Made by a program: the position numbers and the translations under genes. From contig JBAYMR010000003.1 in the NCBI GenBank assembly GCA_041663445.1, positions 21,123 through 85,122 on the forward strand: a DNA stretch of 64,000 nucleotides, written 5' to 3'. The notes beneath the pieces are model-generated. The model made no database searches and had not been told where the DNA came from. It was given only the letters and a program-made list of their open reading frames with translations. The DNA comes from Candidatus Micrarchaeia archaeon. GTDB taxonomy: Archaea > Micrarchaeota > Micrarchaeia > Anstonellales > Anstonellaceae. Position 1 is the first letter of the stretch; each line of letters begins with the position of its first letter. This document shows, one piece after another, positions 1-64,000 of this stretch.

Positions 1-264
1 GCGCTCATCTCCGCGGAAACCGCCCCATCGTCCGAGCAGGAGCTCCCGCGCACCCTGTCGGGAGTGGAATCATTCGCCGATGGCTTCATCCACCTCTCCT
101 ACCTCCGCAGGGCGGGGAAGCGCGAGCGCGCGGTGGAGATTGTGAAGATGCGCGGCGCAAGCCACGTGCACGACGTCGTGCCTGCGCAGATAACCCCCCA
201 CGGGTTCGTGGTGGGCGCGCTCCCGTCGAAAAAGGCGAAAAAGGAGAATGTTCCCGATGAATAG
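1..264 (+). CDS. C-terminal part of a KaiC/RAD55-family ATPase (starts before the window)
   Basis: Frame open from base 1 (ALISAETAPSSEQELPRTLSGVESFADGFIHLSY...RERAVEIVKMRGASH...ITPHGFVV), matching the typical KaiC/RAD55 C-terminal pattern. Confidence 0.75.
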   Translation, partial: ALISAETAPSSEQELPRTLSGVESFADGFIHLSYLRRAGKRERAVEIVKMRGASHVHDVVPAQITPHGFVVGALPSKKAKKENVPDE

Positions 265-1357
265 CACTTCCATAGACCCCTGGGCGTCCGAGCAGCGGTT
301 CGACATCGCAAAGCTCATCGAGGAGTTCGGCATGTCTCCATTCACGCCAGCGCTTTCCGCGCGCCTGCCGGGCTTCCTTCTTGCAAGGCGCGGCGGCATG
401 CTTGCGCACCGCGAGCTTGAGCACTGGCTGGCCGACTCCGAGAAGGGAAAGCCAGTTGCCGTGATGTCCGGCATCAAGCCCTCGTCCGAGTTCCACCTGG
501 GCAGCAAGCTCACCGCGCAGGAGCTCATCTACTACCAGAAAAAATTCAACGCAAAGGTGTTCTACGCAATTGCCGACCTGGAGGCGTTTGCGGACAACGG
601 CCTCACGCTTGAGCAGTCCCACGAAACCGCAGTGTCAAACGTCGCCGACCTCCTTGCGCTCGGGCTTGACGAAAAGAACGCGCACATCTACAAGCAGTCG
701 GAGGAGCGGCGCGTGATGAATGCGGCGTTCATCTACAGCAAGCGCGCCACGCCCGCCATGCTTTCCGCGATTTACGGGGAGAGGAACTACTCGCTTTACT
801 TCTCCGCGCTTTTGCAGGTGGGCGACATACTGCTTCCCCAGCACAAGGACTTTGGCGGCCCCAAGCGCGTCCTGGTGCCGGTGGGCATTGACCAAGACCC
901 GCACATCCGCTTTGCGCGCGACATCGCATTCAAGGAAAAGCTCTCCCTCCCGTGCTCCACATACCACGTCACCATGCGCGGATTGCGCGGAGAGACGAAG
1001 ATGAGCAAGCGCGACCCGAATTCCACGCTGTCACTATCAGACTCGCCCGAGGTTGCGAAAAAGAAGCTCATGTCCGCCTTCACCGGCGGGCGCGCCACTG
1101 CCGAGGAGCAGAAAAGGCTTGGCGGCGAGATAGAGAAGGACGTGCTCTACGAGCTAGCGCGCTTCCACTTCATTGACGACGACGCGCTTCTTGAGGAAAT
1201 GAAGCAGGACATGGTGACCGGGCGCCTGCTGACCGGCGAGTACAAGCAGAAGTACATCCCCCACATGCTGGAATGGCTGGCCGCGCACCAGGCAAGGAAG
1301 AAGGAAATGCTGCCCCGCGCGCGCAAGATACTGGAAAGGGCGCGCACGGACGGCTGA
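248..1357 (+). CDS. trpS: Tryptophanyl-tRNA synthetase (archaeal type)
   Basis: SGIKPSSEFHLG (HIGH-like), VPVGIDQDPH, KMSK and AFTGG motifs. The start may be the ATG at 257. Confidence 0.93.
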   Translation: MFPMNSTSIDPWASEQRFDIAKLIEEFGMSPFTPALSARLPGFLLARRGGMLAHRELEHWLADSEKGKPVAVMSGIKPSSEFHLGSKLTAQELIYYQKKFNAKVFYAIADLEAFADNGLTLEQSHETAVSNVADLLALGLDEKNAHIYKQSEERRVMNAAFIYSKRATPAMLSAIYGERNYSLYFSALLQVGDILLPQHKDFGGPKRVLVPVGIDQDPHIRFARDIAFKEKLSLPCSTYHVTMRGLRGETKMSKRDPNSTLSLSDSPEVAKKKLMSAFTGGRATAEEQKRLGGEIEKDVLYELARFHFIDDDALLEEMKQDMVTGRLLTGEYKQKYIPHMLEWLAAHQARKKEMLPRARKILERARTDG

Positions 1358-1398
1358 TTTTTCCGGCGCGCGGAAGAGAAACCAGTGCATACTTTTTT

Positions 1399-2298
1399 CT
1401 AAAAAGTTTTTTCAGGAATCACAATCCTGCCCGGCTCCTGGGGCGCAAGCCCTGCCAATTTGAAAAAGCCCCTGGCGCCGTTTCCGAAGAACGCGGCAAC
1501 GTCCCCATAGCCGATTTCCGGGAAATCCTGGATAAGCCCCATGATTGTCCCTGCCGTAACCCTGTACTTCCTCAGCGCTGCGCCCCAGTCCAGCTTCAGG
1601 CTTGACAGGTCCATCTCAAGATGCGGCTGCCTGAACAATCCGTTTTCTCCTTTTTCAAGCGGCCAGTTCACAAGCCTGGCATCTGTGCTGCCTGCCTCGA
1701 AGAACCGTATTGCCTCTATGATGCCTTGTTCAGGCGAATCGACTGTCTTGTCCCCGAACGGAGTCGGCGCAGTCATGTGCATCATGGGCGTTGAGAAATC
1801 CTTGCCATATATGCCCCTGATGGTGTATGGGGCGAATTTTTCCGAATCAGGGTCGCGCGCCTTGGAGCCGTCTGTGGGGCCGCGCACCTTTTCCGCAGCC
1901 GTCCCGTCCCCCGCAATCAGGAAAAACCAAAGCTCGCTTTGCGCATATGGGCGCACCAGCTGCTCCATTGCAAATCCGCTCCCGTCCTTCGGGTTGAAGC
2001 CTGCCGGGTACTTGGCAATGTCAAAAGTGTGGCAGTAATGCGCAACAAAAACAGACTCGTCGAATTTCGCTTTCCTTGCAGCCACGACCTGGAATCCTGC
2101 GCTTGCGCCCATCGTCCTCATGGTGAACTGCATCACCGACATGTTCGCCACGTTAATGCCATTCCAATCATTTTCCCGCCTGTACCTTTCCCATACCCTG
2201 GGCGGGAATTTCCCAACAAGCGGCAGGCACTGCCTGAATTTTCCCTGCCCGTCCTTCATCTCGGGCTTCGTGAACAGCACAATCGGATGTAATACCAT
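1399..2298 (-). CDS. Divergent nucleoside-diphosphate-kinase-like protein
   Basis: IVLFTKPE (cf. TLVLIKPD), AHY, VRGPTD...PYTIRGIYG, a His followed at a distance by DSPE...EAIRFF. Carries insertions and a C-terminal extension. Confidence 0.6.
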   Translation of the reverse strand: MVLHPIVLFTKPEMKDGQGKFRQCLPLVGKFPPRVWERYRRENDWNGINVANMSVMQFTMRTMGASAGFQVVAARKAKFDESVFVAHYCHTFDIAKYPAGFNPKDGSGFAMEQLVRPYAQSELWFFLIAGDGTAAEKVRGPTDGSKARDPDSEKFAPYTIRGIYGKDFSTPMMHMTAPTPFGDKTVDSPEQGIIEAIRFFEAGSTDARLVNWPLEKGENGLFRQPHLEMDLSSLKLDWGAALRKYRVTAGTIMGLIQDFPEIGYGDVAAFFGNGARGFFKLAGLAPQEPGRIVIPEKTF

Positions 2299-2367
2299 GC
2301 CACGTTACTTTATGCAACATTTTATAAAATAATGCAGGTTCCTTCCCTCGCCTGCTTCCGCTGATTT

Positions 2368-2400
2368 TGAAAAGAAAAAAAAGAAGAAAAACAAAAAAAG
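2368..2400 (-). terminator. Oligo(T) terminator of the S-layer-like gene
   Basis: Long A-rich run on the + strand (T-run on -) immediately after the stop at 2405. Confidence 0.55.
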
Positions 2401-2404
2401 GCAA

Positions 2405-4630
2405 TTACTGGCCTGCAGCTTCCGAGCACTTCGCTTCGCCGGCCGCTTTCACGGCTTCAACGGCATTTGCCCTGCTTTCAACCGAAACCTTGCTTGTCTT
2501 GGTTTTGGCCTTGGCAGTTGCATTTAAGGCCGGCTTCTGTTTTTTGGCAGTCGGCGCAACGTCATCGGATGCCTTGCTCGTTTTCTTGGCCGTGCTGGCA
2601 ATCTTTGCGTTCTTGGCCTGCTTGTCTGTCTCGGTCAATGGCGTAGGAACGGGCAACACGCTTCCGCTCGGGCTTATGCCTGCGTAGGACACCTTGAAGG
2701 CTGGCTTGCTGCTGAGGAAGTTGTACGTGCCTCCCCTGGGCGTCTTCTCGAAGTTGTCGGTCTGGTAGACCACTATCTCGCGCAGGGAGTCTGCAACCGT
2801 GCTTGAGCCCGCGCCAGTGTAGTCGCGGTTCTTCCACAGGAGCGACACGCGGAAGTTCTTGTCAGGTGAGGCCGAGGACACCATGTCGTACCTGTATCCG
2901 TCCCTGAGGAAGATTTCCTCGGAGTAGATTGCGGTCTCCGCCCACTTCTCGCCCATCGTGAAGCCCGGGTGGGTCTTGTACGCATGTATCTTTACGCTGC
3001 TGTTGGTTCCTGCCTGTACGAAGGTGTACGTAGTTCCAGGGCACATTTCTACCTGCCCTACGACTGCATTGCCGGAATCCAGCACGTCATATATTGCCGG
3101 GAATTCTCCATTCTGGCAAGTATATGCGACTGAAACATCTGCAAGGCGCACTGACAGCGGGGAGTCCGATAGCGTTTGGCCCTGCATAAGAAGGCCATAT
3201 TTCTTTTCCTTTGCAAGCCTTATCTGCCCGCCGTTTATCGCGGCAGTCGAGCTTGCAAGCTCCGCTGTCGGCGCAACCATCTCGGAGAGTATCCATTCAT
3301 CATTGAGGAAACGGACCGTGAGGCGGTGCCTGTCTGTAAGCGGGCTGTATGTTGAGGTTCCGAAACTTCCATTGCACGACGTCCAGTCGTCAAGCGTGGT
3401 GAGATTGCCCGTGCAAACAGGGATGCCAAAGTCATTTCCCTCGAACTTGGCGCTGTCCACCATGGCGGAGTACTTGTTCACAATCACGTCCCGCATTGCC
3501 GAGCTGGCATCGTACGCAACTCCTGACGGCGTGCTGCCAATCCAGTATGCCTGCTTCTCATTGTAAGTGGCGCCTGCCTCGTCATCAACCACGGTATAGT
3601 CTGCAAACGGCGCGTACTCGCTTCCGCCTATCTTGTAGAGATTCTTCGCAACCGTGGCGTTTTGCGCAACCGCGCGCAGGGGCGAGGTTATTGCCCCGTT
3701 TGTGTCGGAGTCCGAAAGCATCGAGGGGTATTCGTCCTCGGGAAGCGTGTTCTGCCTGTTCTGCGGCGTCCTGTCCACAGTGTCCGTTATCAGCGTCTCA
3801 AAACTGTACAGCGGCCAGTTGGAGTTGGGGCCGCCGACTGAAGGCTTTGCCGTCCTGAATGTAAATGTGGGCTTTGCAAAATGGGTGGCAATCTGCGCGC
3901 TCACGCCCGTTGTAGTGACTGCGAGCCAGCGCGAGCCGCGCTCGGTCACAAAGACAGGCTCATAAGAGACATAGCCTGGCCCTGCAAATGTATTGTAATA
4001 TACTGCTGAAGCCGCACCCTCTTCCTTGAATCTCAGGGTCGAGTAGCTTGGGTTGGAAATGTATTCTATTGCCGTGTTTGCACCGCCAATTCCAATGCCT
4101 TCATTCAAGACAATGGTGTGCTTGGTGCTGCCGGAAATGAGTGCATTCTCAAACCTCAGGTTTCCCCAAGCTGTTCCGGGGTCGCCTGCGGCATTCAAGC
4201 CAATCATCGGTTCAATAATTATCACATTGTTCCAGTTATAGCAGTCCCTTCCGGGGGCTTTCCAGAAAATGCGCGGTTCCCATTCATTGGTGTTGGTGGA
4301 TTGGAAGTAAGTGCCGTTGAGCGAGGTGGAACCCGTGCCTGTAAGGCCAATCGGGTCAAAGAGCACCTTGGCAAAATAATAATCCCCTGAAAGCGCGTCC
4401 CCAGGGCCTCCGAAAATCGCCGAGGACGATTTCATCTCAATCAGTTTCGCGCCCTGGTAAATCCAGTCCTGCGAAGCGGAAGCGCCGCAGGCAACGTCTC
4501 CTGCCTGTGTCGCCACGCGATAAGTATCGGCTGAAAGCGCAGCATACGTCAATGGGACAACCGGATAGCTGCCTGCAAAAGCAAGCGAGAACATCAGCAT
4601 TATCCCGAGCAGCATTGCATTATACCTCAT
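2405..4630 (-). CDS. Secreted S-layer-like beta-rich protein with a Lys/Ala-rich C-terminal tail
   Basis: AGGTGG ribosome-binding site before the ATG at 4630. Signal peptide MRYNAMLLGIMLMFSLAFA, Thr/Ser/Gly/Tyr-rich body, basic low-complexity tail. The S-layer assignment is an inference. Confidence 0.55.
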   Translation of the reverse strand: MRYNAMLLGIMLMFSLAFAGSYPVVPLTYAALSADTYRVATQAGDVACGASASQDWIYQGAKLIEMKSSSAIFGGPGDALSGDYYFAKVLFDPIGLTGTGSTSLNGTYFQSTNTNEWEPRIFWKAPGRDCYNWNNVIIIEPMIGLNAAGDPGTAWGNLRFENALISGSTKHTIVLNEGIGIGGANTAIEYISNPSYSTLRFKEEGAASAVYYNTFAGPGYVSYEPVFVTERGSRWLAVTTTGVSAQIATHFAKPTFTFRTAKPSVGGPNSNWPLYSFETLITDTVDRTPQNRQNTLPEDEYPSMLSDSDTNGAITSPLRAVAQNATVAKNLYKIGGSEYAPFADYTVVDDEAGATYNEKQAYWIGSTPSGVAYDASSAMRDVIVNKYSAMVDSAKFEGNDFGIPVCTGNLTTLDDWTSCNGSFGTSTYSPLTDRHRLTVRFLNDEWILSEMVAPTAELASSTAAINGGQIRLAKEKKYGLLMQGQTLSDSPLSVRLADVSVAYTCQNGEFPAIYDVLDSGNAVVGQVEMCPGTTYTFVQAGTNSSVKIHAYKTHPGFTMGEKWAETAIYSEEIFLRDGYRYDMVSSASPDKNFRVSLLWKNRDYTGAGSSTVADSLREIVVYQTDNFEKTPRGGTYNFLSSKPAFKVSYAGISPSGSVLPVPTPLTETDKQAKNAKIASTAKKTSKASDDVAPTAKKQKPALNATAKAKTKTSKVSVESRANAVEAVKAAGEAKCSEAAGQ

Positions 4631-4870
4631 ATATCCACCTCGCACTCTATTATCAGGGGCTTCTTGACTGAACACTTTTTATATATAGTGGTCAATCCTG
4701 TTTTCATCACTTTTGAAAACACTGCTCCCCGCACACAACTGGCGCGAGCCGTGCTTAAAAAGAATTCCCGGGCTGCAGCCGGGGCGGATATATAAAGGTT
4801 GTGCGGTCCGAAGCCTTGCTCACGAAGTAAGTCCTGCTCACAAAGTAGGAAGGTTGCTCAGAAAGTCAAA

Positions 4871-5230
4871 TTAACGATATTTTTCAGATGTCTTTAGTTT
4901 CAAATTGCTTCCTGTTTTGTTGGTTTTTACACTAAACTCAAATTTTCTTTCAGCTATCTTTGCCTTTTCTTCCCTGCCTCGTAAAAACCATAAAATGCTC
5001 CCTATCAGCTTTGTTGTGCCTTCAATATCGGCTGCCACGCCAAGAATTTTAAAAATTATGCCAATCGAATTAGCCTTTCTAACCTCTATAATAAATTCTA
5101 AGTCTTTCTCTTCAATTAGTCCATGATATGTATTCACTTTGCCTCCAATGTTCTTCAAGACTACCCCTGCATCTATAGGGTCAAGCTTCATCTCAACTGA
5201 GAAGATTTCCTCTTTTTTAGGCTCATTCAT
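4871..5230 (-). CDS. Hypothetical protein (cargo of the TIR element)
   Basis: 119-aa ORF in the AT-rich island; no recognisable motif. Confidence 0.55.
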   Translation of the reverse strand: MNEPKKEEIFSVEMKLDPIDAGVVLKNIGGKVNTYHGLIEEKDLEFIIEVRKANSIGIIFKILGVAADIEGTTKLIGSILWFLRGREEKAKIAERKFEFSVKTNKTGSNLKLKTSEKYR

Positions 5231-5291
5231 TCAACCACTCTGCAAGAGTAGGGGGCGAAAGAAGTAAAAGCGTTGCCTTCTTAACAGAAAG

Positions 5292-5678
5292 GTGGATGCG
5301 CCTGTTGAAATAAGAAATACTTCTCCCATACCAATTAAATTAGAGGAAAATTTCGCAAATCGTAATATCAAAAAACTGGATAGAATTGCAGAACTTTCAA
5401 TCATCACAATTACTGGCTTCTCATTTGTTTATTCAAAATTGCCTTCCATTTTTTTGATTGGCTCGTTTGTACTACTTGCATTTGTAACTATTTTTTCGGT
5501 TTTTGGCATTTACCTTTTTGAAGGAACTATATTTAGTCTAGGTGGTTCTGCCATTACAGATAAGAAAATTCTTTTTTATCGCCCCAAAGCAGAGCATTTC
5601 TTTAAGTGGATACCCTGCGCTTATGCGATGTATGTGCTGGCTGTTTTTCTGTTTATATTGGCTATTTTACTATCATAA
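5292..5678 (+). CDS. Hypothetical membrane protein (cargo of the TIR element)
   Basis: 128-aa ORF with about 3 hydrophobic segments; GTG start uncertain. Confidence 0.5.
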   Translation: MDAPVEIRNTSPIPIKLEENFANRNIKKLDRIAELSIITITGFSFVYSKLPSIFLIGSFVLLAFVTIFSVFGIYLFEGTIFSLGGSAITDKKILFYRPKAEHFFKWIPCAYAMYVLAVFLFILAILLS

Positions 5679-5855
5679 GAAAATCTTTTCTGCTCATAAA
5701 ATGTCTCACTCGCTCACAAAGTCGTTCAAACCGATTACTTTATGAGCAAGGCTGCGGTCCGAAGCATATTCTACGTCGCAGAAAATAGACACCCTGCTGT
5801 GCTGCAAGTTTTGCTTTAATGGAAATAAAGGCGCGCGCATCTGTTCAATGAAAAA

Positions 5856-6845
5856 TCAGTACTTCACGTTCTTCTTCGCAATCGCAATCCTGGGCACGAG
5901 CGCGTTTGCAACAGCCTGCTCGACCTGGTCTGCGCGGTGCATCACGCCGTTCGAGAACCAGCCCAGCGCGCCCTGCTTCCTGCCAATGCCTTCCACGCCC
6001 GCAAGCTGTGCCATCACGCGCGAGAGGTCGGATTTCCCGCGGATTTTCCCTGCAATCCATGAAGGCACGCAAAAGCCGGCGCCTGTGCCGAATGTCGTGC
6101 CATTCCCGTCAAACACGCAGCAGACCGTGATGTCGAAGAACTCGCCCTTCCTCATTTCGAATAAGCCAGACTCTATGCCAACAGAATAATCGCATTTTCC
6201 TTTCGCCCTCTTCCACGCGGCGCGCGCCCTGTTCTCCGCGCCCGCAAAAGTCTCGGCATCGAACGGGTGGTGGCTCACGCGCGAATCCTCCTTGTGCCCA
6301 TGCAATATGAATTTCCTGCCGAACACGCGCGCAAGCGCGGTGCGCGCCCCTGACAGCTTTGTCGGGTTGTCGGTGCCTGCCTGAACTGCAACGGGCGCGC
6401 GAAGCTTTCCCTTCACATCGTATTTTCCGTGGAAAATGTCCTCGCATGAGATTTTCTTCAGGTTGTCCGCATAGGCAAGCGGCACTGAGGTTATTTCCAG
6501 CGCAGGCAGGCCGCGCTTCCTGCGCGCGGCGTTTATTTTCCTTGCGGCTGCCTCGGTTTCCTCGCTCACGATTATGGTGCCTGCGTCGGATTCCGGCGCC
6601 ACGCCCTCCTCGGTGCCGATTTCCACTATGGTGGAGTGCGCGAGCATCCCGTTGTTCGCCAGGTTTTCCTTGAGGTTGGCAAGGCGCCTGGCGTACGGGA
6701 AAGACGGGTATATCTTGTGCGCGCGCACATACCTGTCGGAGGTAAGCCCTATCGTGATTTTCGAGAATTTGCTGCATTCGAGCAGGAGCCCCACGTGCCC
6801 CGCGTGGATGTAGGTGAAAGTCCCGCCTATTATGCAATGCGTCAT
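5856..6845 (-). CDS. coaD: Bifunctional phosphopantetheine adenylyltransferase (archaeal CoaD) / inosine-xanthosine triphosphatase (YjjX-like)
   Basis: N-terminal GGTFTYIHAGH, IGLTSD and IIVSEET motifs. C-terminal GTDNPTK, GAENRA, VGIESG and GALGWFSNG motifs of the non-canonical purine NTPase family. Confidence 0.85.
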   Translation of the reverse strand: MTHCIIGGTFTYIHAGHVGLLLECSKFSKITIGLTSDRYVRAHKIYPSFPYARRLANLKENLANNGMLAHSTIVEIGTEEGVAPESDAGTIIVSEETEAAARKINAARRKRGLPALEITSVPLAYADNLKKISCEDIFHGKYDVKGKLRAPVAVQAGTDNPTKLSGARTALARVFGRKFILHGHKEDSRVSHHPFDAETFAGAENRARAAWKRAKGKCDYSVGIESGLFEMRKGEFFDITVCCVFDGNGTTFGTGAGFCVPSWIAGKIRGKSDLSRVMAQLAGVEGIGRKQGALGWFSNGVMHRADQVEQAVANALVPRIAIAKKNVKY

Positions 6846-6867
6846 GTGTACACCTTATGGCAGCCGC

Positions 6868-7509
6868 TCACTGGCACGATACGAGCTTCTTTATCTCGTC
6901 CGCAGATAGCACCTTGCCGTGCGTCTTCCCGTTCACCACAAGCGAAGGCGCGGACGTGATGTTGTATTCCATCCTTATCATGTCCAGTGTCGCCATGCTT
7001 TCCTTTATGTCCATCACAAAGGTGCGCATGTTGGGGCACGATGCGCGCACGGAGTCGAGTATCTTGCCCTGCACCTGGCACTCGCTGCACGACGGGTCGG
7101 ACGAGTAGATGTACAGCACGTCCGTGTGCGTGGCGTTGCAGTACTGCTTTTGCATCTGCGACACCTGCCAGAGCTGGATGTTCGAGAGCAGGAACTGGCG
7201 CTTGAGCGCGAAGAACTCGGCAAACAGGTTCGCTCTCTCATAGGCAAGCATCCTGTCCATGAGGTCGTTTGTTTTCGTGATTTTCTGCTGGTACGCCGAG
7301 TCTATTATCGTGCAATACTCCGCGTTTTGCGGCCCGGTCCGCAGGAGCGACACCGCGCTTTCAAGGTCCGCAGTCTCCGTGGAAAACGAGGACAGGTCGT
7401 TGGTGAATCGCAGCAGCCGCTGCATGTCCATGTAGTCTATCACAGAAAGCGTGATGAAGAACAGGTTGACCATGATTATGACTGCCATTGCATACTTGAG
7501 ATTCACCAT
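6868..7509 (-). CDS. Membrane-anchored thioredoxin-fold protein
   Basis: N-terminal TM helix, helical linker, CSEC (CxxC), and YNITSAPSLVVNG (cis-Pro region). Confidence 0.65.
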   Translation of the reverse strand: MVNLKYAMAVIIMVNLFFITLSVIDYMDMQRLLRFTNDLSSFSTETADLESAVSLLRTGPQNAEYCTIIDSAYQQKITKTNDLMDRMLAYERANLFAEFFALKRQFLLSNIQLWQVSQMQKQYCNATHTDVLYIYSSDPSCSECQVQGKILDSVRASCPNMRTFVMDIKESMATLDMIRMEYNITSAPSLVVNGKTHGKVLSADEIKKLVSCQ

Positions 7510-8774
7510 TGCAAATCACTTCCCCGTATTTCCTTGTACAGGCTATAAACATAAAAACCAGCGTTCACGAACGGGTAGACGAAAATCACCATGAGGAGGC
7601 CCGGCAGCTTGTCGAGCCCCAGCTTTTCCTTGATGAGCGACAGGCTCACCATCAGGAAAAACAGGTATGTGAGCAGGAAGGACAGGAACATCAGCATGTC
7701 CGCCCTGATGTAAAGCGGGTCCAGCGCAAGGGACGGCATCTGCCCGTACGCGGCAAACTGCGCGGCCTGCAGCCCGCTTTCAAGGATGAATCGCGCGCCG
7801 CGTGCCAGCACGAAAAAGAACGACACGATGGTGATTGGCACATACGCCGCCGTCACCGGGAAGGAGAACGTGCCGACTTCCGCATACTTGTCGTTGAACA
7901 TCAGGTCCTTGTATAGCGCGAGGTTGAACATGGTGCCCCTGTACCATCTTACCCTCTGCCTCATCAGGGCCGAGAACGTGGTCGGAACCTCGGTGGGCAC
8001 GTTTATCGGCAGGTAGCCTATCACGTAATGCGACTTGTGGAGCTTGAGGCCCATCTCGAAGTCCTCCGTTATGTTGTTCTCGTCAAAGCCGCCGATTTTC
8101 TCAAGCGCGCTCCTCCTGAAGATTGTGAGCGGGCCGGGCGTCACCAGTATCGCGTTGAATTTCGAGCCAAGGTAGGGGAACGCGCCGAACGAGAAATAAT
8201 ACTCCATCTGCTGCATCTTCTGCCAGATGTTGCGCGGCCTGTTCACGGTTATGTAATAGGTCATCGCGCCCATCTCCGGCGTGATGTATGGGACGCTGTC
8301 CATGAGCAGGTTCTCCGGCGGGTAGGTGTCCGAGTCCACGCATGCGACCAGGTCGCCCTTCGCCTGCTTTATCGCCTCGTTGAGCGACGCCGCCTTCCCC
8401 TTGTTTTCCCTGCGGTGCATTATCCTGACGGGGAACTTCGCGGCAATCTCCCGCGTCCTGTCGGTGCTTCCGTCGTCCACCAGCACCACTTCGTACTTTT
8501 GCGGGTATTTCATGGCGAGCACATGGCGCAGGCATTCATCAATCGTCTTTTCGCTGTTGTAGGACGGCACGATGATTGTGAGGCTCGGGTATTTGCCCGT
8601 GTTCCCCATTTTCTTCTCGTCGAAAAGCGTGAGCCCGTAGAATGAGACGACGAATAGGTTGACCAGGAAAATCAGGCAGATGTAGGCCAGCTGGAAGGAG
8701 GGGTCCATCACCACGAACACAAGGAACGCCACGATGAAGCCAAGAATCGAAGTGAACCCTAGAAACTCACGCAT
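7503..8774 (-). CDS. Processive family-2 glycosyltransferase (PgaC/cellulose/hyaluronan synthase-like)
   Basis: DDGSTD, KGKA, DSD, TED and QRVRW motifs plus flanking TM helices. Confidence 0.88.
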   Translation of the reverse strand: MREFLGFTSILGFIVAFLVFVVMDPSFQLAYICLIFLVNLFVVSFYGLTLFDEKKMGNTGKYPSLTIIVPSYNSEKTIDECLRHVLAMKYPQKYEVVLVDDGSTDRTREIAAKFPVRIMHRRENKGKAASLNEAIKQAKGDLVACVDSDTYPPENLLMDSVPYITPEMGAMTYYITVNRPRNIWQKMQQMEYYFSFGAFPYLGSKFNAILVTPGPLTIFRRSALEKIGGFDENNITEDFEMGLKLHKSHYVIGYLPINVPTEVPTTFSALMRQRVRWYRGTMFNLALYKDLMFNDKYAEVGTFSFPVTAAYVPITIVSFFFVLARGARFILESGLQAAQFAAYGQMPSLALDPLYIRADMLMFLSFLLTYLFFLMVSLSLIKEKLGLDKLPGLLMVIFVYPFVNAGFYVYSLYKEIRGSDLQW

Positions 8775-8798
8775 AAAAGCACGTCCTGCCAACGGCGC

Positions 8799-10286
8799 TT
8801 AGCTTCCCCTGCCGCCCTTGCCCTCTTCCCACATTTTCCTGATGAGCGAGCGCAGCTCGTCGCGCTTCCTTTCAAACTCCGCCTCGTCCTTCTGGGACAG
8901 CTTCACCCTTTCCACGAGCGCGGGGGATGCATCGTCCGCGGCAGATGCGCCCATGCTGGGCGCCGCGGCGCTTTCCGGGCCTGCCATCCCTGCCTGCGTT
9001 TCCATCTTGAGTATGTCCGATTCCTTGACGAGCACCTTCACCTTGTCCTCGAGCATCTCCTGCTCGTGGGAAAGCTCGCGGAGCAGGAAGGAAACCTTCT
9101 GTACTTCCTCCCGCGAATAGCTGCCGCCCGCCTGCGCGGACTTCGCGGCCTCAAGCGCGGACACCTGCGCCGCGATTTTCCTGCCGATGTCCTTCTGGCG
9201 CGCCGCAAGCTCCTCGTTTGCGCGGCTCATCTCCTCGGATATTTCAACGTACTCGTCAACAAGCGCCTTTGAGTCGCCGCCGGCATTGTCATATTTCCGA
9301 AGCACTCCCTCTATCTTCGCAGACTGCTTCTTTATGAGCGAAACCGAGTCCGACAGGTGGTTCTGCACCGCCTTCTTCTGCTTCTTCGCCTCCTCCGCCA
9401 TCTTCCGTATCTCGGCTATTTTTTTCCTGGAGGCCGCGACCGAGTTTTCCCCCTCGGAAAGCTCGGCTAGCTTCTTTTCCATCCCGGAAATCTTGCCGTC
9501 GAGCAGCTTCTGCTCCTCAAGCACGGCTTCCACCGCCTCGGCAAGCTCCTTTTTCTGCGCCATCGAATCGGCAATGTCAACCTTGAGCTCCTCTATCGCG
9601 GCGGAGTTCCTGCCCTCCTCTATCTGCTTCTGCAAATCGTCCACGCGGGTCTCGAACGCCTCGAAGAACATCTCGGTGTCGGACTGCTGCGATGCAAGCG
9701 TTTCCTCGAATTTCCTGAGGACCTCAAGCTCGTTCTTCAGGTCTGCCGCAGCCGAGCGCTCGGCCTCGCCAAGCCCGCCCTGCCCCTCGGCCTTCTGCCC
9801 CGCGGCAATCGCCTTTTTCCTCAGGGCGTCAAGCCTGGCGCTTGTCGCCTTTATCTTGTCGGCATAAGTCTCCTGGAGGGTGGCAAGGTCGCGCTTGAGC
9901 AAATCCACCTCGGATGCCGACATGGGCTTTGTGGTGAGGTTGGCAATCTCCTCCTGCATGGAGGACAGGCTCTTTCCCCCCTCCTCCACGCGCGTCAGCA
10001 GCTGCTCGATTTCGCCGCGGGTGTCTGTCGCCCTTTCCTCAAGCTTCTCGCGCTTCTGCTCCACTTCCTTCACCGCGGGGGTGCGCCACACGAGATATAC
10101 TTTGGTGAGCTTGTATTCAACCGTGATTATGCCCTCTTCCTCAAGCACGTGCGCCCAGTCCTCGGCTGTCCTTGCCGGGATTTTGAGCTCCTTTGCGGCT
10201 GCGCCTATCTCCACCCTGCCCCTTTCCTTCACGAGGCGTATCAGGCCGTCTACGCCGGTTGAGATTAGCAAGTCGTCAAGTGCCAT
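8799..10286 (-). CDS. N-terminal winged-helix plus long coiled-coil protein
   Basis: STGVDGLIRLVKERGRVEIGAAAKEL...DWAHVLEEEGII (wHTH-like) followed by about 400 aa of E/K/A heptads. Confidence 0.7.
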   Translation of the reverse strand: MALDDLLISTGVDGLIRLVKERGRVEIGAAAKELKIPARTAEDWAHVLEEEGIITVEYKLTKVYLVWRTPAVKEVEQKREKLEERATDTRGEIEQLLTRVEEGGKSLSSMQEEIANLTTKPMSASEVDLLKRDLATLQETYADKIKATSARLDALRKKAIAAGQKAEGQGGLGEAERSAAADLKNELEVLRKFEETLASQQSDTEMFFEAFETRVDDLQKQIEEGRNSAAIEELKVDIADSMAQKKELAEAVEAVLEEQKLLDGKISGMEKKLAELSEGENSVAASRKKIAEIRKMAEEAKKQKKAVQNHLSDSVSLIKKQSAKIEGVLRKYDNAGGDSKALVDEYVEISEEMSRANEELAARQKDIGRKIAAQVSALEAAKSAQAGGSYSREEVQKVSFLLRELSHEQEMLEDKVKVLVKESDILKMETQAGMAGPESAAAPSMGASAADDASPALVERVKLSQKDEAEFERKRDELRSLIRKMWEEGKGGRGS

Positions 10287-10382
10287 GTCCGTTCCTGCCA
10301 ATCCAATCCTTATAAAGATTTGTGCAATAGCTATTCGTCAGTTGAACCGTCCGCAGGCGCGCCGTGGTTAGCAGGGATTTTG

Positions 10383-11726
10383 ATGGCAGACATGGATTTT
10401 GACATGCGGCTGAAAAAAGAGGCAAAGACCACGCTTGCGGCATTCCGCGACCAGTCGCTGCTGCGCCGCAAATTCGGCGACGATGCCGTGAAGCTCTACA
10501 ACCTCATAGACAGCGGCAAGACCGCGTCGGGGCTGATGTCGTCGCTTGGCATGGACGAGGAAAAGTTCGTCGAGATACTTGAATTCATGAACAACAACGC
10601 CATGGTGAGCGTTGTCCCGTCCGAGCCCGCCCCCCAGGGCTGGCACGAGGCCGCGGAAGGCGAGCATGCGCTTGAGCGCGGGCAGCCCGAGTCCGATGCC
10701 GCAGGAAGCAAGCCTTCAGCCTGGGGCTCCGAGGGCGAAGCAGGCGGGCCTGAAGGGTTCCCTGCCAAAAAAGCAAGGCCGGGCGTGCCGGTCATCGCGC
10801 CTGCCGCTGAAAAGGAAATGGACGAGAATTCGCTTTCCCCCCTTGAAAAGGTGCTTTACAGGAAGCACGGCTCAATCGGCGTCAGGATATACAACCTTAT
10901 TGACGGGGAGAAGACAGCCGAGGAAATACTGCGCGAGACCGGCGTGTCCGAGGCAAAGCTTGTCGAAATACTCGAGTTCATGGACGAGCAGGGCATCATC
11001 AAGCTTGAAAAGCCGGATGAAAAGCCGGCCCCGCCAAGCACGGGCGGCGATGGCGCAGACGGCAAAGGGGACGGCGATGGCGAGGGCGGCGGCAGCGACG
11101 GCGAGGATGGCGAAGACAAGCCCGCGCGCGAGCCGCGCTTCAAGCCCATCGTGGAGGACGTGCCCGAAGGCAAGCCGTTCCAACCCCCCGAGGCGCCCAA
11201 GAAGGAGGAGAAGCCGGCGAAGGAGGAGGTTGACGAGCCGGGCGAGGACATCGTGATGGTGGACGTGCCTTCCATGGCAAGGCTTTCCATGGTGCAAAAG
11301 GCGATGATGTTCACCGAGCTTTCCACCAAATTCCCCCCTGCCGCGCGCCAGCTTTTCGACCTGTCGGACGGCAAGCGCGACTTTGTGGAGCTTTCCATGT
11401 CAACCGGCATGTCCATGTTCGACATAGACGCGGCGATGGCATATTTCGGCAAGAAGGGGTTCATCAGCTTCAGGCAGCTTGACCGCAACGAGATACGCGA
11501 CAGGTACGGCGAGGACGGGTTTGCAATCTACAAGCGCTTCGGCAGGGACGGGCTCCTCATATATGAAATGATAGGCAAGGAGGCGTCGCTGCGCGACATC
11601 ATACTCAAAAGCAAGGTTGACCCGGACCGCGCGATTGACATCTTCTCGTTTATCCACAAGGTGCTCGGGCTCGACATACCCCTTGACCGCGACCTCATCT
11701 ACAGGCAGATAGGGCTCAAGAAGTAA
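10383..11726 (+). CDS. Protein with four repeated winged-helix-like modules and acidic/Pro-rich linkers
   Basis: Repeats KFGDDAVKLYNLIDSGKT, KHGSIGVRIYNLIDGEKT, KFPPAARQLFDLSDGKRD and RFGRDGLLIYEMIGKEAS. Confidence 0.7.
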   Translation: MADMDFDMRLKKEAKTTLAAFRDQSLLRRKFGDDAVKLYNLIDSGKTASGLMSSLGMDEEKFVEILEFMNNNAMVSVVPSEPAPQGWHEAAEGEHALERGQPESDAAGSKPSAWGSEGEAGGPEGFPAKKARPGVPVIAPAAEKEMDENSLSPLEKVLYRKHGSIGVRIYNLIDGEKTAEEILRETGVSEAKLVEILEFMDEQGIIKLEKPDEKPAPPSTGGDGADGKGDGDGEGGGSDGEDGEDKPAREPRFKPIVEDVPEGKPFQPPEAPKKEEKPAKEEVDEPGEDIVMVDVPSMARLSMVQKAMMFTELSTKFPPAARQLFDLSDGKRDFVELSMSTGMSMFDIDAAMAYFGKKGFISFRQLDRNEIRDRYGEDGFAIYKRFGRDGLLIYEMIGKEASLRDIILKSKVDPDRAIDIFSFIHKVLGLDIPLDRDLIYRQIGLKK

Positions 11727-11828
11727 GTAATGGCCGTGGGCGGCCTGATTCTGCGGAAAGCAGCATTTTAAGCTTTTCTTTATTAAATTCTTATGAAAAT
11801 AGTATCAAAAAGGTATAATGGTGATTTT

Positions 11829-12065
11829 ATGGCCAATGCAAACATCGAGCTTTCCGGTTACACGGGCACAGTTGTGGATATGATGCTGCGCCTTGGCTAT
11901 GCAAAGACCAAAACGGAAGCAATCCGGCTTGCTCTTTTCCAGTTTGACCAAACCCATAAACTCACCGAGGAACAGGCGTACGGCAGCCTTGCCGGGAAAA
12001 TCCTGAAGGAGGTCGAATCTGGAAAAATGAAAACCAGGAAATTCTCGCCCAAAGAGCTGGATTGA
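11829..12065 (+). CDS. Putative type II antitoxin (RHH/CopG-like)
   Basis: GGTGAT SD before the ATG. NIELSG...LRLGYAKTKTEAIRLAL pattern, directly upstream of a RelE-like gene. Confidence 0.7.
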   Translation: MANANIELSGYTGTVVDMMLRLGYAKTKTEAIRLALFQFDQTHKLTEEQAYGSLAGKILKEVESGKMKTRKFSPKELD

Positions 12066-12066
12066 A

Positions 12067-12333
12067 ATGGAATTGGAATCCACGCCCATTTTTGACAAGG
12101 ACATCAAGAAGCTGGACAAGCACGGGCGCAAGGAACTGAAGGACTTGATTGATAAAATATCCCGGCAGCCGGAAATGGGCAAGCCCATGGAACATTGCTC
12201 CAATGTCTTCTCCAAGCGCACCATTCACCACCGACTGATTTGGAAAGTGAAAAAGCAGGAAAACGTGATTCTTCTTTTGATGTACAAGAACCGCGATGAG
12301 GTTTACGGGGCTCTCAGAAACCTGAAATTCTAG
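12067..12333 (+). CDS. RelE/ParE-family toxin
   Basis: TPIFDKDIKKL...PEMGKPM...SKRTIHHRLIW...VILLLMYKNRDEVY. Confidence 0.8.
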   Translation: MELESTPIFDKDIKKLDKHGRKELKDLIDKISRQPEMGKPMEHCSNVFSKRTIHHRLIWKVKKQENVILLLMYKNRDEVYGALRNLKF

Positions 12334-12770
12334 TTCCTCACTCGCGCAAGCGCCATCTGCTCCACCGCAAGCTCGCCTTCGAAATAAGCGCCCTTCCTCT
12401 TTCCCATGCGCGGAAGCGCGATTTTCTTTGCGCTCGCAAGCCCCAGTTCCTTCTTCACCTTTGCAAGCGGCACATCCTTTTCGCAGGCAAGGACGAACTC
12501 CCGCGCGTCATTTGCGCCGATTTTCCGCAAGGCGGACGCAAAATTCATTTCCCGCGCAAGGAACAGCAGCGCCTCGTTTGAAACCTTTCCCGAAATGTTG
12601 CTTTTCCCCAGGAACGCGCGCGAGGCAAGATGGAATGCCATCTCAAGCTCCATGCCCGTCCTTCCCTCCATTGCCTCGGTGGAGAGCAGAATGCATGGCG
12701 TGCCAAGCGCCCCGGCTGAGCTTACAATTGCGCCAAGCGGCTTTTCAGACGAGCACAGAAGAACCTGCAT
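12330..12770 (-). CDS. cgi121: KEOPS complex subunit Cgi121
   Basis: AFHLASRAFLGKSNISGKVSNEALLFLA...ASALRKIG pattern and size. Confidence 0.7.
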   Translation of the reverse strand: MQVLLCSSEKPLGAIVSSAGALGTPCILLSTEAMEGRTGMELEMAFHLASRAFLGKSNISGKVSNEALLFLAREMNFASALRKIGANDAREFVLACEKDVPLAKVKKELGLASAKKIALPRMGKRKGAYFEGELAVEQMALARVRN

Positions 12771-12867
12771 GGGAGCTTCCCTGACCGAACATTTAAAAAA
12801 TCAACACCGAATAATGAGCCTGCAACGGCTCTACTGCTATTTGCATGCTTATGATGGAGGTCATGAA

Positions 12868-13248
12868 ATGGAGAATTATCACGGCGCACGCGGTTCGACT
12901 ACGAAAGGCACGGGCGGCAAGCGCGGGAAGGCTGCGGACAAGAAGCTCCGCTTTGTAGGAGGCACATTCACGGCCACCAAGGTCGGCCCGAAGGAACTGC
13001 GCTCGGTGAAGCGCGGGCGCGGGAACACCGCAAAGGTGAAGCTCCGCACCGCCAAGTTCGTCAACGTGCTCACAAAGGAAGGCATGAAGAAAGTGACGCT
13101 GCGCACAGTGCTCGAGACTCCCGACAACCGCCACTACGCGCGCCAGAACATCCTCACGCGCGGCGCTGTCGTGGACACCGAAATCGGGAAGGTGAAAATC
13201 ACCAACCGCGTCGGGCAGGACGGGGTAGTCAACGGCAAGCTGCTTTAA
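12868..13248 (+). CDS. rps8e: 30S ribosomal protein S8e
   Basis: TGGKR...VLETPDNRHYARQNILTRGAVVDTEIGKVKITNRVGQDGVVNG. GGAGG SD upstream. Confidence 0.95.
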   Translation: MENYHGARGSTTKGTGGKRGKAADKKLRFVGGTFTATKVGPKELRSVKRGRGNTAKVKLRTAKFVNVLTKEGMKKVTLRTVLETPDNRHYARQNILTRGAVVDTEIGKVKITNRVGQDGVVNGKLL

Positions 13249-13285
13249 TTGCCGTTGGCTATAAGTTGCGCAAGAGCGCAACTGT

Positions 13286-13309
13286 GTCGTGAACGGCAAG
13301 CTGCTGTAG
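13286..13309 (+). repeat. Recoded duplicate of the last 8 codons of rps8e
   Basis: GTCGTGAACGGCAAGCTGCTGTAG versus the gene end GTAGTCAACGGCAAGCTGCTTTAA (13225-13248): 20/24 identical, with all differences at third codon positions. Confidence 0.8.
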
Positions 13310-13552
13310 TTTCTTCTTCTGTTTTTTTCTGTTATTTTTATTTTTGTATTTGTAAATTTGATAACCACCGCCTGCGAGCCAGTTGTCTGATACATTTTCG
13401 GTGCGCCGAAAATGTACATTTACAAATGCGGACAAATTTCTCTGGAATTTTGTCCTTTGTGCGAAAAGATATATTTCAATCTACTGTTTTCAGGGGCACC
13501 ATATCTTTTTAAACACTTTGTGGCAGAAAATATAAAAGGGAGGTTGAAAAAA

Positions 13553-14335
13553 ATGTTTCTTTTTTACGTTGGCATAGAGCACGAATCCGATACTTTTGGG
13601 CAGAAACTTGTCAATAGCGCCATCTACGCTTCTTCTGATAAAATGAAGGCGTGGCAGGCAAAATTCGAAGAAGGTGCGTTGGTCAAATGCGAGGAATTCG
13701 CAGGCAGGCTGGGATCGCTCAATATGGCAGTGGCCATCAGGGATACTGTTAGTTTGCGGCAATTCATCATGGACGGGGTTGCCGGCCTCAAGGAATACGA
13801 GGTGCTCCGGCACGACGTGCCCAACCACAAAAAGCGATCCGATGCCGCGTTGTACTCGACTGCACTTTCGCTCATGGCGATATTCAAATGCTACGAAAAA
13901 AATTGGGGCGAACCATTGCGCCATGCGCTTAAAGACGAGCAAGTCTCTTTCCCAGAACTGCGTGACTGCATTTCATCGTGGCTTAGAAACACGGACAGCA
14001 TCCAGCTGAACGCAGCCGTGAAGGAGAGGAATCCCGGCTTGGTGGTTGACCTTTTGGCATATTATTCGAATTTGAATAATCCGGCTGACCAGCTGGTTGT
14101 CTATTCCATTATCAAACAATGCTCTGAAAACAGCTGGCGCGAACCGCTGAGCAAATATCTTGAGAAAGATGCTAAAACCTACCCATATTTTAGAGAGGAC
14201 GTCAAGCGCACCCTGGACAAGATGGGGCCTGCAACTGACAAGGATATGGAATCAATGATGAGCAAAATAAAGAAAAAATGTCAGCCTGCTCCTGTTGATG
14301 CCAAAAAAACAATGGGCTGCAAACTCAAGCACTGA
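13553..14335 (+). CDS. Hypothetical helical protein
   Basis: Long ORF with a GGGAGG SD before the ATG at 13553; more AT-rich than the flanks; no motif recognised. Confidence 0.6.
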   Translation: MFLFYVGIEHESDTFGQKLVNSAIYASSDKMKAWQAKFEEGALVKCEEFAGRLGSLNMAVAIRDTVSLRQFIMDGVAGLKEYEVLRHDVPNHKKRSDAALYSTALSLMAIFKCYEKNWGEPLRHALKDEQVSFPELRDCISSWLRNTDSIQLNAAVKERNPGLVVDLLAYYSNLNNPADQLVVYSIIKQCSENSWREPLSKYLEKDAKTYPYFREDVKRTLDKMGPATDKDMESMMSKIKKKCQPAPVDAKKTMGCKLKH

Positions 14336-14360
14336 TGCTGGCGCAAACAATCTTCATTTC

Positions 14361-15527
14361 CTACAGCGCCAGCAATATCGACGGCACGATGATGAGCCCC
14401 ATCACGTGCGTCCTTCTCACGCCTAGCAATGGGGGCAGCAGGCCGACTGCCGTTGCAGTGGCAAACAGCAGCAATCCCTCCCCTCCCGAAATTATCGCAA
14501 CCGCGCACACGAGGTAGGCGAGCACCGCGAGATTCAGCGCGCGCGTGTCAAGCGAGGAAATCGCCGAGGCGTGGCGGGACAGCCGCATGAGGAGGAAAGC
14601 GCTTATGCCCATTGAAAGGAGGAGCACCCCCAAAAGCGCGGGCAAGTCCCCCGCGCCCACGGGCTTCACCTCGTTTATTATCGCCAGCGCGCCCTCGCGC
14701 GCCTTCCCGATGGAAAGCAGGGAGGAAAAGGCAAACACCGCGTGCGCCGCGGCAATGGACGAGACCAGCGCGAGGAATTTCCTCGCGTCGTCGGTTGCAA
14801 ATACCGCGGAGGCGAACACCGCAATCTGCGCAGGCGCAGCAAGGCCGGGAAGCAAATCCGAAAGCATCCCGAAGAGCACGCCTGCCGCGACGTATGGCAG
14901 AAAATCCAGTTCCGTCCTCCCGCTTTTCTGCGCAGGCAGGCGAGTGCGGCTGGTGAATGAAAGCAGGATGCCGCTTCCCGCAAACAGGCCCGAGAACGCA
15001 GGAAAGAGCGGGTCGTTTATGGCGCCTTGCAGCGTGGCAACGCCAAGCGCGCCGGAAAGCAGGAAAACAAACGCGGCAATCGTGATTTTCCTCCATTCCC
15101 TCTCGGACTGCAGCAGGAACAGCGAAGCAACGACCAGCACAAGCGCCATCTGGGGCTCGATTACCGCATAGGCTGCGGGCAGCACCGCGAGCGAAACCGG
15201 GATTAGAAGCACGGACGCGCCTGCCGCTGCAAGCGTGGAAAATGCACACACCGTTATCGCCTCGCGCCCCCTCCCTGCAAGCGCAAGGCGGTGCCCCGGC
15301 AGCACGGAAGCCACCACCGTGTCGTCTGGAATTGACAGGAATATCGAGGGCAGGAACTGGAAAAGCAGATGCGCGCCCACCACCGCCACCACTGCCAGCG
15401 AAAGCGCCTCTGGCGGGATGGGCAGCGTGGCAAGCATTGATGCCACGGTGTTCGAGTGGATGCCCGGCAGCAGGCCTGAGAAAATGCCGAGAAGAAGCCC
15501 GAATGCAACGGCAATCATCGCAAGCAC
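14361..15527 (-). CDS. TctA-family (archaeal COG1784-like) membrane transporter
   Basis: GLLLGIFSGLLPGIHSN, FLPSIFLSIPD...LPGHRL...GRG, and many TM helices. Confidence 0.8.
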   Translation of the reverse strand: MLAMIAVAFGLLLGIFSGLLPGIHSNTVASMLATLPIPPEALSLAVVAVVGAHLLFQFLPSIFLSIPDDTVVASVLPGHRLALAGRGREAITVCAFSTLAAAGASVLLIPVSLAVLPAAYAVIEPQMALVLVVASLFLLQSEREWRKITIAAFVFLLSGALGVATLQGAINDPLFPAFSGLFAGSGILLSFTSRTRLPAQKSGRTELDFLPYVAAGVLFGMLSDLLPGLAAPAQIAVFASAVFATDDARKFLALVSSIAAAHAVFAFSSLLSIGKAREGALAIINEVKPVGAGDLPALLGVLLLSMGISAFLLMRLSRHASAISSLDTRALNLAVLAYLVCAVAIISGGEGLLLFATATAVGLLPPLLGVRRTHVMGLIIVPSILLAL

Positions 15528-15558
15528 AAAACCATCCGTTTGAATTGCGAATATTTTT

Positions 15559-15897
15559 TTATTTCATCCAAATGCTTTCCGCCTCGAAATATCTGGCCCC
15601 CCTGTATTCCTTCACCCTGCCGAGCACGCGCAATTCATTTCCGTCCTCCACCAGCTGCGCGGAAACAATCCCGCCCTTTTTCATGCTTATGCAAAGCCCG
15701 CGCTGGCAGAGGTAGAACTTGTCGGCGGTGATGTTCTGCGCAACGCCCGTTATGCTGAGGTAGGAATTCGCCTGGGCGACAAGCGCCTCGGCAACGCTTG
15801 CCTCGCGCGGGGTCTCAGACAGGAAGAAAAGCAGGGCTATCCCTGCCACTGCGAACACTGCGGCGGCAAGTGCGACCTTTCGCTCATCCATCTCCAT
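15559..15897 (-). CDS. Membrane-anchored OB-fold protein
   Basis: N-terminal TM helix, ITGVAQN, and LRVLGRVKEYRGARYFEAESI. Confidence 0.6.
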   Translation of the reverse strand: MEMDERKVALAAAVFAVAGIALLFFLSETPREASVAEALVAQANSYLSITGVAQNITADKFYLCQRGLCISMKKGGIVSAQLVEDGNELRVLGRVKEYRGARYFEAESIWMK

Positions 15898-15936
15898 AGT
15901 GCAAACACTTTAAAATCAAGAGAATATAATCCTTGC

Positions 15937-17211
15937 ATGTCCCTCCTGATAAAGAACGCAACGCTCCTTTCCGGCAGGAAGTCCGACATCTTAGTTGATG
16001 GCAGTTGCATCTCCAAAATGGCGCCCTCAATAACTGCGCGCGCGGATGAGAAAATCGATGCAACCGGCAAAATCGCGCTTCCTGGCATGATAAACACGCA
16101 CACGCATGCGGCGATGACCCTGTTCCGCGGAGTGGGCGAGGACGCGGAGCTCCCGAAATGGCTTGCGGCTGTGCGCGCAGCCGAGGTGAAGGTAACCCCT
16201 TCGCAAATCCGCGCGGGAAGCTGTCTTGCCGCAGTTGAGATGATAAAAAGCGGCACCACATGCTTCAACGACATGTATTTCCACATGGATGAAGTCGCGT
16301 CCGCCGTCCAGGAAAGCGGCATGCGCGCAGTGCTCGGATATTCCATGGTGGACATCGGGCAGGGCGGGTTTGACGAAAAGAAAAGGAAGAGCGAGCTAGC
16401 GATTTGCGAGCAATTCATAAAAGGCTGGCAGGGCAAGGCGGGCGGGCGCATCACAACGTCAGTGCCGCCGCACTCCATTTACCTGTGCTCGCGCGAGCTT
16501 CTAAAAGCAAGCGGGGCGCTTAGCGAAAAACACGGCGTGCCCCTGCACATCCACCTTTCCGAGACGCGCAAGGAAGTTTTCGACTGCCTGTCAGCGCACA
16601 AGCTCCGCCCAGCGCCGTATCTTGATTCGCTCGGCATCCTTTCGCAGCGCACGGTTGCCGCGCACTGCGTCTGGCTCACAAAGGAGGAGGTGAGGCTTCT
16701 TGCCTCGCGCGGCGTGTCCGCCGCGCTCTGCCCCGTTTCCAACATGAAGCTCGCCGGCGGCGCAGTGGCGCCCTTGCCAGAAATGCAGGGGGCGAAGATG
16801 AACGTTTCGCTGGGCACGGACGGGAGCGCGAGCAACGATTCGCTTTCCATGTTCGAGACCATGAAGTTCCTGGCGCTTTTGGTGAAGCACTCGCGCTGGG
16901 ACGCAACGGCTGCAACCGCGCCGCAGATGCTCTCAGCCGCAACCGAAGGCGGCGCAGCCGCGCTTGGCATAAACGCGGGCGCGCTAGCAGAAGGAAAGCT
17001 TGCGGACATCATACTGGTTGATGCGCGCGCGGCAAACATGGCACCAATGCACAACATCGCCGCAAATCTCGTCTACTCCTCGCACGCTGGCAACATAACT
17101 GACAGCATCATCAACGGGGAAGTGGTGATGCGCGAGCGGAAAATCCTCACGCTTGACGAGGAAAAAGCCGTGGAGCGCGCGCAGAATGAGGCGGAAAGGC
17201 TGGCTGGTTAA
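15937..17211 (+). CDS. mtaD: Amidohydrolase, 5'-methylthioadenosine/S-adenosylhomocysteine deaminase family
   Basis: NTHTH, SGTTCFNDMY, PHS, HIHLSET, AAHCV, CPVSNMKL and LGTDG motifs. Confidence 0.8.
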   Translation: MSLLIKNATLLSGRKSDILVDGSCISKMAPSITARADEKIDATGKIALPGMINTHTHAAMTLFRGVGEDAELPKWLAAVRAAEVKVTPSQIRAGSCLAAVEMIKSGTTCFNDMYFHMDEVASAVQESGMRAVLGYSMVDIGQGGFDEKKRKSELAICEQFIKGWQGKAGGRITTSVPPHSIYLCSRELLKASGALSEKHGVPLHIHLSETRKEVFDCLSAHKLRPAPYLDSLGILSQRTVAAHCVWLTKEEVRLLASRGVSAALCPVSNMKLAGGAVAPLPEMQGAKMNVSLGTDGSASNDSLSMFETMKFLALLVKHSRWDATAATAPQMLSAATEGGAAALGINAGALAEGKLADIILVDARAANMAPMHNIAANLVYSSHAGNITDSIINGEVVMRERKILTLDEEKAVERAQNEAERLAG

Positions 17212-18206
17212 TTCTTCTTACGTTTTTTCGCCATCGCCGGTCTTTGCATCGCCCGTGCCATCCTCGTGTGCCTCAGCGGTATCCCTGCGCCGAACTTCGC
17301 CACCACTTTCGTGGCAAGATAGCAGCCTATCTTCGCGGAAGAGAGCGGCGTGTAGCCGCGCGAAATCCCGTAAAGCGTTCCCGCGCAATAGGCATCGCCC
17401 GCGCCGGTGGTGTCAATCACGCGCGCGGGAAGCGCCGGGATTGCGTGCGCGCTGCCGTTCAAGAAAAGGAGCGAGCCGTGCTTCCCTTTTTTCAGGTAAA
17501 CGGGCATTTGCGGGTTTAAGCGCGCGAGTTTTTTCTCGGCATCCGCGCCGCCAAGCAGCGCCTTGGCCTCGTCTTCATTGAGGAAAAGCGCGCTCGCATA
17601 CCTCTTGGCAAGGAAAAGCAGCATGACGCGGTTCTTTTCCACCATGGGCGGGCTTTCAAGCGCAATCGCGATTTTCTTGCCCGCCTTCCGGAACGTTTCC
17701 ATGCATGCGCGGCACGCGCGCGACGCAGGATTGTCCCCGCAGAGCGTGATTGAGGAAACGTAGAGCATGCGCGCGTTTTTTGCGGCAATGCCGTTCGCAT
17801 CGTCGTATTCCGTGGAAACCCCCAAGTCGGCGCAAAAAGTCCTCTGCCTGTCCGGGGTCACAAGTGCGAGTATTTTCCCTGTCGAGCCGCGCTTTTCCTG
17901 GAGGAAATTGCCGATGCCGCACTCGGACAGGTTCGCGGCAAATTCCGCGCCTGCCCTGTCGTCGCCCACCGTGCCTGCAAAGCCGCAAAAGCCGCCAAGC
18001 GCGGCAAACCCCTCGCAGACATTCCTTGCGTTGTCGCCGGGGTAGCGGTAGCTTATTTTCCTGCCAAGCTTCCTCTCAATCGCGGCAAGCTCAGATGCGG
18101 AAAAGAAATTCGTCGCGCCTTTCGTGACGCCAAGCGCGGAAAGCTCGCGGCTGCCCACGCGCGCGAACGAGTCAATGACCGGGGTGCCTATGGCAAAAAG
18201 GTCCAT
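17208..18206 (-). CDS. PfkB/ribokinase-family (adenosine/nucleoside kinase-like) kinase
   Basis: PGDNARN, TPDRQRTF, NEDEA and DTTGAGDAYCAG motifs. Confidence 0.85.
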   Translation of the reverse strand: MDLFAIGTPVIDSFARVGSRELSALGVTKGATNFFSASELAAIERKLGRKISYRYPGDNARNVCEGFAALGGFCGFAGTVGDDRAGAEFAANLSECGIGNFLQEKRGSTGKILALVTPDRQRTFCADLGVSTEYDDANGIAAKNARMLYVSSITLCGDNPASRACRACMETFRKAGKKIAIALESPPMVEKNRVMLLFLAKRYASALFLNEDEAKALLGGADAEKKLARLNPQMPVYLKKGKHGSLLFLNGSAHAIPALPARVIDTTGAGDAYCAGTLYGISRGYTPLSSAKIGCYLATKVVAKFGAGIPLRHTRMARAMQRPAMAKKRKKN

Positions 18207-18268
18207 AAGCCCCCTTTTGCGCGCTAGGTAAATATCCCTTCCGCTACCATCACAGTTTTAAACTCTTT

Positions 18269-18766
18269 TTGGCACATTACATGGGTGTGTTTATGGGAAC
18301 TGAATCTCACGTGAAGCTGCCCCCGAAGGGCATGTCGACCAATAGCCTGCTCATGATTGTCAAAAAGCAGTCCGCTCCAAAATCATTCGACAATCTCATG
18401 CTTGATGTTGACAGGCTGAACCAAACGAGGAACGAATCGCCCCAAGCAAAAAAGGCGGACTTGCTGGCAAACGCAATCACTGATGCGCTGAAAATCCTTT
18501 CATATCCTTATGGCTCGCAGCCCGAGCACAAGAGAAAAGCAATGGAACTTCTTTCAAGCGCGCTTGCCAGCGCGGATGGAATCAGCGCGGCTCCCCAGGC
18601 TGGCGGGTTTGGCAAGGCGGAGTACGCCAAGACGCTGTCCAATGTGCTTGATGCGCTTCAAAACGATGACCAGCTGCTTGCGGTGGACGTTGTTTGCGAC
18701 GCGATTTCACTGCTTGAGAAACAAAAGGCAAAATCCGGCGCATCGCAAGCGGGCGCCTCCGAATAA
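18269..18766 (+). CDS. Hypothetical helical protein
   Basis: 165-aa ORF between divergent/co-directional genes; start uncertain. Confidence 0.5.
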   Translation: MAHYMGVFMGTESHVKLPPKGMSTNSLLMIVKKQSAPKSFDNLMLDVDRLNQTRNESPQAKKADLLANAITDALKILSYPYGSQPEHKRKAMELLSSALASADGISAAPQAGGFGKAEYAKTLSNVLDALQNDDQLLAVDVVCDAISLLEKQKAKSGASQAGASE

Positions 18767-18908
18767 ATGCCGCGCCCGCACAAGGCTTCTTCTATCTGCG
18801 CAAACTGCGCGCGCCATCGCAAAAAAACGCGCGCCTGCCCTGCCTATCTCCCTCGTTGGCGTGCAGGTACTATTTTAAACAATCACGCCGATTATCTGCC
18901 AGTTAGCC

Positions 18909-20450
18909 GTGCCCGTGGCGCGGCGGGTGTTTCCCATGGCCGATCCCAAGAAGCGAATGCCTGAAAAGGAAGGCGTGCTCGACTCATACGTATTTGACAA
19001 CGAGGGCATACAGGTGCTCGCAAAGATATTCACCAAGGGCGGGGAATACGTGCCGCAGTACGAGGTGAACGTGCGCGAGCTGTCCGAGGGCACGCGCCTG
19101 GTGCTCAACACCCTCAAGGGCGAGCTTATCACCACGGTGAAGCTCGACATCACCGACATCATAGACCCGAAAAAGAGCGACGAGGTGAGGGTCAAGTTCG
19201 AGTCGCGCGCGAATTTCCTGCTTTCCAAGCACTTCCCCACGCTTTCCGAGGCCGACAAGAAAGTGCTCACCGCCTACCTTCTCCAGAACAGCCTGGGATT
19301 GGGCGACCTGGAGCCTCTCATGCACGACAATGCGCTTGAAGAGGTGGCGATAAATTCCTCTACCGAGCCCGTGTGGGTGTACCACAAAAAATACGGCTGG
19401 TGCAAGACGAACGTGCACCTCAAGAGCGAGGAATCCATCTACGACATCTCGGCGATGATTGGAAGGAGGATTGGCAAGCAGATAAACACCCTGAACCCGG
19501 TGATGGACGCCCATCTTTCTACAGGCGACCGTGTGAACGCCACCATGTTCCCGGTCTCCAGTTTCGGCAACACGATTACCATCAGGAAATTCTCCCGGAA
19601 TCCCTGGACAGTTCCCTACCTCATCGAGCTAAACTGCATCTCCCCGCAGGTGGCGGGCCTCATCTGGCTCTGCATGCAAAACGAGCTGTCCCTGCTGGTC
19701 GCCGGAGGCACGGGCTCGGGAAAAACATCCTTCCTGAATGCCATATCCTGCCTCATCCCCGCCAACCAGCGCATCATTTCCATTGAAGACACGCGCGAAC
19801 TTACGCTCCCCGGCTTCCTGCAATGGGTGCCCATGGTGACGCGCGAGCCGAACGCGGAAGGCAAGGGCGAGATAACCATGCTCGACCTGCTGGTGAACTC
19901 GCTGCGCCAGAGGCCCGACAGGATAATCGTCGGCGAAGTGAGGAAGCAGCGCGAGGCCGAGATACTTTTCGAGGCAATGCACACCGGGCACTCCGTCTAT
20001 GCGACGCTGCACGCGGACAACGCGGCAGAGGCGGTGACAAGGCTTACCACGCCCCCGATTTCAATGCCGAGGGAATCCCTCTCCGCGCTTGCGGGCGTGG
20101 TGGTGCAGTTCCGCCACAGGCGCCTGAACATCCGCCGCACCCTTGAATTCGCAGAGGTGCAGAAGGGCGGCGACATCAACTCGCTTTACCGCTGGGACGT
20201 GAAGACGGACAAGATTGCCGAGGTCGGGAAAATGGTCTCCCTCGCGGCAACGCTTTCCCTCTACTCTGGCCTCACGCAGCGCGAGATAGACCAGGACGTG
20301 TCGGACAAGGCGAAGATTTTCTCCTGGATGGTGAAGAAGGGCTACAAGAGCGTGAACACCGTCGGGGCGCTGGTGTCGCAGTATTACATGAACCCCGACG
20401 CGGTGTTGGCGCTTGCCACAAAGAACGCTGACTGGAACGGGCCCGAGTGA
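18909..20450 (+). CDS. Type IV pilus/Tad assembly ATPase (CpaF/TadA/VirB11 family)
   Basis: Walker A GGTGSGKT, SIEDTREL, RQRPDRIIVGEVR and HTGH...TLHA. The true start is probably a few codons downstream. Confidence 0.93.
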   Translation: MPVARRVFPMADPKKRMPEKEGVLDSYVFDNEGIQVLAKIFTKGGEYVPQYEVNVRELSEGTRLVLNTLKGELITTVKLDITDIIDPKKSDEVRVKFESRANFLLSKHFPTLSEADKKVLTAYLLQNSLGLGDLEPLMHDNALEEVAINSSTEPVWVYHKKYGWCKTNVHLKSEESIYDISAMIGRRIGKQINTLNPVMDAHLSTGDRVNATMFPVSSFGNTITIRKFSRNPWTVPYLIELNCISPQVAGLIWLCMQNELSLLVAGGTGSGKTSFLNAISCLIPANQRIISIEDTRELTLPGFLQWVPMVTREPNAEGKGEITMLDLLVNSLRQRPDRIIVGEVRKQREAEILFEAMHTGHSVYATLHADNAAEAVTRLTTPPISMPRESLSALAGVVVQFRHRRLNIRRTLEFAEVQKGGDINSLYRWDVKTDKIAEVGKMVSLAATLSLYSGLTQREIDQDVSDKAKIFSWMVKKGYKSVNTVGALVSQYYMNPDAVLALATKNADWNGPE

Positions 20451-20539
20451 GCATCAGGCGAGCTCGCTTTGGCGACTGGCGCATCCATGGCGATGCGCGC
20501 GGCACGCCGCAAGGCTTGCAGGGCAACCTGGCTGATACA

Positions 20540-23521
20540 ATGGGCGCAAAAACCGATTTATTCCCCACATTTTCCGAGCTTTGCGCCACCGCCCGCGAGG
20601 TGGAGAAAAAGCCGCTTTCCATCCCTCCCCGCCAAATTGACGGCAAGCTGGTGCTTGACGAGAACTTCGGGATTTTCCCGCGCGAGTTCGAGGATTACAC
20701 CTACAGCTTCCTGCTTTTCGAGGCGCAGAAAATCGAGCGCAGGCGCACCACGGACGCAATCATTTCCTCTTCCGCCAGGCCCGACTCCGCCTCAAGCGCG
20801 CGCCACTTCACTCCCGAGCAGCAGATGGAAAGCGACCTTCGCACGTTTGTCCTGGCACAGGAGCAGCCCTCATTTGATGACGAAGAGGGCAGGCTCCTCA
20901 GGTCGCTCCGGGAAAGGAAGGCGCCCGCGGCATCCCGGCCAAGCGAGGCGGAAGAGTACGAAAAGGAAAATCAGGCGCCGCGCGTTTCCGAAGATGAAGG
21001 CGGCGCGCCTGCCCCTGACGGCGAGGACGCGCCCCTGCCTGAAAAGGAGGCGCCGCTTTTGCCTAGGCAGCAAAGCGCAGATGCCCCGCAGTTGCCCCAG
21101 GCGAGGCCACGGGTGCTGCCGCCCAAGCTGCCCATGGGCGCAGGGCAGACAAAAGCCGCCGCGCCCATCGCTGCGCCGCAGGCCCCATCGGCAAGGCCGC
21201 CCACGCATCTCGTGCGGCAAGCCGGCGCCGCAAGGGCATCCGAGCAGGACGCTTCCCAGCCTTATGAGCCAATCCGGCAGCAACCATCTTCATTGGGCGC
21301 GCCCGAGCAGCCTTCCGTTTCCGAAGGCGGAAAAAAGCCGCCGGCGGGAATCACATCCTACTCCAAGCTTTCCCCGCGCCTGCAATCGCTCATAGAGGCG
21401 AAGCTGCGCCGCGAGGAGGAAAAGGCGAAGAAATCGCGCGAGGACTCGGACATCTTCAAGACCCCGCCGCCAGCGCCGGACGAGGAGCCTGCGGAAGCCG
21501 AATCAGGGCAGGGGCAGGAAGATGCGGATGCGCCCAATGCATGGAATGTTCATGATGAGGAAACTGACGCCGAAGGCGCGGAGGGCGTGCCGGACGCGCG
21601 CGCCAGGGGAAAGAAAGTTCCGCTGCCCGCGCCCGCCGCCGATGGCGATGGCGGGGAAATAATGCCTGAATTCTCCCCTGATGCGGAAGAAGAGGCTGGC
21701 GCGCGCGAGCCTGATGCGAAAAGCCAGCGCAAGCCGCCGCTCCGCAGGATGCAGGGCGAATCATCCCCGGCGCAGGATGAAGGGCGGCTTTCGCAGCAAG
21801 ATGAAGAAGAGGCGCCTGCGCCGGACGAAAAGGAACAGGCTCCCCTGGAAGAAGAGGAAGAAAGGGAGGCGCCTGAGCCTGAAGAGGAAGCGCAGCCGCA
21901 ATCCGCGCGCGGCGAAGAAGAGCCGCAGCCCGGGCGCAGCGAAAAGGAGGAAACAATCTTCCCGGAGCCGGAGCAAGCCCATGCCCGCGCAGGGCCAATC
22001 ACGATAAAGCCGCTATTCCCCGATGCCGCTTCCGGGCCTTCACAGGAAAGGCAGGCGGCATCCAAGGCGGATGACTCGGACAGGATGCGCCGCATCCAGC
22101 GGATAATCGAGGATTTGTCGCCGGACAAGGTGCGCGCGCAGCCAAAGCGGGATGACATTTCATTTGAGAAGGATGAAAAAACCCACGATGGCGGAAAAGC
22201 CGAGGAAGACGGGATGGCAAAAGAGCCGCAAGAGGAAATGCCGTCTCCCGCACCGGCGCAGCAAAAGGGCGTCCCCGGCAGAAAATCCAAGGCGCTGCCA
22301 TTGCCAAAATCCGCTGGCGCGAAGAAGAGAAAAGCTGTGCCTGCGCAGGAAAAAGAAGCGCCCAAAGGAAAGCAAAGGGCAACACCTGCCAAAAAACTGC
22401 CGAGCAAAGCCAAAGCGCAGGCAGAAGAACTGCCAGAAGAAGAGGCAACCGAAGCTCCCGGAACAAGAAAAATAGTTCCCGCCCTCCCTGCGCGCGAGGA
22501 GGAAAGCGAACAGGCAGAAACGCAGGAGGATGAAATTCCCGCTCCGAAAAAGCTTGCTCCCCGCCTGCCTGTGCGCGAAGAGGCGGAGGAGGGATGGCAA
22601 GCGCCGCAAAGGCAGCCGCGCAAGCTGGTGCCAAGGATTCCTGCGCGCGAGGAGGAAAGCGGCGAGGAAACGGAAGAGGCGCCTGCCGCGCCGGCCAGGA
22701 AAAAACTAATTCCCCGCCTGCCTTCACGCGAAGAGGCGGAAACTGATGTGGAAACGGAAGACGAAGCGCCTGCCGCGCAGGTTTCCCCCCTGCGGCGAAG
22801 GGTGCTGCCGGGCATGGGGCGCACCGCGCCTTCCACCCCTCAAACTTACGTGCCTCCTGCGCGGGAAAGGAAACCAGCCTTGCAGCCGGTTGCCGAGCCT
22901 GCGCAGCCAGCGGGCGAGCCTGAAGAAGCTGAAACAAATGAAGCTGAAACAGAAGAAGCGCCGGCGGCAGGGGAGGAAGGGGCTTCGCCCCGCCTTGCGC
23001 CGCTCAAGCCCAGGAAGCTGGTTTCAGACGAAGCCATGCCTGACTCGGAAAAAACCCCGGAGCAGGTTTTGCAGGAGAAGAAGATGGAGAAGATGGCCGA
23101 GCAGCTTGCAAGGCTCGAGGCCGGCAAGGTGAAGGAAGTGGCTGGCACGGCTGCATTGCCTGCGGAGGAAGAGGACGTCCCGCTCCCTGACGATGACGGG
23201 GGCGTGCCCAAGCCCGAGCAATACGAGCAGGCAAAGGAAAGCCTGCGCAAGGAGCTTGAGCACGAGGAGACCGCGCGCAAGGTGAAGCAGGAGGACGAGG
23301 CCATAGTCGAGCAGTACGCAAAGGACCGCCTGGTGTGGCTTTACGAGATATACAAGATGGGCGGCATGGGCAGGGAGGATTTCCTGCAAAAGGCATCCGA
23401 GAAATATTCCGAGGCGCAAAACGCAGGCGCAGCCCCGGCTGCGGCGGCTGGCGATGGCGCGCCGCCAAACCCGGCGCTTGCGGCGCTTGGGAAGGAAATT
23501 GAAAAGAAGGACAAAAAGTAG
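20540..23521 (+). CDS. Large acidic/Pro-rich, largely disordered protein within the pilus locus
   Basis: About 990-aa ORF rich in E/A/P/K, with internal repeats and short helical N- and C-terminal regions. Confidence 0.75.
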   Translation: MGAKTDLFPTFSELCATAREVEKKPLSIPPRQIDGKLVLDENFGIFPREFEDYTYSFLLFEAQKIERRRTTDAIISSSARPDSASSARHFTPEQQMESDLRTFVLAQEQPSFDDEEGRLLRSLRERKAPAASRPSEAEEYEKENQAPRVSEDEGGAPAPDGEDAPLPEKEAPLLPRQQSADAPQLPQARPRVLPPKLPMGAGQTKAAAPIAAPQAPSARPPTHLVRQAGAARASEQDASQPYEPIRQQPSSLGAPEQPSVSEGGKKPPAGITSYSKLSPRLQSLIEAKLRREEEKAKKSREDSDIFKTPPPAPDEEPAEAESGQGQEDADAPNAWNVHDEETDAEGAEGVPDARARGKKVPLPAPAADGDGGEIMPEFSPDAEEEAGAREPDAKSQRKPPLRRMQGESSPAQDEGRLSQQDEEEAPAPDEKEQAPLEEEEEREAPEPEEEAQPQSARGEEEPQPGRSEKEETIFPEPEQAHARAGPITIKPLFPDAASGPSQERQAASKADDSDRMRRIQRIIEDLSPDKVRAQPKRDDISFEKDEKTHDGGKAEEDGMAKEPQEEMPSPAPAQQKGVPGRKSKALPLPKSAGAKKRKAVPAQEKEAPKGKQRATPAKKLPSKAKAQAEELPEEEATEAPGTRKIVPALPAREEESEQAETQEDEIPAPKKLAPRLPVREEAEEGWQAPQRQPRKLVPRIPAREEESGEETEEAPAAPARKKLIPRLPSREEAETDVETEDEAPAAQVSPLRRRVLPGMGRTAPSTPQTYVPPARERKPALQPVAEPAQPAGEPEEAETNEAETEEAPAAGEEGASPRLAPLKPRKLVSDEAMPDSEKTPEQVLQEKKMEKMAEQLARLEAGKVKEVAGTAALPAEEEDVPLPDDDGGVPKPEQYEQAKESLRKELEHEETARKVKQEDEAIVEQYAKDRLVWLYEIYKMGGMGREDFLQKASEKYSEAQNAGAAPAAAAGDGAPPNPALAALGKEIEKKDKK
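22466..22744 (+). repeat. Four in-frame degenerate peptide repeats [RK]K[IL]xPx[LI]PxREE
   Basis: RKIVPALPAREEES, KKLAPRLPVREEAE, RKLVPRIPAREEES, KKLIPRLPSREEAE. Confidence 0.85.
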
Positions 23522-23599
23522 AAGGGCAAAAAGTGGCTGTGCGCCAACAGGTGCATTTTAATAAATTGCACCGGAATTAATGTCAAGCGAGGGAAACGG

Positions 23600-24526
23600 A
23601 TGGAACAAAACGACAAGAACGCAAAACTGGCGCCGCGCTCCCCTCACCCGCTGGTGGCCCAGCCCCTGCGCGAAACCGAAGGCGCCCAGGACCCGTCAAG
23701 CTTCCGCCTGTTCTTCAAGTCAATTTCGCTGCGGTTCCCCCTCCTCAAGCGCCAGCTCGTCCAGGCGCAGATGAACTACACCCCTGCGGGCTTTGTCCGC
23801 TACGCGCTTTTCGGGGCGGTCTACATCACCGCGGTGCTGCTCCTGCTTTCATGGCTGCTGCTCCGCTCCACCGACATCTCCCTGCTGTTCCTCGCCGTGC
23901 TTGCGCCAATGCTCTACATCGCCATGTTCCTGTACCTCATGCAGTTCCCGGTGGTGGAGGCAAGGCAGCGCGCGAAAAGGATAGACCAGGAGCTTGTCTT
24001 TGCGGGCAGGCACATGCTGATAGAATTGCAGTCGGGCGTGCCGCTTTTCGACGCCATGCTCGGCATAAGCCGCGACTACGGGCCGGTGTCCGAGGAGTTC
24101 AACAAGATAGTTGAGAAAGTCACGCTCGGCGTGCCGCTGGGGGCCGCGCTCCACGAGGTCGCGGAGAACAACCCGTCCCCATACTTCAACCGCCTCGTGC
24201 TCCAGCTTGCAAACTCGCTGGCGTCGGGCGCGGATGTCGCAGTCACGCTCGAATCGTCCCTCGACCAGATATCCAAGGAGCAGGTGCTTGAGCTCAAGGC
24301 ATACGGGCAGAAGCTCAATCCGCTCGTGATGTTCTTCATGATTTTCGGCATAATCATGCCCTCGCTGGGCGTCGCATTCATGATAATGCTGGTGTCCTTC
24401 ATCGGCGGCACGGGCATATCGTTCGGGCCGACCGCGCTTTTCGGGATACTTGCCTGCATAGGCATCATCCAGTTCATTTTCCTGTCGGTGGTAGAATCGT
24501 CCAGGCCGAAGTTCGACATAGTTTGA
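23600..24526 (+). CDS. Type II secretion F-domain / TadC-like pilus platform protein
   Basis: IDQELVFAGRHMLIELQSGVPL, YGPVSEEF, and YGQKLNPL followed by TM helices. Confidence 0.88.
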   Translation: MEQNDKNAKLAPRSPHPLVAQPLRETEGAQDPSSFRLFFKSISLRFPLLKRQLVQAQMNYTPAGFVRYALFGAVYITAVLLLLSWLLLRSTDISLLFLAVLAPMLYIAMFLYLMQFPVVEARQRAKRIDQELVFAGRHMLIELQSGVPLFDAMLGISRDYGPVSEEFNKIVEKVTLGVPLGAALHEVAENNPSPYFNRLVLQLANSLASGADVAVTLESSLDQISKEQVLELKAYGQKLNPLVMFFMIFGIIMPSLGVAFMIMLVSFIGGTGISFGPTALFGILACIGIIQFIFLSVVESSRPKFDIV

Positions 24527-24536
24527 CGGTGCGCTT

Positions 24537-25604
24537 ATGGCATTGAGATTATACGAGATGGTGGGGCGGGTTTTCAGCCGCTCGCAGACGCGCCAGCTCG
24601 GGCATTTGCTCGAGGCGTCCGGCATGGACTTTGTCCCCGAGGCGTTTGCGGGCTTCCTGGTGATACTCTGCACGCTCACCTCCATCCTCACATACCTCCT
24701 TTTTGTCGGGGTTGCGCCGCTGCGGGGCGTGCTTTTCAAGTTCGCGCTCATGCTGTCCACCAGCCTCACCATGTCCTCCCCCTACCTCCTGACGCTTTTT
24801 GCCGCGCTCTTTTCCGTCCTGCTTGCGAGCGGAATCATATGCCTTGTCGCATACGTGTCGCTCCTCCTCATGGCGGACGAGCGCAGGCGCAGGGTGGAAG
24901 ACGTGCTTCCCGAGTTCCTGTCTCTTTCGGCCTCGAACGTGCGCGCGGGGATGACCATTGACCAGGCGATGTGGTATGCGGCAAAGCCGGAGTTCGGCAT
25001 ATTGTCCGACGAGGTGGCGACTGTCGCGAAAAAGGCGTTCGGCGGCGTCCCCTTCAACACCGCCATAGACCATCTCACCGAGCGCTTCAATTCCAAGGCG
25101 ATAAGGCGGACCGTCGCGCTCATAAAGCAGGGCATCGCATCGGGCGGAAAGCTTGCGGACATACTTGAGCGGACCGCGGAGGACACGCGCCAGATGGCGT
25201 CGCTTAGGAAGGAGATTTCCACCTCGCTCATAATGTACGTGATATTCATAGTGTTCGCAGGCGCAGTCGGCACGCCGTTCCTTTTCGCAATCTCGGGCAA
25301 GCTCGTGGGCATGATTGAGAGCATCTTTGCCGCGCAGCAGTTCTCGGACATCTCGACTTCCGCCTACTCCAGCTCGCTCATCGTCCCGCAGAAGCCGCTC
25401 ATCACATCGTCCGAGTTCTACATCTTCACCATTCTCTGCTGCATCGTGACCGCGGTCTTCTCCTCGCTCATAATCGGGGTGATTTCCAAGGGGAGCAAGA
25501 AGGACGGCATGACTTACCTTCCCGTGCTGCTGATAGGGTCGCTCCTGATACTTTTCCTGATGGGCTTTTTGCTCGACACCGTACTGGCAAATATATATAT
25601 TTAA
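24537..25604 (+). CDS. Second type II secretion F-domain / TadB-TadC-like platform protein
   Basis: VEDVLPEFL...NVRAGMT, EFGILSDE, SGGKLADIL and TM helices. Confidence 0.88.
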   Translation: MALRLYEMVGRVFSRSQTRQLGHLLEASGMDFVPEAFAGFLVILCTLTSILTYLLFVGVAPLRGVLFKFALMLSTSLTMSSPYLLTLFAALFSVLLASGIICLVAYVSLLLMADERRRRVEDVLPEFLSLSASNVRAGMTIDQAMWYAAKPEFGILSDEVATVAKKAFGGVPFNTAIDHLTERFNSKAIRRTVALIKQGIASGGKLADILERTAEDTRQMASLRKEISTSLIMYVIFIVFAGAVGTPFLFAISGKLVGMIESIFAAQQFSDISTSAYSSSLIVPQKPLITSSEFYIFTILCCIVTAVFSSLIIGVISKGSKKDGMTYLPVLLIGSLLILFLMGFLLDTVLANIYI

Positions 25605-25630
25605 CGTGAAAATAGGCAATAGGTGGTTTG

Positions 25631-26173
25631 ATGATTGGTAAAAGAACCGGGCAGGCAGCCATGGAATACTTAATGACTTATGGCTGGGCGCTTCTTGTCA
25701 TCGTCGTGGTTATCGCAATCCTACTCGTCATGAACCCATTCTCAGCCCCGCAGTCCTGCAAGTTTGACTCGGTGGGCTTTGTCTGCGACGCTCCCGCAAT
25801 CGGGACGGACGGCTACCTCTTCATGAAGCTCACGAACGGGAACAACAACGCAATCAACCTCTTTGGGGTGAAATGCACACAGGCAAAGACAAACGCTGCG
25901 CCAGACTTTACGGCGCCAACTGACCCGCTCAAGATGGTGCAGAGGCAGGACTACTACCAAATCAACTCCACTAACAAGGTTCAATGCACCGACGCAAACG
26001 GCAATAAGCTGACAAGCATCGCGTCCGGCACCGATTTCTCCGGCAAGATTTGGGTGTACTACAGGAACACCGAGGACGGGAGCGACTACCCGATGCGCAC
26101 TGCGAGCGCAACCATCGTGACAAAGGTGGTGGGCACGAGTTCCACTGTAACGCCGCCAAACAACGACGTGTAA
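25631..26173 (+). CDS. Type IV pilin with class III signal peptide
   Basis: KRTG|QAAMEYLMTYGWALLVIVVVIAILL with Glu at +5; followed by an oligo(T) terminator. Confidence 0.88.
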   Translation: MIGKRTGQAAMEYLMTYGWALLVIVVVIAILLVMNPFSAPQSCKFDSVGFVCDAPAIGTDGYLFMKLTNGNNNAINLFGVKCTQAKTNAAPDFTAPTDPLKMVQRQDYYQINSTNKVQCTDANGNKLTSIASGTDFSGKIWVYYRNTEDGSDYPMRTASATIVTKVVGTSSTVTPPNNDV

Positions 26174-26307
26174 GCCTGAGTTCCCTTTTTTCTTTTTCTG
26201 TTTTTTCTTCCCCCTTAGCGCAAAGCCTGCGCGCACTCTTCCAATACAAACCATTATAAACCACATCTAGCATATTAAGCATATTAGATGCGCATCAGGG
26301 ATTCTCT

Positions 26308-27006
26308 ATGAAATTCAAAACCGCAGCAGCCGTTGCCATAGCCGCAGTGGGGATGTCCCTTTTCGGAGGGCATGCCATGCCCGGCAACGCCGCGCCGTTT
26401 CAGGCAACCCGCATCTGTGCACCTTCCGGGAAAGCATATTCTCCCGGGCCATTTTCTGCAATGGCAATGCCTGACACCATAATAAAAGAAGTCAAGGGCG
26501 CGCAGCCTGGCAATCTCGCTTCAGCCCTTTCGGCCCTCAGGAACGCTCCCCAGAACGACACCCTCTGCGGCGAAGTGGCAAGCATCTACTACGGGCTTTC
26601 CCAGTTCGGCAAGGCTGGAAAATACTACGGAAAGGCGGCTGCCATTGCGCCCAGCCAGCCAATGTGGCAATATGCCCTCGGCGATGTCGCATTCACGCAG
26701 TCCAAGCATTCCGACGCCATCGTGCACTATGAAAAGGCAATCTCCCTCGCAGGCAGCGAGGCTGCAGGCTCCTATGCGGGCATTTTCTTCAGGCTGGGGC
26801 TTTGCTATTCGGAACTCGGCACAAGGCTTTCCGACAGGAAGATGATGGAAAAAGGCGTGGACGCGCTCTCAAGGTCCATACAGCTCGGCTATTCCGTCGT
26901 GGACTGCCTGTCAGTGCGCATCGGGCTGTACTCGCTGCTTGGCAACGCCGCTGCCGCTCAGAAGGATTATGAAACCCTCGCAGGCATGCTGCAAGGCGAA
27001 GAATGA
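26308..27006 (+). CDS. Secreted TPR-repeat protein
   Basis: Signal peptide, then TPR-like repeats (YYGKAAAIAP, YALGDVAF, HYEKAISL, FFRLGLCY). Confidence 0.75.
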   Translation: MKFKTAAAVAIAAVGMSLFGGHAMPGNAAPFQATRICAPSGKAYSPGPFSAMAMPDTIIKEVKGAQPGNLASALSALRNAPQNDTLCGEVASIYYGLSQFGKAGKYYGKAAAIAPSQPMWQYALGDVAFTQSKHSDAIVHYEKAISLAGSEAAGSYAGIFFRLGLCYSELGTRLSDRKMMEKGVDALSRSIQLGYSVVDCLSVRIGLYSLLGNAAAAQKDYETLAGMLQGEE

Positions 27007-27016
27007 CGTTGCGCGC

Positions 27017-27448
27017 CTACTGGGCCTGGAGCTTCGGGCCGGTCATTTTCTTCTTCTCCAGAGTGATTGCGTTGTTAGTGGCCTCTTGCAGGATTTTCGC
27101 CGTCTCCGTGCCTGGCATGGTCATTTTTGCCACGTTGTTCAGCTTGACCATCTCCGGTGGGGGAAGAATGTGTGGCTGGGTGTCAATCCCAAGGGGCCTG
27201 CGCTCACCTGAGAATTCCTTTTCCGATGGTACAGTAATTTCCCGTCCCTTGAAGCTGGCCAGGTAATTCTCCGACTCGGTGCTCTTTCCGCCATGCCTCT
27301 GCGCGGCGTCTATGGCGTTCAAGGCAGTCCCAACTTTCTCCGCCTCCTCGGCAGTGAGGGGGACAACATTTATCTTGGTGTTATCTATGACCCCGTCCCG
27401 GCTTCCAACGCAGTACAATGCAACGTATTCTTCCTTTCCTGGCGCCAA
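27017..27448 (-). CDS. Hypothetical protein
   Basis: 3' part of the 27017..28021 ORF. An AGGTGG SD precedes a TTG at 27448 (MAPGKEEYVALYC...). Confidence 0.45.
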   Translation of the reverse strand: MAPGKEEYVALYCVGSRDGVIDNTKINVVPLTAEEAEKVGTALNAIDAAQRHGGKSTESENYLASFKGREITVPSEKEFSGERRPLGIDTQPHILPPPEMVKLNNVAKMTMPGTETAKILQEATNNAITLEKKKMTGPKLQAQ

Positions 27449-27587
27449 AGAACCACCTGTGTTTTCTCTACTTACAAACCCTTTTAAACCCTCAGCCTTC
27501 CAATAGGGGACGTACACATACACAAAAAAGGAGACGACGGCTTTTTGTCTTCTTAGGAACCATAATGCGAATATTGAGGTGAAACTT

Positions 27588-28295
27588 ATGTACCCACCCG
27601 CACAGCAGGCATATGACCGCGCAATCACGGTCTTCTCCCCTGACGGCAGGCTATTCCAGGTGGAATACGCCAAGGAGGCGGTGAAGCGCGGCGCAACCGC
27701 AATCGGCATGGTCTTCGAAGGGGGCGTGCTTCTTGTCGCATACAAGAACGCCAACTCCAAGCTTCTCGTTCCCGAATCCATGAAAAAGGTTTTCGAAATC
27801 GACAAGCACATCGCCGCGACGGCGTCGGGCCTCATCGCGGACGCGCGGCGGCTCGTGGACCTTGCGCGCACGGAATCCCAGCGCCACAAGCTGGCATACT
27901 CCGAGCCCGCATCCGTCGAGATGATTTCAAAGGAGCTTTGCGACCTCATGCAGGTGTACACCCAGTATGGGGGAATCCGCCCCTTCGGCGTGTCGCTGCT
28001 CGTTGCCGGCGTGGACGACAAGCCGCGCCTGTTCGAGGCAGAGCCCTCGGGCGCACTGACCGGCTACCTTGCCGACGCAGTGGGCTCGGGCAAGAAGGAG
28101 GTCGAGGAATTCTTCGAGAAGGAGTACAAGCCCGGCATGAGCCAGGACGAGGCAATCGCCCTTGCCATGAAGGCGCTCAAAAAGTCCGCCGACCTCAAGG
28201 TGACGCCGGACACGGTTGAAATCGCGGTGGCCACCATGAAGAGCAAGGAGTTCACCATCCTCTCCCCCAAGGAGATAGAGAAGTACATCAAGTAA
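27588..28295 (+). CDS. psmA: Proteasome alpha subunit
   Basis: YDRAITVFSPDGRLFQVEYA and RPFGVSLL. Confidence 0.97.
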   Translation: MYPPAQQAYDRAITVFSPDGRLFQVEYAKEAVKRGATAIGMVFEGGVLLVAYKNANSKLLVPESMKKVFEIDKHIAATASGLIADARRLVDLARTESQRHKLAYSEPASVEMISKELCDLMQVYTQYGGIRPFGVSLLVAGVDDKPRLFEAEPSGALTGYLADAVGSGKKEVEEFFEKEYKPGMSQDEAIALAMKALKKSADLKVTPDTVEIAVATMKSKEFTILSPKEIEKYIK

Positions 28296-28325
28296 ATCAA
28301 ATGGAAGCAAATAGAAGATGGAACA

Positions 28326-29018
28326 ATGGCAACCCTTGACAACTCCATAACTGCGCACATGGAAATAGGCGGCGAGCGCTTCGAGGTCATGGTTGACCCG
28401 GACCTTGCGCTTGCGTTCCGCCTTGGGCAGAAAAAGGAGCTCAACAACGTGCTCACAGTGGAGGAGGTTTTCAAGAACTTCCGGAAGGGCGAGCGGCACA
28501 CCTCGGGCGCGCTGCAGAAGGCGTTTGGCACCACGGACGTGTTCGCCATCGCCGAGCGCATCGTGAAGAACGGGGAACTGGCGCTCACAACCGACCAGAA
28601 GCGGAAAATGCTCGAGGAGAAACGGAAGCAGATTGTCGCAATCCTCATGCGCGAGTGCATTGACCCGAGGACAGGGGCGCCGCACACGCAGCTCCGCCTG
28701 GAGCAGTCCATGGACGCCGCGCGCGTGCACATAGACGGCTTCCGCGACGCGGCCTCGCAAATCGAGGAAGTGATGAAGGCGCTGCGCCCCATCATCCCGC
28801 TGAAAGTGGAGCGCGTGCGCGTTGCGGTGAAGGTGCCGCCAGAGCATGCGCAGCGGGTGTACGGCACGCTGAAAGGGTACGGGATAAAGAAGGAGGAATG
28901 GGCGCGCGACGGGAGCCTCATCGTCGTCCTGGAGATGTCAGCCGGGATGCAGGGGGAGTTCTACGACAAGATAAACCGCGCAACCGCGGGCGCCGCGGAA
29001 ACGAAGCTGATGAAGTAA
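28326..29018 (+). CDS. Ribosome maturation factor SBDS/Sdo1
   Basis: GERFEVMVDP, AFGTTD and IDPRTGAPH; position in the exosome cluster. Confidence 0.93.
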   Translation: MATLDNSITAHMEIGGERFEVMVDPDLALAFRLGQKKELNNVLTVEEVFKNFRKGERHTSGALQKAFGTTDVFAIAERIVKNGELALTTDQKRKMLEEKRKQIVAILMRECIDPRTGAPHTQLRLEQSMDAARVHIDGFRDAASQIEEVMKALRPIIPLKVERVRVAVKVPPEHAQRVYGTLKGYGIKKEEWARDGSLIVVLEMSAGMQGEFYDKINRATAGAAETKLMK

Positions 29019-29035
29019 GTTTCATTCATGGTGAT

Positions 29036-29647
29036 ATGATGGACAAAAGCAGGATAGTGATGCCGGGCGAAATGGTCGCCGACAGGCCCGAGCGGATAAG
29101 CTACGCCTATGTGGACAAGGGGAAGACCTATTCCACTGTGGTGGGGCTTTTTTCCGAGGGCAAGCTCGTGCCTCTTGAAGGCCCGTACGAGCCGCTTCCG
29201 GACGACTTCATAGTAGGGATAGTCTCCGAAGTGCGCTTCTCGGGCTACAGCGTGGACACGAACTCCGCCTACGCCGCCTTCCTTTCCTCCCGCGAAATCC
29301 GCGAGAGGTACGAGATGGGCGACGCGATATTCGCGAGGATAACGAAGACGGACGAGACGCGCAGCATCGAGCTCGGGGACGCGAAGAAGCTCCCCGAAGG
29401 AAGGCTGGTGCGCGTGTCTGCCGTGAAAATCCCGCGCATAATCGGCAAGAAGAATTCCATGGTGGACATGATCCGCGCAAACACCGGCTGCGAGGTAATC
29501 GCGGGCAGGAACGGATACGTCTGGATAGCCGGCAAGGGCGACTCCAACCTCGCCGAGAAGGCGATACGCATGATTGAGGCGCAGGCGCACACGCACGGGC
29601 TTACCGACCGCGTGGCAGCATACCTGAAGTCCCAGAAGAAAGCTTAG
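29036..29647 (+). CDS. rrp4: Exosome RNA-binding subunit Rrp4
   Basis: IVMPGE, S1 domain, and KH motif PRIIGKKNSM...GRNGYVWI. Confidence 0.92.
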   Translation: MMDKSRIVMPGEMVADRPERISYAYVDKGKTYSTVVGLFSEGKLVPLEGPYEPLPDDFIVGIVSEVRFSGYSVDTNSAYAAFLSSREIRERYEMGDAIFARITKTDETRSIELGDAKKLPEGRLVRVSAVKIPRIIGKKNSMVDMIRANTGCEVIAGRNGYVWIAGKGDSNLAEKAIRMIEAQAHTHGLTDRVAAYLKSQKKA

Positions 29648-29668
29648 GCATATTCAAACGGTGATAAA

Positions 29669-30421
29669 ATGGGAAACCCAGCAGAAAAGCCGGCGCTCTT
29701 TGCGAACGGCAGGCGCGTTGACGGGCGTGGCGTGGAAGACGTCCGCCCCCTGAAGATTGTCGCGCGCGTGCTCAACGACGCCGAAGGCTCCGCATACATA
29801 GAATGGGGCAAGAACAGGATACTCGCAGGCGTTTACGGGCCGCGCGAATGCATCCCGCGCCACGACCAGTCGCTTTACCGCGCAGTCGTGAAATGCCGCT
29901 ACAACATGGCGCCATTCTCCGGCGCCGAGGAGCACGGCAGGAGCGGGCCGAACAGGCGCAGCAAGGAAATCTCGAAAGTGATAAAGGAGGCGTTCGAGAA
30001 CGTGATAATCTCCGAGAACTTCCCGAAGACGGAAATCTCCATCTTCGTCGAGGTCCTCCAGTCCGACGGCGGAACGCGCTGCGCGGCTGTCACCGCGGCT
30101 GCGGTGGCGCTTGCGGACGCGGGCATCCCGATGAAGGACCTGATAAGCGCGGTGGCGGTGTGCAAGATTGACGGCACGATGGCAGTGGACCCCGGCAAGG
30201 AGGAGGACAACTTCGGCGAATCAGACATGCCGATTGCATTCTCCCCCCGCACGGGCGAGGTGCTGCTTTTCCAGATGGACGGCAACCTGTCCCGCGAGGA
30301 GCTTTCGCGCGGGCTTGAGCTTGCAAGGAACGCAGCGGCAAAAATCCGCGAGGTCCAGGTGGAAGCGATCAAGAAAGTTTACGACGAGCCGAAGGAGGAC
30401 AGGTTCCTCCTCATCGGCTGA
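29669..30421 (+). CDS. rrp41: Exosome subunit Rrp41 (RNase PH fold, catalytic)
   Basis: RVDGR, GSAYIEWGKN, YNMAPFS and DGGTR. Confidence 0.95.
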   Translation: MGNPAEKPALFANGRRVDGRGVEDVRPLKIVARVLNDAEGSAYIEWGKNRILAGVYGPRECIPRHDQSLYRAVVKCRYNMAPFSGAEEHGRSGPNRRSKEISKVIKEAFENVIISENFPKTEISIFVEVLQSDGGTRCAAVTAAAVALADAGIPMKDLISAVAVCKIDGTMAVDPGKEEDNFGESDMPIAFSPRTGEVLLFQMDGNLSREELSRGLELARNAAAKIREVQVEAIKKVYDEPKEDRFLLIG

Positions 30422-30433
30422 AAAGGTGCTATT

Positions 30434-31210
30434 ATGGAATCCATAAACGAAATAAAGCGCGACACGCTTAGCGCACTGATTTCCCAGGGGCAACGCGGCG
30501 ACGGGCGCGGCATGTTCGACTACAGGGCGATAAACGTCCAGGGCGGCATACTGCAGAACCCGGAAGGCTCGGCGCTCGTGTCCATCGGCAAGAGCCAGGT
30601 GATGGCGGGGATAAAGTTCGACGTTGCAAAGCCGTTCCCTGACAGGCCGAAGGAAGGCGTGCTTTCCACGTCGGCAGAGCTGCTGCCCCTCGCATCGCAC
30701 CTCTTCGAGCTCGGCCCGCCGTCCGACGAGTCAATCGAGCTCGCGCGCGTGGTGGACAGGGGCATCAGGAGCGCGAACATCATAGACCTCGGCTCGTTTT
30801 TCATAGACGACGAGAAGGTGCTGGCGGTCTACATTGACCTCTTCATCCTCGACCACGACGGCAACCTCATTGACACCGCGGCGCTCGCGGCGATGGGCGC
30901 CCTGCTTTCGGCGCGCATGCCGAAGGTGGAGGAAGGCAAGATAATCCGCGGCGAGTTCACCGGCAAGGTTCCGATAAAGGAAAAGGTCGTTACCTGCACG
31001 TTCGGGAAACTCGGCGACAAGGCGTTCCTCGACCCCTCGCTTGACGAGGAGAAGGGGATGGACTGCCGCCTCACGCTTGCCACCACGCCTGACCATCTCT
31101 GCGCGGCGCAGAAGGGCGGCTGGGGCGCGGTGAGCGAGAAAGACCTGATGGAGCTATTCGACATTTCGCTTGAAAAGGGCAAGGCGCTCCGCGCATTGCT
31201 CGGCGACTAA
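30434..31210 (+). CDS. rrp42: Exosome subunit Rrp42
   Basis: RGDGR, GSALV, PFPDRPKEG, ELARVVDRGIR and HDGNLID. Confidence 0.95.
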   Translation: MESINEIKRDTLSALISQGQRGDGRGMFDYRAINVQGGILQNPEGSALVSIGKSQVMAGIKFDVAKPFPDRPKEGVLSTSAELLPLASHLFELGPPSDESIELARVVDRGIRSANIIDLGSFFIDDEKVLAVYIDLFILDHDGNLIDTAALAAMGALLSARMPKVEEGKIIRGEFTGKVPIKEKVVTCTFGKLGDKAFLDPSLDEEKGMDCRLTLATTPDHLCAAQKGGWGAVSEKDLMELFDISLEKGKALRALLGD

Positions 31211-31224
31211 AACGGTGATGTTGT

Positions 31225-31464
31225 ATGTCAAAAAGAGACGTAAGATCCGGGGCTGAACTCCGAAAGCGCGCAGACAGCATGGACATGCTGAGGCGCACGC
31301 TTTTCGTGTGCAGCGCATGCGGCAAGAAGAAGGTGAAGCGCCAGGGCAATTCCCTCTGGGAATGCAAGGGCTGCGGCGCAGTCTTCGCCGGCGGCACGTA
31401 TTCGCTCTCCACCCCATCGGGGGATGTGGCGGCGCGCCTGATAAAGGAATACAAGACGAGGTAA
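31225..31464 (+). CDS. rpl37ae: 50S ribosomal protein L37Ae
   Basis: CSAC...VKR...WECKGC...FAGGTY. Confidence 0.9.
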   Translation: MSKRDVRSGAELRKRADSMDMLRRTLFVCSACGKKKVKRQGNSLWECKGCGAVFAGGTYSLSTPSGDVAARLIKEYKTR

Positions 31465-31468
31465 TGGA

Positions 31469-31600
31469 ATGTACGTTTGCCCAAAATGCAAGAAGAGAAT
31501 CGAGTCGCTCGACACCAAGTCCACGCGCTGCCCGCACTGTGCGCACCGCGTGCTCTACAAGGTGCGCGAGCCGCTTGCGCGCGAAGTCAAGACCGACTAG
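31469..31600 (+). CDS. rpoP: RNA polymerase subunit Rpo12 (RpoP); absent from the ORF track
   Basis: Manual translation MYVCPKCKKRIESLDTKSTRCPHCAHRVLYKVREPLAREVKTD*, in the conserved position after L37Ae. Confidence 0.92.
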   Translation: MYVCPKCKKRIESLDTKSTRCPHCAHRVLYKVREPLAREVKTD

Positions 31601-31621
31601 GCAGCCGGTTGGGTGTCTTTG

Positions 31622-31876
31622 ATGGGGAAGGGAACCGTGTCCGGAAGCGCCGTGCTTGCCCTCACGTTCCCATCCTGCAAGCTCTCGAAAGCCGCCTACG
31701 GCGCGCTTGCCGCAGAGGCGGATTTCTCGCACCGCGGAGGCTCGCGCGTAACCCTGTCGGGAAAAAGCGTGCGCGTGGAGATAAAGGCGGACGACCCGGT
31801 GTCGCTTCGCGCCTCGCTGAACTCATACCTGCGGCTCATGCGCATTATTAAGGATGTCGAGGAAAACACTGAATGA
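31622..31876 (+). CDS. pcc1: KEOPS subunit Pcc1
   Basis: VEIKADDPVSLRASLNSYLRL; conserved position. Confidence 0.85.
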   Translation: MGKGTVSGSAVLALTFPSCKLSKAAYGALAAEADFSHRGGSRVTLSGKSVRVEIKADDPVSLRASLNSYLRLMRIIKDVEENTE

Positions 31877-31905
31877 CGGCTGACTGATGGGATGGAGGGA
31901 TATTT

Positions 31906-32262
31906 ATGGCAGCGGAACTTCGCAATGCAGACGAGCTCCAGAAGAAGCTGATGGAATTCCAGGAACTGCAGCGCCAGCTCCAGATGGTCTCCGGCCAGAA
32001 GCAGCAGCTCATCATGCAGACCGAGGAAATAAAGATGGCCGAGGCCGAGCTTTCCAAGTCAGACAAGACGGTTTACCGCTACGTGGGGCCGCTTCTCATC
32101 GAAACCAACAAGGCGGACGCCTCCTCGGACCTGAAGGAGAAGCGCGAGCTGTTCGAGATGCGCGTGTCCGTGCTTGAGAAGCAGGAGACGAAGATGCGCC
32201 CGAAATACGACGAATTGCGCGCCGACCTTGAGAAGGCATTGAAAGAGGGCAAGCTGCGCTGA
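31906..32262 (+). CDS. pfdB: Prefoldin beta subunit
   Basis: Coiled coils flanking VYRYVGPLLI; conserved position. Confidence 0.9.
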   Translation: MAAELRNADELQKKLMEFQELQRQLQMVSGQKQQLIMQTEEIKMAEAELSKSDKTVYRYVGPLLIETNKADASSDLKEKRELFEMRVSVLEKQETKMRPKYDELRADLEKALKEGKLR

Positions 32263-32374
32263 ACAGGCTCTTTTTGATTTTTTTGTATTGCTGCCCGAAA
32301 ACCGGCATTACAAACGTTTTTATACTTTTACACACAGATAATCATGCAAGCCTGACAGGTGTGGGGGTATTTTC

Positions 32375-32920
32375 ATGACTAAAATTTTGCCAAACTTTTT
32401 CTTAGCCCAGTGGGCTATTCTCACGGCTCAAAGGTCTTCGCTACTCCATAAAAATAAAGCCAACAATGCCAGTGGCAACGGCGCTGCCAAGCCTATCATA
32501 AACTCTTCCACGCCCACCCTGACGGAGGGCATATCCACCGCTCCCAGCAAAAAGCTCTCGGAATGCCGCGTGCTCGCGGTTGACGTCATCGCGCTTGACG
32601 CGCTCTATGTTCGGGCCTTGCTGCGAAAGACAATGAATATAACGTGCGACGTCGCGCACTCGCCATCGGAAGCCCTGGCAAAAATCAGCGAGGCTGCCAA
32701 AAACGGCAAATACGACTTTGTGGTATGCAACCTTGACAAACGCCTGGGCCTGGACGGGCTTGAGCTGGAACAAAAGGCTGGCATAATCTCGCCTGGCACG
32801 CAATTCGTTTTCACTTCAGCCTGGGAACCGAAAGATTTCCCTGCCGGAAAGCCGGTGCTGCGGAAGCCATACACTCCGGCGTCCCTCGTCAGCATGCTTG
32901 AGCAACGCTGCGAATCCTAG
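32375..32920 (+). CDS. Degenerate stand-alone receiver (CheY-like) domain protein
   Basis: RVLAVDV, YDFVVCNL, GLDGLEL, FVFTSA and LRKPY. The acidic pocket and phospho-acceptor Asp appear substituted. Start uncertain. Confidence 0.65.
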   Translation: MTKILPNFFLAQWAILTAQRSSLLHKNKANNASGNGAAKPIINSSTPTLTEGISTAPSKKLSECRVLAVDVIALDALYVRALLRKTMNITCDVAHSPSEALAKISEAAKNGKYDFVVCNLDKRLGLDGLELEQKAGIISPGTQFVFTSAWEPKDFPAGKPVLRKPYTPASLVSMLEQRCES

Positions 32921-32975
32921 CTTTCCCTGCCAGCATGGGTTTTAAACTTCCCCCCCTTTTCTTTGGCGGGAGAAA

Positions 32976-33980
32976 ATGGCAAAATTTCCAAAGATTTCCT
33001 CAAAGCGCATAATCATCACCTTCCACTCCATTGGCGACCTGGACGCAGTGGGCGCGGCAATCGCGCTTTCCCGCTTCCTTGGCAAAAAGGCGGTGATTGC
33101 TGCCCCGGACAGGCCCGGCGCTTCCGCGCGCAGGCTCCTTGGCTACACCGGCACGCCATGCCCCCTTTTTTCTGAAATCAAGCGCACGCCATCCGATTTC
33201 ATAATAGTGCTCGACTCATCCTCGCCGAAAATGCTGCCCCAGCTTGTGGGCATAATCCCGGACCTCACAATTGACCATCACATGCAGTTCGGCAATGAAA
33301 TAGCCTCGAGAAAAACGATAAACGACCCGTCCGCATCCTCCACGTGCGAAATCCTCCATTCCCTGCTTCGGCCCAAGGACAGGATTTCCTGCCTCGCGCT
33401 CCTTCTCGGCATAATCTCCGACTCGGCGAATTTCAAGTCGGCCTCGCCCGCGACCTTCAAGGCGGCATCCGAGCTCCTCTCCCAATCCGGAGTCTCCTAT
33501 TCCCAGCTCCTCGCGCTCTCCCATGCCCCGGAATCGCTTTCCGAGCGCATCGAGGCGCTGCGCTCCTGCTCTTCGGTGTCGGCGGAGCACATCGGCGGGC
33601 ACATAATCGCGTTTGCAATGGCCAAGTCGCACGAGGCGCATTTTGCCGACGTCCTGGTCTCATTAGGCGCCGACGTGGCATTCGTGGGATGCGAAGGCGA
33701 GGGCAGCCCTTCGCGCGATGGCGCCTCCCTGCCGGATGCCAACTCCGGCGGCAGGATTTCCGCGCGCGCACGCGATTCGCTGAAGGGGCATGTCAGGCTT
33801 GACCAGATAATGTCCGAAGTCGGCAAAGTGATTGAAGGCGACGGCGGCGGGCACGAAATGGCCGCGGGCGCGACAGGCAAGCGCGCGCTCGTGCGCGAAT
33901 CGCTGGCGGTGTGCAAAAAGCTCTGCGAGCAGCAGATGCTGTCTAGCGAGCGCGGGAAAATAAGGGAAATCAAATGGTAA
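32976..33980 (+). CDS. DHH/DHHA1 phosphoesterase (NrnA-like)
   Basis: HSIGDLDAVGA, VLD, IDHH, DSANF and GGGHEMAAG motifs. Confidence 0.88.
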   Translation: MAKFPKISSKRIIITFHSIGDLDAVGAAIALSRFLGKKAVIAAPDRPGASARRLLGYTGTPCPLFSEIKRTPSDFIIVLDSSSPKMLPQLVGIIPDLTIDHHMQFGNEIASRKTINDPSASSTCEILHSLLRPKDRISCLALLLGIISDSANFKSASPATFKAASELLSQSGVSYSQLLALSHAPESLSERIEALRSCSSVSAEHIGGHIIAFAMAKSHEAHFADVLVSLGADVAFVGCEGEGSPSRDGASLPDANSGGRISARARDSLKGHVRLDQIMSEVGKVIEGDGGGHEMAAGATGKRALVRESLAVCKKLCEQQMLSSERGKIREIKW

Positions 33981-34016
33981 TCCATGCTGGCAATCAGATA
34001 AAAACGTGGTGATAAA

Positions 34017-35330
34017 ATGGCGTTCGTAATAGTGGTCGGCACTCAGTGGGGCGACGAGGGAAAGGGAAAAGTCGTGGACTGCTACGCAGCGCAGGCCGAC
34101 ATCGTGGTGCGCTTCAACGGCGGCGCGAACGCAGGGCACACCATCGTGTCCGGCGGCAGGAAATTCGCATTCCACCACGTGCCCTCGGGCGTCCTCTACC
34201 CGGAAAAAATAAACATCATAGGCAACGGCGTGGTGCTGGAGCCGAAAAAATTCTTCGAGGAACTCTCGCAGCTCGATGCAGTCGGCATCAAGCCCAACAT
34301 AAGAATATCCCCGCGCGCGCACCTCGTGATGCCATACCACATCGCGCAGGACGGCGCAGAGGAGGGCAAGAAAGGCGCGCTTGCCGCAGGCACCACCAAG
34401 CGCGGCATAGGCCCGTGCTACTCGGACAAGGCGGCGCGCTTCGGCATCCGCGTGGGCGAACTTCTGCAGCCCGCACTTTTCAAGGAGAAGCTCCATACCA
34501 TGCACGCGCTGAAGGTGAAGCTCCTCAAGGAAGTGTATGGCGTGGACTTCAAGCAATCCGAGGGGGAAATCTTCGCCCTTTACAGCGAATACGGGAAGAG
34601 GCTCGCGCCCTTTGTCGCAGAGACGGGCGAAATCCTCGCAGGCGCGCTTGCGGAAAACAAAAAAGTTCTTTTCGAAGGCGCACAGGCGACCATGCTTGAC
34701 ATTGACCATGGCATGTACCCGTTCGGCACTTCCTCCAACACTTCGGCAGGGGGCGCATGCACCGGGGCAGGCGTCGGCCCAACTGCCATAGACGAGGTCG
34801 TGGGCGTGGTGAAGGTCTACACGAGCAGGGTGGGCACAGGCCCCCTCCCCACCGAGCTTAACGACGCGACAGGGCAGGCGATACGCGACAAGGGCGGGGA
34901 ATACGGCACCACAACCGGGCGCCCGAGGCGCATCGGCTGGCTTGACCTCCCCACGCTGCGCTACGCCGCGCGCGTGAACGGGCTGACCGGGCTGGCATTC
35001 ACCCGCACAGACACGCTGTCGGGGGTGCAAAAGCTGCAGGTATGCACGCACTACGAGCTTGACGGCAGGAAACTGCTCACGCCGCCCGCTTCCTACGCCG
35101 ATATCGCGCGCTGCAAGCCCATCTACAAGGCATTTGCCGGATGGGACGACATCGGCGCCGGCAAATGGCGCGCGTGCGCAAAGGCGGGCTTCAAGTCCCT
35201 CCCGCGCGAGGCGCAGGCGTACCTCAAGTTCATCTCAGACGAAGTCGGCGTGCCCATCTACGTAATAGGCGTGGGCGCGGGCAGGGAGGACACTATTGTT
35301 TTAAAAGACGTGTTTTCAAAGAAAGCCTAG
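34017..35330 (+). CDS. purA: Adenylosuccinate synthetase
   Basis: QWGDEGKGK, GGANAGHT, GTTKRGIGPCY, EGAQ and EYGTTTGRPRRIGWLD. Confidence 0.97.
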   Translation: MAFVIVVGTQWGDEGKGKVVDCYAAQADIVVRFNGGANAGHTIVSGGRKFAFHHVPSGVLYPEKINIIGNGVVLEPKKFFEELSQLDAVGIKPNIRISPRAHLVMPYHIAQDGAEEGKKGALAAGTTKRGIGPCYSDKAARFGIRVGELLQPALFKEKLHTMHALKVKLLKEVYGVDFKQSEGEIFALYSEYGKRLAPFVAETGEILAGALAENKKVLFEGAQATMLDIDHGMYPFGTSSNTSAGGACTGAGVGPTAIDEVVGVVKVYTSRVGTGPLPTELNDATGQAIRDKGGEYGTTTGRPRRIGWLDLPTLRYAARVNGLTGLAFTRTDTLSGVQKLQVCTHYELDGRKLLTPPASYADIARCKPIYKAFAGWDDIGAGKWRACAKAGFKSLPREAQAYLKFISDEVGVPIYVIGVGAGREDTIVLKDVFSKKA

Positions 35331-35533
35331 AAAATTCGGCTTGGTCATAAACGCGCGCGTTCAGAATGCGCGCGGTTCTGGCGAAGCTTGCCAAAACCTG
35401 CGGGTTGTTGGCGATTGGAGTTGAACGGCGCACCGTTCAACTGCCGACCATTTTGCCTCGCACTTTTTCGCTTCGGCGAAAAAGGCGCGCCCCTTTTTGC
35501 CTGTGGGCAAAAAGAGAGCGGCAAAATAGTCGT

Positions 35534-35682
35534 GCCCCTGTAGCTCAGCGGTAGAGCGCGTGCATGGTAGAACCCTTTTGCTCGCTCCCGTAAACGCTCG
35601 CTTCGCAAAAGCGTTCACGGAAAAAAGTGCAAATGGGTTTCCATCAAGCACGAGGTCACGAGTTCAATCCTCGTCGGGGGCT
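35534..35682 (+). tRNA. tRNA-Thr(GGT) with a 77-nt intron at the canonical 37/38 position (intron 35570-35646)
   Basis: Acceptor GCCCCTG/CGGGGGC, D-arm GCTC/GAGC, anticodon stem CGTGC/GCACG, T-loop TTCAATC. The BHB has an ATGG/CCAT central helix with TAG and CAA bulges. No encoded CCA. Confidence 0.93.
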
Positions 35683-35753
35683 CTCACTCCGTTCGAGCCC
35701 CCGCCGTTTTGGCGCTGCGCGCCAAAAACTGTCGCAGAGCTGCGCTCTGCTCC

Positions 35754-35769
35754 ATCCTCGTCGGGGGCT
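35754..35769 (+). repeat. 16-bp exact duplicate of the tRNA-Thr 3' end (att-like)
   Basis: ATCCTCGTCGGGGGCT at 35667-35682 and 35754-35769. Confidence 0.85.
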
Positions 35770-35897
35770 TAAGGCTCTTTTTTACTTCGTAGAAGCAGAT
35801 TCATGGCTGGAGGATTGAACTCCAAATTGTTGCGACTGCGCGGGATGTCTCAGAAAAAGCCCTCTCGCAAAAGCCGCGTAACAATCAAGTAAAAAGA

Positions 35898-36533
35898 TCA
35901 GCCATAATCCAAATATGGCCCGTCCTGATCAAAATCAATGCGTATCCTTTGGTGGCAGGCATTTCGAAGCTCGGTAGAGCTTCCATGATAAAGATGCAGA
36001 TTGATTGTCCTGACACCGAACTTCTTGATGACTTCAATTCCTGGCACAAAGTCGCCATCGCCAGAAAGGAGAATCACCGCCTCGTGCTCCTTGGTCCGCG
36101 CAAGCTCTATGGCATCCGCAATCAGCATAACATCTATGCCTTTCTCCTTTGTCAGCCGTATCAGCCCAAGCTTTTTGAGCAGCGCCCATATTTTCTGCCT
36201 GCAAGCATCCACAATGCCGACTTCGGCTGCAGCATTTTCCACTTCGTCTAAAGTCAGGTTGGCAATGTAACGCAGTTTCCTTGTCTTTATCTTAAGTGGC
36301 ACAGCAAGCTTTGACAGGCTTGAATGGAACCTCTGTTGCCCTGCATAGCCTTCGGGGTCTCTTATCCTGTCCTTGAGGGCATCATAAAAGTAGATGTGCT
36401 TAAGCTCGAACTTGTCCGACAGCTGCTGGAAAAGCATGTCAAAATGCTCTGCATTGAACGGAAGTTTGTTGTCAGCTTTGAGAGAATGGTAGAAGTTGGA
36501 GCTATCAATGAAAAGTGCGGCTATGGTCTTCAT
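35898..36533 (-). CDS. NYN-domain (PIN-like) protein
   Basis: FIDSSNFY, EKGIDVMLIAD and LLSGDGDFVP. Confidence 0.88.
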   Translation of the reverse strand: MKTIAALFIDSSNFYHSLKADNKLPFNAEHFDMLFQQLSDKFELKHIYFYDALKDRIRDPEGYAGQQRFHSSLSKLAVPLKIKTRKLRYIANLTLDEVENAAAEVGIVDACRQKIWALLKKLGLIRLTKEKGIDVMLIADAIELARTKEHEAVILLSGDGDFVPGIEVIKKFGVRTINLHLYHGSSTELRNACHQRIRIDFDQDGPYLDYG

Positions 36534-36883
36534 AAAAAGAACCATTAGCCTGCGGTTGCCCGCCCTCGCGGGAAGGCAAACGCAGGGAAGCAATGTTTCC
36601 ATTGTGCCAAGTTAGGTTTTAAAGGCTTTGCCATCGTCGAAAAACTGTTGAAACGCCGCCTCGCGCTTTACGTGATATAAGTCATTGCGATATTCTATCT
36701 TCAGTTTTCGTAGTATGAAAGACGAGGCTGTGCAAATAATAAAGAGCCAAATCCCGGGGCTTTTAGCGTCGTTCAAGTTTCAAAGTGATACAAATCGTTC
36801 CAGGCGCGTCGTGTGCTTAAACGCCTTTTTTACTTGGGATGGCAGGCAATCAGGCTTTTAATTTCACCCTGCGTGGCATCAAG

Positions 36884-38632
36884 ATGGCAAAAGCAAAAGA
36901 TGGCAACTATTCCTGGCTGTGGCTCGCATTGGTTTTCGTCGGGGCGGCAATCATTTTCTCGATTGCCCTGCCTGCCGGGCATGCTGCGCAAGAGGAGCCT
37001 GCGCAGCAGGCAAGCTATCCAATCGATTCCAATGCCGTTACAACGCTTGACAGGGTAGTTCTTCCAGTTCCCGTGCCATCAACGTCCCCCAAGCTCCCTC
37101 CCGAGGCGATTTCCAATTTCTCGCAGTATGGCTATGGCAAGTGGGAGTACGGGCGCGGGCTTGGCTTTGAAAAAAGGCTGGACCTCATGCCCTCCGCGTA
37201 CAATGGCACGTCCGCCACGGGAGCTGCAAGGCTCCTGAATTTCTTCACCATGACCGACATCCACCTTACCGACAAGGAATCCCCCGCAGAGGCGGTCTAT
37301 TACGGCTACAAATGGGGCGTAATCTCGGGGTATTCCCCCGCCATGCTATACACAACACACATGCTCGACGCAGCCATCCAGACCGTCAACTCCCTCCACA
37401 AGGAAAACCCGTTTGATTTCGGCATCTCATTGGGCGACGATATCAACAGCGCGCAGTACAACGAGCTAAGATGGTTCATAGACGTCCTTGACGGCAAGAA
37501 CATAATCCCCGATTCCGGCGCCAGGGATGACCCGGTCCCCGGGCCACTCAATGATTACCAGGACGAATACAGGGCGGCAGGGCTTGACAAGTCAATCCCG
37601 TGGTACCAGGCGCTTGGCAACCACGACCATTTCTGGATGGGCATGTTCACCCCCGACTCTTACGTCAAGGATGCCATGGCTGGCAATGCATCGCTTGACA
37701 TCGGCAACATATTCACCAGCCCCCTTGGCATAAAATCCCGCGGCTTCTACATGGGCGCAATAGACGGCAGGACGCCTTACGGCGACATTGTGGGCGCAGG
37801 CCCCGTCGGCAATTTCCCATCCGCCCCAGTTGTGCCTTCCGACCCAGACCGCCGCTTCCTTTCCAAAAACGAGTGGATGGCCGAATTTTTCAACACGACA
37901 TCAAAACCCGCAGGGCACGGATTCACCCAAGCGGGCGTGGCGGACGGGTTTGCCTGCTACTCTTTCGAGCCGAACTCAAGCCTGCCCGTCAAGGTCATTG
38001 TGCTTGACGATACGCAAGGGGAAGACGACACCGATGGCAACAGCGGGCACGGCTCCATTGACCAAAAGCGCTATGACTGGCTTGTGAAAGAGCTGGACGC
38101 GGGCCAGGCTGAAGGCAAGCTCATGATAATCGCCGCGCACATCCCGATAGGCATTGAACTGGACAGCTCTGGGCTTGGCGCCCTGATGACTTGGAGCGAA
38201 TACGCGGCTGTATCCGATACCGCGCTTCTTGCCAAGCTCCACACATACCCGAATCTCATATTGCTGGTCGCAGGGCACCGCCATTTCAATACAGTCACTG
38301 CGCTAAAATCGCCCGATGCCTCCCGCCCTGAGCTTGGCTTCTGGGAGGTCGAAACCGCGTCATTGAGGGAGTTCCCCCAGCAGTTCCGCACTTTCGAGAT
38401 TGTCCGCAACAGCGACAACACAATCTCCATATTTGCAACCGATATTGACCCTGCTGCAAAAGAAGGCTCCCCCGCCGCGCTGTCCCGCTCTTATGCCATT
38501 GCGGCGCACCAGATATTCAATGATTCGAAAACCAACATGCCCTCCGGGGCATACAACGTGGAGCTGGTCAAGCAACTGACTCCTGAAATGCAGGCAAAAA
38601 TAAAGAACTACGGGACGCCCTTGGGCAAGTGA
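36884..38632 (+). CDS. Secreted calcineurin-like metallophosphoesterase (TIGR03768-like)
   Basis: N-terminal TM/signal, FFTMTDIHLTDKESP, GDDINS, GNHD, AAHIP and AGHRH motifs. Confidence 0.8.
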   Translation: MAKAKDGNYSWLWLALVFVGAAIIFSIALPAGHAAQEEPAQQASYPIDSNAVTTLDRVVLPVPVPSTSPKLPPEAISNFSQYGYGKWEYGRGLGFEKRLDLMPSAYNGTSATGAARLLNFFTMTDIHLTDKESPAEAVYYGYKWGVISGYSPAMLYTTHMLDAAIQTVNSLHKENPFDFGISLGDDINSAQYNELRWFIDVLDGKNIIPDSGARDDPVPGPLNDYQDEYRAAGLDKSIPWYQALGNHDHFWMGMFTPDSYVKDAMAGNASLDIGNIFTSPLGIKSRGFYMGAIDGRTPYGDIVGAGPVGNFPSAPVVPSDPDRRFLSKNEWMAEFFNTTSKPAGHGFTQAGVADGFACYSFEPNSSLPVKVIVLDDTQGEDDTDGNSGHGSIDQKRYDWLVKELDAGQAEGKLMIIAAHIPIGIELDSSGLGALMTWSEYAAVSDTALLAKLHTYPNLILLVAGHRHFNTVTALKSPDASRPELGFWEVETASLREFPQQFRTFEIVRNSDNTISIFATDIDPAAKEGSPAALSRSYAIAAHQIFNDSKTNMPSGAYNVELVKQLTPEMQAKIKNYGTPLGK

Positions 38633-38698
38633 TGCATAGCGCTTTATCCTCGCCCAGCCTCCAAAGCGCCAATGCTGGCAACGCCAACCGCGCCGGGG

Positions 38699-39898
38699 CT
38701 ATCTTATCCTGCCCAGCAATTTCAAAATCGTGCCTGCAATCCCCCTGCCTTCCTCTTTCCCGCTTCCCTCTGCTTCCGCAGGCTCCGCCTTCCCGTCCAG
38801 CACTTCCTCAAGCGCGCGAAGCCCTGCGATGGATTTTTCCAGCGACGCCCTGTCCACGCCGGCAAGCTCCGCCCTTTTCCGCATTATCCTTTCCGCGCGC
38901 GCCCATTCCTTTTCATCCTCGCTTTTTGTCTTCCCAAGCTCGGACAGCCTTTCGGCAATCTTCCGCGCGCTTTCATCATGCCCCGGCAGGCAGGCAAGCC
39001 CTGGCGCGCGCGAGTCTGCGGAAAACGACATTATGCCGAACAGGAAGCTTCTCCTCGCAGCCACTTCCTGCCTGAACAGGGGCAAGTCCACTCCCAGGTG
39101 CCGAAGCTTCTGCTCGCTTTCCCCAACCATCTCGTGCAGCTGCCCTGCCGATTTTCCCTCGAGCCTTGCCTGCTTCAAAAATGCAGCCAGCGCATCCGCA
39201 TCCTGCGCGCTTAGCTCCGGAAAGCCCATTTTTCCAAGCTCCCCTTCCTTCATTTTCCCGAGAAGCGCGCCAAGCGGCATGGATTTCAGCGCCTGCACGT
39301 GCGATTGCCAGATTTTAGAAAGCTGCCCCTCAAGCCGCGCCATCTCGTCGTGCCTTTTCACCCTTTCCGCGTCTATCGCAGGCTCATTCTCCAGCCATTC
39401 CAAGCCGGAAAGCTTTGCCTCTGCCTCGCGCCTTGTGCGCTCAAGCTGCGCCTTTTTCTTCAGGAGCATGCCATCCACAATCTCCAGCCTCGCGCCCATT
39501 TCCAGAAAAGAGTAGAACTCGGCGGCTTCGCGCCTTGCCTTGTCCGTGCTTTTTGACCTCAGCAGCTTGATGATGGAGACCATCCTCTTCCCGTGCTCCA
39601 GCGTGATGTGCTTGTTCTCATACTCGGACACAAGGTGCTGCTCGAAGTTCTTCAGGTCCTTTGCCTTGCGCCGTATTTTCCTTGAGAACTTCACCTTCGA
39701 TTCAAAGGCGGCGTGCTCCTTTTCCTGCATCTGGCTGCTTACGTCCTCTATTTCATCTATGATGTCGGACAAGTCCGTGCAGTCCTCCAGCAGGAAATGG
39801 AAATCCTCCCCGCCCGCAAGCGCAAGCTTGCCCTCTATCCGCCTCTTCTCCAGCACAAGGGCGCGCACCTCTTTTCCATCATTCCCTATATCGTCCAT
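38699..39898 (-). CDS. Hypothetical coiled-coil/helical protein
   Basis: About 400-aa E/K/L/A-rich ORF; start uncertain. Confidence 0.65.
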   Translation of the reverse strand: MDDIGNDGKEVRALVLEKRRIEGKLALAGGEDFHFLLEDCTDLSDIIDEIEDVSSQMQEKEHAAFESKVKFSRKIRRKAKDLKNFEQHLVSEYENKHITLEHGKRMVSIIKLLRSKSTDKARREAAEFYSFLEMGARLEIVDGMLLKKKAQLERTRREAEAKLSGLEWLENEPAIDAERVKRHDEMARLEGQLSKIWQSHVQALKSMPLGALLGKMKEGELGKMGFPELSAQDADALAAFLKQARLEGKSAGQLHEMVGESEQKLRHLGVDLPLFRQEVAARRSFLFGIMSFSADSRAPGLACLPGHDESARKIAERLSELGKTKSEDEKEWARAERIMRKRAELAGVDRASLEKSIAGLRALEEVLDGKAEPAEAEGSGKEEGRGIAGTILKLLGRIR

Positions 39899-40063
39899 AT
39901 CATTGCCAAAAAGATTCCGCTGGGAAGGGTTAAAGGGCTTATTGCGCAGGGCGGGGAAGGCAAGGGCAATTCCGCCCCGGGCGCAGGCTTCCTGCTTTTC
40001 ACGTAACACCAGTTTCCATCATTTTACACAAACTTTATAAATCATCCCAATCACTATCCATCC

Positions 40064-41827
40064 ATGGACTTTTCTCCACCCCTTAGCAAATCCCATATCT
40101 CGGTATTTGTTACAAGCAACGGGCAGCGCAAGCTGGTGGCGGAGCTTCCAAAAAGCGCGCTTGGCGACTTCAGGCGCTACATGCTCGCCTCAACCGAGGT
40201 GCCATTGCAGGAGCGCACCCGCTGGGCCTCCCACGGCAACATCCATCGGGAAAGCCTGCTCGGGGCGGCCCTCTTCGACACCGGGCGCCTGATTGGCGAG
40301 CTTGAGCCCCAGGCGGCAAGCCTGGAAGCCGCCATCGCCCATGCCAACAAGGCGCGCCTGGAATCCATGCAGGCGCTTTCCATGAACCGCGGAAAGGCAG
40401 CCGACCTTGTCAAAAGCCTCTCGGGCACGGCAGAATCGCTCAAGCAAACAATCGCTGACATCCGCGTTTCGCTCGAAGGGTGCCCATCCCTCAAGGAAAT
40501 GGGCGCCGAGCTTAGCAGCCAAGCCCTGGTCGCGTTGGACTGCTTTGCCGAAGCCGAAAGCCTCCTGGAAATCCAGCACTCCCAAAAGCTAAGGAAGCAG
40601 ATGTGCTGCGACCAAATGGCGCAAATCGCAGTGCTGTGCGACGGAGCAGCGGATTACCTTGGAGGGAACTATTCCATGTTCCTGCCCAGGGCGGAGCGGA
40701 TGGCCATTTTCATAACCGACAACGTGCGCCTGCTTGGCCCGGACAGCCGCGGGCGGGAGTATTTCCTTGCAAGCATGTCCCAATATCCCGGCCTGTTTGA
40801 CAAGAAGAAAACCGATTGGGACGGCTACAATGGCATAGCAGACGACGTGAGGAGCCTGATTTTCAAGTTAAACGGCTCGATATCGGGCATACAGCACGCA
40901 TCCCAGAAATATGCCAGCGAGCACAAGCGTTTTTTCGGCACCATGGCAATTCCCCCCAGCCCGAACCAGGATTTCATTTTGGGCGCGAGGGAAACGATTT
41001 CCCGGCTCAATGTCTTCAATTCCGTGATAAAACGCCTTTTTGACGCCCATCGGACGTACATGGTTTCATTCGGCGCGCTCTGCACGGTGTTGAAAGAGCA
41101 AAAGAAGCTTGAGGCAAATCTTGCCGCGCTCCCAAGCCTTAACAAAGAGGCGGCGGCGCTCCTGCAAATCCGGCAAAGGCTTGCCGGCCTTCGCGCAACC
41201 GAGCGCGAGCTTGCGGAAGAGCTTGATTCCCTCAAGGAAGAAAGGATGCTTGGCGAAAGGCGCAAGCAACAGCACAGGGAAAACCACGTCTGCCTCGAGC
41301 AGTGGGAAAAGATAAAAAATGGCACAGGGAGCGACCCCCGGCAGCGCTTCACCTTTTCCAGGGAGCCGCAAATCGAGCCCGCATCGGAAGACTGTGCAAA
41401 TGCCGTCAAGCAGCGGTTTGTCTCCAACGCGCTGGCCGTTTTCAACAGCCCTATCGCCCGCAACGCCGCGCTCCGCGACCAGTTCGAGGCCACCCTTTCC
41501 GAGCTTGCCGAGCTTTACCTGAAATGCAAATGCTCGCTCACTGGCAAGTCGCTCTACTCCCGGTTCCCAAAGCGCGCGAAGCACGAGACGGTCTTTCGGA
41601 ACGACGCGAACGATTACGACGTCTTGCGCATCGGGCTTTCCAGCACCAACGTCTACAGGCTGATTATCGACGTGAAAGACCCGCGCCGCCCGCTCATCTA
41701 CTTTGTGGGGCACAAGGACGATTGCAAGGCATTCATGGATTCGATACCCCGGAAAATCCCCTCTTTCCGCGAAAAGGCGCTCTCAAACGGCGCAGGGGCG
41801 CTCTTCCCATCCCTCTCGCCCGAGTGA
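40064..41827 (+). CDS. Coiled-coil protein with a putative C-terminal RelE-like domain
   Basis: Helical body; C-terminal VLRIG...YRLIIDV...LIYFVGHKD resembles the RelE/StbE beta-sheet pattern. Confidence 0.55.
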   Translation: MDFSPPLSKSHISVFVTSNGQRKLVAELPKSALGDFRRYMLASTEVPLQERTRWASHGNIHRESLLGAALFDTGRLIGELEPQAASLEAAIAHANKARLESMQALSMNRGKAADLVKSLSGTAESLKQTIADIRVSLEGCPSLKEMGAELSSQALVALDCFAEAESLLEIQHSQKLRKQMCCDQMAQIAVLCDGAADYLGGNYSMFLPRAERMAIFITDNVRLLGPDSRGREYFLASMSQYPGLFDKKKTDWDGYNGIADDVRSLIFKLNGSISGIQHASQKYASEHKRFFGTMAIPPSPNQDFILGARETISRLNVFNSVIKRLFDAHRTYMVSFGALCTVLKEQKKLEANLAALPSLNKEAAALLQIRQRLAGLRATERELAEELDSLKEERMLGERRKQQHRENHVCLEQWEKIKNGTGSDPRQRFTFSREPQIEPASEDCANAVKQRFVSNALAVFNSPIARNAALRDQFEATLSELAELYLKCKCSLTGKSLYSRFPKRAKHETVFRNDANDYDVLRIGLSSTNVYRLIIDVKDPRRPLIYFVGHKDDCKAFMDSIPRKIPSFREKALSNGAGALFPSLSPE

Positions 41828-41884
41828 TAACCTATTTATACTCCTCCATTCCCATTACGTCGGTCATTCTAAAGAGGTGAGCTT

Positions 41885-42853
41885 ATGGCAACTGACACGG
41901 GTTTCCATCCAGGGTGGGGCATGCGCCTAAGGGTCATGCTGACAAGCATACTCGTATTCGGATTGGTGGCGGCGGTAATGGGGCTGCTCCTCAACGCGCT
42001 TGGCTTCGGCGGGTCGGGAAGCATCCTGATGTGGATGGCTGTCTCGTTCGTCATGATAGGCGTGCAGTGGTATTTCGGGCCGGTAATAATCAAGTGGGCG
42101 ACGGGCGCAAAGGAGCTCACGCGCGAATCGGCGCCCGAGCTTTTCGAAACCGTGCAGCGCCTCACGAAGAAAGCCGGCCTTCCCATGCCCAAGCTTTACA
42201 CGGTGAACAACCCCACGCCAAACGCATTCGCGTTCGGCAGGACGCAATCCGACTCGGGCATCGCGGTGCACGCGGGGCTCCTCTCCGCGCTCAACAAGGA
42301 CGAGGTGGAAGGCGTGCTCGCGCACGAAATCGGGCACATAAACAACCGCGACGTGGCGGTGATGACGCTGGCAAGCGTCATTCCGGTGATGCTCTACTAC
42401 GGCTTCCTGATTTTCGGCAGGGACGACGACGGCAACGGCAGCATCATGACCATACTCGGCGCATTCGTGGCGCAGTTCATAGGGCAGCTGCTCGTGATGT
42501 GGCTCTCGCGCCAGCGCGAATATTTCGCCGACGAGTTTTCCGCGCGCCTCACCGGCAACCCGGTGCACCTCATGTCCGCGCTTGCAAAAATATCCTACGG
42601 GCAGGCAGCAGGGGCAGGGAAATCCGGCACGGGCAACAACATGGCAAGCGCGCTCTACATCGCCGAGGCATCGAATGCCAGGATGGACGTGGCGGAAATC
42701 GCCAGCGCCATCCGCAGCGGCAACGAGGCCGGGCTTGCAGAGGCGATAGAGAAGGAAAAGAAGGGCGGCGCACTGGAGTTCCTCATGACCCACCCCCTCA
42801 CTTCAAAAAGGCTTGAGAGGCTATTGAAGCTGAAGAAGGGGATTGCTGCCTGA
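41885..42853 (+). CDS. htpX: HtpX-like M48 zinc metalloprotease
   Basis: PNAFAFG, AHEIGH, REYFAD, LAKI and THP, with TM helices. Confidence 0.92.
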   Translation: MATDTGFHPGWGMRLRVMLTSILVFGLVAAVMGLLLNALGFGGSGSILMWMAVSFVMIGVQWYFGPVIIKWATGAKELTRESAPELFETVQRLTKKAGLPMPKLYTVNNPTPNAFAFGRTQSDSGIAVHAGLLSALNKDEVEGVLAHEIGHINNRDVAVMTLASVIPVMLYYGFLIFGRDDDGNGSIMTILGAFVAQFIGQLLVMWLSRQREYFADEFSARLTGNPVHLMSALAKISYGQAAGAGKSGTGNNMASALYIAEASNARMDVAEIASAIRSGNEAGLAEAIEKEKKGGALEFLMTHPLTSKRLERLLKLKKGIAA

Positions 42854-42865
42854 AACGGTGATTTT

Positions 42866-45718
42866 TTGGAAAAGATAAGCGACGGGATTTGGGAAATGCC
42901 GCGCGAGGGCGCCATGAGGGTGGCTGCGCGCGTGTTTGCTACCGACAAGATGTTCGCCACCATGGGCAAGGACAGGACATTCGGGCAGCTTCGAAACGTC
43001 GCATCATTGCCCGGCATCGTGGGCAAGGCATGCCTCATGCCGGACGGGCACGAGGGCTACGGCTTCCCCATCGGCGGCGTGGCGGCATTCGACCCGGAGC
43101 AGGGCGGTGTGGTGTCGCCGGGCGGAGTCGGCTATGACATCAACTGCCTCGAGGCAAAATCAAAAATCCTCACCGAATTCGGCTTTTCATTGCCCATCGA
43201 GAAATTTGCAACTCAGTTTGAAAGCTTCGAGCGCTCAGGCGGCTATCTTGTGAGCATGTATAGCTCTGCCTTGCAGGTGCGCACGCTTGCAGGCAGCCTG
43301 CTTTCCTCTGCAAAGCCCGTCGCATTCATGTCGAAGAAAGCAGACAAGCGCATGCTTGAGGTAAAGACGCTCTGCGGGAAGCGGCTAGTGTGCTCAGAAG
43401 ACCACCCAGTTCTTACAAGAAGTGGCATGGTGAAAGCGGGCGAACTTGCTTCTGGCAAGGAAATTGCAGTCTCGCTTTTCGAGGGCGTTGAGTTTGAGCA
43501 GCCCGCTGCCTTTGCAGGCAAGGTGGAAGAGCTTGCCATCTGGGCCAAGCTCCTTGGCTACATGATGGGGGACGGTACGTTTTACACTTCTGGCGGGAAG
43601 ATGCGCACGGTTGCCTATGGAAAGCGCGAGGACTTGGAGGCGATGCAGAAGGACGTCTCAAGGCTGGGCTTCCATTCACACATCGTTGAAAGGCAAAGAA
43701 ACCACATCATTGAAACACAGTATGGCAGGAAGGAATTTTCCTCCTCAAACTGCGAGCTTCACATATACTCGCAGGAATTCTGCGAAAAGATTTCCGGGCT
43801 TGGCATGCCGATGGGCAAGAAAGCTTCGCAGGGCTATCGCGTGCCGCAGTGGCTTAACGAGTCGCCAAAATGGGTGAAAAGGCTTTTCCTCGCAGGCCTG
43901 TTCGGCGCAGAGCTCACCTCTCCAAAAACGCACTCGCGCACTGGCTTTAACGCGCCAATATTCGCGCAGAACAAGAACGAGGCGAATCTTGAGTCCGGCA
44001 GGATGTTCATGATTGACATCATGCGCCTGCTGGAGGAATTCGGAGTGAAAACCACCAAGATAGCCCAGAGGGCCGAACATAAAAACCTCGAGGGAAAGAC
44101 CTGCCGGCTCAGGCTTGAGATATCTGCCGAGGAAGAGAACCTTTTCCGCCTTTTCACCCTCGTGGGCATTGAATATTCAGTGCACAAGGCCAAGCTTTCC
44201 GAAATCGCCTCGCTTTACATCAAAAGGAAGCAGAAGTTGTCAGGAAAGCGTGCAGCCATTGCTGCTCGCGTGCGCGAGCTTAAGCAGAAAGGCGTAAGGC
44301 TCTCCGAGGCTCAGCAGCTTCTTTGCAGCGAAATTGCAAATGCGCGCTTCATAGAGCGTGCCTATTACGAAGGAAGAGTGCCAAGAATATCGCAGGGCTT
44401 TGAGCCATTCGAAAAGTTTGTCGGGAGGATGACGGCTGAAATCTCCTCAAACGGCGTGCTGTTTGACGAAATCGCCTCGATAACAGAAGTGCCCTACACT
44501 GGCGACGTCTATGATTTCACGGTGGAAGGCTCGCACAACTTTGTGGCGGATGGCATAATTGTTTCCAATTGCGGCGTAAGGCTCATCTCCACCCCGCTTA
44601 CTTCAGCCGAGGTGCGCGCGAAAATGCGCCAGCTCGTGGACCTTCTTTTCAAGAACGTCCCGTCGGGAGTCGGCTCCAAGGGCAAGCTGCGCGTGACGGA
44701 ACGCGAGCTTGACGAGGCCCTCACGCGCGGCATTGACTGGGCAATAGACTCGGGGTACGGCACGCGGCAGGACAAGGAAAGGACGGAGGAAGGCGGCAGG
44801 ATGGAGGGCGCAGACCCGTCAGCCGTCACTGAAAAGGCGAAAAAGAGGGGCTTGCCCCAGTTCGGGACGGTGGGCGCGGGCAACCATTTCGTCGAGATAC
44901 AGGATGTCGGGGAAATAATGCTCCCTGACGTAGCCGAAAAGTTCGGCGTGAAAAAAGGCAACGCCGTTGTCATGCTCCACTGCGGCTCGCGCGGGTTCGG
45001 GCACCAGGTGTGCGACGATTCCCTGCGCGACATGCTTGCGGCATCAAGGAAATACGGGATAGCGCTTCCCGACCCGGAGCTTTGCTGCGCGCCCATAAAT
45101 TCCCCCGAGGCGGAGAAATACCTCAAGGGGATGCGCTGCGCGGTGAATTACGCATTCTGCAACCGCCACATCATGATGCACTGGGTGAGGGAAACATTCG
45201 ACGAGGTGTTCGGCAAGGGCACGTCCGACCAGATGCCGCTTGTCTACGACGTGTGCCACAACATAGCAAAATTCGAGGAGCACACGGTGGACGGGCAGAG
45301 GAAGAAGGTGTGCGTTCACCGCAAAGGCGCCACACGCGCATTCGCCGCGGGCAGGATGGAAGTGCCCGCGATTTACCGCGACATCGGCCAGCCGGTGATA
45401 ATCCCGGGCAGCATGGGCACATCCTCCTATCTGCTTGTGGGCAAGCAGGGGGCGATGGACAACACGTTCGGCTCCTCATGCCACGGCGCAGGGCGTGCAA
45501 TGAGCCGCTCGCGCGCAATCCACACGTGGAAGGGCAATGCCATCCAGGGCGAGCTTGCGGGCAGGGGCATAATGGTCAAGTCCACCGAGTCGGAGCTTCT
45601 TGCCGAGGAGGCGCCGGGCGCCTACAAGGACGTTGACGAGGTCGTGCTTTCGGTCCAGGCTGCCGGCATCTCGGACATCGTCGCGAAGCTGCTGCCGATG
45701 GGCGTTGTGAAGGGTTAA
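42866..45718 (+). CDS. rtcB: RNA-splicing ligase RtcB interrupted by an intein
   Basis: PDGHEGYGFPIGG, GGVGYDIN|C, GNHFVE, HCGSRG, HRKGAT, HGAGR and EEAPGAYK. Confidence 0.96.
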   Translation: MEKISDGIWEMPREGAMRVAARVFATDKMFATMGKDRTFGQLRNVASLPGIVGKACLMPDGHEGYGFPIGGVAAFDPEQGGVVSPGGVGYDINCLEAKSKILTEFGFSLPIEKFATQFESFERSGGYLVSMYSSALQVRTLAGSLLSSAKPVAFMSKKADKRMLEVKTLCGKRLVCSEDHPVLTRSGMVKAGELASGKEIAVSLFEGVEFEQPAAFAGKVEELAIWAKLLGYMMGDGTFYTSGGKMRTVAYGKREDLEAMQKDVSRLGFHSHIVERQRNHIIETQYGRKEFSSSNCELHIYSQEFCEKISGLGMPMGKKASQGYRVPQWLNESPKWVKRLFLAGLFGAELTSPKTHSRTGFNAPIFAQNKNEANLESGRMFMIDIMRLLEEFGVKTTKIAQRAEHKNLEGKTCRLRLEISAEEENLFRLFTLVGIEYSVHKAKLSEIASLYIKRKQKLSGKRAAIAARVRELKQKGVRLSEAQQLLCSEIANARFIERAYYEGRVPRISQGFEPFEKFVGRMTAEISSNGVLFDEIASITEVPYTGDVYDFTVEGSHNFVADGIIVSNCGVRLISTPLTSAEVRAKMRQLVDLLFKNVPSGVGSKGKLRVTERELDEALTRGIDWAIDSGYGTRQDKERTEEGGRMEGADPSAVTEKAKKRGLPQFGTVGAGNHFVEIQDVGEIMLPDVAEKFGVKKGNAVVMLHCGSRGFGHQVCDDSLRDMLAASRKYGIALPDPELCCAPINSPEAEKYLKGMRCAVNYAFCNRHIMMHWVRETFDEVFGKGTSDQMPLVYDVCHNIAKFEEHTVDGQRKKVCVHRKGATRAFAAGRMEVPAIYRDIGQPVIIPGSMGTSSYLLVGKQGAMDNTFGSSCHGAGRAMSRSRAIHTWKGNAIQGELAGRGIMVKSTESELLAEEAPGAYKDVDEVVLSVQAAGISDIVAKLLPMGVVKG
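43145..44569 (+). mobile_element. Intein (475 aa) with LAGLIDADG homing endonuclease in rtcB
   Basis: Begins CLEAKSKI, block B SEDHP, LLGYMMGDG and FLAGLFGAE motifs, block F VYDFTV, ends IIVSN before the extein Cys. Confidence 0.93.
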
Positions 45719-45774
45719 TCCCATCCAAGCGCGCCAAAGCAAGCTTAATAAACTCCAATTGCGCTTTCCAAATC

Positions 45775-46671
45775 ATGAAAGCGGCCGGGCAAATCGAAGC
45801 ACTCCAGGGCGCAATCTCATCGCTTACCCGCGAGTCCAACGCGCTTAGGCGCGCACTTCTCTCTTCCGCAAAGTCGTCTAGCGGTTTTTCCAATTCCATG
45901 GACAAGCTTGAGGACCAGCTCGGGCGCGCGCAGTCGCGCCTCGCGCGCGCGGGCACCGACATCGAGCTGAATGAAACGGCGGTTATCGCCGAAAAAATAT
46001 CCAAGGAGCTGGAGTCGCTCTCCCCGCTTGCAACAGGCGCGGCAGTTGCGGCTGACGGGATTTATGTCGCGCGCGAGTTCCGCGAGATACGCGCCCAGCT
46101 TGGCAAAATGCAGGACACGCTGGATGCAATGGCAAAGCGCACGCGGAAAACGAGGCTGCCCCCCGGCAAAATCGCCGTGCTGTCTTTTTCAAACTCCGCA
46201 AAGCTCGTCAAAGCCAAGCTCGCGCGCGCAGGCAGGCTCCTCACCGCAAAGGACAGCCGCGCGCACCTGCGGCTTTTCGAGGCAAAAGCCGAGGCGCAAG
46301 AGCTTGCCGCAGGGGCGGGCGAGGCGCTCTCCCTGATGGCGCGCTCGCACCTCAAGGGCAAGATACGCGCAGAAAAGGCGGAAATAATCTCGTTCATGCG
46401 CCGCACGGGCGAGGGCAGGATTTTCCTCGACCACAAGCACCTCACGCTCCGCTCGGGCAAGGACTCGATTTCCTTCCCGTTCTCCCAGGCCACCCGCTTT
46501 TGCATGGAAGACCTGGTGCCCGTGGAAAAGCTGTTCGACAACATCGGGAAAAGCGCGGTGGTGATAGGCAGCTTCGAGGAGCGCAACGGCGGGGCAAGGA
46601 TAAGCATCGGCGAGCGGGCGGTGGTGGGCGACACCATCGTCTACCGCGAGAAGACGTTCCTGGTGGGATGA
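45775..46671 (+). CDS. Hypothetical protein (coiled-coil N-terminus, beta-rich C-terminus)
   Basis: 298-aa ORF with typical codon style; no family recognised. Confidence 0.65.
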   Translation: MKAAGQIEALQGAISSLTRESNALRRALLSSAKSSSGFSNSMDKLEDQLGRAQSRLARAGTDIELNETAVIAEKISKELESLSPLATGAAVAADGIYVAREFREIRAQLGKMQDTLDAMAKRTRKTRLPPGKIAVLSFSNSAKLVKAKLARAGRLLTAKDSRAHLRLFEAKAEAQELAAGAGEALSLMARSHLKGKIRAEKAEIISFMRRTGEGRIFLDHKHLTLRSGKDSISFPFSQATRFCMEDLVPVEKLFDNIGKSAVVIGSFEERNGGARISIGERAVVGDTIVYREKTFLVG

Positions 46672-46737
46672 GCAGCCTGCCCGTTTGCGCCCGCCTGCGC
46701 AAGCTTCTTATAGGTTTTGGGGCACAATCGAGGATAC

Positions 46738-46860
46738 AGCGGAATTGCGATTCCGCTTATGAGAAGCTTCTCTGGAAGCTTTCCATGCCTAATATGTGCG
46801 GTTCGTCCAGGCTTCAAGCCGGACCCCGGATAAATCCGGGCAAGTCACGCGAATGGGCAA
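46738..46860 (+). promoter_or_regulatory. Hairpin-rich 5' leader of rpl15e (candidate cis-regulatory RNA)
   Basis: Stems AGCGGAAT/ATTCCGCT, GAGAAGCTTCTC, GGAA/TTCC, GTCC-GGCT/AGCC-GGAC and CCCGGA/TCCGGG lie between a TATA-like element and the start codon. Confidence 0.45.
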
Positions 46861-46888
46861 GCAGGAACAACAAAAGGACGGTGAAAAC

Positions 46889-47359
46889 ATGGGAATGTAC
46901 AAATATATCAAGGAGACTTTTGAGAAGGAATATCACGAGAGGAGCATGATTCTCCGCCGGAGAATCACCGAATGGAGAAAGCAGGGCACGGTGGCAAGAA
47001 TCGAGAGGCCCACAAACCTTTCGCGCGCACGCTCGCTCGGCTACAAGGCGAAGGAAGGCATCTACATGGCTCGCGTCGCCGTGGGGAGAGGCTCGCGCAA
47101 GAGGCCGCACCCGTGGGGCGGCAGGAAGCCCGCAAAGAACGTCGCTTACCTTTCGCCGGGGAAATCGCTCCAGCGCCAGGCCGAGGAAAAGGCAGCGCGC
47201 ACTTTTTCGAACCTTGAAATCGTGAACTCCTACTGGGTCGGCCAGGACGGCGTGAAGAAATATTTCGAGGTAATAATGGCGGACAGGAAACTCCTGCCGA
47301 ACGTGAAGGGCCGCGCATTCCGCGGGTTGACCTCGGCTGCGAAGAAGGGAAGGTCATAA
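46889..47359 (+). CDS. rpl15e: 50S ribosomal protein L15e (short C-terminus)
   Basis: [42 protein letters not shown] and RAFRGLTSA. Confidence 0.95.
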
Positions 47360-47462
47360 GGTGCGACCATGCCGTGTGCATCAATGCAGGGCTGCGCAAC
47401 CAATCCAAGGCTGGCATGCCTCGGCTCGAGCCGAGGTCCGTCCCGCCTTATGAGGCAATAAA

Positions 47463-47969
47463 ATGCCAGACATCGTCCGCTTTGAGCCAACTGGAAAAGA
47501 TGGCGCAGGGCGGGCGCTGCCAGCATCTTCCCTTCCCAATTTTTTCGAAGCAGCGAACGCCTTGGCAGCCAGGCAGTTCTGCAGGAAAAAAGGCGCAATT
47601 GTGCACCCGTCAGGCTATGACGTTGACGATGGCGACCTGCTGGAGCTTGCGCGCGCAGGCGGCGCAATCGCCTTTTCGTTTTCCGACGTGCTTTCGGAGC
47701 GCGGCTTCCGCAGGAGCATCCTGATTTCAAAGATGCGGCTGCTCCTGTCGGCGTGCCGCAAGCGCGGCACCCCATTTGTTTTCGTGACGTTGGCAAAAGA
47801 CGCGTCGCAGGCGAGGGGCGCGCGCGAGCTTTCGGCGTTCGCAACCGTGCTTGGCGCAACCGACGTGGAAAGGAAAGCCGCCGAGAAAAAAATGTCCGGC
47901 ATTGCGGATGGAAGCGCAAGGCAGAAGAAAGGCACGCCGCCCGATGCGGCAAAGGCGGTGGAAAAATGA
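47463..47969 (+). CDS. rnp3: RNase P protein Rpp30-like (shortened)
   Basis: IAFSFSDVL...KMRLLLSACRKRGTPFVFVTLA...ARGARELSAFATVLG; position between L15e and Pop5. Confidence 0.7.
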   Translation: MPDIVRFEPTGKDGAGRALPASSLPNFFEAANALAARQFCRKKGAIVHPSGYDVDDGDLLELARAGGAIAFSFSDVLSERGFRRSILISKMRLLLSACRKRGTPFVFVTLAKDASQARGARELSAFATVLGATDVERKAAEKKMSGIADGSARQKKGTPPDAAKAVEK

Positions 47970-48277
47970 AGCCAACAGAGCGCTTCAAGCGCCGCTACAT
48001 CTCATTCTCCCTCTCGCTGTCAGGCATGCCTCCGGCGTATCCCGAGGCAAAGGAAATAGTGCACGTGCACTTCCTCTCGTTTTTCGGCGAGAGCGGAATT
48101 TCCTCGCTTGCCTTCAAGCTGGTGAAATACGACGCGCAGAGCGGCGAGGGCATCCTCCGCTGCGAGCGCTCGCGCACGGACGAGGCGATTTTCTGCATGG
48201 CATGCCTTTCCGAGTGGAAAGGCGCGCCTGCCAGGCTTGAGCCAAAATCCACTAGCGGGACGATAAAGAGGCTGTAA
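47966..48277 (+). CDS. rnp2: RNase P protein Pop5/Rpp14
   Basis: KRRYISF, FFGESG, GILRC and STSGTIKR; overlaps the rnp3 stop codon. Confidence 0.85.
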   Translation: MKPTERFKRRYISFSLSLSGMPPAYPEAKEIVHVHFLSFFGESGISSLAFKLVKYDAQSGEGILRCERSRTDEAIFCMACLSEWKGAPARLEPKSTSGTIKRL

Positions 48278-48412
48278 GCCATTGCCAACCGAGGGATACC
48301 CCTGCTTGCAGCGGCGTGCCTTCGGTCGAATTTATTGCCGTCTGGGCGGCACTCCGCTGGCTGGGCCTTTTTGCTTCAGGCAAAACACGCCATCCGTCCT
48401 GCTGCGCGGCGG

Positions 48413-49099
48413 TTACTTTTTCCCGTCGGTGTGCTGCGAGAAGAACTGTTTCCTGGCGTCAGGCGCGGGCTTTTTTTCCTTCCTGCGCCCCTCGGAGAGC
48501 GGCTCCTCGATGCCAAGCTGCCCCTCTTCCTCCTCCATCATCCTCCTTTCCTTGAGGTTGAACCTCTCCTGGCTTTTCCTCCGCCTCTCATTGTCCTCCT
48601 GCTCGCTTGGCGCCCTGATGCCGATTTTTCCCGGCGGAGGAATCTGGATAACTTTTGGCTTCTGCCTCACGCCGAGCGCAAGCGCCATTTTTTCCACGAA
48701 AAGCGAAAGCAACGAAGCGCCCCCCGGGCTTGCGCCGCCGGGCGCCCCGACCGAGTAGCAATTGGAGCAAAGCTTCCTGCCAAGGATGGCATAAAGCGTG
48801 TCGGTTTCCCGCCCGCACCGCTCGCAAATCCCGAGGGCGTTGCCCTTCTCCCCCGCCCTTCCATCCCCCGCCTTGCCCCTCTTCTCCTCGTCTTGGATGT
48901 CCATTATGCAATATGAGCAGTAAAGCCGCGAACTGTGCATGCGGAGCTCGTAGCTGGGGAGGTACATCCCGCAGCGCTGGCACTGCACGTTTGCGCTGCC
49001 GCCCTGCGCGCCGCCTGCCGACTCGCAGTTCTGGCAAATCATGTCCCCGCCCGCGTCGAATTCCCCGAGCGGCCCCCCGCATTTTATGCAGCTTGCCAT
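48413..49099 (-). CDS. Multi-zinc-finger protein
   Basis: Six CxxC pairs (CIKC, CQNC, CQRC, CSYC, CERC, CSNC) and a charged C-terminal tail. Confidence 0.7.
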   Translation of the reverse strand: MASCIKCGGPLGEFDAGGDMICQNCESAGGAQGGSANVQCQRCGMYLPSYELRMHSSRLYCSYCIMDIQDEEKRGKAGDGRAGEKGNALGICERCGRETDTLYAILGRKLCSNCYSVGAPGGASPGGASLLSLFVEKMALALGVRQKPKVIQIPPPGKIGIRAPSEQEDNERRRKSQERFNLKERRMMEEEEGQLGIEEPLSEGRRKEKKPAPDARKQFFSQHTDGKK

Positions 49100-49474
49100 G
49101 CCAAATGCTCGCATGCGGTGTATTTATTGGTTTGCAGCCCGCGCGGCTTTTCCCGAAAATCCCGCTCCGCATGGAATGCGATTAAATCAGTTATAATGTG
49201 CCTGATTGCGCTTAAATCAGACATTAGCTTGCCGTTTTCAAAAAAATCAAGGATAGAAATGCCAAATCAAGCCAAAATGCTTATTACAGTGCCTAATTGA
49301 ATAAAAGAAGCTTTTAAGGCTCTTTTTCTGAAAAAGAACGCTATAAATGCCCTCTTTTGTGCCAATAGCGCGTATAATCTTCCTTTTTTCTGCGATATGG
49401 CAAACGTTTATAAGCAATAACTCTCACGGAAATAGCATGTTTCCCTAGACCGGGAACGGGAGGAAAAGAAACAA

Positions 49475-49912
49475 ATGTTTGGACCGCACTTGACGATGGA
49501 CATGTATGGATGCAATAAAAAGAAGCTCAAAGACATCAATTTCGTTTCCACTTTCTTGGACGAGCTGCCGTCATTGATTGGCATGACCAAGATAATGCCG
49601 CCCTATACGTTCTCATACTCCGGCCTCAAGCCCGAGGACTGGGGCGTGTCGGGCATAGTGCTGATAGCCGAATCGCACATCAGCATCCACACCTTCCCGG
49701 AGAAGAATTACGCATCGCTTGACATATTCTCCTGCAAGGATTTCGACGTCGAGGCCGCGGCGGACATCATAGCCTCCAAGTTCGAGGTAAAGACGTACGA
49801 GAAGAACTTCCTCATGCGCGGAAGGCACTTCCCCAAGGACGTCATGAGGAACCGCCAGATAATCGAGCTTGAACGCGAGCGCGATTCAAGCCGCGTGAAG
49901 AACAGCGAGTAG
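49475..49912 (+). CDS. speD: S-adenosylmethionine decarboxylase proenzyme (pyruvoyl type)
   Basis: GVSGIVLIAE|SHISIHTFPE and DIFSC. An arginine-decarboxylase paralog cannot be excluded. Confidence 0.85.
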   Translation: MFGPHLTMDMYGCNKKKLKDINFVSTFLDELPSLIGMTKIMPPYTFSYSGLKPEDWGVSGIVLIAESHISIHTFPEKNYASLDIFSCKDFDVEAAADIIASKFEVKTYEKNFLMRGRHFPKDVMRNRQIIELERERDSSRVKNSE

Positions 49913-50049
49913 TTTCCTCCTTTTCAGTTTTCTTCCTGCCCCAGCGCAAGCGTGCTGCAAGGGCAAATCCGGCATGCAATGAAAGGCAAAATCTGTCTGC
50001 TATTGGAAATGCGATGAGATGCAATACAAAAATAAAAACGAACGCCCCC

Positions 50050-52302
50050 TCACTTCGGGCAGTCGCTGTCGCATGCCGAGACTGCCGCGCGGTAGCGGCT
50101 CATCACCTGCGCGCCGTAGCTGTTCTTGGGCGAAAGCGAGCGCAGGTAGGCGATATAGTTCTGGTAACACTGCGTGTTCTGGCTGCCGTCACTTCCTGCG
50201 CAGCACTCGCCATTGGCATCGCGCTGCTTCACAAATTCGTTAAGCGTGGCTGGCTTGAGGCCGAAATAGCGGTTGGAGGCAAGATAATACTCAGCCCAGC
50301 CTTTTTCCTCCGGCTTCATGCCGCCTGTGCACTTTGAAAGCTGCGCCCAGTTGCTGTTCACCCAATTCTCGGTTGAACCGGAACCTCCGCGCAGGACGTC
50401 CGCGAACTTGTTCACGCCGCAGCACGCGCTCTGGCTGGCGTCAAACGGGTTGTAGTTTTCCCCGCCGCAGTTGGCAACTGGCGCAGGGACGCCGCCGCTC
50501 ACCTGCCCGTATGGATTGTCTATCGTGTATGCCTTGCCCGGGTATTCTATGCACTGCGCGAGCCCGTACGCGCACGGCTTCTGCTTCTTGCCGTTCTGCG
50601 GGTTTATGCCTGTGCATTTGTCTTTCTGGCACTTGGGGTCGTCCGCCATGCCTGCAAGCTCGCATATCTGCGCCATCGTGTACTTCTCCGGGTTGCATGC
50701 CGAATAATCATCATCCACGCACGTTGAGACTGCATACGGGTCAAACCCGCTTTCCTGCTCGAACTCCGCGCGCATGTATGTCGTGCTTATGTCCGCATCG
50801 TCCGCGCGCTCGTCTATTATTGGATAAGGCTCGCAATGGTTCCCGTCAAATCCGCCGGCAGTGCCGCTGTAATAAACGTATGGCATGGATGTTTCTGCAG
50901 GGCAGGCCTCCCCGCAGCCGAGCTTGGCTATTTTTGCCTCCGGCACCACCTCATCGCTGGAAAAGCCCTGCCCGCTGTTTATCATGGTTGCGGCATGGAG
51001 GCTTGGCTGGTCGTTCGTCATCACTTCGCACGATGAGCCCTGGCCGTTCCTGGAGAATATGAGTGGATTACGGTATTCGCTGTTCGCCCCCACTTCCTGG
51101 CACATGTCGGCCCACGCATTCATCTGGGGGTGCTTCTGCGACCCATTGGCGCTCAGCATCCCGAAGCTGCAGCCCTGCACGCCGTTGCACGGAAGCGAGC
51201 CGCTGCCATCCACGAACTCGTAAAAGCCCATGCCAAGCACTCCCGAGCTTGCAAGCCCGCCCGTGCGCGTGAGCAATTCCTGGTAAAAGCCGCTTACCAT
51301 AGTGCCGTCCCACTGGCAGGAGCCGTCGCTATTGTTGCCCTCGCTTGCGCCAGCGTAAAGCCATATCGTGGGCTTGTTGTAGTTTTTGAGTATGTAGCGC
51401 GAGAAGTTCAGGTTCTCGTAAATTATCCTGTCGGCATCGCAGTGGGGGTAGTCGTTTGCGCGGAAGCCGAAGCCTGCTGCATCTATGCTGTCAAGCATCG
51501 TGGTGTCTATCCCGTCCGGCGGCACGCCAATCACCTTGTAAAGCGCATTGTAGTCGTTTGGCTTCACTGCCAGCACGGTCATGCATTTTGTGCAGAAATG
51601 GCGGATGTTGTAAAGCTGCTGCTTCACATTGCTTATTGCATTGTCGTCCGAGCTGTTCAGCCATACTTCTGTTGTGACAAACACGGGCCCGATGTCCGCA
51701 GCCTGGAATGCGCTCGCAATTTCCTGGGTTCTTGAAGGGTCAATTGCCTTGCCCTCGGTATAATATATGTAAAGCGGCAGCGTGCTCCGCTGGAGCCAGC
51801 AGGCAGCGCGGGAGACCTGCGGCACGCGCGGCGGTGAATTTTTTGTGCCCTTCATCCACTTGGTGGCAAGCTGCAGCGTGTAGTTGCAGTAAAGGTTGGC
51901 GTGTCCGGTGGAGACGAAAGACTGCCCGGCTCCCAGCCCGAACACGCGCATCTGCGTGCTGTTGTCGCTTTCCACTATTTCCTCGTAATCCGTTTCATTG
52001 CACTTGCTGATGCTGCAGTTCCCGCCCTGGAGGTTGCTGTCATAGTAGCCGACCAGCCAGCCGAGCCCCAGGAAGCCATACGATGTCTTGTTGCTGCATG
52101 CCATGCAGTAGCATGGCTTGTTGCCAGGAATCCCCTGGCAGATAAGCTCGCTGTCGTTGAGGTATTTTGGCACGGTCATGTCCCCTCCGCTCACCGTCTC
52201 GATTGGGTTCCCATTCTGGTCCTGCAGCACGCAGCCTGGCACTGTGAGCAGAAGCACGGCAAAAAGCGCCAACAGCGCCGGAGGTTTCCATTTAATAGAC
52301 AT
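50050..52302 (-). CDS. Cys-rich lipoprotein with a glycoside-hydrolase-like barrel and a C-terminal lytic transglycosylase (SLT/lysozyme-like) domain
   Basis: Lipobox LLLTVPG|C; MRAEFEQESGFDPYAVS, AYGLAQ and NPFDASQSACCG motifs. The start overlaps the stop of the upstream giant gene. Confidence 0.7.
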   Translation of the reverse strand: MSIKWKPPALLALFAVLLLTVPGCVLQDQNGNPIETVSGGDMTVPKYLNDSELICQGIPGNKPCYCMACSNKTSYGFLGLGWLVGYYDSNLQGGNCSISKCNETDYEEIVESDNSTQMRVFGLGAGQSFVSTGHANLYCNYTLQLATKWMKGTKNSPPRVPQVSRAACWLQRSTLPLYIYYTEGKAIDPSRTQEIASAFQAADIGPVFVTTEVWLNSSDDNAISNVKQQLYNIRHFCTKCMTVLAVKPNDYNALYKVIGVPPDGIDTTMLDSIDAAGFGFRANDYPHCDADRIIYENLNFSRYILKNYNKPTIWLYAGASEGNNSDGSCQWDGTMVSGFYQELLTRTGGLASSGVLGMGFYEFVDGSGSLPCNGVQGCSFGMLSANGSQKHPQMNAWADMCQEVGANSEYRNPLIFSRNGQGSSCEVMTNDQPSLHAATMINSGQGFSSDEVVPEAKIAKLGCGEACPAETSMPYVYYSGTAGGFDGNHCEPYPIIDERADDADISTTYMRAEFEQESGFDPYAVSTCVDDDYSACNPEKYTMAQICELAGMADDPKCQKDKCTGINPQNGKKQKPCAYGLAQCIEYPGKAYTIDNPYGQVSGGVPAPVANCGGENYNPFDASQSACCGVNKFADVLRGGSGSTENWVNSNWAQLSKCTGGMKPEEKGWAEYYLASNRYFGLKPATLNEFVKQRDANGECCAGSDGSQNTQCYQNYIAYLRSLSPKNSYGAQVMSRYRAAVSACDSDCPK

Positions 52303-55300
52303 CATAATCACTGCCATAATTTCCTGTGATGAGCGCCAGTTCCATGTACTCTTCCCTGGTGTTATCGGATATTCTCCTGCTGCCAGGGCTGCTGATGTAG
52401 TGTGCCCTCTTCATCTTCCTTATCACCCACCTGGCCGGGGCGAACTGGCTCAGGTAATCGCTTGTTCTTTCTCCCATCTGCACCAGGTTCTGTGCTTTAA
52501 ACCTGCTCACCCAGCGTGACTGGTAAAGGTCCCGCGGATATTCGTATTCTTCCGGCTTCTGCCTATGTTCCTTGGGCGCGTGATTAATCAGCCGGTTTAC
52601 TTTCCTTGTAAGCAAAGGCTCTTCAAACGTAGATGACAGGCTGGACATCGCTGGGTTAAGATAAGCAAGATTCTTATAAGCTCCCCTGATAATCGGCACC
52701 CACACTGGCGACATGAACGCAAGCGTATAGTTGTTGATTGACGAATAGTTTACCTCTCTGCTCTGCATCTTCATCAGGTGCATCATCACCGGCACGTCGG
52801 TTTTGTAGTTCTCTGCGACAGAGTCCATCCTGGTCTGGAAACGGTCCGTGAAGTATATTTCCTTTGTATCCTGGTCATATCTCGCCTCCCAGTAGCTCTT
52901 CAGCGTGCCAAGGTGGCTCTTCTCATCTGCATTGTCCACAGTGCGCGCAACCTGGGGGAACGAGTGCCATTCGCCGCTGCCAATGGGTGCGGATTGCAGC
53001 ATTCCCGGGATGGTAGGGGTGAATACGTTGGTGTGGAACATGATATACATGTCCAGGAACCTGTTCCTCGAGCCGTCCTCCGCAATGTCCCTTCCCGAAA
53101 GCACATCCCTGATATATCTGCCTCTCTTATCATTAAAGTTTGCCGCGTTGTCCAATGTTTTGAACAGCGCGTCCGTGTAAGTTTTCTCCTTCGCAATATC
53201 CATCTCTATCGCTGCTTCGCTCAGCCTGCGGTTTGCCTCTGCCAAACCTATTTTCTCGCCATTCACATCCACGTCTAAGCCGCCGTTTTTTTCAATGAAC
53301 TTGTCAAACTCGCGCACCTGGTCAATGTACCTCTGCTGCAAGGACAACTGATATGGGGTGTCCCAGTACTGGTGGCTTTCCATGCCCATCTTGTCCAGCT
53401 GGTTTCTCACCCAGCTTCGGCCCTCCTCTCCCCTGTCATAGCCACCTGTCGCCTGGTGGGCGGCAATCATGTGCCCAACGCCTGTGAATGTCACGGTGTC
53501 CTGCAGCCTGGCCTTGAAAAAGTCGGTGTATGTCTTTGCCTGGAACAGGGCAATGAACGGCGCTTTCATGTATGATGTTGGACCCCTATGTTCATGGTCT
53601 GGCGCGTACATCATGTCGCTTTTCACCGGGGCGGGGTAGCCTGTGGTGTAGCGTGCCATGAAGCTGATTTTGTCGTTCCACCACTTGTGCACGGCGTATG
53701 CAATGTTAAGCTGGAGGTGCATGTGCTGTTCCCAAAGTGAGTTGGTCGCCCAGAAGCGCGCCCGCTCGTAGACATTCTGCCCTGTGTGATAGCCAACGTA
53801 CCACGCCCAGTCCATGCCAGGCGCGCCTGCGCCTATTGCGGTGCGCGGGTCACGCATGACGCTTGATTCGGTTATCTCGTAAAATACATCCTTCTGCCCC
53901 TGCACCTGATGGCTGTCCAAAAGCCTGCTTACAATCCCCATGTTCCACATTGTCCTTGCCGGGTTATACGTCGGGCCGCTGCCGTGGCTTCCGTTCCAGG
54001 TGATAAGCATCCTGTTCAAGTCGCCATAGTCGTGCTTTGCCTCCCTGTATTCCCTCCTCATCTCATTTTTCTTGTCCTGTATTTCGCTGCGCAGCGCATC
54101 GTACTTCGAATCCGCAATTTCCCCCCTTGCATGCAGCTTGTCCAGCGCACGAAGCTCGAGGCGCGCATTGTAATAGTTGTTCTCAGCCTCGCCAATGTCT
54201 TTCACCACTGTCGAGGCAATCCGCCCGCGCCACTCATGCCACCATGCCTGCTTGCCTTCCCAATACGTAACATCCTTCCCTTTCGCAAGATTTTCCATTT
54301 CATTCGTCAGCCTGTTCCGGTCCGAGGCATCCAGCTGCGTCTTGAAATCATCCGATTTTATCTTTTTTGCCGCATACATCTCGTCAATCCTGTCGAGCGC
54401 CGCGTTGCCAGTTTTCCACCTTTTGTTCCCGTCCATCATTTCTTCGCTTATGGCGCCCCCAAACCTGTCCAATGCCTGGCGGAGCTGGTACTGTGCCGAA
54501 TACCATTCCTGCATCTTGTCCAGCCTATCGGCAAATGCACCATATGATGACTCTGCCGAGCGCATGGCATATCCGTAATACTTTGACCGTATCCATTCCC
54601 TGGTCCTATCAAGCCCGGTGTATTCGCCAAAGGCATCGCTCTTTTTTCTGCCATACTCGTTGAAGTCGCGGGTCGAGACCACCCGCAACCCTGCATCTTC
54701 TGGCTTGCTGCCTTCATTGATTTTTACCATGCTCTCGATTATTTCCTTGCGGAACGCCACCCTTTTCTCAGCACCCATTGCCATCGCTTGCGCTTCTTTT
54801 TCCTTGAACGGGTCGGTGTATATCCACCTGATTTTTTCATTCCCATCCTTATCCTTATAGGTATCCTTCTTAAGTATCACAAATCCGATTTCCCTGCTGG
54901 TATAAAACGAACCCATGGTGCGCGCAACAAGCGCGGCATAGTTGGGCACATCCCCTTTGCGCACAATGCCGTCCCTTTGCTCGATTGGCAGGAGCTTTCC
55001 ATCCTTGCCCTTCTGCCACGTCATGTACTTCTGGTCAAACTCCACCATGGGCACGGACTTCCTGTCCACGCTCAGCAAAAGCCCCACGCCGTTTTTCATG
55101 TCGCCCCAGCGGTAGCCTCGATCGATGATGGCATCATATGCGTCAACATCGAACACGGCAAGCCCTTTCTCCCCCGTCTTCAGTATGCCCCTCTTTTTCA
55201 TGTCATCTGCGAATTTCTTGTCGTAGAAAATGCTTTCCCCGTGCACCAGGCCCTGGTAGAACTTTTCATATTTTTTCAGGTCGTCGTTATAGGCCCTGCG

Positions 55301-58300
55301 TGTGGCGTCCAGCAGCCCGAGCACGTTGTCGCCCCTGCTGCTGCCTTCCCATTTATGCGATACCGTGAAGCCGAAAATTGCTTCCCACCCCCTATTTTCG
55401 AAAATCAGCCCTTCCACATCATGGCTCTTGTACTCTGCATAGCCCATTTCGCGCCTATACGCCGGCTTTTCGAATCTGAGGTAGTCCATGTTGGTTTTGA
55501 ACGTGCCTGAGGTTCTCACATCGTATGCTGCCGCATTCCCGCTTGCCATGTACCTGGCAGCGTCTTTGCCTCCGTGCAGTATCTCGGTGGCTGCATAGTT
55601 CCTTGCCACCCAATCTGTGTTGTATTTCTTCATATCTGTAAGGATGGACTTCAGCATCGTTTCCAGCGGGTCCTTGCTCATGTTGGCGGGCGTTGTCGCA
55701 TCCTTCCTGCCTGCCATTATCTCCCTTACCTTTTGCTGGAAGAGGTATTCCTCCCTCGCACTGTCTGGATTCCCTATCACCTTGCCGAAGAACTGGTCCA
55801 GCGCGTCAATGTTGGTGAATACTGGGATGGGCTTCCCTTTCTCGTCTAGCTTGAGGTTGCCGTTGCCGTCTTTCTTGTAAAGGAACTCGTCTTCGATGCC
55901 ATGCTTTTTCATCGCATATATCATGAATAGCTCAAGCGGGTTCTTTCCGAACCAGCAGCCTTCGCGCACCATCTGCCCAAAGTCAATATCAGGCAGCCTT
56001 CCATCCTTGCCCCTATTCTCCAGCTGCCTGTCCAGTTTTTTTATGAGCGCATCCATTATGCCCGTCGTTATACTCTCGTACTTCGCATAAATTTCCTGCG
56101 CATTCTTCCCGTCAAGGAGATATTTTTTCATCTCCTTTCTCCTGTCATCATACGCTTTGAACGTTACGTTTTCCGCTTCTTTCAGCGACTTGAGGGAATC
56201 GAGCGTCTTGCGCGCCGCGTTAAGCTCCTTTTGGGAAAGCGTGCCACCCTTGGCCCCTGATGCCAGCTTGTCCAGCGCCGCCCGGTCCGCATCCGAAAGC
56301 GCCACCCCGGCTTTCTCCATCTGCTGTTTCATCTTTTCCACTGCGCCTGCAACCCCCTTGCCGCTGGTGGCTGCGCTGCGGAGGTCAATCAGGCTCGCGT
56401 AAAGCTCGCGGTGCTTGAACAGTTCGTTTACTAAGTCATCCCCGTACTTTTCCCTAAGCCTCTTTTCCTTGCCTACTTTGTCCCTGCTGTCCATCTCTAT
56501 TTCTACGTCTTTTTTCTCTATTATCTTGTAAATGTTTTTCGCATCTTCCTCATTTGAAAGGTAGATAAGCATTTTTTCCTTCAGTCCTTTCTCCACTTCG
56601 CCGAACGTCTTGATGGCAGTGCCGAGTGTTGTCAGGTATTCCATCGTTTCCTTGTCGCTCTTGGACGCTTTTTTGGCCAGTTCCAAAAGCTCTTCCAGCT
56701 TTTTCTGCTGGTTCATGCCCCTGTCATTTATTATCCTGGCCACTTCCTGCTCATAGCCTATTGACTCGCGAAGCTGCGTTGCAAATGCCTTTGCAACATC
56801 CTTGTCGGTTTTGGAAAGGCCCTTGAGGCCGTCAATGGTTTTCACAATCTGCTTCAGCTGCCTGTCCAGGTCTGCCGTTTCAAGGTTCTTCCCGTTCTTG
56901 TCCATCCCATTCCCGCTGTAAAGTTTATCCAGCGCAGCGGCAAGCTCGTGGCTCTCCTTGCTATTGACCTTTTCCCTCAGTTGTTTCTTTATTTTTTCAA
57001 AAATATATTCCATGCCCTTCCGCCTGGCAAGATCATCCAGCTCCCTCTTATCCTGCTCTTTCTTTGGCAGTATTTTCCTAAGCTCGGCTGCAAGCTTGCG
57101 TGAAGCGTTGCTGCGCGTTGGTATGCTGGAAAGCACGTTGAAGCCAAGCGCCGCGAACATCCTGTTGAGCTGGTCGGTTTCGTGCTGCGCCTTGCTATTT
57201 ACCGTATTGTAAAGTGTCACCAGCCTTTTCGTGAGCAGGTCATGCTTCGTCTCGAAAGCCGCCCAGCTTTTGCCTGTGATTTTTTCATAATATTTGCCGA
57301 ACTTCGTCTTCTTGCCGTCCTTGACGTGGAGGCTCTCGAACATCTTGTAAATGCGTTTGGGCTTGCCATTCTTGTCGTGTCCTGCCCTATATGCCATCTG
57401 GCCCAGCATCTCGTTTCTCACTCCCTTGATTGCCGCGCGCGAGCTTCGGAACTGCGCACCAACATCCAGCACCTTCCCGGGTATTGTCAGCACATGCCCC
57501 ACGAACGGGACGTAGCCAAGTATGTTGACGATTTTGGAAGATTCAAAGGCATTCACGGCTTTCGTTGTCTTGTCAAGACCCTTGCTCACCTTTTTCGAAA
57601 GAATGTTCGTTCCGCCCCTGCTCCTTGCCGCCTCCATCATTTTCATTGCCGCGTGCGTATCCAGATAAATCGTCAAAAGTCCGCTTGACAGCTTGAGGGA
57701 GCGCTCATAATCATGCATCTTCCACTTGAAGCTAATATTGCTCTCATCCTTCCTCTTCACCGGCGCGTATTTCCCCATCAGGTTGTTCCAGTCCCTCAGC
57801 AGCATCGCCCTGTCTGCATCGGAAAGCGGCTCCTTGCCTCCCATCATCTTTTCCGCTTTGTCATACAGGTTCTGCATCTCCTTCTTTGCCTTTTCCGCGT
57901 CCATGCCGTTTTTCCTGGCAAAGCGCGCAATTTCCTTGACTGAATCGCGGCGTGATTTCACCCCGATCATCATGTACCTGCGCTTGACTTGGCGCAGCAT
58001 CTGCGGGGACTGCCCCATCCTGACCCTGAAGGTCTTGGCCTTCGGCAGCTTGGGCGTGGTGATATCAAAAAGCGAGAGCGGGTCCCTGCCCGCATAGTAC
58101 ATTGCAGCTATGAGCAATCCTGCGATGAGCATGGCCGGGAAGCAGAACGGGAGCCTGTTCCGGTCGCTTATCGCCTTGTATATCGCTGGCGCAAAAGCCG
58201 AAAGCCCTGCATTGCTGACTGGGCACACCACTGCAGTCTGGGAAGCTTCCGGGAATTTTGCCGAGCCGCGGACCATCGAGTCCGCCCTTATCGTCACATA

Positions 58301-58774
58301 TCCGCAGCTCTTGTAATCATCAATGGGGTGCACCGTGCCGTTTGCGTCCTTGTAGTGCGTGATTTTGCACGAGGCCATTCCCTGCTCGCTCGTGTTGATT
58401 GGGTCGCACGCCTTTTCGCCTGCCCCATCGACTATTTCCATTCCTTCGAACGTGAAGTGCAATGCCGAGCAGTTGAGCGGATCCACTTCGGCCGTGAAAT
58501 TGTCAATCGAGTAATTGCCCATCTGGTGCAAGTCGTCGAGGTTTCCTGCCTCGGTCACTTTTTTTGTCACTTCCGCTATCGCGGTTTCATTGTACTGGCT
58601 GAAGTAAGTGATATTGAGGAAGGTCACCCTCACGGTGACATTGGTCTCGTTCACCGATGTCGAGATGAACGTGCTGAAGGCCGCGTCGGAGTAGGGCGCC
58701 TGGGCAAGCGCAAGATGCGCCTGCAGCGCCAGCAGTAAGAGAAAAAGCCCTGATGCTGGTACGGCTGACCTCAT
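52292..58774 (-). CDS. Giant (2160 aa) membrane-anchored hypothetical protein
   Basis: Signal peptide, Cys-containing ~180-aa domain, TM helix FPAMLIAGLLIAAMYY, then ~1900 aa of charged, helical sequence. Confidence 0.85.
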   Translation of the reverse strand: MRSAVPASGLFLLLLALQAHLALAQAPYSDAAFSTFISTSVNETNVTVRVTFLNITYFSQYNETAIAEVTKKVTEAGNLDDLHQMGNYSIDNFTAEVDPLNCSALHFTFEGMEIVDGAGEKACDPINTSEQGMASCKITHYKDANGTVHPIDDYKSCGYVTIRADSMVRGSAKFPEASQTAVVCPVSNAGLSAFAPAIYKAISDRNRLPFCFPAMLIAGLLIAAMYYAGRDPLSLFDITTPKLPKAKTFRVRMGQSPQMLRQVKRRYMMIGVKSRRDSVKEIARFARKNGMDAEKAKKEMQNLYDKAEKMMGGKEPLSDADRAMLLRDWNNLMGKYAPVKRKDESNISFKWKMHDYERSLKLSSGLLTIYLDTHAAMKMMEAARSRGGTNILSKKVSKGLDKTTKAVNAFESSKIVNILGYVPFVGHVLTIPGKVLDVGAQFRSSRAAIKGVRNEMLGQMAYRAGHDKNGKPKRIYKMFESLHVKDGKKTKFGKYYEKITGKSWAAFETKHDLLTKRLVTLYNTVNSKAQHETDQLNRMFAALGFNVLSSIPTRSNASRKLAAELRKILPKKEQDKRELDDLARRKGMEYIFEKIKKQLREKVNSKESHELAAALDKLYSGNGMDKNGKNLETADLDRQLKQIVKTIDGLKGLSKTDKDVAKAFATQLRESIGYEQEVARIINDRGMNQQKKLEELLELAKKASKSDKETMEYLTTLGTAIKTFGEVEKGLKEKMLIYLSNEEDAKNIYKIIEKKDVEIEMDSRDKVGKEKRLREKYGDDLVNELFKHRELYASLIDLRSAATSGKGVAGAVEKMKQQMEKAGVALSDADRAALDKLASGAKGGTLSQKELNAARKTLDSLKSLKEAENVTFKAYDDRRKEMKKYLLDGKNAQEIYAKYESITTGIMDALIKKLDRQLENRGKDGRLPDIDFGQMVREGCWFGKNPLELFMIYAMKKHGIEDEFLYKKDGNGNLKLDEKGKPIPVFTNIDALDQFFGKVIGNPDSAREEYLFQQKVREIMAGRKDATTPANMSKDPLETMLKSILTDMKKYNTDWVARNYAATEILHGGKDAARYMASGNAAAYDVRTSGTFKTNMDYLRFEKPAYRREMGYAEYKSHDVEGLIFENRGWEAIFGFTVSHKWEGSSRGDNVLGLLDATRRAYNDDLKKYEKFYQGLVHGESIFYDKKFADDMKKRGILKTGEKGLAVFDVDAYDAIIDRGYRWGDMKNGVGLLLSVDRKSVPMVEFDQKYMTWQKGKDGKLLPIEQRDGIVRKGDVPNYAALVARTMGSFYTSREIGFVILKKDTYKDKDGNEKIRWIYTDPFKEKEAQAMAMGAEKRVAFRKEIIESMVKINEGSKPEDAGLRVVSTRDFNEYGRKKSDAFGEYTGLDRTREWIRSKYYGYAMRSAESSYGAFADRLDKMQEWYSAQYQLRQALDRFGGAISEEMMDGNKRWKTGNAALDRIDEMYAAKKIKSDDFKTQLDASDRNRLTNEMENLAKGKDVTYWEGKQAWWHEWRGRIASTVVKDIGEAENNYYNARLELRALDKLHARGEIADSKYDALRSEIQDKKNEMRREYREAKHDYGDLNRMLITWNGSHGSGPTYNPARTMWNMGIVSRLLDSHQVQGQKDVFYEITESSVMRDPRTAIGAGAPGMDWAWYVGYHTGQNVYERARFWATNSLWEQHMHLQLNIAYAVHKWWNDKISFMARYTTGYPAPVKSDMMYAPDHEHRGPTSYMKAPFIALFQAKTYTDFFKARLQDTVTFTGVGHMIAAHQATGGYDRGEEGRSWVRNQLDKMGMESHQYWDTPYQLSLQQRYIDQVREFDKFIEKNGGLDVDVNGEKIGLAEANRRLSEAAIEMDIAKEKTYTDALFKTLDNAANFNDKRGRYIRDVLSGRDIAEDGSRNRFLDMYIMFHTNVFTPTIPGMLQSAPIGSGEWHSFPQVARTVDNADEKSHLGTLKSYWEARYDQDTKEIYFTDRFQTRMDSVAENYKTDVPVMMHLMKMQSREVNYSSINNYTLAFMSPVWVPIIRGAYKNLAYLNPAMSSLSSTFEEPLLTRKVNRLINHAPKEHRQKPEEYEYPRDLYQSRWVSRFKAQNLVQMGERTSDYLSQFAPARWVIRKMKRAHYISSPGSRRISDNTREEYMELALITGNYGSDYDVY

Positions 58775-58854
58775 GGTGTCTCCCAGATTGTTTTCGCCCT
58801 CTCATTCTTATAAATATGCTTCCCGAAATAGGCGAAAGGGCAGGTGCTGGCGCG

Positions 58855-60288
58855 ATGTTTGGATACCTTCTGACAACCCCCGCGGAACTGCTTGCGAACA
58901 GCAACGTATTCATGGCTTTCGCATTTGCAGTCTCCATCATCTCGCTCTCTTACATGGCGGGCGAGTTCATGTCCATGGCAAGCCTGAAAGGGTTTGCCAA
59001 GGCGGAGCTTTACGAGCTGGGCGTGAGTGCAGTCATACTCGTTCTCCTTCTTGTCATGATCACTCCCGACGGGCCGTTCGACATGGTTTCGCGCGGATTC
59101 ATGCCATCCGTCAGCCCCACCGGCTCCGGGCCCGAGCTTTGCGAGCAATGGAAGGAGATACACAAGCCCGTGGTGCTTGACCCGCTGACCGGCACATGGT
59201 TCGCGCAGAATGGCAACATTGCATTCGGCTCCGCCAACTATTTCCTGGGCTGCAAGCCCAAAATCAGCAACATCATCCACGCTTTTTCAGGCTGGACCGA
59301 CCCGTCATCGGGCGTGCCCGCAGATATTTTTCCCGGCGTGATTTCGTCCCGCCTGATGAAAGGCTACACCTCGCTCATGCTTACCCAGATGTTCACGGGT
59401 TTCCTGTCCGGGCTTTCCACCAACATCCCGCTCATCTTCATGGGAATTCCCCTTGAAATAGGGTTCATGCCGTTCGTCGGCATCGGGCCAGTCAATCAGG
59501 CGCACACAGGGATTGTCGACCTGCTGGGCACGGTGTTTGCTGCTTTCACTGCGCAGAACATGCTGCTGACTTTCATCGAGGAAGCCGCGATTCCCGTTTT
59601 CCTCCCGTTCGGCATGATACTGCGCGCCTTCCCTTTCAGCAGGAAAACCGGCTCCACCATAATCGCCGTGGTGGTGGCCGCGTATTTCGTCTATCCCCTG
59701 TCCATCCTGTTAAACCAGCAGATATGGCTCATGGTTGTCTCCCCGCCATGCCCCGCCGGCTTCCAATGCCTCGCAGTGGGTGCGACATGCCAAAACGACG
59801 AGGATTGCGCCTCGTTCGACTGCCGCGCGGAAAGGTGCGTGGTGCCGCTCACGGACTTCACGGAATACCATTCAATCTATTCGCTCTGCAAAGGCACATA
59901 CACCCCGTCCAATTCGGAGAGGACGCTGTCCATCATTGGGATGGAACAGGACAAGCGCATGATGGAGATGTATTTCTCGGGCACGCCTACCAGCGTGGAA
60001 CCCACAAAAACCGAGGGGCGGCTGCACGACGGGTTTTTATCTCTTATTGAAAGGCACGGCATATCCGCATTGAAGTTCGGAACATCGTTCCTTTTTGCGC
60101 CAGTCGGGGCTGCCGCACAGACCGCGTTCAGCGAAATCGAGGTGTTGGTGATGGATGCAGGGCAATACGCCCTGCTCGCACTAATATTCACGGTGTTAAC
60201 AGTGGTCATATCCCTTACCATGCTCAAGGACATCGCCATATTGATAGGGGGCGAGCCGCGCGTGTTCGGGCTTTCAAAACTGGTGTAA
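58855..60288 (+). CDS. Polytopic membrane protein, CedA/VirB6-like paralog 1
   Basis: AKAELYELGVSAVIL; LPFGMILRAFPFSRKTGSTIIA...YFVYP; Cys-rich loop; C-terminal IGGEPRVFGLSKLV. Confidence 0.65.
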   Translation: MFGYLLTTPAELLANSNVFMAFAFAVSIISLSYMAGEFMSMASLKGFAKAELYELGVSAVILVLLLVMITPDGPFDMVSRGFMPSVSPTGSGPELCEQWKEIHKPVVLDPLTGTWFAQNGNIAFGSANYFLGCKPKISNIIHAFSGWTDPSSGVPADIFPGVISSRLMKGYTSLMLTQMFTGFLSGLSTNIPLIFMGIPLEIGFMPFVGIGPVNQAHTGIVDLLGTVFAAFTAQNMLLTFIEEAAIPVFLPFGMILRAFPFSRKTGSTIIAVVVAAYFVYPLSILLNQQIWLMVVSPPCPAGFQCLAVGATCQNDEDCASFDCRAERCVVPLTDFTEYHSIYSLCKGTYTPSNSERTLSIIGMEQDKRMMEMYFSGTPTSVEPTKTEGRLHDGFLSLIERHGISALKFGTSFLFAPVGAAAQTAFSEIEVLVMDAGQYALLALIFTVLTVVISLTMLKDIAILIGGEPRVFGLSKLV

Positions 60289-60305
60289 CGCAGTGCGCAG
60301 CATGA

Positions 60306-61274
60306 TTGAAAAATGAAAATGGTGTCTTGATGTACCTGTTGTCAGCAGCATACTCGTCCGATTCCATGCTTAGCCTGGTGGGCACCATGATCGGGACCGG
60401 CGCCGCCACCATGGTGTTCATGCTTGCCCTTTTCTACATGGCAGCCCAGTTTTTCAAGAAGCCCGAGTATGAGGCGTTTGTCTCGATAGAAATCTACCAG
60501 CTCGCAGTTTCGCTCATGCTGTTCACCACGATATTCGGCGCCGCCTATTTTGCAAACGAGTTGTCTGCCTCGTTTTCATCCGCCATTTCCGGCACCAGCG
60601 GGGACGCATTCGACGTGGGGAGCAACTACCTCAACTACGTGGCAAACGAGGTTGCATTGCAGGCCATAAAGAAGCTCCAGGGGCTGATGCTCCTCTCGCA
60701 GTGGATGGGCTCCATCACCATGCGCTTTGGCGCCGGGGTGTGGGGCGTGGTCGTGCCCGCATTCCCCTCTTTCATAGTGATAGAGAAGGTGATGGAGTTC
60801 CTGCTCATGCTGGTTTCACCGTTCACTGCCAGCCTGATTGTGCAGCAGGTGGGGTTGCAGATCATCAAGGCGACCATGCTGCCATTTGTCCTTCCGATGG
60901 GCGTGGTGCTGCGCATCTTCCCGCCCACCCGCGACGCAGGCTCGTTCATCATCTCGACCGCGTTGGCATTCCAGGTAATATTTCCCTTCAGTTACGTGAT
61001 GCATGCCCAGATAGTGAAAGGCATACTCATCCCGAACGCATATGCCAATGAAAAGAACGTCGCCGACTACATGACGAACACGCTCGGAGCCGGCAGGCTG
61101 ACTGCATTTGTGAGCGAGAACGGGCTTTTTGACATAACCAGCATGCTATTCAGCCCCATCCTGTCGCTTTCCTTCCTGCTCCTGCAGGCGGTTTTCCTTC
61201 CCGCGCTCAGCATGGTGCTCACAGTGGCATTTATCAAGAGCTTCAATAAATTCATAAGCCAGAAATTCAGCTGA
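60306..61274 (+). CDS. Polytopic membrane protein, CedA/VirB6-like paralog 2
   Basis: VSIEIYQLAVSLML; LPMGVVLRIFPPTRDAGSFIIS...VIFP. Start uncertain. Confidence 0.65.
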   Translation: MKNENGVLMYLLSAAYSSDSMLSLVGTMIGTGAATMVFMLALFYMAAQFFKKPEYEAFVSIEIYQLAVSLMLFTTIFGAAYFANELSASFSSAISGTSGDAFDVGSNYLNYVANEVALQAIKKLQGLMLLSQWMGSITMRFGAGVWGVVVPAFPSFIVIEKVMEFLLMLVSPFTASLIVQQVGLQIIKATMLPFVLPMGVVLRIFPPTRDAGSFIISTALAFQVIFPFSYVMHAQIVKGILIPNAYANEKNVADYMTNTLGAGRLTAFVSENGLFDITSMLFSPILSLSFLLLQAVFLPALSMVLTVAFIKSFNKFISQKFS

Positions 61275-61280
61275 TATTGT

Positions 61281-62570
61281 ATGGCAAGCAAAAACCTATT
61301 GATTGTGGCGGGCATCCTGCTTTTGCTTTTCGCCAGCTTCGGCTGCACCAGCCCGCCTTCGGGCGCTGCCACGCCCAAAACCAGCTCAATGGGCTGGAAC
61401 CTGCTCGTAGGCGTGGCAGTGATGATAGTGGTGCTGCTGCTTGCGCTTGGCTACATGGTCGCGGCTTTCTTGGGTGATGACCGGCTCAAGGCATGGGTGA
61501 GCCGCGAGCTTGGGCAGGTCTTCTTCTCAGTGGTGATAATCGTCGTTGTGGTCGCGCTTGCAGGCTCTCTTGACCAGTGGCTGAATCTGCTCTCCCTTGC
61601 AGGTGGCTCCACTTGGCAGAATTACGTGAGCACCGGGGTGTGCTGCCCGGCAGGAGGCGCATGCAGTTTCCCAACAAGCAGCCAGCCGCGCGGAAGGGCG
61701 TGCCACATTGAAATCGCCTCGGACTACCTACAGGTCCTCTATGAAAGCACAAGGCAAAGCGCGAGCGCCGACCTGAGCAACTACGGGATGTTCGCCTTTC
61801 TATCCCATCTATCGGTAAGTAAGTCTCTTGTGCTCAAATACCTGGCTATAAACTCCACCATGCCATTCGCAGGCCTGGAGCTTGCTGCCGAATTCTTCTC
61901 GAACCTGTTCGACCTTTCCATAAAGACCATGATGCTTTTGCGTGCGCAGCAGATTTTCCTGGACTTCATGTGGTATCCGCTGTTTCCTGTGATGCTTTCC
62001 ATGGGCTTGGTGCTGCGCATATTCTATTTCACGCGCAAGCTAGGGGGACTGATGATTGCGCTGGGCCTTTCCTTCTACGTGGTTTTCCCCATGTTCTACG
62101 TTCTTGCCAACGGCATCATGTGGGGCTTCATGGACAATCCCGCCTCGCTTTCGGTTGGCATGACATATAATTCCGACCAGACAACCGGCACGCCCCTGCC
62201 ACTGTATGGCCAGAACCAGCTTGCGCCGCAGCAGCGCGCCAAGAACGTGTTTAACTCTGGCACATCGGTGGATATTGACATCTGCAACGCAAGCACGGTG
62301 CAGGAGTTCAATGCTGCTGCCAGCGAGTTTGACAGGTTCGGCAGTTCCTGGAACACGTTTGAAGGCGGCAAATGGTATCAGCAGTTCTGGACGTTCATAT
62401 CTGTCCGTGCATTTTCCTTAGACGGGCCCATCGCCAACCTCGCATTCCTCATGGTTTTCACCATGATTATCCCGTTCCTTTCGCTCATGACGTCTCTTGC
62501 CGCATTCAAGGTGCTCTCGCCCATGATAGGCGGAGATGTGGAAATCTCACTGCTCTCGAGGCTGATATGA
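61281..62570 (+). CDS. Polytopic membrane protein with lipobox-like N-terminus, CedA/VirB6-like paralog 3
   Basis: ASFG|C; VSRELGQVFFSVVII; MGLVLRIFYFTRKLGGLMIA...YVVFP; C-terminal IGGDVEISLLSRLI. Confidence 0.65.
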   Translation: MASKNLLIVAGILLLLFASFGCTSPPSGAATPKTSSMGWNLLVGVAVMIVVLLLALGYMVAAFLGDDRLKAWVSRELGQVFFSVVIIVVVVALAGSLDQWLNLLSLAGGSTWQNYVSTGVCCPAGGACSFPTSSQPRGRACHIEIASDYLQVLYESTRQSASADLSNYGMFAFLSHLSVSKSLVLKYLAINSTMPFAGLELAAEFFSNLFDLSIKTMMLLRAQQIFLDFMWYPLFPVMLSMGLVLRIFYFTRKLGGLMIALGLSFYVVFPMFYVLANGIMWGFMDNPASLSVGMTYNSDQTTGTPLPLYGQNQLAPQQRAKNVFNSGTSVDIDICNASTVQEFNAAASEFDRFGSSWNTFEGGKWYQQFWTFISVRAFSLDGPIANLAFLMVFTMIIPFLSLMTSLAAFKVLSPMIGGDVEISLLSRLI

Positions 62571-63914
62571 TTGGCAAAAATTAGCAGAATCTCAATCGTG
62601 CTTGCCGCATTGCTCACGCTCCTGCTGCTTTCAGGCAGGCTTTACCCAGGCAACCTGATAGACGGGCTTTTCAGCCCGGCAAGCTCGCTCACGACGTGTG
62701 CGCCCAACCCGGGATTTGCAAGCGTGCTTGAATGGGCTGGGCTTTCCCTCGTTGCAATCATGATCGGAGTGGTATGGGCAACGATAGGGCAGGTGCTGGG
62801 CGGCACGTTTGGCGGGCAAAAATACAACGAGTTCATCAAGGGCATGCTATGGGGTGCAGTGGAAACCGCGGCTCTCTTGGGACTATTCCTCTCGCTCTTT
62901 TCCGTACTTTGGCCATTCGGCATGGAAAATCTGGACAAGGCGCGCGCATATGCTGTGCTCACCAAAAATACGGTCCAATTCGATTTTGCCATATTGCTTT
63001 CAACCAACGTGTTCATAGGTTTTCTCGCCAATTTCAGTCCCCCTCTCAAGATGCCTGGCAAGATATTCGTCACATTCGGGGTCCAGTTCGCCCCCATGCT
63101 CAAGCCTCTAATGGACATACTCGGCACTGCCATGCAGCTCATCACCACTGCGGTGGTGATGTGGAACGCACAGGAATTCCTGCTCTGCTTCATCAAGTCC
63201 AACATGCTTACCATACTCCTTCCCGCCGGCTTTTTCCTGCGCGGCTTTGGCGTCAAGGCAGGCGGCAACGCGCTTCTCGGCATTGCGATTTCATTGTTTT
63301 TTGTCTATCCTTACATGGTAAACATGACTGGCGAGGTGGTAGCAAATCACCTCGTGCTCGAGCGCGCGTATGAAGACTCGCCCCATCTATGGGGCGACTG
63401 CCACAACCGGCCAATCTGTTGCCTGATTGTCGGGAGTGCCCGCCCGAGCAGTATGAACGAGCCATTCATCAAAAACGGCGTAAACTGGGCGACGGATTTG
63501 GACTATCGCATCTCGCCGGAAAAGGTCAATCAGGGTATGTTTGACATGAAGTTCGACAACCAGGTGGCGGGTGGGGGCAATGCAAACAGCTGGTGTATGT
63601 ACAATACGGCCGTGAGCAATGCTTACAAGGCATTCCTCAGCCCCATCATGGCCACTGGCTTTGTCGGCGGTGCTGGCGCAGCAGGAACGCTTGTAGTGCT
63701 GAAATACCTCAACCTCGGTCTGCTTGCAGTAAGTGCAGTAATCCCAATCTCCATGTTCACCTTCTATATAATGAGCGACATCATGTACTTTGTCTTCGTG
63801 GTCACCATGATAGTGCCGCTTTTCATAATCTTCGTCACGCTCACATTGGCAAAGGAAATCGCCAAGGTGCTTGGCACCGAGATAGACCTAAGCTCGCTTG
63901 AGAAGCTGATATGA
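62571..63914 (+). CDS. Polytopic membrane protein, CedA/VirB6-like paralog 4
   Basis: LPAGFFLRGFGVKAGGNALLGIA...FVYP; Cys-containing loop; C-terminal LGTEIDLSSLEKLI. Confidence 0.62.
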   Translation: MAKISRISIVLAALLTLLLLSGRLYPGNLIDGLFSPASSLTTCAPNPGFASVLEWAGLSLVAIMIGVVWATIGQVLGGTFGGQKYNEFIKGMLWGAVETAALLGLFLSLFSVLWPFGMENLDKARAYAVLTKNTVQFDFAILLSTNVFIGFLANFSPPLKMPGKIFVTFGVQFAPMLKPLMDILGTAMQLITTAVVMWNAQEFLLCFIKSNMLTILLPAGFFLRGFGVKAGGNALLGIAISLFFVYPYMVNMTGEVVANHLVLERAYEDSPHLWGDCHNRPICCLIVGSARPSSMNEPFIKNGVNWATDLDYRISPEKVNQGMFDMKFDNQVAGGGNANSWCMYNTAVSNAYKAFLSPIMATGFVGGAGAAGTLVVLKYLNLGLLAVSAVIPISMFTFYIMSDIMYFVFVVTMIVPLFIIFVTLTLAKEIAKVLGTEIDLSSLEKLI

Positions 63915-63927
63915 AAGGGTAGATTTC

Positions 63928-64000
63928 ATGACTGATATGGCTGCAATGGCATGCGACCCGGTGATGCGGGGCCAGCTAGGGGGAATGCTGCTTGGAGGGG
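63928..64000 (+). CDS. 5' start of a further gene of the cluster (runs off the window)
   Basis: ATG 13 nt after the previous stop; open frame MTDMAAMACDPVMRGQLGGMLLGG... to the window end. Confidence 0.4.
   Translation, partial: MTDMAAMACDPVMRGQLGGMLLGG

Follow-up and report, generated by a model that had tools for sequence, protein, structure and literature searches.

Mobile insertion cassettes (MICs) and MITEs are transposase-less derivatives of insertion sequences (ISs) that are mobilized in trans (PMC3129680), MIC231 of Bacillus cereus being one of several described MICs (PMC6199540, PMC5444012). Here, we describe a transposase-less mobile cassette at positions 4812–5753 (942 bp) of the window, the 64-kb stretch of DNA that we analysed. 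Like MICs and MITEs, the cassette has IS-type inverted ends and is flanked by the target duplication of its family; it also lacks a transposase, carries passenger ORFs unrelated to transposition and has an autonomous cognate elsewhere. Judged by the features that define MICs, it has ends of the autonomous type, no transposase, a 9-bp duplication and empty sites in two related genomes (G006 and G021). Unlike the known MICs, it resides in a DPANN archaeon, and its parent is itself a cargo-carrying 'transporter IS', which appears to have given rise both to minis of 44–85 bp and to cassettes of ~0.9 kb; we infer mobilization in trans from copies at different loci and from a parent element with the same cargo.

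A 9-bp duplication is typical of the IS903 group. As in IS903 and IS17, the partner of the cassette combines this duplication with a DDE_Tnp_1 domain and a Y-2-R-3-E-6-K signature, and the ends of its family measure ~18–19 bp and open with GGCTTTG. Unlike in IS903 and IS17, the transposase of the family bears an additional SWIM zinc finger at its N terminus, and the elements are 3.8–6.8 kb long, carry cargo, possess asymmetric subterminal repeats and insert at sites anchored to TATA boxes.

This last property invites comparison with elements that choose promoters as targets. In yeast, the retroelement Ty3 is directed to Pol III start sites by TFIIIB, whose components include TBP together with a TFIIB-like factor. 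In the archaeal family, too, integration appears to be registered with a promoter complex of the TBP type, which offers safe ground where genomes are compact; unlike Ty3, which uses an integrase, the cassette is a DNA transposon, and a role of TBP and TFB is our hypothesis here, while for Ty3 the involvement of the host factor has been proven. Among bacterial DNA transposons, the TnGBS conjugative elements and the insertion sequences ISLre2 and ISKra4 encode Mutator-like DDE transposases, and their insertions fall 15–17 bp ahead of the -35 box in sigma-A promoters (PMC3942029). Like these elements, members of the cassette family land at a constant spacing just before a core promoter, here a predicted one, and thereby spare promoter and gene. 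The family differs from them in its DDE_Tnp_1/IS5-like transposase without the Mutator-like (p-MULT) signature, in its landmark, an archaeal TATA/BRE at an offset of 6 nt, and in an orientation that is not strict. Since the transposase families are unrelated, the behavior is analogous rather than homologous.

Taken as a whole, we consider it highly likely that the cassette is a non-autonomous cargo transposon of an IS5-like SWIM-DDE family, inserted in register with a TATA box and probably immobile today. Our literature search turned up neither a paper on archaeal IS elements or MITEs inserted in register with TATA boxes nor one on the SWIM-DDE transposon family, and no such safe-harbor mechanism for archaea, the nearest cases found being TnGBS/ISLre2 at sigma-A promoters and Ty3 in yeast.

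The cassette and its ends

The cassette has a GC content of ~0.36–0.38, compared with 0.56 genome-wide, and its bounds on the plus strand were set against 10 full-length relatives. It is delimited by 19-bp terminal inverted repeats, AGCCTTGCTCACGAAGTAA on the left (4812–4830, plus strand) and AGCCTTGCTCATAAAGTAA on the right (5735–5753, read on the minus strand), which match at 17 of 19 positions and both open with AGCCTTGCTCA. Matches to contigs from the X4 lake metagenome start or stop exactly at 4812 and 5753. Immediately outside lies a perfect 9-bp target duplication, GCGGTCCGA, at 4803–4811 and 5754–5762. The exact direct repeat is longer, namely the 13 nt of TGCGGTCCGAAGC at 4802–4814 and 5753–5765, which occur at these two places only in the 1.2-Mb genome. 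The additional bases, T and AGC, are the last base and the first three bases of the element, so that the repeat reaches 13 nt because the host flanks coincide with the element's tips. As 10 of 10 full-length relatives show 9-bp duplications, the true duplication is GCGGTCCGA and not the longer repeat.

An earlier, sequence-only reading of this DNA had already proposed 18-bp inverted ends at 4813–4830 and 5735–5752, whose match at 16 of 18 positions we reproduced, and had noted the AT-rich interior with two divergent ORFs, both of which we see as well. It had favored an 11-bp flanking duplication; the exact repeat is real and in fact 13 nt long, but 11 bp does not hold as the target duplication, and it is the alternative given there, 19-bp ends with a 9-bp duplication, that the 10 full-length relatives uphold. 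Further copies of the ends with up to three mismatches were absent from the 64-kb window (0.07 expected by chance).

Both ends also contain a 12-nt motif, TGCTCAYRAAGT, of which six copies lie inside the cassette's two ends. The whole window holds seven matches, compared with 0.88 expected, a number reached by none of 100 shuffles. At the left end, three direct copies (4817–4828, 4835–4846 and 4855–4866, plus strand) are presumed to be transposase-binding sites, and the same three-copy layout is found in the elements L077, L078, L079, L081 and L083, between which the end motif co-varies. The right end has two copies on the plus strand (5691–5702 and 5711–5722) and a terminal one on the minus strand (5737–5748), and this layout of one terminal and two opposite subterminal copies is kept in relatives. 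As the arrangement differs from that on the left, the ends of the cassette are asymmetric. The motif does not feature in the earlier reading.

Empty sites and sister copies

In two other species of the same genus, the orthologous site is uninterrupted (G006:C2 and G021:C31). Both contigs are colinear with the window across the junction, with flanks that are 75–81% identical, and in each of them the target occurs once, with the TATA box beside it. A near-identical empty allele was found neither in X1 and X2 nor in the JGI contig L121, and the three metagenomes that hold the strain have an identical filled site. The mobility of the cassette was not seen directly.

The genome contains a sister cassette on another contig (C13:32123–33004), upstream of gyrB, which has the same end design, a different cargo and a duplication of ~9–10 bp. 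We found it by inspecting AT-rich islands and weak end matches. Together with a 44-bp relic of the same family on contig C11, this brings the copies in this genome to two cassettes and one relic. Searches for further copies by plain DNA similarity, BLAST and tblastx yielded one solo end elsewhere in the genome and nothing else, and a genome-wide scan for direct repeats and inverted ends around AT-rich DNA returned the cassette and one unrelated structure on contig C1. A loose end pattern applied to 23 genomes of the genus recovered a handful of true ends, with counts similar to those of controls. Related genomes contain an 85-bp mini element (G003:C19) and a 44-bp one (G022:C26), the latter with an empty orthologous site in G018:C6 and with exactly the same GCGGTCCGA target as the cassette in the window.

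The autonomous partner and the origin of the cassette

An autonomous element of 5124 bp with ends near-identical to those of the cassette is present in a congener (G006:C3) and encodes a SWIM and DDE transposase. Its terminal repeat, AGCCTTGCTCATAAAG, is perfect (16/16), and its target duplication, CATCGGCCA, measures 9 bp. The ends of the two elements have AGCCTTGCTCA(Y)RAAG and the subterminal motif layout in common, and the left terminal repeat of the cassette agrees with the ends of the G006 element at 14 of the latter's 16 terminal bases. The family comprises ten full-length elements of 3.8–6.8 kb, all with 9-bp duplications, whose ends start with (A/G)GC(C/T)TTG and which carry cargo, such as restriction-modification genes.

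The transposase of the G006 element (403 aa) matches DDE_Tnp_1 (Pfam PF01609, E 9.4e-21) and, weakly, SWIM, and displays the Y-2-R-3-E-6-K signature (YHKRSNVESTNSMVK in translation). Its best NCBIfam model is NF033579 (transpos_IS5_2), with a score of 121.2 bits that lies below the cut-off of 140, and it shares ~25% identity with IS17-type transposases, in the catalytic part only. We therefore place the family by resemblance, as a putative IS5-like family nearest to the IS903 group. The ends of IS17, taken from a copy whose transposase carries the annotation 'IS5-like element IS17 family', read GGCTTTGTTGCACAAA and are identical to those of the family member L086 at 14 of 16 positions. The earlier reading had left the IS family unassigned.

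How the cassette arose is indicated by a 2360-nt contig from the X4 lake metagenome, in which the cassette's right end and its second passenger ORF, ORF2, are followed directly by the gene for this SWIM and DDE transposase. Over 503 nt, it differs from the right end and ORF2 of the cassette at 17 positions (96.6% identity), and the homology begins at ~5251, a breakpoint within the spacer between the two passenger ORFs. Since the contig joins the right end and ORF2 to a transposase gene, the cassette reads as an internal-deletion derivative; by this sequence comparison, it is shown to descend from a cargo-carrying autonomous parent with the same right end and ORF2.

These comparisons bear out every prediction that the sequence-only reading had put forward for checking. 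It had called the locus a non-autonomous cargo-carrying transposon, for which the X4 contig, in tying ORF2 and the right end to a transposase gene, provides support. It had also proposed to look for sister elements with other cargo, which exist on C13 and in several relatives, for empty-site alleles, now found in G006 and G021 with one target copy each, and for an autonomous partner with a transposase or casposase, which turned out to be the element on G006:C3, with the same ends and a DDE transposase rather than a casposase.

Insertion in register with TATA boxes

On the minus strand, a TATA box, TATATAAA (4789–4796), and a 6-nt spacer, GGTTGT (4797–4802), which sits at the position of a BRE, form the landmark of the host target (4789–4802). 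The same geometry recurs throughout the family: in 13 of 13 archaeal sites examined, from the phyla Micrarchaeota, Aenigmarchaeota and Hadarchaeota, a TATA-like box lies exactly 6 nt outside the duplication. At each of them, the 8-mer at the 6-nt offset contains seven or eight A/T bases, as is the case at 2.5% of background positions; for two of the 13 sites, the offset carries an uncertainty of 1 nt. Insertion is thus not random, the 9-bp target being keyed to a predicted TATA box, and we infer a causal relation from this pattern. The family-wide register points to insertion aimed at putative promoters.

The TATA-side gene points away from the element in six of nine sites (the window, C13, L078, L079, L081 and L083). 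In L079, its ATG follows 23 nt past the TATA box, and on the opposite side, a gene's 3' end faces the element in the window, C13, L078 and L083. The gene layout of L086 does not fit the picture of a promoter that fires away from the element. In the window, the TATA-side gene (2405–4675, minus strand) is transcribed away from the cassette, with a start codon 114–157 nt from the box. A second TATA-like box lies nearer to this gene (4679–4692), and TATATAAA may not be the gene's main promoter. The sequence-only reading had noticed the TATATAAA box and placed the insertion just downstream of it; the box is indeed present, 6 nt from the duplication, but the gene layout puts the cassette just upstream of a putative promoter directed outward, not downstream of one that reads into it.

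The left end faces the promoter in ~7 cases and the right end in ~3, which rules out a strict orientation rule. Likewise ruled out, for most sites, is promoter capture, in which the TATA box would drive transcription into the element; beyond the far end, there is mostly the 3' end of a gene in convergent orientation.

Within the reading that we favor, the family transposase, which combines a SWIM zinc finger at the N terminus with a catalytic DDE_Tnp_1 domain, would be supplied in trans and bind the 19-bp terminal repeats together with the 12-nt subterminal copies, three direct ones on the left and one terminal plus two opposite ones on the right. Target cuts staggered by 9 bp, followed by joining, would then produce the GCGGTCCGA duplication. 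The element would land directly before the BRE/TATA core of an outward-firing promoter, a placement that would leave the promoter and both neighboring genes intact and the spot reusable.

The same register could in principle arise without active targeting, either from a preference for AT-rich or bent DNA or from wide insertion followed by the survival of those events that spare genes and promoters. IS231A and other IS4/IS5-type elements favor bent, AT-flanked targets, and a genome with 56% GC offers few AT-rich spots besides its TATA boxes. In these very compact genomes, intergenic space is also tight at some sites, the gene on the other side ending 3 nt from the element in L083 and 21 nt in L078. 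We nevertheless consider this explanation unlikely, as selection alone should spread the offsets, while an offset of 6 nt holds across all 13 sites and three phyla, and as the register is kept in the window and in C13 despite a spacer of 60–110 nt that appears neutral. Moreover, on G003:C14 and on one X4 contig, the right end of one element is followed by 9 bp and then by the left end of the next. On G003:C14, this 9-mer recurs at the outer boundary of one element, next to the TATA box, an arrangement that a second insertion into exactly the same 9-bp target would leave.

If insertion is indeed aimed at promoters, a tentative possibility, to which we give less than even chances, is that the transposase docks on the pre-initiation complex, or on the DNA bend therein, without reading the TATA sequence itself. 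In this complex, TBP would occupy the TATA box and TFB the 6-nt BRE, and integration would occur into the first free 9 bp upstream. Such docking would account for the bacterial (Planctomycetota) relatives of the transposase, which show no TATA association. It would make the family the DNA-transposon counterpart of Ty3 with TFIIIB, and promoter-anchored stacking of cassettes a general route of gene gain for compact DPANN genomes.

By itself, the cassette is of an ordinary kind, an IS derivative that has passenger genes but no transposase. With its traceable parent, it gives an example of orphan genes becoming packaged and spreading between DPANN archaea. Of wider bearing is the insertion rule, together with the reuse of the same spot: if the promoter or the factors bound to it are recognized, such spots would constitute a promoter-anchored 'safe harbor' for archaeal DNA transposons, and the TATA register could serve as a promoter marker, readable from sequence, in uncultured archaeal lineages.

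Present mobility and other origins

Homologs of the cognate transposase are absent from the 23 contigs of the cassette's own genome, an 89%-complete MAG from a landfill sample, and the cassette is therefore probably immobile at present, stranded with two orphan genes. That it is still mobile here, through a transposase on unassembled or extrachromosomal DNA, is decidedly unlikely in our view. Its six motif copies, both ends and the perfect duplication are intact, the MAG is 89% complete, and contigs of X1 and X2 contain short stretches at least 80% similar to the transposase gene, all of which would suit continued mobility. The short matches, however, have a depth of 46 compared with about 10, which fits other organisms; the 23 contigs contain no homolog of the transposase, and no sample of the three shows the site empty or polymorphic.

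Very improbable is a site-specific integrative cassette, integron-like or of the att type, mobilized by a tyrosine or serine recombinase, with the direct repeat as att core. The 13-nt length of the exact repeat, the use of GCGGTCCGA at two loci (the window and G022:C26) and subterminal repeats that might be arm-type binding sites could be read in this way. Against it, the flanking repeat varies from copy to copy (GCGGTCCGA, CATCGGCCA, CAGGCGCGGG-type, TGTATTGAG and others), and is 9 bp long throughout the ten full-length elements; the ends form inverted repeats similar to IS17 ends; and the full-length elements encode a DDE transposase, with no integrase among the genes of the G006 element. 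A relic of a casposon or of another self-synthesizing element could likewise be archaeal and show terminal inverted repeats along with a target duplication, but such an origin has almost no probability, since neither the cassette nor its full-length relative in G006 contains Cas1 or PolB, the partner encodes a DDE transposase and the duplication is 9 bp long, not the ~14–15 bp that casposons leave.

The passenger genes

The cassette contains two ORFs only, ORF1 of 119 aa (4871–5230, minus strand) and ORF2 of 128 aa (5292–5678, plus strand). Neither matches any model in Pfam, NCBIfam or PADLOC, including those for transposases. Rfam and tRNA scans of 4400–6000 and 3000–8000 returned no known RNA, which rules out a tRNA or small RNA as integration target.

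ORF2 is hydrophobic, with several long hydrophobic stretches, and is probably a membrane protein; among 5.8 billion clustered proteins, it found no homolog except itself. ORF1, by sequence similarity, is a member of a small protein family, with one relative of 66% identity in a different context (P0003) and three further ones of 102–116 aa at 28–43% identity. AlphaFold2 predicts a ferredoxin-like fold with beta-alpha-beta-beta-alpha-beta topology (pLDDT 80.7). In fold searches, this model hit nothing more specific than ferredoxin-like, PII-like and ACT-like folds of a generic kind (TM ~0.45–0.5), and we therefore assign no function to ORF1. The two genes appear to have their own divergent promoter in the spacer between them (5231–5291), where AAGTAAAAG at 5264–5272 is a possible bidirectional TATA-like box serving both.

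Structure, cargo and insertion site of the cassette

The transposase-less cassette occupies positions 4812–5753 of the window (942 bp). Its inverted ends and its flanking direct repeat, first noticed in a sequence-only reading, are both real: within the window, the 18-mer GCCTTGCTCACGAAGTAA is found solely at 4813–4830 and, as an inverted copy with two mismatches, at 5735–5752, and an exact direct repeat of 13 nt, TGCGGTCCGAAGC (4802–4814 and 5753–5765), has just two copies across the whole host genome. The extent of the target duplication can be regarded as settled at 9 bp (GCGGTCCGA), with ends of 19 bp, because all ten full-length relatives described below have 9-bp duplications and ends starting with (A/G)GC(C/T)TTG; the alternative offered in that reading, a 19-bp TIR with a 9-bp duplication, is thereby borne out. 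A 12-nt motif, TGCTCAYRAAGT, is concentrated in the cassette ends (seven matches in the window versus 0.88 expected), the left end having three in direct orientation (4817, 4835 and 4855) and the right end two direct ones (5691 and 5711) plus an inverted, terminal one (5737).

As already described, the interior is AT-rich (~37% GC versus 56% for the host genome, a Candidatus Micrarchaeota (DPANN) MAG of 1.2 Mb in 23 contigs) and holds two divergent ORFs, ORF1 (4871–5230, minus strand, 119 aa) and ORF2 (5292–5678, plus strand, 128 aa), whose 61-nt spacer contains AAGTAAAAG, possibly a TATA-like box shared by both. Further GC dips (0.48–0.49) are seen in the window at 13001–14000, 36001–37000 and 49001–50000. 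ORF1 belongs to a tiny family: a JGI protein encoded in unrelated AT-rich surroundings is 66% identical to it, and three further proteins of 102–116 aa are 28–43% identical. Its confident AlphaFold2 model (pLDDT 80.7) has a beta-alpha-beta-beta-alpha-beta fold and matches generic folds only, namely ferredoxin-like, PII-like and MgtC-C-terminal-domain folds; a protein of 590 aa (P0006) matches ORF1-like sequence in eight separate stretches. ORF2 retrieved no homolog besides itself in the protein search and is small, with several long hydrophobic stretches as judged by eye from the translation. PADLOC returned no match for either ORF.

The cassette lies between a gene for a 756-aa protein, family unassigned, whose start faces it (2405–4675, minus strand), and a gene encoding cytidylyltransferase-like and NTPase_I-T domains, whose 3' end faces it (5856–6845, minus strand); the region contains no tRNA genes and no Rfam matches. 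Among the 40 related genomes covered by our search for empty sites, both flanks are contiguous in two congeneric species (G006:C2 and G021:C31). Queried with the two flanks joined via one copy of the 9-mer, both align colinearly over the junction and have the TATA box and, after it, just one diverged copy of the target. This shows the 942 bp to be an insertion, as had been proposed, with empty-site alleles preserved in relatives. In another congener (G003:C25, locus L017, ~840–1560 of the reverse complement), the orthologous intergenic region is occupied by an IS200/IS605-type Y1 transposase gene with an HLHMFV motif and flanking hairpins; this spacer therefore accumulates different mobile elements. 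It also carries a ‘twin TATA’ module (TTTATAWA, 27 nt, TTTTTAAG, with GYGGTCCGA alongside), which is conserved at two loci per genome in the genus: it is seen at 4757–4811 of the window, near 9432 on contig C21 of the same genome, and in G018:C6, G012:C5, G007:C36 and G013:C11 (L018–L021). This module was hit twice as an insertion target, at the cassette site and in G022:C26.

An autonomous family of IS5-like transposons

An autonomous partner with cassette-like ends, whose existence had been surmised, is found in the congener G006 (contig C3). This element of 5124 bp has a perfect terminal repeat (AGCCTTGCTCATAAAG, 16/16), a 9-bp duplication (CATCGGCCA) and left and right motif layouts as in the cassette. 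Its 403-aa transposase matches DDE_Tnp_1 (E 9.4e-21) and, weakly, the SWIM zinc finger, and displays the Y-2-R-3-E-6-K signature; among NCBIfam models, IS5_2 fits it best, with a score of 121 bits that is under the 140-bit cut-off. The other three of its four proteins form the cargo: an N6-methylase (793 aa, type I/IIG kind) and two small proteins (189 aa and 127 aa).

Across the public genomes scanned, 43 loci encode relatives of the transposase, and ends were definable for 10 of the 15 examined. The ten full-length elements measure 3.8–6.8 kb, all with 9-bp duplications, and reside in Micrarchaeota, Aenigmarchaeota, Hadarchaeota, Gemmataceae, Tundrisphaera and two unclassified archaeal MAGs. 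A duplication of 9 bp is typical of the IS903 group. Matches to the transposase in plasmid records are exclusively IS5-family genes, IS17 included, at ~25% identity, and the ends of an IS17 copy (GGCTTTGTTGCACAAA) are 14/16 identical to those of family member L086; on these grounds, the IS903 group of IS5 appears to be the closest known group.

In an alignment of six elements, the motif occurs at the left ends as three direct copies with constant spacing, and at the right ends as one terminal copy plus two oppositely oriented ones. The motif itself co-varies from element to element (TGCTCAYAAAG, TGCTCCTAAAA, TGCACCTAAAG), as would be expected for cognate transposase-binding sites.

Sister copies and miniature derivatives

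The anticipated sister elements with other cargo are represented in the host genome by a second cassette of the same design (C13:32123–33004, 882 bp, 37% GC). Its ends read GGCTT(T)GCTCC, its duplication is 9–10 bp, and its motif TGCTCCTAAAG forms subterminal repeats in the same asymmetric layout; it carries one different ORF of 207 aa and lies upstream of gyrB, 6 nt from a TATA box. A degenerate relic of 44 bp with two inverted ends (GTTGCTCGTAAAG...CTTCGTGAGCAAGGC) is found at C11:27823–27866, starting 6+9 nt after GATAAAAA and flanked by degenerate 9-mers.

Two congeners contain comparable minis. The first (G022:C26, L013, 12371–12512; 44 bp) has flanking repeats containing GCGGTCCGA and an empty ortholog in G018:C6. 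Its flanking repeat is 13 nt long, and its left end has TGGG in place of AGCC as its outermost 4 nt. These bases are thus a copy of the host flank on the right, and the mini may be a product of repair or conversion. The second (G003:C19, L027, ~36576–36660; 85 bp) is bordered on each side by a 9-mer with a TATA box 6 nt away, but these two 9-mers differ from each other, which suggests that two copies, each at its own promoter, were joined by deletion or recombination.

Insertion in register with TATA boxes

At all 13 archaeal sites examined, a small sample, the 9-bp duplication has on one side, at an outward distance of exactly 6 nt, an 8-mer with at least 7/8 A/T, although this register is ambiguous by 1 nt in two of them. 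The sites comprise both host cassettes, the minis in C11, G022:C26 and G003:C19, element X in G003:C14, and the full-length elements L077, L078, L079, L081, L082, L083 and L086. Most of the 8-mers are good TATA boxes (e.g. TATATAAA, TTTATAAA, TTTAAATA), and such A/T 8-mers cover 2.5% of genome positions. The box is already present in empty sites, so it is host DNA and not element DNA.

The gene on the TATA side is directed away from the element at the cassette site, C13 (gyrB), L078, L079, L081 and L083, and the far side is the 3' end of a gene at the cassette site, C13, L078 and L083. This layout would place the element just upstream of the BRE/TATA core rather than between TATA box and gene, with the 6-nt spacer at the position of a putative BRE. 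In L079, the ATG follows 23 nt past the TATA box, which fits a leaderless mRNA; at the cassette site, the box is 114–157 nt from the neighbour's start codon and another TATA-like box is closer. Either element end may face the box, at a ratio of ~7:3. The three bacterial elements (L089 and L092 from Gemmataceae, L105 from Tundrisphaera) have no TATA box at the insertion site; they keep the 9-bp duplication and GGC ends, and two of them have GGAT(T/A) ~25–28 nt from the duplication on both sides.

Two independent junctions consist of a right end, 9 bp and a left end, in G003:C14 (5935–7817; L015, L058) and in a contig of a lake-water metagenome (X4) with a loose end at 4812; their spacers are CTCAATACA and TCGGAGGGC. 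In G003:C14, where one of the two elements has a decayed transposase fragment, the junction 9-mer recurs at the far end of one element, beside a TATA box, as would be expected if a second element had hit the exact same 9-bp target at the same box.

In the best-supported model, a DDE transposase supplied in trans would drive insertion with a 9-bp stagger at a target anchored to the TATA box. This anchoring may reflect direct sequence readout by the transposase or recognition of the bent promoter bound by TBP/TFB. Selection after insertion may also account for part of the register, but hardly for all of it, given that the offset is constant and the same 9-mer was reused. The sequence variation among the 9-bp duplications, together with a DDE transposase as partner, excludes an att-site/integrase model. 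A casposon, and with it the casposase once suggested as partner, is likewise excluded: no Cas1 or PolB turned up in either the cassette or the G006 element, and the duplication has the wrong length.

Fixed-distance targeting upstream of bacterial sigma-A promoters is known for TnGBS, ISLre2 and ISKra4 (PMC3942029); for archaea, that work remarks only on an AT-rich motif duplicated by ISH6. Neither TATA nor promoter occurs as a word in a 2026 survey of archaeal IS (PMC13343696), and our literature searches found no description of TATA-registered insertion for archaeal elements. The cassette itself represents a known type, a mobile insertion cassette (MIC) or MITE-type derivative as defined in PMC3129680, whose parent is an IS903-like cargo transposon.

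Origin and present state of the cassette

A direct link to this parent is provided by an X4 contig of 2360 nt, which shows 17 differences from the window over 5251–5753, a stretch that includes ORF2 and the right end, and stops 3 nt past the element terminus. It runs on into a SWIM-DDE transposase gene (~80–85% of bases match the G006 copy), and ORF2 fills the slot held by the 127-aa gene in the G006 element. This junction identifies the cassette as an internal-deletion derivative of an autonomous element with the same cargo, with the deletion breakpoint near 5251.

Homolog searches and tblastn to E 10 found no SWIM-DDE transposase in the host assembly, which is 89% complete, and the same site, filled identically, was recovered from a landfill run (probably the source sample), a groundwater run and a JGI contig, none of which shows an empty allele. 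The cassette therefore looks stranded, though at this completeness not with certainty, and we infer its mobility from comparisons with relatives only. The host genome also contains an element of another kind than the cassette family, at C1:10900–11970, in which direct repeats of ~45 bp (…GAGGATACGTTGCCAACGGCAACGARCATCCGCA…) surround a 932-bp AT-rich insert, with extra palindromic GCATCCGCAAATTTTC units just upstream.

Follow-up and report, generated by a model that had tools for sequence, protein, structure and literature searches.

The stretch of DNA that we analyzed (hereafter the window; 64,000 nucleotides) is from a Micrarchaeon with a genome of 1.2 Mb, and it ends in two divergent gene blocks (Table 1). 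The minus-strand block encodes a giant membrane protein and a Cys-rich protein with a putative SLT-like domain. The stop of the giant gene overlaps the start of the next gene by 26 nt if the longest ORF is used, or by 14 nt for the 751-aa form, which is the length on record. The plus-strand block encodes a series of polytopic membrane proteins, P1 to P6. Between the blocks are 80 bp with a TATA-like box, TTATAAATA, which is ~34 nt from the ATG of the giant gene and ~39 nt from the ATG of P1 and is a putative promoter element. An earlier description of the same DNA (the sequence-only reading) had reported the ~80-bp gap with its box, and also a 2160-aa membrane-anchored protein (we predict one TM helix) whose stop overlaps the next start; we agree on both. 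It had also counted at least four packed paralogs that continue past the edge of the window. The paralogy, the packing, and the continuation all stand, but the paralogs number six: P5 and P6 span C3:85050-87115, largely or entirely beyond the edge. P6 has 336 amino acids, and SecF and SecD come next.

Table 1. Features of the two gene blocks, with positions in the window
Feature	Position	Strand	Basis or remark
Cys-rich secreted lipobox-like protein, 755 aa (751 aa from start 52305)	50050..52317	-	ORF; Micrarchaeota orthologs
Glu522 codon, E-S motif EFEQ-ES-GFDPYAVS; putative catalytic residue of the SLT-like domain	50752..50754	-	Ortholog alignment
Giant single-pass membrane protein, 2160 aa	52292..58774	-	ORF; TM positions; no known domain
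TM helix (residues 208-230) and juxtamembrane motif GRDPLSLFDITTPKLP	58043..58153	-	Most conserved element of the giant protein
Divergent intergenic region, 80 bp	58775..58854	.	One TATA-like box, TTATAAATA, 58808-58816
P1, 477 aa, polytopic; Cys-rich insert in second external loop	58855..60288	+	Position-1 orthogroup
P2, 322 aa (probably 314 aa from 60330), minimal family member	60306..61274	+	Position-2 orthogroup
P3, 429 aa, N-terminal lipobox-like signal	61281..62570	+	ORF, orthogroup tree
P4, 447 aa, TTG start	62571..63914	+	ORF, orthogroup tree
P5, 352 aa; first 24 codons inside the window, on to C3:86108	63928..64000	+	ORF

Proteins of the two blocks and their surroundings

P1-P4 are all polytopic and are 19-25% identical to each other. 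The six paralogs share the motif Q..L.F...LP.G..LR.FP.TR..GG and a C-terminal LGxExDxSxLxKLI. From hydropathy, the deduced topology of the family is five TM helices with the N-terminus outside, a large external loop after TM2, and the C-terminus inside. For P2, the form on record is the shorter one, and its orthologs across the Micrarchaeota are 37-79% identical.

The giant protein begins with a signal peptide that looks cleavable, followed by a sequon-rich ectodomain of ~190 amino acids, the TM helix, and ~1900 cytoplasmic residues. The middle of the cytoplasmic part is a basic, coiled-coil region, and its C-terminal portion contains conserved blocks, for instance ITESSxMRDPRTA and EDGSRNRF. 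It has no Walker A motif or P-loop and no known domain in Pfam or NCBIfam, and a profile from the alignment of giant proteins gave no match in the PDB. As far as its sequence tells, the giant protein is an orphan whose activity cannot be inferred. The TM and juxtamembrane segment is shared with a giant-like protein that accompanies a second set of paralogs in the same genome (C9:1-2600; BLAST 3.5e-6, HMM 1.1e-10). The ~850-aa protein of the motor operon (see below) was suspected to share the juxtamembrane motif, but an HMM search did not confirm this.

The Cys-rich protein contains 36 Cys and 10 N-glycosylation sequons, and all of its orthologs (34-68% identical) are from Micrarchaeota. Its conserved N-terminal and central domain possibly has a glycosidase-like fold, and its C-terminal domain is putatively an SLT-like lytic transglycosylase: 12 of 22 orthologs match the Pfam SLT family (PF01464; best 4.3e-7). 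E522 and S523 are nearly invariant across the 22 orthologs. The protein had been described as an SLT-domain lipoprotein, which fits these observations and its lipobox-like signal, but the copy in the window has no Pfam SLT match even at E ≤ 1. With the alignment of these proteins, a profile search of the PDB gave no match, and hhalign against the lytic transglycosylases of R388 and R751 gave nothing significant; one local match, also not significant, places the E-S motif opposite TQES in the R388 enzyme. One ortholog, in locus L025, lacks the SLT part.

Pfam and NCBIfam gave no meaningful match for any of the six window proteins. Scans of the window for tRNAs and Rfam families gave no matches.

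The flanking genes encode ribosomal protein L15e, AdoMet decarboxylase, SecF/SecD, a DUF2085 protein, and an Asn-synthase-like protein. As had been noticed from the sequence, there is no integrase or relaxase among the annotated genes that adjoin the cluster. The GC content of the cluster is the same as that of the remainder of the genome. The order AdoMet decarboxylase, SLT, giant, P1-P6, SecF, SecD, DUF2085 is unchanged between genomes that are ~45% identical. The cluster is collinear with its relatives and belongs to the core chromosome.

A family of seven ancient orthogroups and a conserved, co-occurring operon

Among 1.84 billion proteins, 3016 representative clusters match the family of P1-P6. 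Of 61 Micrarchaeota genomes, 57 encode the family, and all but two of these have 5-19 members among the matches listed. A phylogenetic tree of the family has seven clean and ancient orthogroups, which correspond to positions 1-6 of the set (hereafter the hexad) and to a solo member. The order P1-P6 is kept in the loci of 13 relatives that hold all six genes, and three other loci show five. Synteny, which the sequence-only reading had proposed to survey, is thus very strong across the Micrarchaeota. Its guess that the source is a probable DPANN symbiont agrees with the orthologs, which carry the names Candidatus Micrarchaeia or Micrarchaeota.

The source genome has a second complete hexad (C9:7683-18010). 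Each of its genes falls in the clade for the matching position, so the hexad duplicates as a unit. CARDB adhesion domains are fused to one member of this second hexad and to its giant-like partner. In total, the source genome encodes 13 family members, two giant partner proteins, and a conserved motor operon, with the hexads, the motor operon, and the solo member scattered over four contigs.

Orthologs of the giant protein (1412-2143 aa) adjoin the hexad in L014, L016, and L020-L025. The giant and SLT genes are beside the hexad only in the order-level group that includes the source genome. SecF and SecD directly follow hexad 1 in the source genome, L014, and L016. This adjacency is restricted to the same order-level group, in which the order of unrelated neighboring genes is conserved to the same extent. 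The hexad lies amid housekeeping genes in several genomes.

The motor operon of the source genome is at C1:143190-150057, on a different contig than hexad 1. Its 540-aa ATPase matches DUF87, AAA_10, and P-loop_TraG. It also matches HerA and the structure of the C-terminal domain of VirB4 (4ag5; residues 61-337), with HerA structures scoring higher; by sequence, it is no closer to VirB4 than to HerA. Orthologs of the ATPase (55-83% identical) are found in exactly the 57 genomes that contain the family and are absent from the 4 genomes that lack it. Those four genomes belong to only three families, so the co-occurrence could be a single clade effect. The operon comprises a protein with two TM helices (the 2-TM protein), the ATPase, in some genomes a protein of ~100 aa, and proteins of ~250 and ~850 aa; this order is kept in 20 of 20 genomes. 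In one genome (G006) and in 10 of 12 genomes sampled from two other families, two 2-TM proteins and the ATPase come directly after the hexad, in the same orientation. At 9 further loci, the seventh family member is found immediately upstream of a 2-TM/ATPase operon that is paralogous to this one. A VirB4-like ATPase, which the sequence-only reading had expected nearby or elsewhere in the genome, is not within the next 10 kb, but a HerA/VirB4-type ATPase is encoded elsewhere and adjoins the hexad in 11 relatives. The ~250-aa protein has weak matches to winged-helix domains that are below the Pfam cut-offs. Contig C1 also encodes a 919-aa TrwB_AAD_bind/FtsK-like ATPase, which might be a coupling protein; we saw no link between it and the system.

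Fold matches and comparison with known systems

The sequence-only reading had proposed that the paralogs are VirB6-like. No sequence or profile evidence for this emerged. At E ≤ 1, the genome has no match to the TrbL/VirB6 family of Pfam (PF04610). Pfam had no match to 40 diverse family members at E ≤ 0.1 or to the four members in the window at E ≤ 1, and searches of the PDB by sequence and by profile, with alignments of the paralogs, gave no match. ABC permeases, or other transporters, were another conceivable identity, but no such family was matched by the 40 members. Using R388 and RP4 sequences from RefSeq records, we ran hhalign with the family against a profile of 30 TrwI sequences (probability 0.2-0.4%) and against the single sequences of TrwI and TrbL (no signal). 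The TrwI profile is shallow: its members came from a word-based search and are all at least about 50% identical.

The structural comparison does give a weak indication. The AF2 model of P2 is confident, with a pLDDT of 84.7 and a pTM of 0.77. With Foldseek against the PDB, it hit three chains of TrwI, the VirB6 of R388 (8rtd_L, 8rt9_F, and 7o3v_G; probability 0.94, 0.87, and 0.51; E = 0.16-0.66). These are the only matches that combine a near-full-length alignment with TM-scores of 0.31-0.42 and probabilities of 0.51-0.94. Other natural proteins had TM-scores of 0.27 or below, and a designed helical bundle (TMt 0.35-0.40) had a partial alignment and a probability of at most 0.44. TM-scores of 0.3-0.4 are borderline. 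TrwI/VirB6 is the only plausible fold match of the predicted P2 structure, and it is a weak one. The topology of the family is also the same as what we take to be the published topology of VirB6, whose fold has five long TM or extended helices and a large external loop that follows TM2.

The 2-TM protein (confident AF2 model with pLDDT 86.5) had TrwK, the VirB4 of R388, as all of its top five Foldseek matches (probability 0.96-0.99; E from 5e-3 to 5e-2), and the next matches had probabilities of at most 0.54. We had predicted its likeness to the N-terminal domain of VirB4 before running Foldseek; the output is silent on which part of TrwK was matched. For neither model was there a match at E ≤ 1e-3. 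The genome lacks the Pfam family for the VirB4 N-terminal domain (PF03135). Pfam gave no match for the 2-TM proteins (those at E ≤ 10 are not significant), and no significant signal came from comparing the 2-TM family with TrwK and TrbE by hhalign. Given the matches of P2 to TrwI and of the 2-TM protein to TrwK, two proteins of one locus match two subunits of a single structure (8RTD).

These results invite a comparison with the inner-membrane complex of the R388 VirB/D4 system, which contains TrwM/VirB3, TrwK/VirB4, and TrwI/VirB6 (PDB 7O3V, 7O41, 8RT9, 8RTB, and 8RTD). Both have a polytopic protein, which in Micrarchaeota has five TM helices and TrwI as its best fold match. In Micrarchaeota, the gene immediately upstream of that for a VirB4/HerA-type P-loop ATPase encodes a protein that is anchored in the membrane and has TrwK as its best fold match. 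A putative SLT-type enzyme is nearby, like VirB1, and the operons are tight. In contrast to R388, the Micrarchaeota proteins have no sequence-level similarity to those of the T4SS, and the system is chromosomal, core, vertically inherited, and archaeal. Also, VirB6 forms a homopentamer, whereas Micrarchaeota have seven distinct paralogs as a fixed hexad plus a solo member; their VirB4 appears to be split into two genes, with a TM hairpin fused to the N-terminal part; and there are extra partners (the 2160-aa single-pass protein and proteins of ~250 and ~850 aa). We did not identify VirB2, B5, B8, B9, B10, B11, D4, or a relaxase in the loci that we examined.

Archaeal chromosomal derivatives of the T4SS have been described before. 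The DNA import systems Ced (Sulfolobales) and Ted (Thermoproteales) are recognizable as such only by comparing profiles or structures (Beltran et al. 2023, PMC9905601). By their published description, they too combine a VirB6-like membrane protein with a VirB4/HerA-like ATPase (PMC9905601). Unlike the Micrarchaeota, which are another phylum, they carry one CedA or TedA instead of a hexad, and no giant or SLT partner has been described for them. They also have VirB2-like pilins (CedA1 and TedC), whereas no VirB2/CedA1-like pilin was found in the Micrarchaeota loci examined.

Two bacterial cases are also similar. Ehrlichia chaffeensis has four VirB6 paralogs in its T4SS (Bao et al. 2009, cited in PMC12857230). 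Rickettsiales, which are obligately host-dependent and have reduced genomes, have tandem arrays of several divergent and often enlarged VirB6-type genes, but these are bona fide members of PF04610 and are beside canonical virB3 and virB4. The Micrarchaeota, which are archaea, have six proteins plus one, whose orthology strictly follows position and which do not belong to a Pfam family. Among Patescibacteria (CPR) epibionts, which are ultra-small episymbionts, a minimal set of VirB4, VirB3, and VirB6-type proteins is kept on the chromosome, and in one cultivated strain the T4SS is reported to be essential for epibiotic growth (PMC12102498). The CPR systems derive from conjugation systems of monoderms and are detectable with HMM profiles for conjugation (PMC12102498), whereas the Micrarchaeota proteins escape such profiles and have a different architecture.

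A probable T4SS-derived envelope machine

What kind of apparatus is this? Mobile elements are the usual carriers of T4SS-like parts, and it has been suggested that Micrarchaeota have conjugation-like elements (PMC5498576), so the cluster might be part of an integrated conjugative or other mobile element. We consider this extremely improbable: the near-universal presence of the family, the core synteny with distant genomes, the housekeeping flanks without an integrase or relaxase, and the genome-like GC effectively refute it, and the tree of the family mirrors position, not transfer. An apparatus that specifically translocates DNA, either a Ced/Ted-like importer or an exporter, instead of a conduit for proteins, lipids, or metabolites, seems unlikely to us. 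Ced and Ted do show that T4SS derivatives with VirB6-like and VirB4-like components can be domesticated on chromosomes (PMC9905601), ATPases of the HerA/FtsK/VirB4 type are typically DNA pumps, and an ARMAN archaeon is reported to have exchanged genes extensively with its host (PMC5498576). The possible winged helix in the ~250-aa protein would also fit, but those matches are below threshold. We saw no homologs of relaxases, nucleases, or pilins in the loci examined, and the adhesin-like and Cys-rich external domains and the two hexads are not features of Ced or Ted as published.

A rival that deserves more weight, although we doubt it, is that the hexad forms a lineage-specific membrane complex unrelated to the T4SS, for instance for envelope or S-layer assembly, for glycoprotein export with SecDF, or for membrane remodeling. 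The ATPase would then be of the HerA/FtsK type, and the fold matches would be convergent or generic. Neither sequence nor profile searches connect the complex to a T4SS family, every Foldseek E-value is above 1e-3, and the best structural matches of the ATPase are to HerA; on the other hand, it also matches AAA_10, P-loop_TraG, and the C-terminal domain of VirB4, and two proteins of one locus independently pick out two subunits of one T4SS structure as essentially their sole fold matches. The position of SecF and SecD right after hexad 1 would suit an export role, but it is confined to one order-level group in which unrelated flanks are just as collinear. Similarly, the placement of the hexad among housekeeping genes in several genomes and its near-universal presence in multiple copies suit a housekeeping role, whereas the CARDB adhesion domains and the SLT domain point outward to another cell.

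We think that the genes probably encode a chromosomal, vertically inherited envelope machine that derives from a T4SS and is probably used in host contact. The window would then hold one module of this machine, whose core is probably derived from, or built like, the inner-membrane core of a T4SS. The T4SS- or Ced-like chromosomal apparatus of the sequence-only reading is thus retained in part: the fold match of P2, the adjacency of the ATPase in relatives, and the VirB4-like model of the 2-TM protein speak for it, and the expected VirB6 link by sequence or profile did not appear. The hexad is directly beside the putative split VirB4-like motor in relatives, which makes it a strong candidate for a host-connection device. 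We infer that the parts form one complex that spans the envelope and mediates contact-dependent transfer between symbiont and host; the apparatus might serve to breach or connect to the host, as the sequence-only reading had it.

In such a machine, the seven ancient 5-TM paralogs would together form a hetero-oligomer that serves as a VirB6-like channel or platform. The motor would be a split VirB4, with one or two TM-hairpin proteins of VirB4-like fold followed by a separate HerA/VirB4-type P-loop ATPase and by three more conserved proteins (~100, ~250, and ~850 aa). Hexad and motor make up a single locus in most Micrarchaeota but have become separated in the source genome, and in its order-level group, hexad 1 is paired divergently with the giant protein and the Cys-rich SLT-like protein instead of with the motor. 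The juxtamembrane motif and the 1900-aa cytoplasmic body of the giant protein may dock or scaffold the complex from inside, the SLT-like enzyme may have a VirB1-like role and cut glycans locally, and the variable, Cys-rich, glycosylated external loops and the CARDB domains of hexad 2 may face the partner cell. More speculatively, and we regard this as doubtful, the hexad could be a hetero-hexameric VirB6-like pore, with one subunit per position, that is driven by the split VirB4 and is the core of a bridge for taking up macromolecules from the host.

How DPANN archaea physically obtain lipids, nucleotides, and other molecules from their hosts is a long-standing question, and to our knowledge, no machinery has been identified for Micrarchaeota. 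If the genes do encode such a pore, it would be the first conduit between DPANN archaea and their hosts to be identified at the molecular level, and it would represent an archaeal lineage of T4SS that branched off earlier than the known Ced/Ted and plasmid systems. For this near-universal and heavily duplicated gene set, the links to the T4SS by fold and by genomic context make the question approachable by experiment in existing co-cultures of Micrarchaeota. The system would extend the chromosomal, domesticated derivatives of the T4SS beyond Ced and Ted and would parallel the T4SS of CPR epibionts. A VirB6-like hexad of fixed order whose members are duplicated jointly, combined with a VirB4 encoded by two separate genes, would be an unusual evolutionary solution. 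We found no description of this gene set in the searchable literature, so it is apparently an undescribed system.

Some of its partners resemble proteins of other DPANN archaea. The SPEARE proteins of nanohaloarchaea are giant and membrane-anchored and have a VirB4/TraG-like domain (PMC10266531), and Pace- and Woesearchaeota encode large SLT-domain proteins, although archaea lack murein (PMC8204110). The hexad and the split VirB4 are described in neither study. The giant protein in the window resembles the DPANN giants proposed for host contact in being very large and single-pass, with its TM helix between an ectodomain and a cytoplasmic part (PMC10266531, PMC8204110). Unlike SPEARE, it has a small ectodomain, a cytoplasmic body of 1900 aa, and no ATPase domain. 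Unlike the SLT proteins of Pace- and Woesearchaeota, the Micrarchaeota SLT protein is 755 aa long and has a second conserved domain.

Gene order around hexad-1

We confirmed the two divergent gene blocks of the sequence-only reading, with their overlapping minus-strand ORFs and the 80-bp gap that contains TTATAAATA. The plus-strand block had been described as at least four paralogs. These are indeed tightly packed polytopic membrane proteins, but the contig (C3) extends 10.7 kb beyond the window, and the full count is six (P1-P6, or hexad-1).

Past hexad-1 are SecF and SecD (Pfam SecD_SecF_C), DUF2085, a LAGLIDADG/HTH gene, and an Asn-synthase-like gene. SecF/SecD also come right after hexad-1 in both of the relatives' loci that were read that far downstream (L014 and L016); they are not adjacent where an ATPase operon comes after the hexad. 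This collinearity is the only basis for a possible link of the hexad to Sec export. The LAGLIDADG/HTH gene is free-standing (L001:11707-12693, in the locus record that continues the contig; C3:91706-92692). The gene after DUF2085 is fibrillarin in L014 and, past one short gene, in L016.

Our genome has 23 contigs that total 1.2 Mb, with ~56% GC, and the window is C3:21123-85122. Orthologs of the studied genes carry the names Candidatus Micrarchaeia or Micrarchaeota. Order-level relatives have a collinear neighborhood (AdoMet decarboxylase, SLT-like protein, giant, P1-P6, SecF, SecD, DUF2085) with protein identities of only 30-50%. In distant Micrarchaeota, the genes for the giant and the SLT-like protein are apart from the hexad, which lies amid housekeeping genes. 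The base composition of the region matches the rest of the genome. The neighborhood of hexad-1 is core chromosome, as had been proposed, and the collinear core context and genome-like composition effectively exclude a mobile-element origin. Neither ARAGORN nor Rfam (at gathering thresholds) found a tRNA in the window.

The 2160-aa giant has a signal peptide, a sequon-rich ectodomain of ~190 residues, one TM helix (residues 208-230), and ~1900 cytoplasmic residues that lack a Walker A motif. It has no match in Pfam or NCBIfam, and a profile of eight giant orthologs had no match in the PDB. Its best-conserved element is the TM helix with the juxtamembrane motif YYxGRxPLSLFDITTPxLP, and the giant is probably a cytoplasmic scaffold that docks via this motif.

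The neighboring 755-aa protein has 36 cysteines and 10 sequons. The SLT domain that was claimed for it is not detected in the protein itself (no match in Pfam or NCBIfam, SLT included), but 12 of its 22 orthologs match Pfam's SLT (best 4.3e-7), and its E-S motif (Glu522, window 50752-50754) is nearly invariant. Because the SLT part is wholly missing from the ortholog in L025, the conserved core of this protein is the N-terminal/central domain. It may be a secreted Cys-rich enzyme with an SLT-like domain and a VirB1-like role.

Coordinates of the features discussed (positions without a contig or locus name are in the window)
Feature	Location	Strand	Size	Remarks
SLT-like protein	50050-52317	-	755 aa	end overlaps the giant's ORF
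Giant	52292-58774	-	2160 aa	
Gap between divergent blocks	58775-58854		80 bp	TTATAAATA at 58808-58816
Hexad-1	window and next 3 kb			
P1-P4		+	477, 322, 429, 447 aa	polytopic, closely packed
P5	starts at 63928		352 aa	extends past the window's edge
P6	past window		336 aa	after P5
SecF and SecD	L001:7255-10179 (C3:87254-90178)			directly 3' of hexad-1
Hexad-2	C9:7683-18010		562, 326, 1373, 352, 399, 457 aa	
Cys-rich lipoprotein	within C9:1-18010		1681 aa	after hexad-2; 98 Cys, 30 sequons
Giant-like single-pass protein	within C9:1-18010			beyond hexad-2; cut by contig end
Solo member	C5:59493-60497			
Motor operon	C1:143190-150057		277, 540, 105, 260, 898 aa	277 aa, 2-TM protein; 540 aa, ATPase
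ATPase	C1:147577-149199		540 aa	Pfam DUF87, AAA_10, P-loop_TraG
Copy of ATPase C-terminal region	C1:147160-147477		~100 aa	just downstream of ATPase
Lone paralogous ATPase	C2:8240-9850			46% identical
Lone second 2-TM paralog	C5:36079-36867			
Second, smaller operon	e.g. L036:7142-14401			solo-type member, 2-TM protein, ATPase paralog (370-460 aa), proteins of ~212, ~240, and ~750 aa

A family of ordered paralogs in the Micrarchaeota

The six hexad-1 proteins are true paralogs, with mutual identities of 19-25% and a common core motif (Q..L.F...LP.G..LR.FP.TR..GG). Five of the six (window 58855-63914 and L001:5051-7116) end in a cytoplasmic tail, LGxExDxSxLxKLI, which is absent from P2 and from a seventh type of family member (the solo member). 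This tail looks like a shared docking peptide for some partner. The four paralogs in the window have no match in Pfam or NCBIfam, 40 diverse family members have no Pfam match in common, and profiles of the family have no match among PDB sequences.

An exhaustive profile search with the family returned 3016 representative clusters at E ≤ 1e-3, and all of the named members that we looked up were from Micrarchaeota. Of 61 Micrarchaeota genomes, 57 have the family, and in all but two of these the listed matches number 5-19. Our genome has 13 members: hexad-1, hexad-2, and the solo member. The giant-like protein of hexad-2 matches the window's giant in its TM/juxtamembrane segment, and both this protein and the 1373-aa member of hexad-2 contain CARDB adhesion domains.

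Synteny across the Micrarchaeota, which had been proposed as a check, is borne out: among the loci that we fetched, the order P1-P6 is identical in the 13 from relatives that hold all six genes, and five hexad genes are visible in three more (L026, L027, and L032). When 68 members were placed in a tree (299 core columns), the family split into seven clean orthogroups, which correspond to positions 1-6 and the solo type. Since the orthogroups follow position, with each hexad-2 gene in the clade of its own position, the positions are not interchangeable and the hexad was duplicated as a unit. A heteromeric complex in which every kind of subunit occurs once would predict such a pattern.

The ATPase operon and its linkage to the hexad

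The sequence-only reading called for a VirB4-type ATPase nearby or elsewhere in the genome. There is none in the 10 kb past the window, and PF03135 is absent from the genome, but HerA/VirB4-type ATPases are encoded elsewhere, and in relatives such an ATPase adjoins the hexad. The 540-aa ATPase on C1 matches HerA structures and the VirB4 C-terminal domain (4ag5) over residues 61-337. The 277-aa protein encoded upstream of it has two N-terminal TM helices. The ~100-aa gene on its other side is a stand-alone copy of the ATPase's C-terminal region (residues 429-525, 33-39% identical) and was detected in 6 of the 20 relatives that we fetched and in another relative, G006.

This motor operon is conserved in all 20 fetched genomes. 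The distribution of ATPase orthologs (55-83% identical) coincides with that of the membrane family: all 57 genomes with the family have them, and the four without it do not, apart from a mere 24%-identical match in one of these four. The strongest evidence for the motor comes from physical linkage. Directly after its sixth hexad gene, G006 has two 2-TM proteins, the ATPase, and two downstream genes. We examined 12 more genomes, which belong to two other families; in ten of them, the six family genes, two 2-TM proteins, and the ATPase follow one another in this order, closely packed on one strand. In nine more loci, a solo-type member lies directly before a paralogous 2-TM/ATPase operon. The adjacency of hexad and motor in relatives thus implies one ancestral locus, which was pulled apart in the lineage of our genome, where the motor parts are dispersed over C1, C2, and C5.

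Other Micrarchaeota families have the second, smaller operon (L036-L045). Its ~750-aa protein, scanned in one copy, has a weak Zot-like P-loop match right at the cut-off (20.3 bits). Separately, the VirB4/HerA-type ATPase of G006 at L043:8485-11628 (G006:C2) owes its length of 1047 aa to an intein that contains a LAGLIDADG homing endonuclease (Pfam Intein_splicing and LAGLIDADG_3).

Fold comparisons and a possible type IV secretion origin

In VirB6, 5 TM helices lie between an external N-terminus and an internal C-terminus, and TM2 is followed by a large external loop. The topology that we deduced for the family from hydropathy and the positive-inside rule is the same. The AlphaFold2 model of P2, which used 49 sequences, is confident (pLDDT 84.7, pTM 0.77) and has six very long helices. 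Foldseek found nothing in the PDB at E ≤ 1e-3 for this model. Its best matches were three chains of TrwI/VirB6 from the R388 T4SS, with probabilities of 0.94, 0.87, and 0.51, and only these chains combine such probabilities with near-full-length alignment and TM scores of 0.31-0.42. Other natural proteins had TM scores of at most 0.27, and a designed helical bundle (6z0c) aligned partially (TMt 0.35-0.40, probability at most 0.44). The array had been called VirB6-like. The fold match agrees with this, but PF04610 is absent from the genome, and hhalign gave probabilities below 1% when the family was compared with TrwI, TrbL, and a shallow 30-sequence TrwI profile, so membership in the VirB6 family is not established. 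Judging from the P2 model, a VirB6-like fold is plausible.

Because the ATPase lacks a VirB4 N-domain and is preceded by a TM hairpin and a soluble domain, a resemblance of the 2-TM protein to VirB3 plus the VirB4 N-domain was predicted beforehand. Sequence methods gave no signal for this protein. For its confident AlphaFold2 model (33 sequences; pLDDT 86.5, pTM 0.70), the five best Foldseek matches were all chains of R388 TrwK/VirB4 (probability 0.96-0.99, E = 5e-3 to 5e-2, up to 269 aligned columns), and the next matches had probabilities of at most 0.54. The Foldseek output does not give the aligned TrwK residues, and we infer from the model that the 2-TM protein may be the counterpart of the VirB4 N-domain.

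The most economical reading, and one that we consider fairly probable, is that these genes encode an envelope machine of the Micrarchaeota that derives from a T4SS, is chromosomal, and is inherited vertically. For two proteins of one locus, the best matches are separate subunits of a single solved machine, and a third protein matches its ATPase domain, although this fold evidence comes from predicted models with Foldseek scores all above E = 1e-3. The loci examined yielded no pilin, VirB8, or coupling protein. A lineage-specific membrane complex that is unrelated to T4SS and is driven by a HerA-type ATPase would fit the ATPase's matches to HerA structures; given the TrwI and TrwK matches, we think this is rather unlikely. 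In a T4SS-derived machine, the hexad and the solo member would form a hetero-oligomeric, VirB6-like membrane part, and a split VirB4 would be the motor. Lineage-specific partners would have been added, which for hexad-1 would be the giant and the SLT-like protein. Features that point outward, towards another cell, are the external loops, which are variable, rich in Cys, and glycosylated, as well as the CARDB and SLT domains. A role in host contact would come naturally to an obligate symbiont, but this role, like the substrate and the direction of transfer, is inferred.

The closest systems include the VirB3/4/6 inner-membrane complex of conjugative T4SS, the tandem VirB6 paralogs of Rickettsiales (as referenced in PMC12857230), the chromosomal T4SS of CPR epibionts (PMC12102498), and, going by published descriptions, the archaeal Ced/Ted importers. 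Ced/Ted are domesticated T4SS that are recognizable only via profiles or structures (PMC9905601). Full-text literature searches turned up no account of either the hexad family or the split VirB4 operon, nor of the two being linked in Micrarchaeota; this does not prove novelty. A 2025 review of T4SS covers only plasmid systems for the archaea (PMC12857230), and the Mia14 genome paper lists SecDF and pili and not the hexad or motor genes (PMC5498576). Related reports from DPANN archaea describe giant nanohaloarchaeal SPEARE proteins that contain a VirB4/TraG-like domain (PMC10266531) and large SLT-domain proteins in Pace- and Woesearchaeota (PMC8204110).

Follow-up and report, generated by a model that had tools for sequence, protein, structure and literature searches.

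The family-1 lytic transglycosylases of GH23 (MltE, MltC and Slt70 of E. coli, and MltF of P. aeruginosa) have a helical lysozyme-like fold and carry Glu-Ser, GL(M/A)Q and aromatic-Asn motifs, in that order; MltE and MltC are also lipoproteins. VirB1, and PrgK of pCF10, are SLT proteins that are encoded next to membrane proteins and serve to breach the wall locally; in PrgK and similar wall hydrolases of Gram-positive conjugation systems, LytM/M23 and CHAP domains accompany the SLT domain. SLT proteins were already known in DPANN archaea in 2021 (PMC8204110), as extracellular proteins of up to 3,000 aa from other DPANN phyla, for which binding or breakdown of bacterial walls was proposed. Within Micrarchaeota, extracellular GH23 and M23B (lysostaphin-like) proteins have been annotated in MAGs (Vazquez-Campos et al. 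2021, PMC8561730), and the M23B peptidase of another Micrarchaeota genome was suggested to break bacterial walls (PMC8561730). Our literature search returned no paper tying Micrarchaeota to a lytic transglycosylase family.

The family described here, TIM-SLT, shares with the proteins of PMC8204110 an extracellular SLT domain and a DPANN origin, but differs from their description in consisting of Micrarchaeota-specific lipoproteins of 700-1,000 aa with a novel TIM barrel, whose giant partner protein is encoded by a separate upstream gene. The data set of PMC8561730 comes from the same phylum and is the source of one family member (P0086, deposited as 'Peptidase family M23 [Candidatus Gugararchaeum adminiculabundum]'), but it consists of annotations only, in which the shared TIM-SLT family, its lipobox and its pairing with a giant protein were not recognized. 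The TIM-SLT architecture and the giant-gene pairing look undescribed.

Gene and export signals

The window analyzed here is a stretch of 64,000 nucleotides from a Candidatus Micrarchaeia archaeon (contig JBAYMR010000003.1), and the gene and the N-terminal features of its product are as follows.

50050..52317, minus strand: TIM-SLT lipoprotein gene (whole ORF), 755 aa from the first ATG, stop codon at 50050-50052
52305 and 52302, minus strand: alternative starts of the gene, at Met5 and Met6, respectively
52231..52317, minus strand: signal peptide and lipobox, residues 1-29, MAVIMMSIKWKPPALLALFAVLLLTVPGC, with Cys29 as the predicted lipid-attachment site
51985..52140, minus strand: small Cys-rich, beta-rich N-terminal subdomain, residues ~60-111, with model strands at 69-75 and 101-106

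The original prediction placed the end of this gene at 52302, which matches Met6, whereas the first ATG lies at 52317; the database copy of the protein begins at Met5 and is 751 aa long. All of the motifs quoted in that prediction were found in the ORF translation where it had located them, and its proposal that the product is an exported archaeal lipoprotein agrees with the N-terminal features. The signal peptide ends in LLLTVPGC, which has the lipobox form [LVI][ASTVIP][GAS]-Cys (the consensus across the family is L-S-G-C). G28 and C29 were unchanged in all 46 close homologs, and C29 was present in 101 of the 111 distant homologs in the alignment, nine of which have a gap at this position (101/102 ungapped). 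Lipidation at Cys29 is predicted, and would tether the exported protein to the archaeal membrane on the outside of the cell. The 755-aa protein contains 36 Cys residues, 35 of them in the mature part, and ten N-glycosylation sequons; its mature form is likely to be disulfide-rich and is probably N-glycosylated. In the N-terminal subdomain, which contains the sequons NKT, NCS and NET, residues C60, C69, C74 and C101 were invariant among close homologs.

As a single sequence, the window protein gave nothing meaningful against Pfam (no match at E<=10), NCBIfam or PDB sequences, nor did the full-length family profile against PDB sequences. A full-length AlphaFold2 model had a pLDDT of 88.9 and a pTM of 0.86.

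The C-terminal SLT/GH23-like domain

The following features make up the C-terminal part of the protein.

50863..51042, minus strand: Cys-containing linker, residues ~426-485, with C430, C468 and C472 invariant
50053..50865, minus strand: divergent, Cys-rich SLT/GH23-like lytic transglycosylase domain, residues 485-755, assigned by fold, profile and motifs
50749..50754, minus strand: putative catalytic Glu522-Ser523 (SLT motif I) inside EQES, the E522 codon being 50752-50754
50554..50565, minus strand: GLAQ, residues 585-588, equivalent to SLT motif II (canonical GLMQ in distant relatives)
50440..50451, minus strand: YNPF, residues 622-625, a variant of SLT motif III (AYNxG), with Y622, P624 and F625 invariant in 46/46 close homologs

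The putative catalytic E522 was retained in 45/46 close and 97/111 distant homologs, and S523 in 43/46 and 88/111, respectively. Motif II was conserved to a similar extent (G585 in 46/46 and 108/111; Q588 in 45/46 and 90/111), as was the third motif, in which P624 was present in 46/46 close and 106/111 distant homologs and N623 in 97/111 of the latter. Columns of the distant alignment had a mean identity of 11%; conservation of the SLT motifs is far above this background and is not due to chance. Downstream of GLAQ, the translation reads N623-P-F-D626 and then S630-A-C-C-G634, and (Y/F)-N-P-F is conserved across the family at the place where the canonical A-Y-N-x-G of motif III is expected. 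This departure from AYNxG is a point against the main reading given below.

These results agree with the proposal that SLT motifs I to III occur in order but are split by Cys-rich inserts. The stretch from ES to GLAQ spans 62 residues, including six Cys; relative to family-1 GH23 enzymes, about 45 residues with six Cys are added between motifs I and II, and the whole domain is ~270 aa long, compared with ~190 aa for MltE. In the ortholog P0045, the Pfam SLT match likewise stretches 86 profile positions across 131 residues.

The Pfam SLT model, which had been proposed as a check, gave a divided answer. In a whole-genome scan, the window protein scored 11.7 bits against PF01464 (match at 50713-50817), under the cut-off of 21.3, while the orthologs P0045 (29.9 bits) and P0010 (25.7 bits) exceeded it, and 30 of the 46 close members matched at E<=1. 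A more distant relative, P0126, matched both SLT (35.6 bits) and M23 (53 bits), and the C-domain profile aligned with its residues 480-718 at an hhalign probability of 99.0% (E 7e-18), with ES, GLMQ and FNPF in register. The best match of this profile among PDB sequences was MltC, spanning the catalytic ES motif.

Because the barrel dominated fold searches with the whole protein, in which SLT matches from the viral library reached only E 0.07-0.3, the C-domain was modeled separately (pLDDT 92.1). The fold predicted for it is lysozyme-like, as had been anticipated: its top 42 Foldseek matches in the PDB were all GH23 enzymes (MltE, MltC, MltF, Slt), followed by goose lysozyme, with a probability of up to 0.99 and a TM of 0.52-0.55 on MltE, but an E of only 0.05-1. 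Like the sub-threshold Pfam score, this E of 0.05 or worse counts against the murein reading. Taken together, the profile comparisons and the model support homology of the C-terminal domain to SLT/GH23 and a shared fold. It would represent a GH23 subfamily that has diverged beyond the reach of the present Pfam model, and one that differs further from family-1 enzymes in its fusion to a TIM barrel and in its occurrence in an archaeon without murein.

The N-terminal barrel

Upstream of the SLT domain, the original prediction had recognized a beta/alpha barrel resembling those of glycoside hydrolases, on the basis of several short motifs. The AlphaFold2 model and its Foldseek matches to clan GH-A bear this out.

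51043..51960, minus strand: (beta/alpha)8 barrel, GH-like (clan GH-A-like fold), residues ~120-425, with pLDDT above 90 throughout

The motifs LYIYYT (182-187), VFVTTEV (212-218), GFGF (282-285), KPTIWL (315-320) and GMGFYEF (362-368) all fall within 51050-51800. The barrel matched GH2 (beta-glucuronidase), GH5, GH53, GH10 and GH26 enzymes at E 2.5e-6 to 4e-5, with a TM of 0.54-0.59 on small targets, and phage GH5 proteins in the viral library at E 2.7e-6. In addition to this common fold, the barrel shares with clan GH-A a conserved Glu where predicted strand 4 ends (strands being numbered from the secondary structure of the model only): Glu217 was kept in 104/111 distant homologs. However, the residue before E217 was T, S, P or A and never Asn, in contrast to the Asn-Glu pair of clan GH-A, and the strand-7 carboxylate is not universal. 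E326, after strand 7, was kept in 38/46 close homologs, but among distant ones position 326 varies and position 325 is Asp in 56/111; conservation of E367, after strand 8, is limited to close homologs. The lack of an Asn-Glu signature and of a universally conserved second carboxylate also counts against the main reading.

No Pfam GH family was found in any of the 46 close and 53 distant family members scanned, which also sets the barrel apart from clan GH-A, and a profile built from the barrel alone, used to look for annotated stand-alone relatives, recovered only fragments of the same TIM-SLT family. The barrel represents a TIM-barrel family without sequence relatives outside this lineage.

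Domains added in relatives

A Peptidase_M23 domain was present in 6 of the 53 distant relatives scanned with Pfam (best E 4.9e-24), and a GDSL/SGNH domain was added in one relative. The SLT Glu was replaced by S, N or D in three of the four M23-bearing relatives examined. Several relatives have lost this Glu (P0076, P0086, P0108 and P0188). To judge from these sequences, the gain of M23 with loss of the SLT Glu looks like the replacement of one murein-cutting activity by another, which points to murein as the substrate.

These losses might instead suggest a non-catalytic protein, whose two domains would now bind carbohydrate or play a structural part within an envelope complex that includes the giant protein described below, and the single broadly conserved carboxylate of the barrel would fit such a role. 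We regard this as very improbable, however, since the window protein and 45/46 close homologs have the Glu-Ser pair and the remaining SLT motifs in full, the Glu persists in most distant homologs, and its losses coincide with the gain of another hydrolase.

Gene neighborhood and the giant partner protein

Immediately upstream of the enzyme gene lies a much larger gene.

52292..58774, minus strand: upstream partner gene encoding a 2160-aa protein with no Pfam match

The giant protein consists of a signal peptide, a Cys- and sequon-bearing ectodomain of ~180 aa, one TM helix and a K/E-rich tail of ~1900 aa, with a juxtamembrane motif, DPLSLFDITTP. Depending on its start, the enzyme ORF shares 11-26 nt with the 3' end of the giant gene. 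In each of the 17 loci with sufficient flanking sequence, the enzyme gene was immediately preceded, on the same strand, by a frame for a 1,500-2,200-aa single-pass membrane protein, and this pairing persists in loci with unrelated neighborhoods; the TM-proximal region of the giant protein was homologous in distant loci (E 2e-13 and 1e-10). The two genes are likely to be co-transcribed, and their products probably work side by side.

A divergent array of polytopic membrane paralogs was retained in loci down to ~32% identity, and is followed by SecF and SecD. In L005 and L006, which are the most distant of the loci, the array was not adjacent to the enzyme gene, and a search for homology between the membrane paralogs of the window and the genes flanking distant loci found none. 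The enzyme gene is chromosomal, single-copy and near-universal in its order, and lies among housekeeping genes; this setting counts against the main reading, as a function in the cell's own envelope would suit it too.

The original prediction had made the enzyme the VirB1 equivalent of the adjacent system. By this account, it would open the wall of a partner cell locally for a T4SS- or Ced-like conduit formed by the giant protein and the polytopic paralogs. The strict pairing of enzyme and giant gene, the retention of the paralog array down to ~32% identity, and the resemblance of the PrgK domain set to the SLT/M23 combinations in the TIM-SLT family are consistent with this idea. However, neither the giant protein, the membrane paralogs nor the flanking genes had a Pfam match to T4SS/Ced families (VirB4, VirD4, HerA, FtsK, VirB6, TrbL) or to any ATPase, from 36.8 kb to 12 kb past the window end. 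The position of SecF and SecD after the array, the absence of the array next to the enzyme gene in L005 and L006, and the place of the cluster in the core chromosome, in synteny with housekeeping genes and not on a mobile element, also argue against it, and we consider a conduit of this kind unlikely. As no T4SS component was detected, the comparison with VirB1 and PrgK is one of functional analogy and not of membership. A broader version, in which the six polytopic paralogs, the ~2,000-aa single-pass protein with its huge cytoplasmic tail and the TIM-SLT lipoprotein would form a new apparatus for cross-domain contact, with the lipoprotein breaching the wall, is similarly doubtful.

Murein genes and the likely substrate

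Profile scans of the genome found no SEDS, PBP transpeptidase, MurG or M23 gene. A single Mur-ligase-fold gene was present, which is probably folate-related because the archaeal control genomes also have one. Remodeling of a murein wall of its own was rejected on this gene content (SEDS, PBP transpeptidase and MurG absent, and only one Mur-ligase-fold gene). Muropeptide catabolism via the anhydro-MurNAc kinase AnmK was also considered, and is not evident, as the best AnmK score was only 15 bits; this is a point against the main reading.

The absence of murein synthesis genes makes a foreign wall the most likely target, as the original prediction had suggested, and the M23 fusions in relatives strengthen this view. 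An alternative is that the substrate is not murein at all but an archaeal host surface glycan, a chitin-like or beta-1,4 HexNAc polymer, or the cell's own glycocalyx or S-layer, with a role in envelope remodeling or in attachment to an archaeal host. GH23 includes chitin-active enzymes (chitinases), so that murein is not the sole possible substrate; MltE, which is among the C-domain Foldseek matches, crystallizes with chitopentaose (PDB 4hjy); and the barrel resembles beta-glycanases (GH2, GH5, GH53, GH10, GH26) that do not cut murein. The core, single-copy status of the gene in a housekeeping neighborhood would also suit this alternative. The hosts that are known or have been proposed for Micrarchaeota belong to archaeal groups (Thermoplasmatales, Sulfolobales) and not to bacteria (PMC12892359), which favors a non-murein glycan and speaks against a bacterial target. 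Against it, the M23 domains in relatives and the apparent exchange of the SLT Glu in M23-bearing proteins point to murein, and motifs I and II are canonical (GLMQ) in distant relatives. We consider a non-murein target unlikely, though slightly less so than a T4SS- or Ced-like conduit.

The reading that we favor, and hold to be probable, is that of a surface lipoprotein with two glycan-active modules, of which the SLT module acts on the peptidoglycan of other cells, namely bacteria. The first module, a (beta/alpha)8 barrel whose fold is of the clan GH-A type and which has a single strongly conserved carboxylate, Glu217, would cut or strip away a different surface polysaccharide. The second is a divergent family-1 lytic transglycosylase domain whose core is split by Cys-rich inserts but which retains Glu-Ser, GL(A/M)Q and (Y/F)NPF. 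Most likely, this module would cleave bacterial peptidoglycan in its glycan strand, with Glu522 as the sole general acid/base, to leave 1,6-anhydro-MurNAc ends. Since the cell makes no murein, the enzyme would act on other cells, presumably bacteria that serve the archaeon as attachment partners, prey or a source of food.

A near-universal surface enzyme that resembles a murein cutter and has intact catalytic motifs is unexpected across an order of Micrarchaeota, because the hosts shown or proposed for this phylum are archaea, several of which (Thermoplasmatales) have no cell wall. If the three kinds of protein did form a contact apparatus, a large non-acidophilic order of Micrarchaeota (probably Anstonellales) would attach to or tap bacteria rather than archaea. 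The strict pairing with the enzyme offers a route into the role of the giant membrane protein. The enzyme itself, which is small enough for expression and assay, is a testable clue to, and a biochemical handle on, whether uncultured Micrarchaeota interact with bacteria.

Architecture and predicted export of the enzyme

The TIM-SLT enzyme is encoded by a single open reading frame, and the motifs quoted in the original prediction were all found in it where they had been placed.

50050..52317, minus strand: TIM-SLT enzyme gene, one ORF of 755 aa
50752-50754, minus strand: codon of E522, position checked in the ORF
50554-50565, minus strand: GLAQ, position checked in the ORF

Its N-terminus has a basic n-region, then a hydrophobic core, then LLLTVPGC, in which Gly28 and Cys29 were invariant in an alignment of close homologues (46 of 46); Cys29 was also kept in 101 of the 102 ungapped distant homologues, and the family consensus, L-S-G-C, is a canonical lipobox. 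The mature enzyme contains 35 Cys and 10 N-x-S/T sequons, every one of the latter within the first 400 residues, a content that fits an exported, disulfide-bonded archaeal glycoprotein. We modeled the full enzyme with AlphaFold2 from a 46-sequence alignment (pLDDT 88.9, pTM 0.86), and the model contained the following regions.

Residues ~60-111: small Cys-rich beta subdomain
Residues ~120-425: eight beta-alpha units
Between barrel and C-terminal domain: Cys-containing linker
Residues ~485-755: helical C-terminal domain

The C-terminal domain is related to SLT

The window enzyme had no Pfam match, and in the genome scan its SLT score was 11.7 bits (50713-50817), below the cut-off of 21.3. However, an SLT match at E<=1 was present in 30 of 46 close homologues, and homologues P0045 (29.9 bits) and P0010 (25.7 bits) exceeded the cut-off, with profile positions 2-87 of 117 stretched across ~130 residues. 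Among the 53 distant relatives, eight matched SLT at E<=0.01, the strongest being P0126 (35.6 bits, profile positions 6-110). The profile of the enzyme's C-terminal domain matched residues 480-718 of P0126 with 99.0% probability (E 7e-18), and in this alignment EQES corresponded to WAES, GLAQ to GLMQ and YNPF to FNPF. The best match of the same profile to PDB sequences was MltC (E 0.11), aligned exactly at the catalytic Glu-Ser motif. Taken together, the profile scores, the P0126 alignment and the MltC match establish, at the level of sequence comparison, homology of this domain to SLT by transitivity.

Residues 485-755 were also modeled alone, with an alignment of 25 fragments from fetched loci (pLDDT 92.1). 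The top 42 PDB matches of this model were all family-1 lytic transglycosylases (MltE, MltC, MltF, Slt), and goose-type lysozymes came next. Probabilities reached 0.99 and TM reached 0.55 on MltE, with weak E-values (0.05-1) that are expected because inserts break up the core. The Cys-rich inserts proposed to interrupt the SLT motifs are real, as motifs I and II are set apart by an extra ~45 residues that include six Cys. E522 was kept in 45 of 46 close and 97 of 111 distant homologues, and in the distant alignment, where mean column identity is 11%, conservation of E522, S523, G585, Q588, N623, P624, F625 and Y684 greatly exceeded this background.

The barrel is GH-A-like in fold

When the whole-enzyme model was compared with the PDB using Foldseek, the matches were exclusively clan GH-A glycoside hydrolases with a (beta/alpha)8 fold, including GH2 beta-glucuronidases (E 2.5e-6), GH5 mannanase, GH53 galactanase (TM 0.54-0.55 on target), GH10 and GH26. 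The best matches in a viral structure library were phage GH5-domain proteins (2.7e-6), while SLT / LT_GEWL phage proteins matched the whole enzyme only at E 0.07-0.3. Both libraries thus bear out, at the level of fold, the second glycosidase-like domain suggested earlier.

A Pfam scan of 99 family members gave no match to a GH family, and a barrel-only profile search returned fragments of the same family only; judged by its sequence, the barrel is an orphan. Glu217, located where the fourth predicted strand ends, was kept in 104 of 111 distant homologues; the residue before it is T, S, P or A in place of the Asn of clan GH-A. E326 (after strand 7) and E367 (after strand 8), either of which could be the second carboxylate, were conserved among close relatives only. 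As it lacks a Pfam GH match, an Asn before Glu217 and a broadly conserved second carboxylate, we call the barrel GH-A-like in fold rather than a clan member.

A protein of 2791 aa in another Micrarchaeota genome, G093 (L031:1047-9422, plus strand), carries the same TIM-barrel module C-terminally, together with cupredoxin-like repeats and Cys-rich modules. Its presence in this SLT-less protein indicates that the barrel is a mobile module within the phylum.

Distribution across Micrarchaeota

A word-indexed search returned 53 homologues (42-66% identity), whose named sources were all Micrarchaeota or Micrarchaeia MAGs and none of which carried a functional name. When 1.84 billion cluster representatives were searched exhaustively with HMMER, 218 matched at E<=1e-3, mostly of 700-1,000 aa and 25-35% identity. 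Scanning one genome per species yielded 23 loci, labeled Micrarchaeota, Micrarchaeia or Anstonellaceae, apart from one Woesearchaeota and one unclassified 'uncultured archaeon'. Among 301 genomes sampled over the phylum, 124 had a match. Nearly all genomes of the order that the window comes from were among these, and no match was seen in several further families of the class.

A giant membrane protein is the constant genomic partner

52292-58774, minus strand: giant protein gene, 2160 aa, its stop overlapped by the enzyme ORF on the same strand
58753-63914, plus strand, continued at L030:1051-3116 just past the window end: tandem array of six paralogous polytopic membrane proteins (309-511 aa)

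The giant protein had no Pfam match. Behind its signal peptide come an ectodomain of ~180 aa that carries Cys and sequons, a single TM helix, the juxtamembrane motif DPLSLFDITTP, which is conserved, and a K/E-rich tail of ~1,900 residues. Upstream sequence was long enough in 17 loci, and in every one of them a frame of 1,570-2,244 codons (twice split) ended just before the enzyme gene. These included two distant loci in quite different settings (purine/folate genes; an OPT transporter), where the giant proteins shared the TM-proximal region with that of the window (E 2e-13 and 1e-10). As this pairing holds in unrelated neighborhoods, no other feature of the context is as well conserved. Within the giant protein, recognizable conservation in the distant loci was limited to ~120 residues near the TM helix, and the gene was split into two frames in L026 and L028.

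The divergently oriented paralogue array has four members within the window and two just past its end, followed by SecF and SecD. A hairpin motif of the form LP.G..LR.FP.(T/S)R..GG recurs in its members, most of which end in LS(K/R)LI and none of which had a Pfam match. The array was retained in loci down to ~32% enzyme identity, including the Micrarchaeota loci L002, L003, L022 and L026, and was not adjacent to the enzyme gene in the two most distant loci. No T4SS, Ced or ATPase family in Pfam was matched by the giant protein, the paralogues or the other neighbors, so that the proposed role of the enzyme as 'VirB1 equivalent' of an adjacent system is an analogy and not a supported membership.

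Elsewhere in the neighborhood, a 950-aa RtcB tRNA ligase (42866-45718, plus strand) is interrupted by an intein that bears a LAGLIDADG homing-endonuclease domain; its L002 orthologue is intein-free (475 aa). Some 8 kb past the window end lies a stand-alone ORF of 328 aa (L030:7707-8693, plus strand) that encodes HTH_3 and LAGLIDADG_3 domains. A 233-aa protein (48413-49114, minus strand) with several CxxC pairs (zinc-ribbon-like) and a basic tail rich in acidic residues had a weak DUF7573 match as its sole Pfam match, and its position is conserved in L002 and L003.

Substrate of the SLT module

A C-terminal Peptidase_M23 domain was present in six of the 53 distant relatives (best E 4.9e-24). 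Four M23-bearing relatives were inspected individually. P0126 retained ES, GLMQ and FNPF; P0076, P0086 and P0188 had S, N or D at the Glu position and a degenerate motif II. Loss of the Glu in three of only four cases is the pattern expected if murein-cleaving activities substitute for one another.

GDSL/SGNH domains include peptidoglycan O-acetyl-esterases, and one close relative carries an added GDSL/SGNH domain. A ~170-residue C-terminal extension of the TIM-SLT protein was seen in P0032, P0033 and P0036 (909-927 aa) and at L017:10001-12679; with its GDSL/SGNH hydrolase match in one member (E 1.4e-4), it could be a glycan O-acetyl-esterase.

SEDS, PBP transpeptidase, MurG and M23 were not found in the window's genome (1.2 Mb, 89% complete), which has one Mur-ligase-fold gene, as do archaeal control genomes. 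The missing synthesis genes imply that murein is not made by this cell; if murein is the substrate, it would therefore be foreign. Recycling of anhydro-muropeptides as food was unsupported, since AnmK was undetectable in this genome (15 bits).

Discussion

The original prediction was confirmed in its observations (ORF, motifs) and supported in part in its interpretation: the SLT and barrel folds hold, and VirB1 membership was unsupported. The best reading of the protein is a surface enzyme with a lipid anchor and two modules that would cleave glycans, of which the SLT module most likely cuts bacterial murein. Its gene is coupled to that of the giant membrane protein, and the two proteins may also be physically linked.

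Large extracellular SLT-domain proteins have been described in Woesearchaeota and Pacearchaeota, with bacterial walls as their proposed target (PMC8204110; also cited in PMC12352652, PMC9723730). A Micrarchaeota genome survey reported one extracellular GH23 and one lysostaphin-like M23B (PMC8561730), and P0086, from the data set of that survey, belongs to the present family. Our literature search found no paper linking Micrarchaeota to a lytic transglycosylase family. A 2025 comparative study of Micrarchaeota does not mention these enzymes; its putative hosts are Thermoplasmatales and Sulfolobales, and it attributes substantial metabolic capability to Anstonellales (PMC12892359).

The enzyme is of the same general kind as the known murein-hydrolase-like surface proteins of DPANN, to which it adds an orphan TIM barrel, a Cys-rich SLT subfamily that escapes Pfam, a lipobox anchor and an invariant giant-protein partner.
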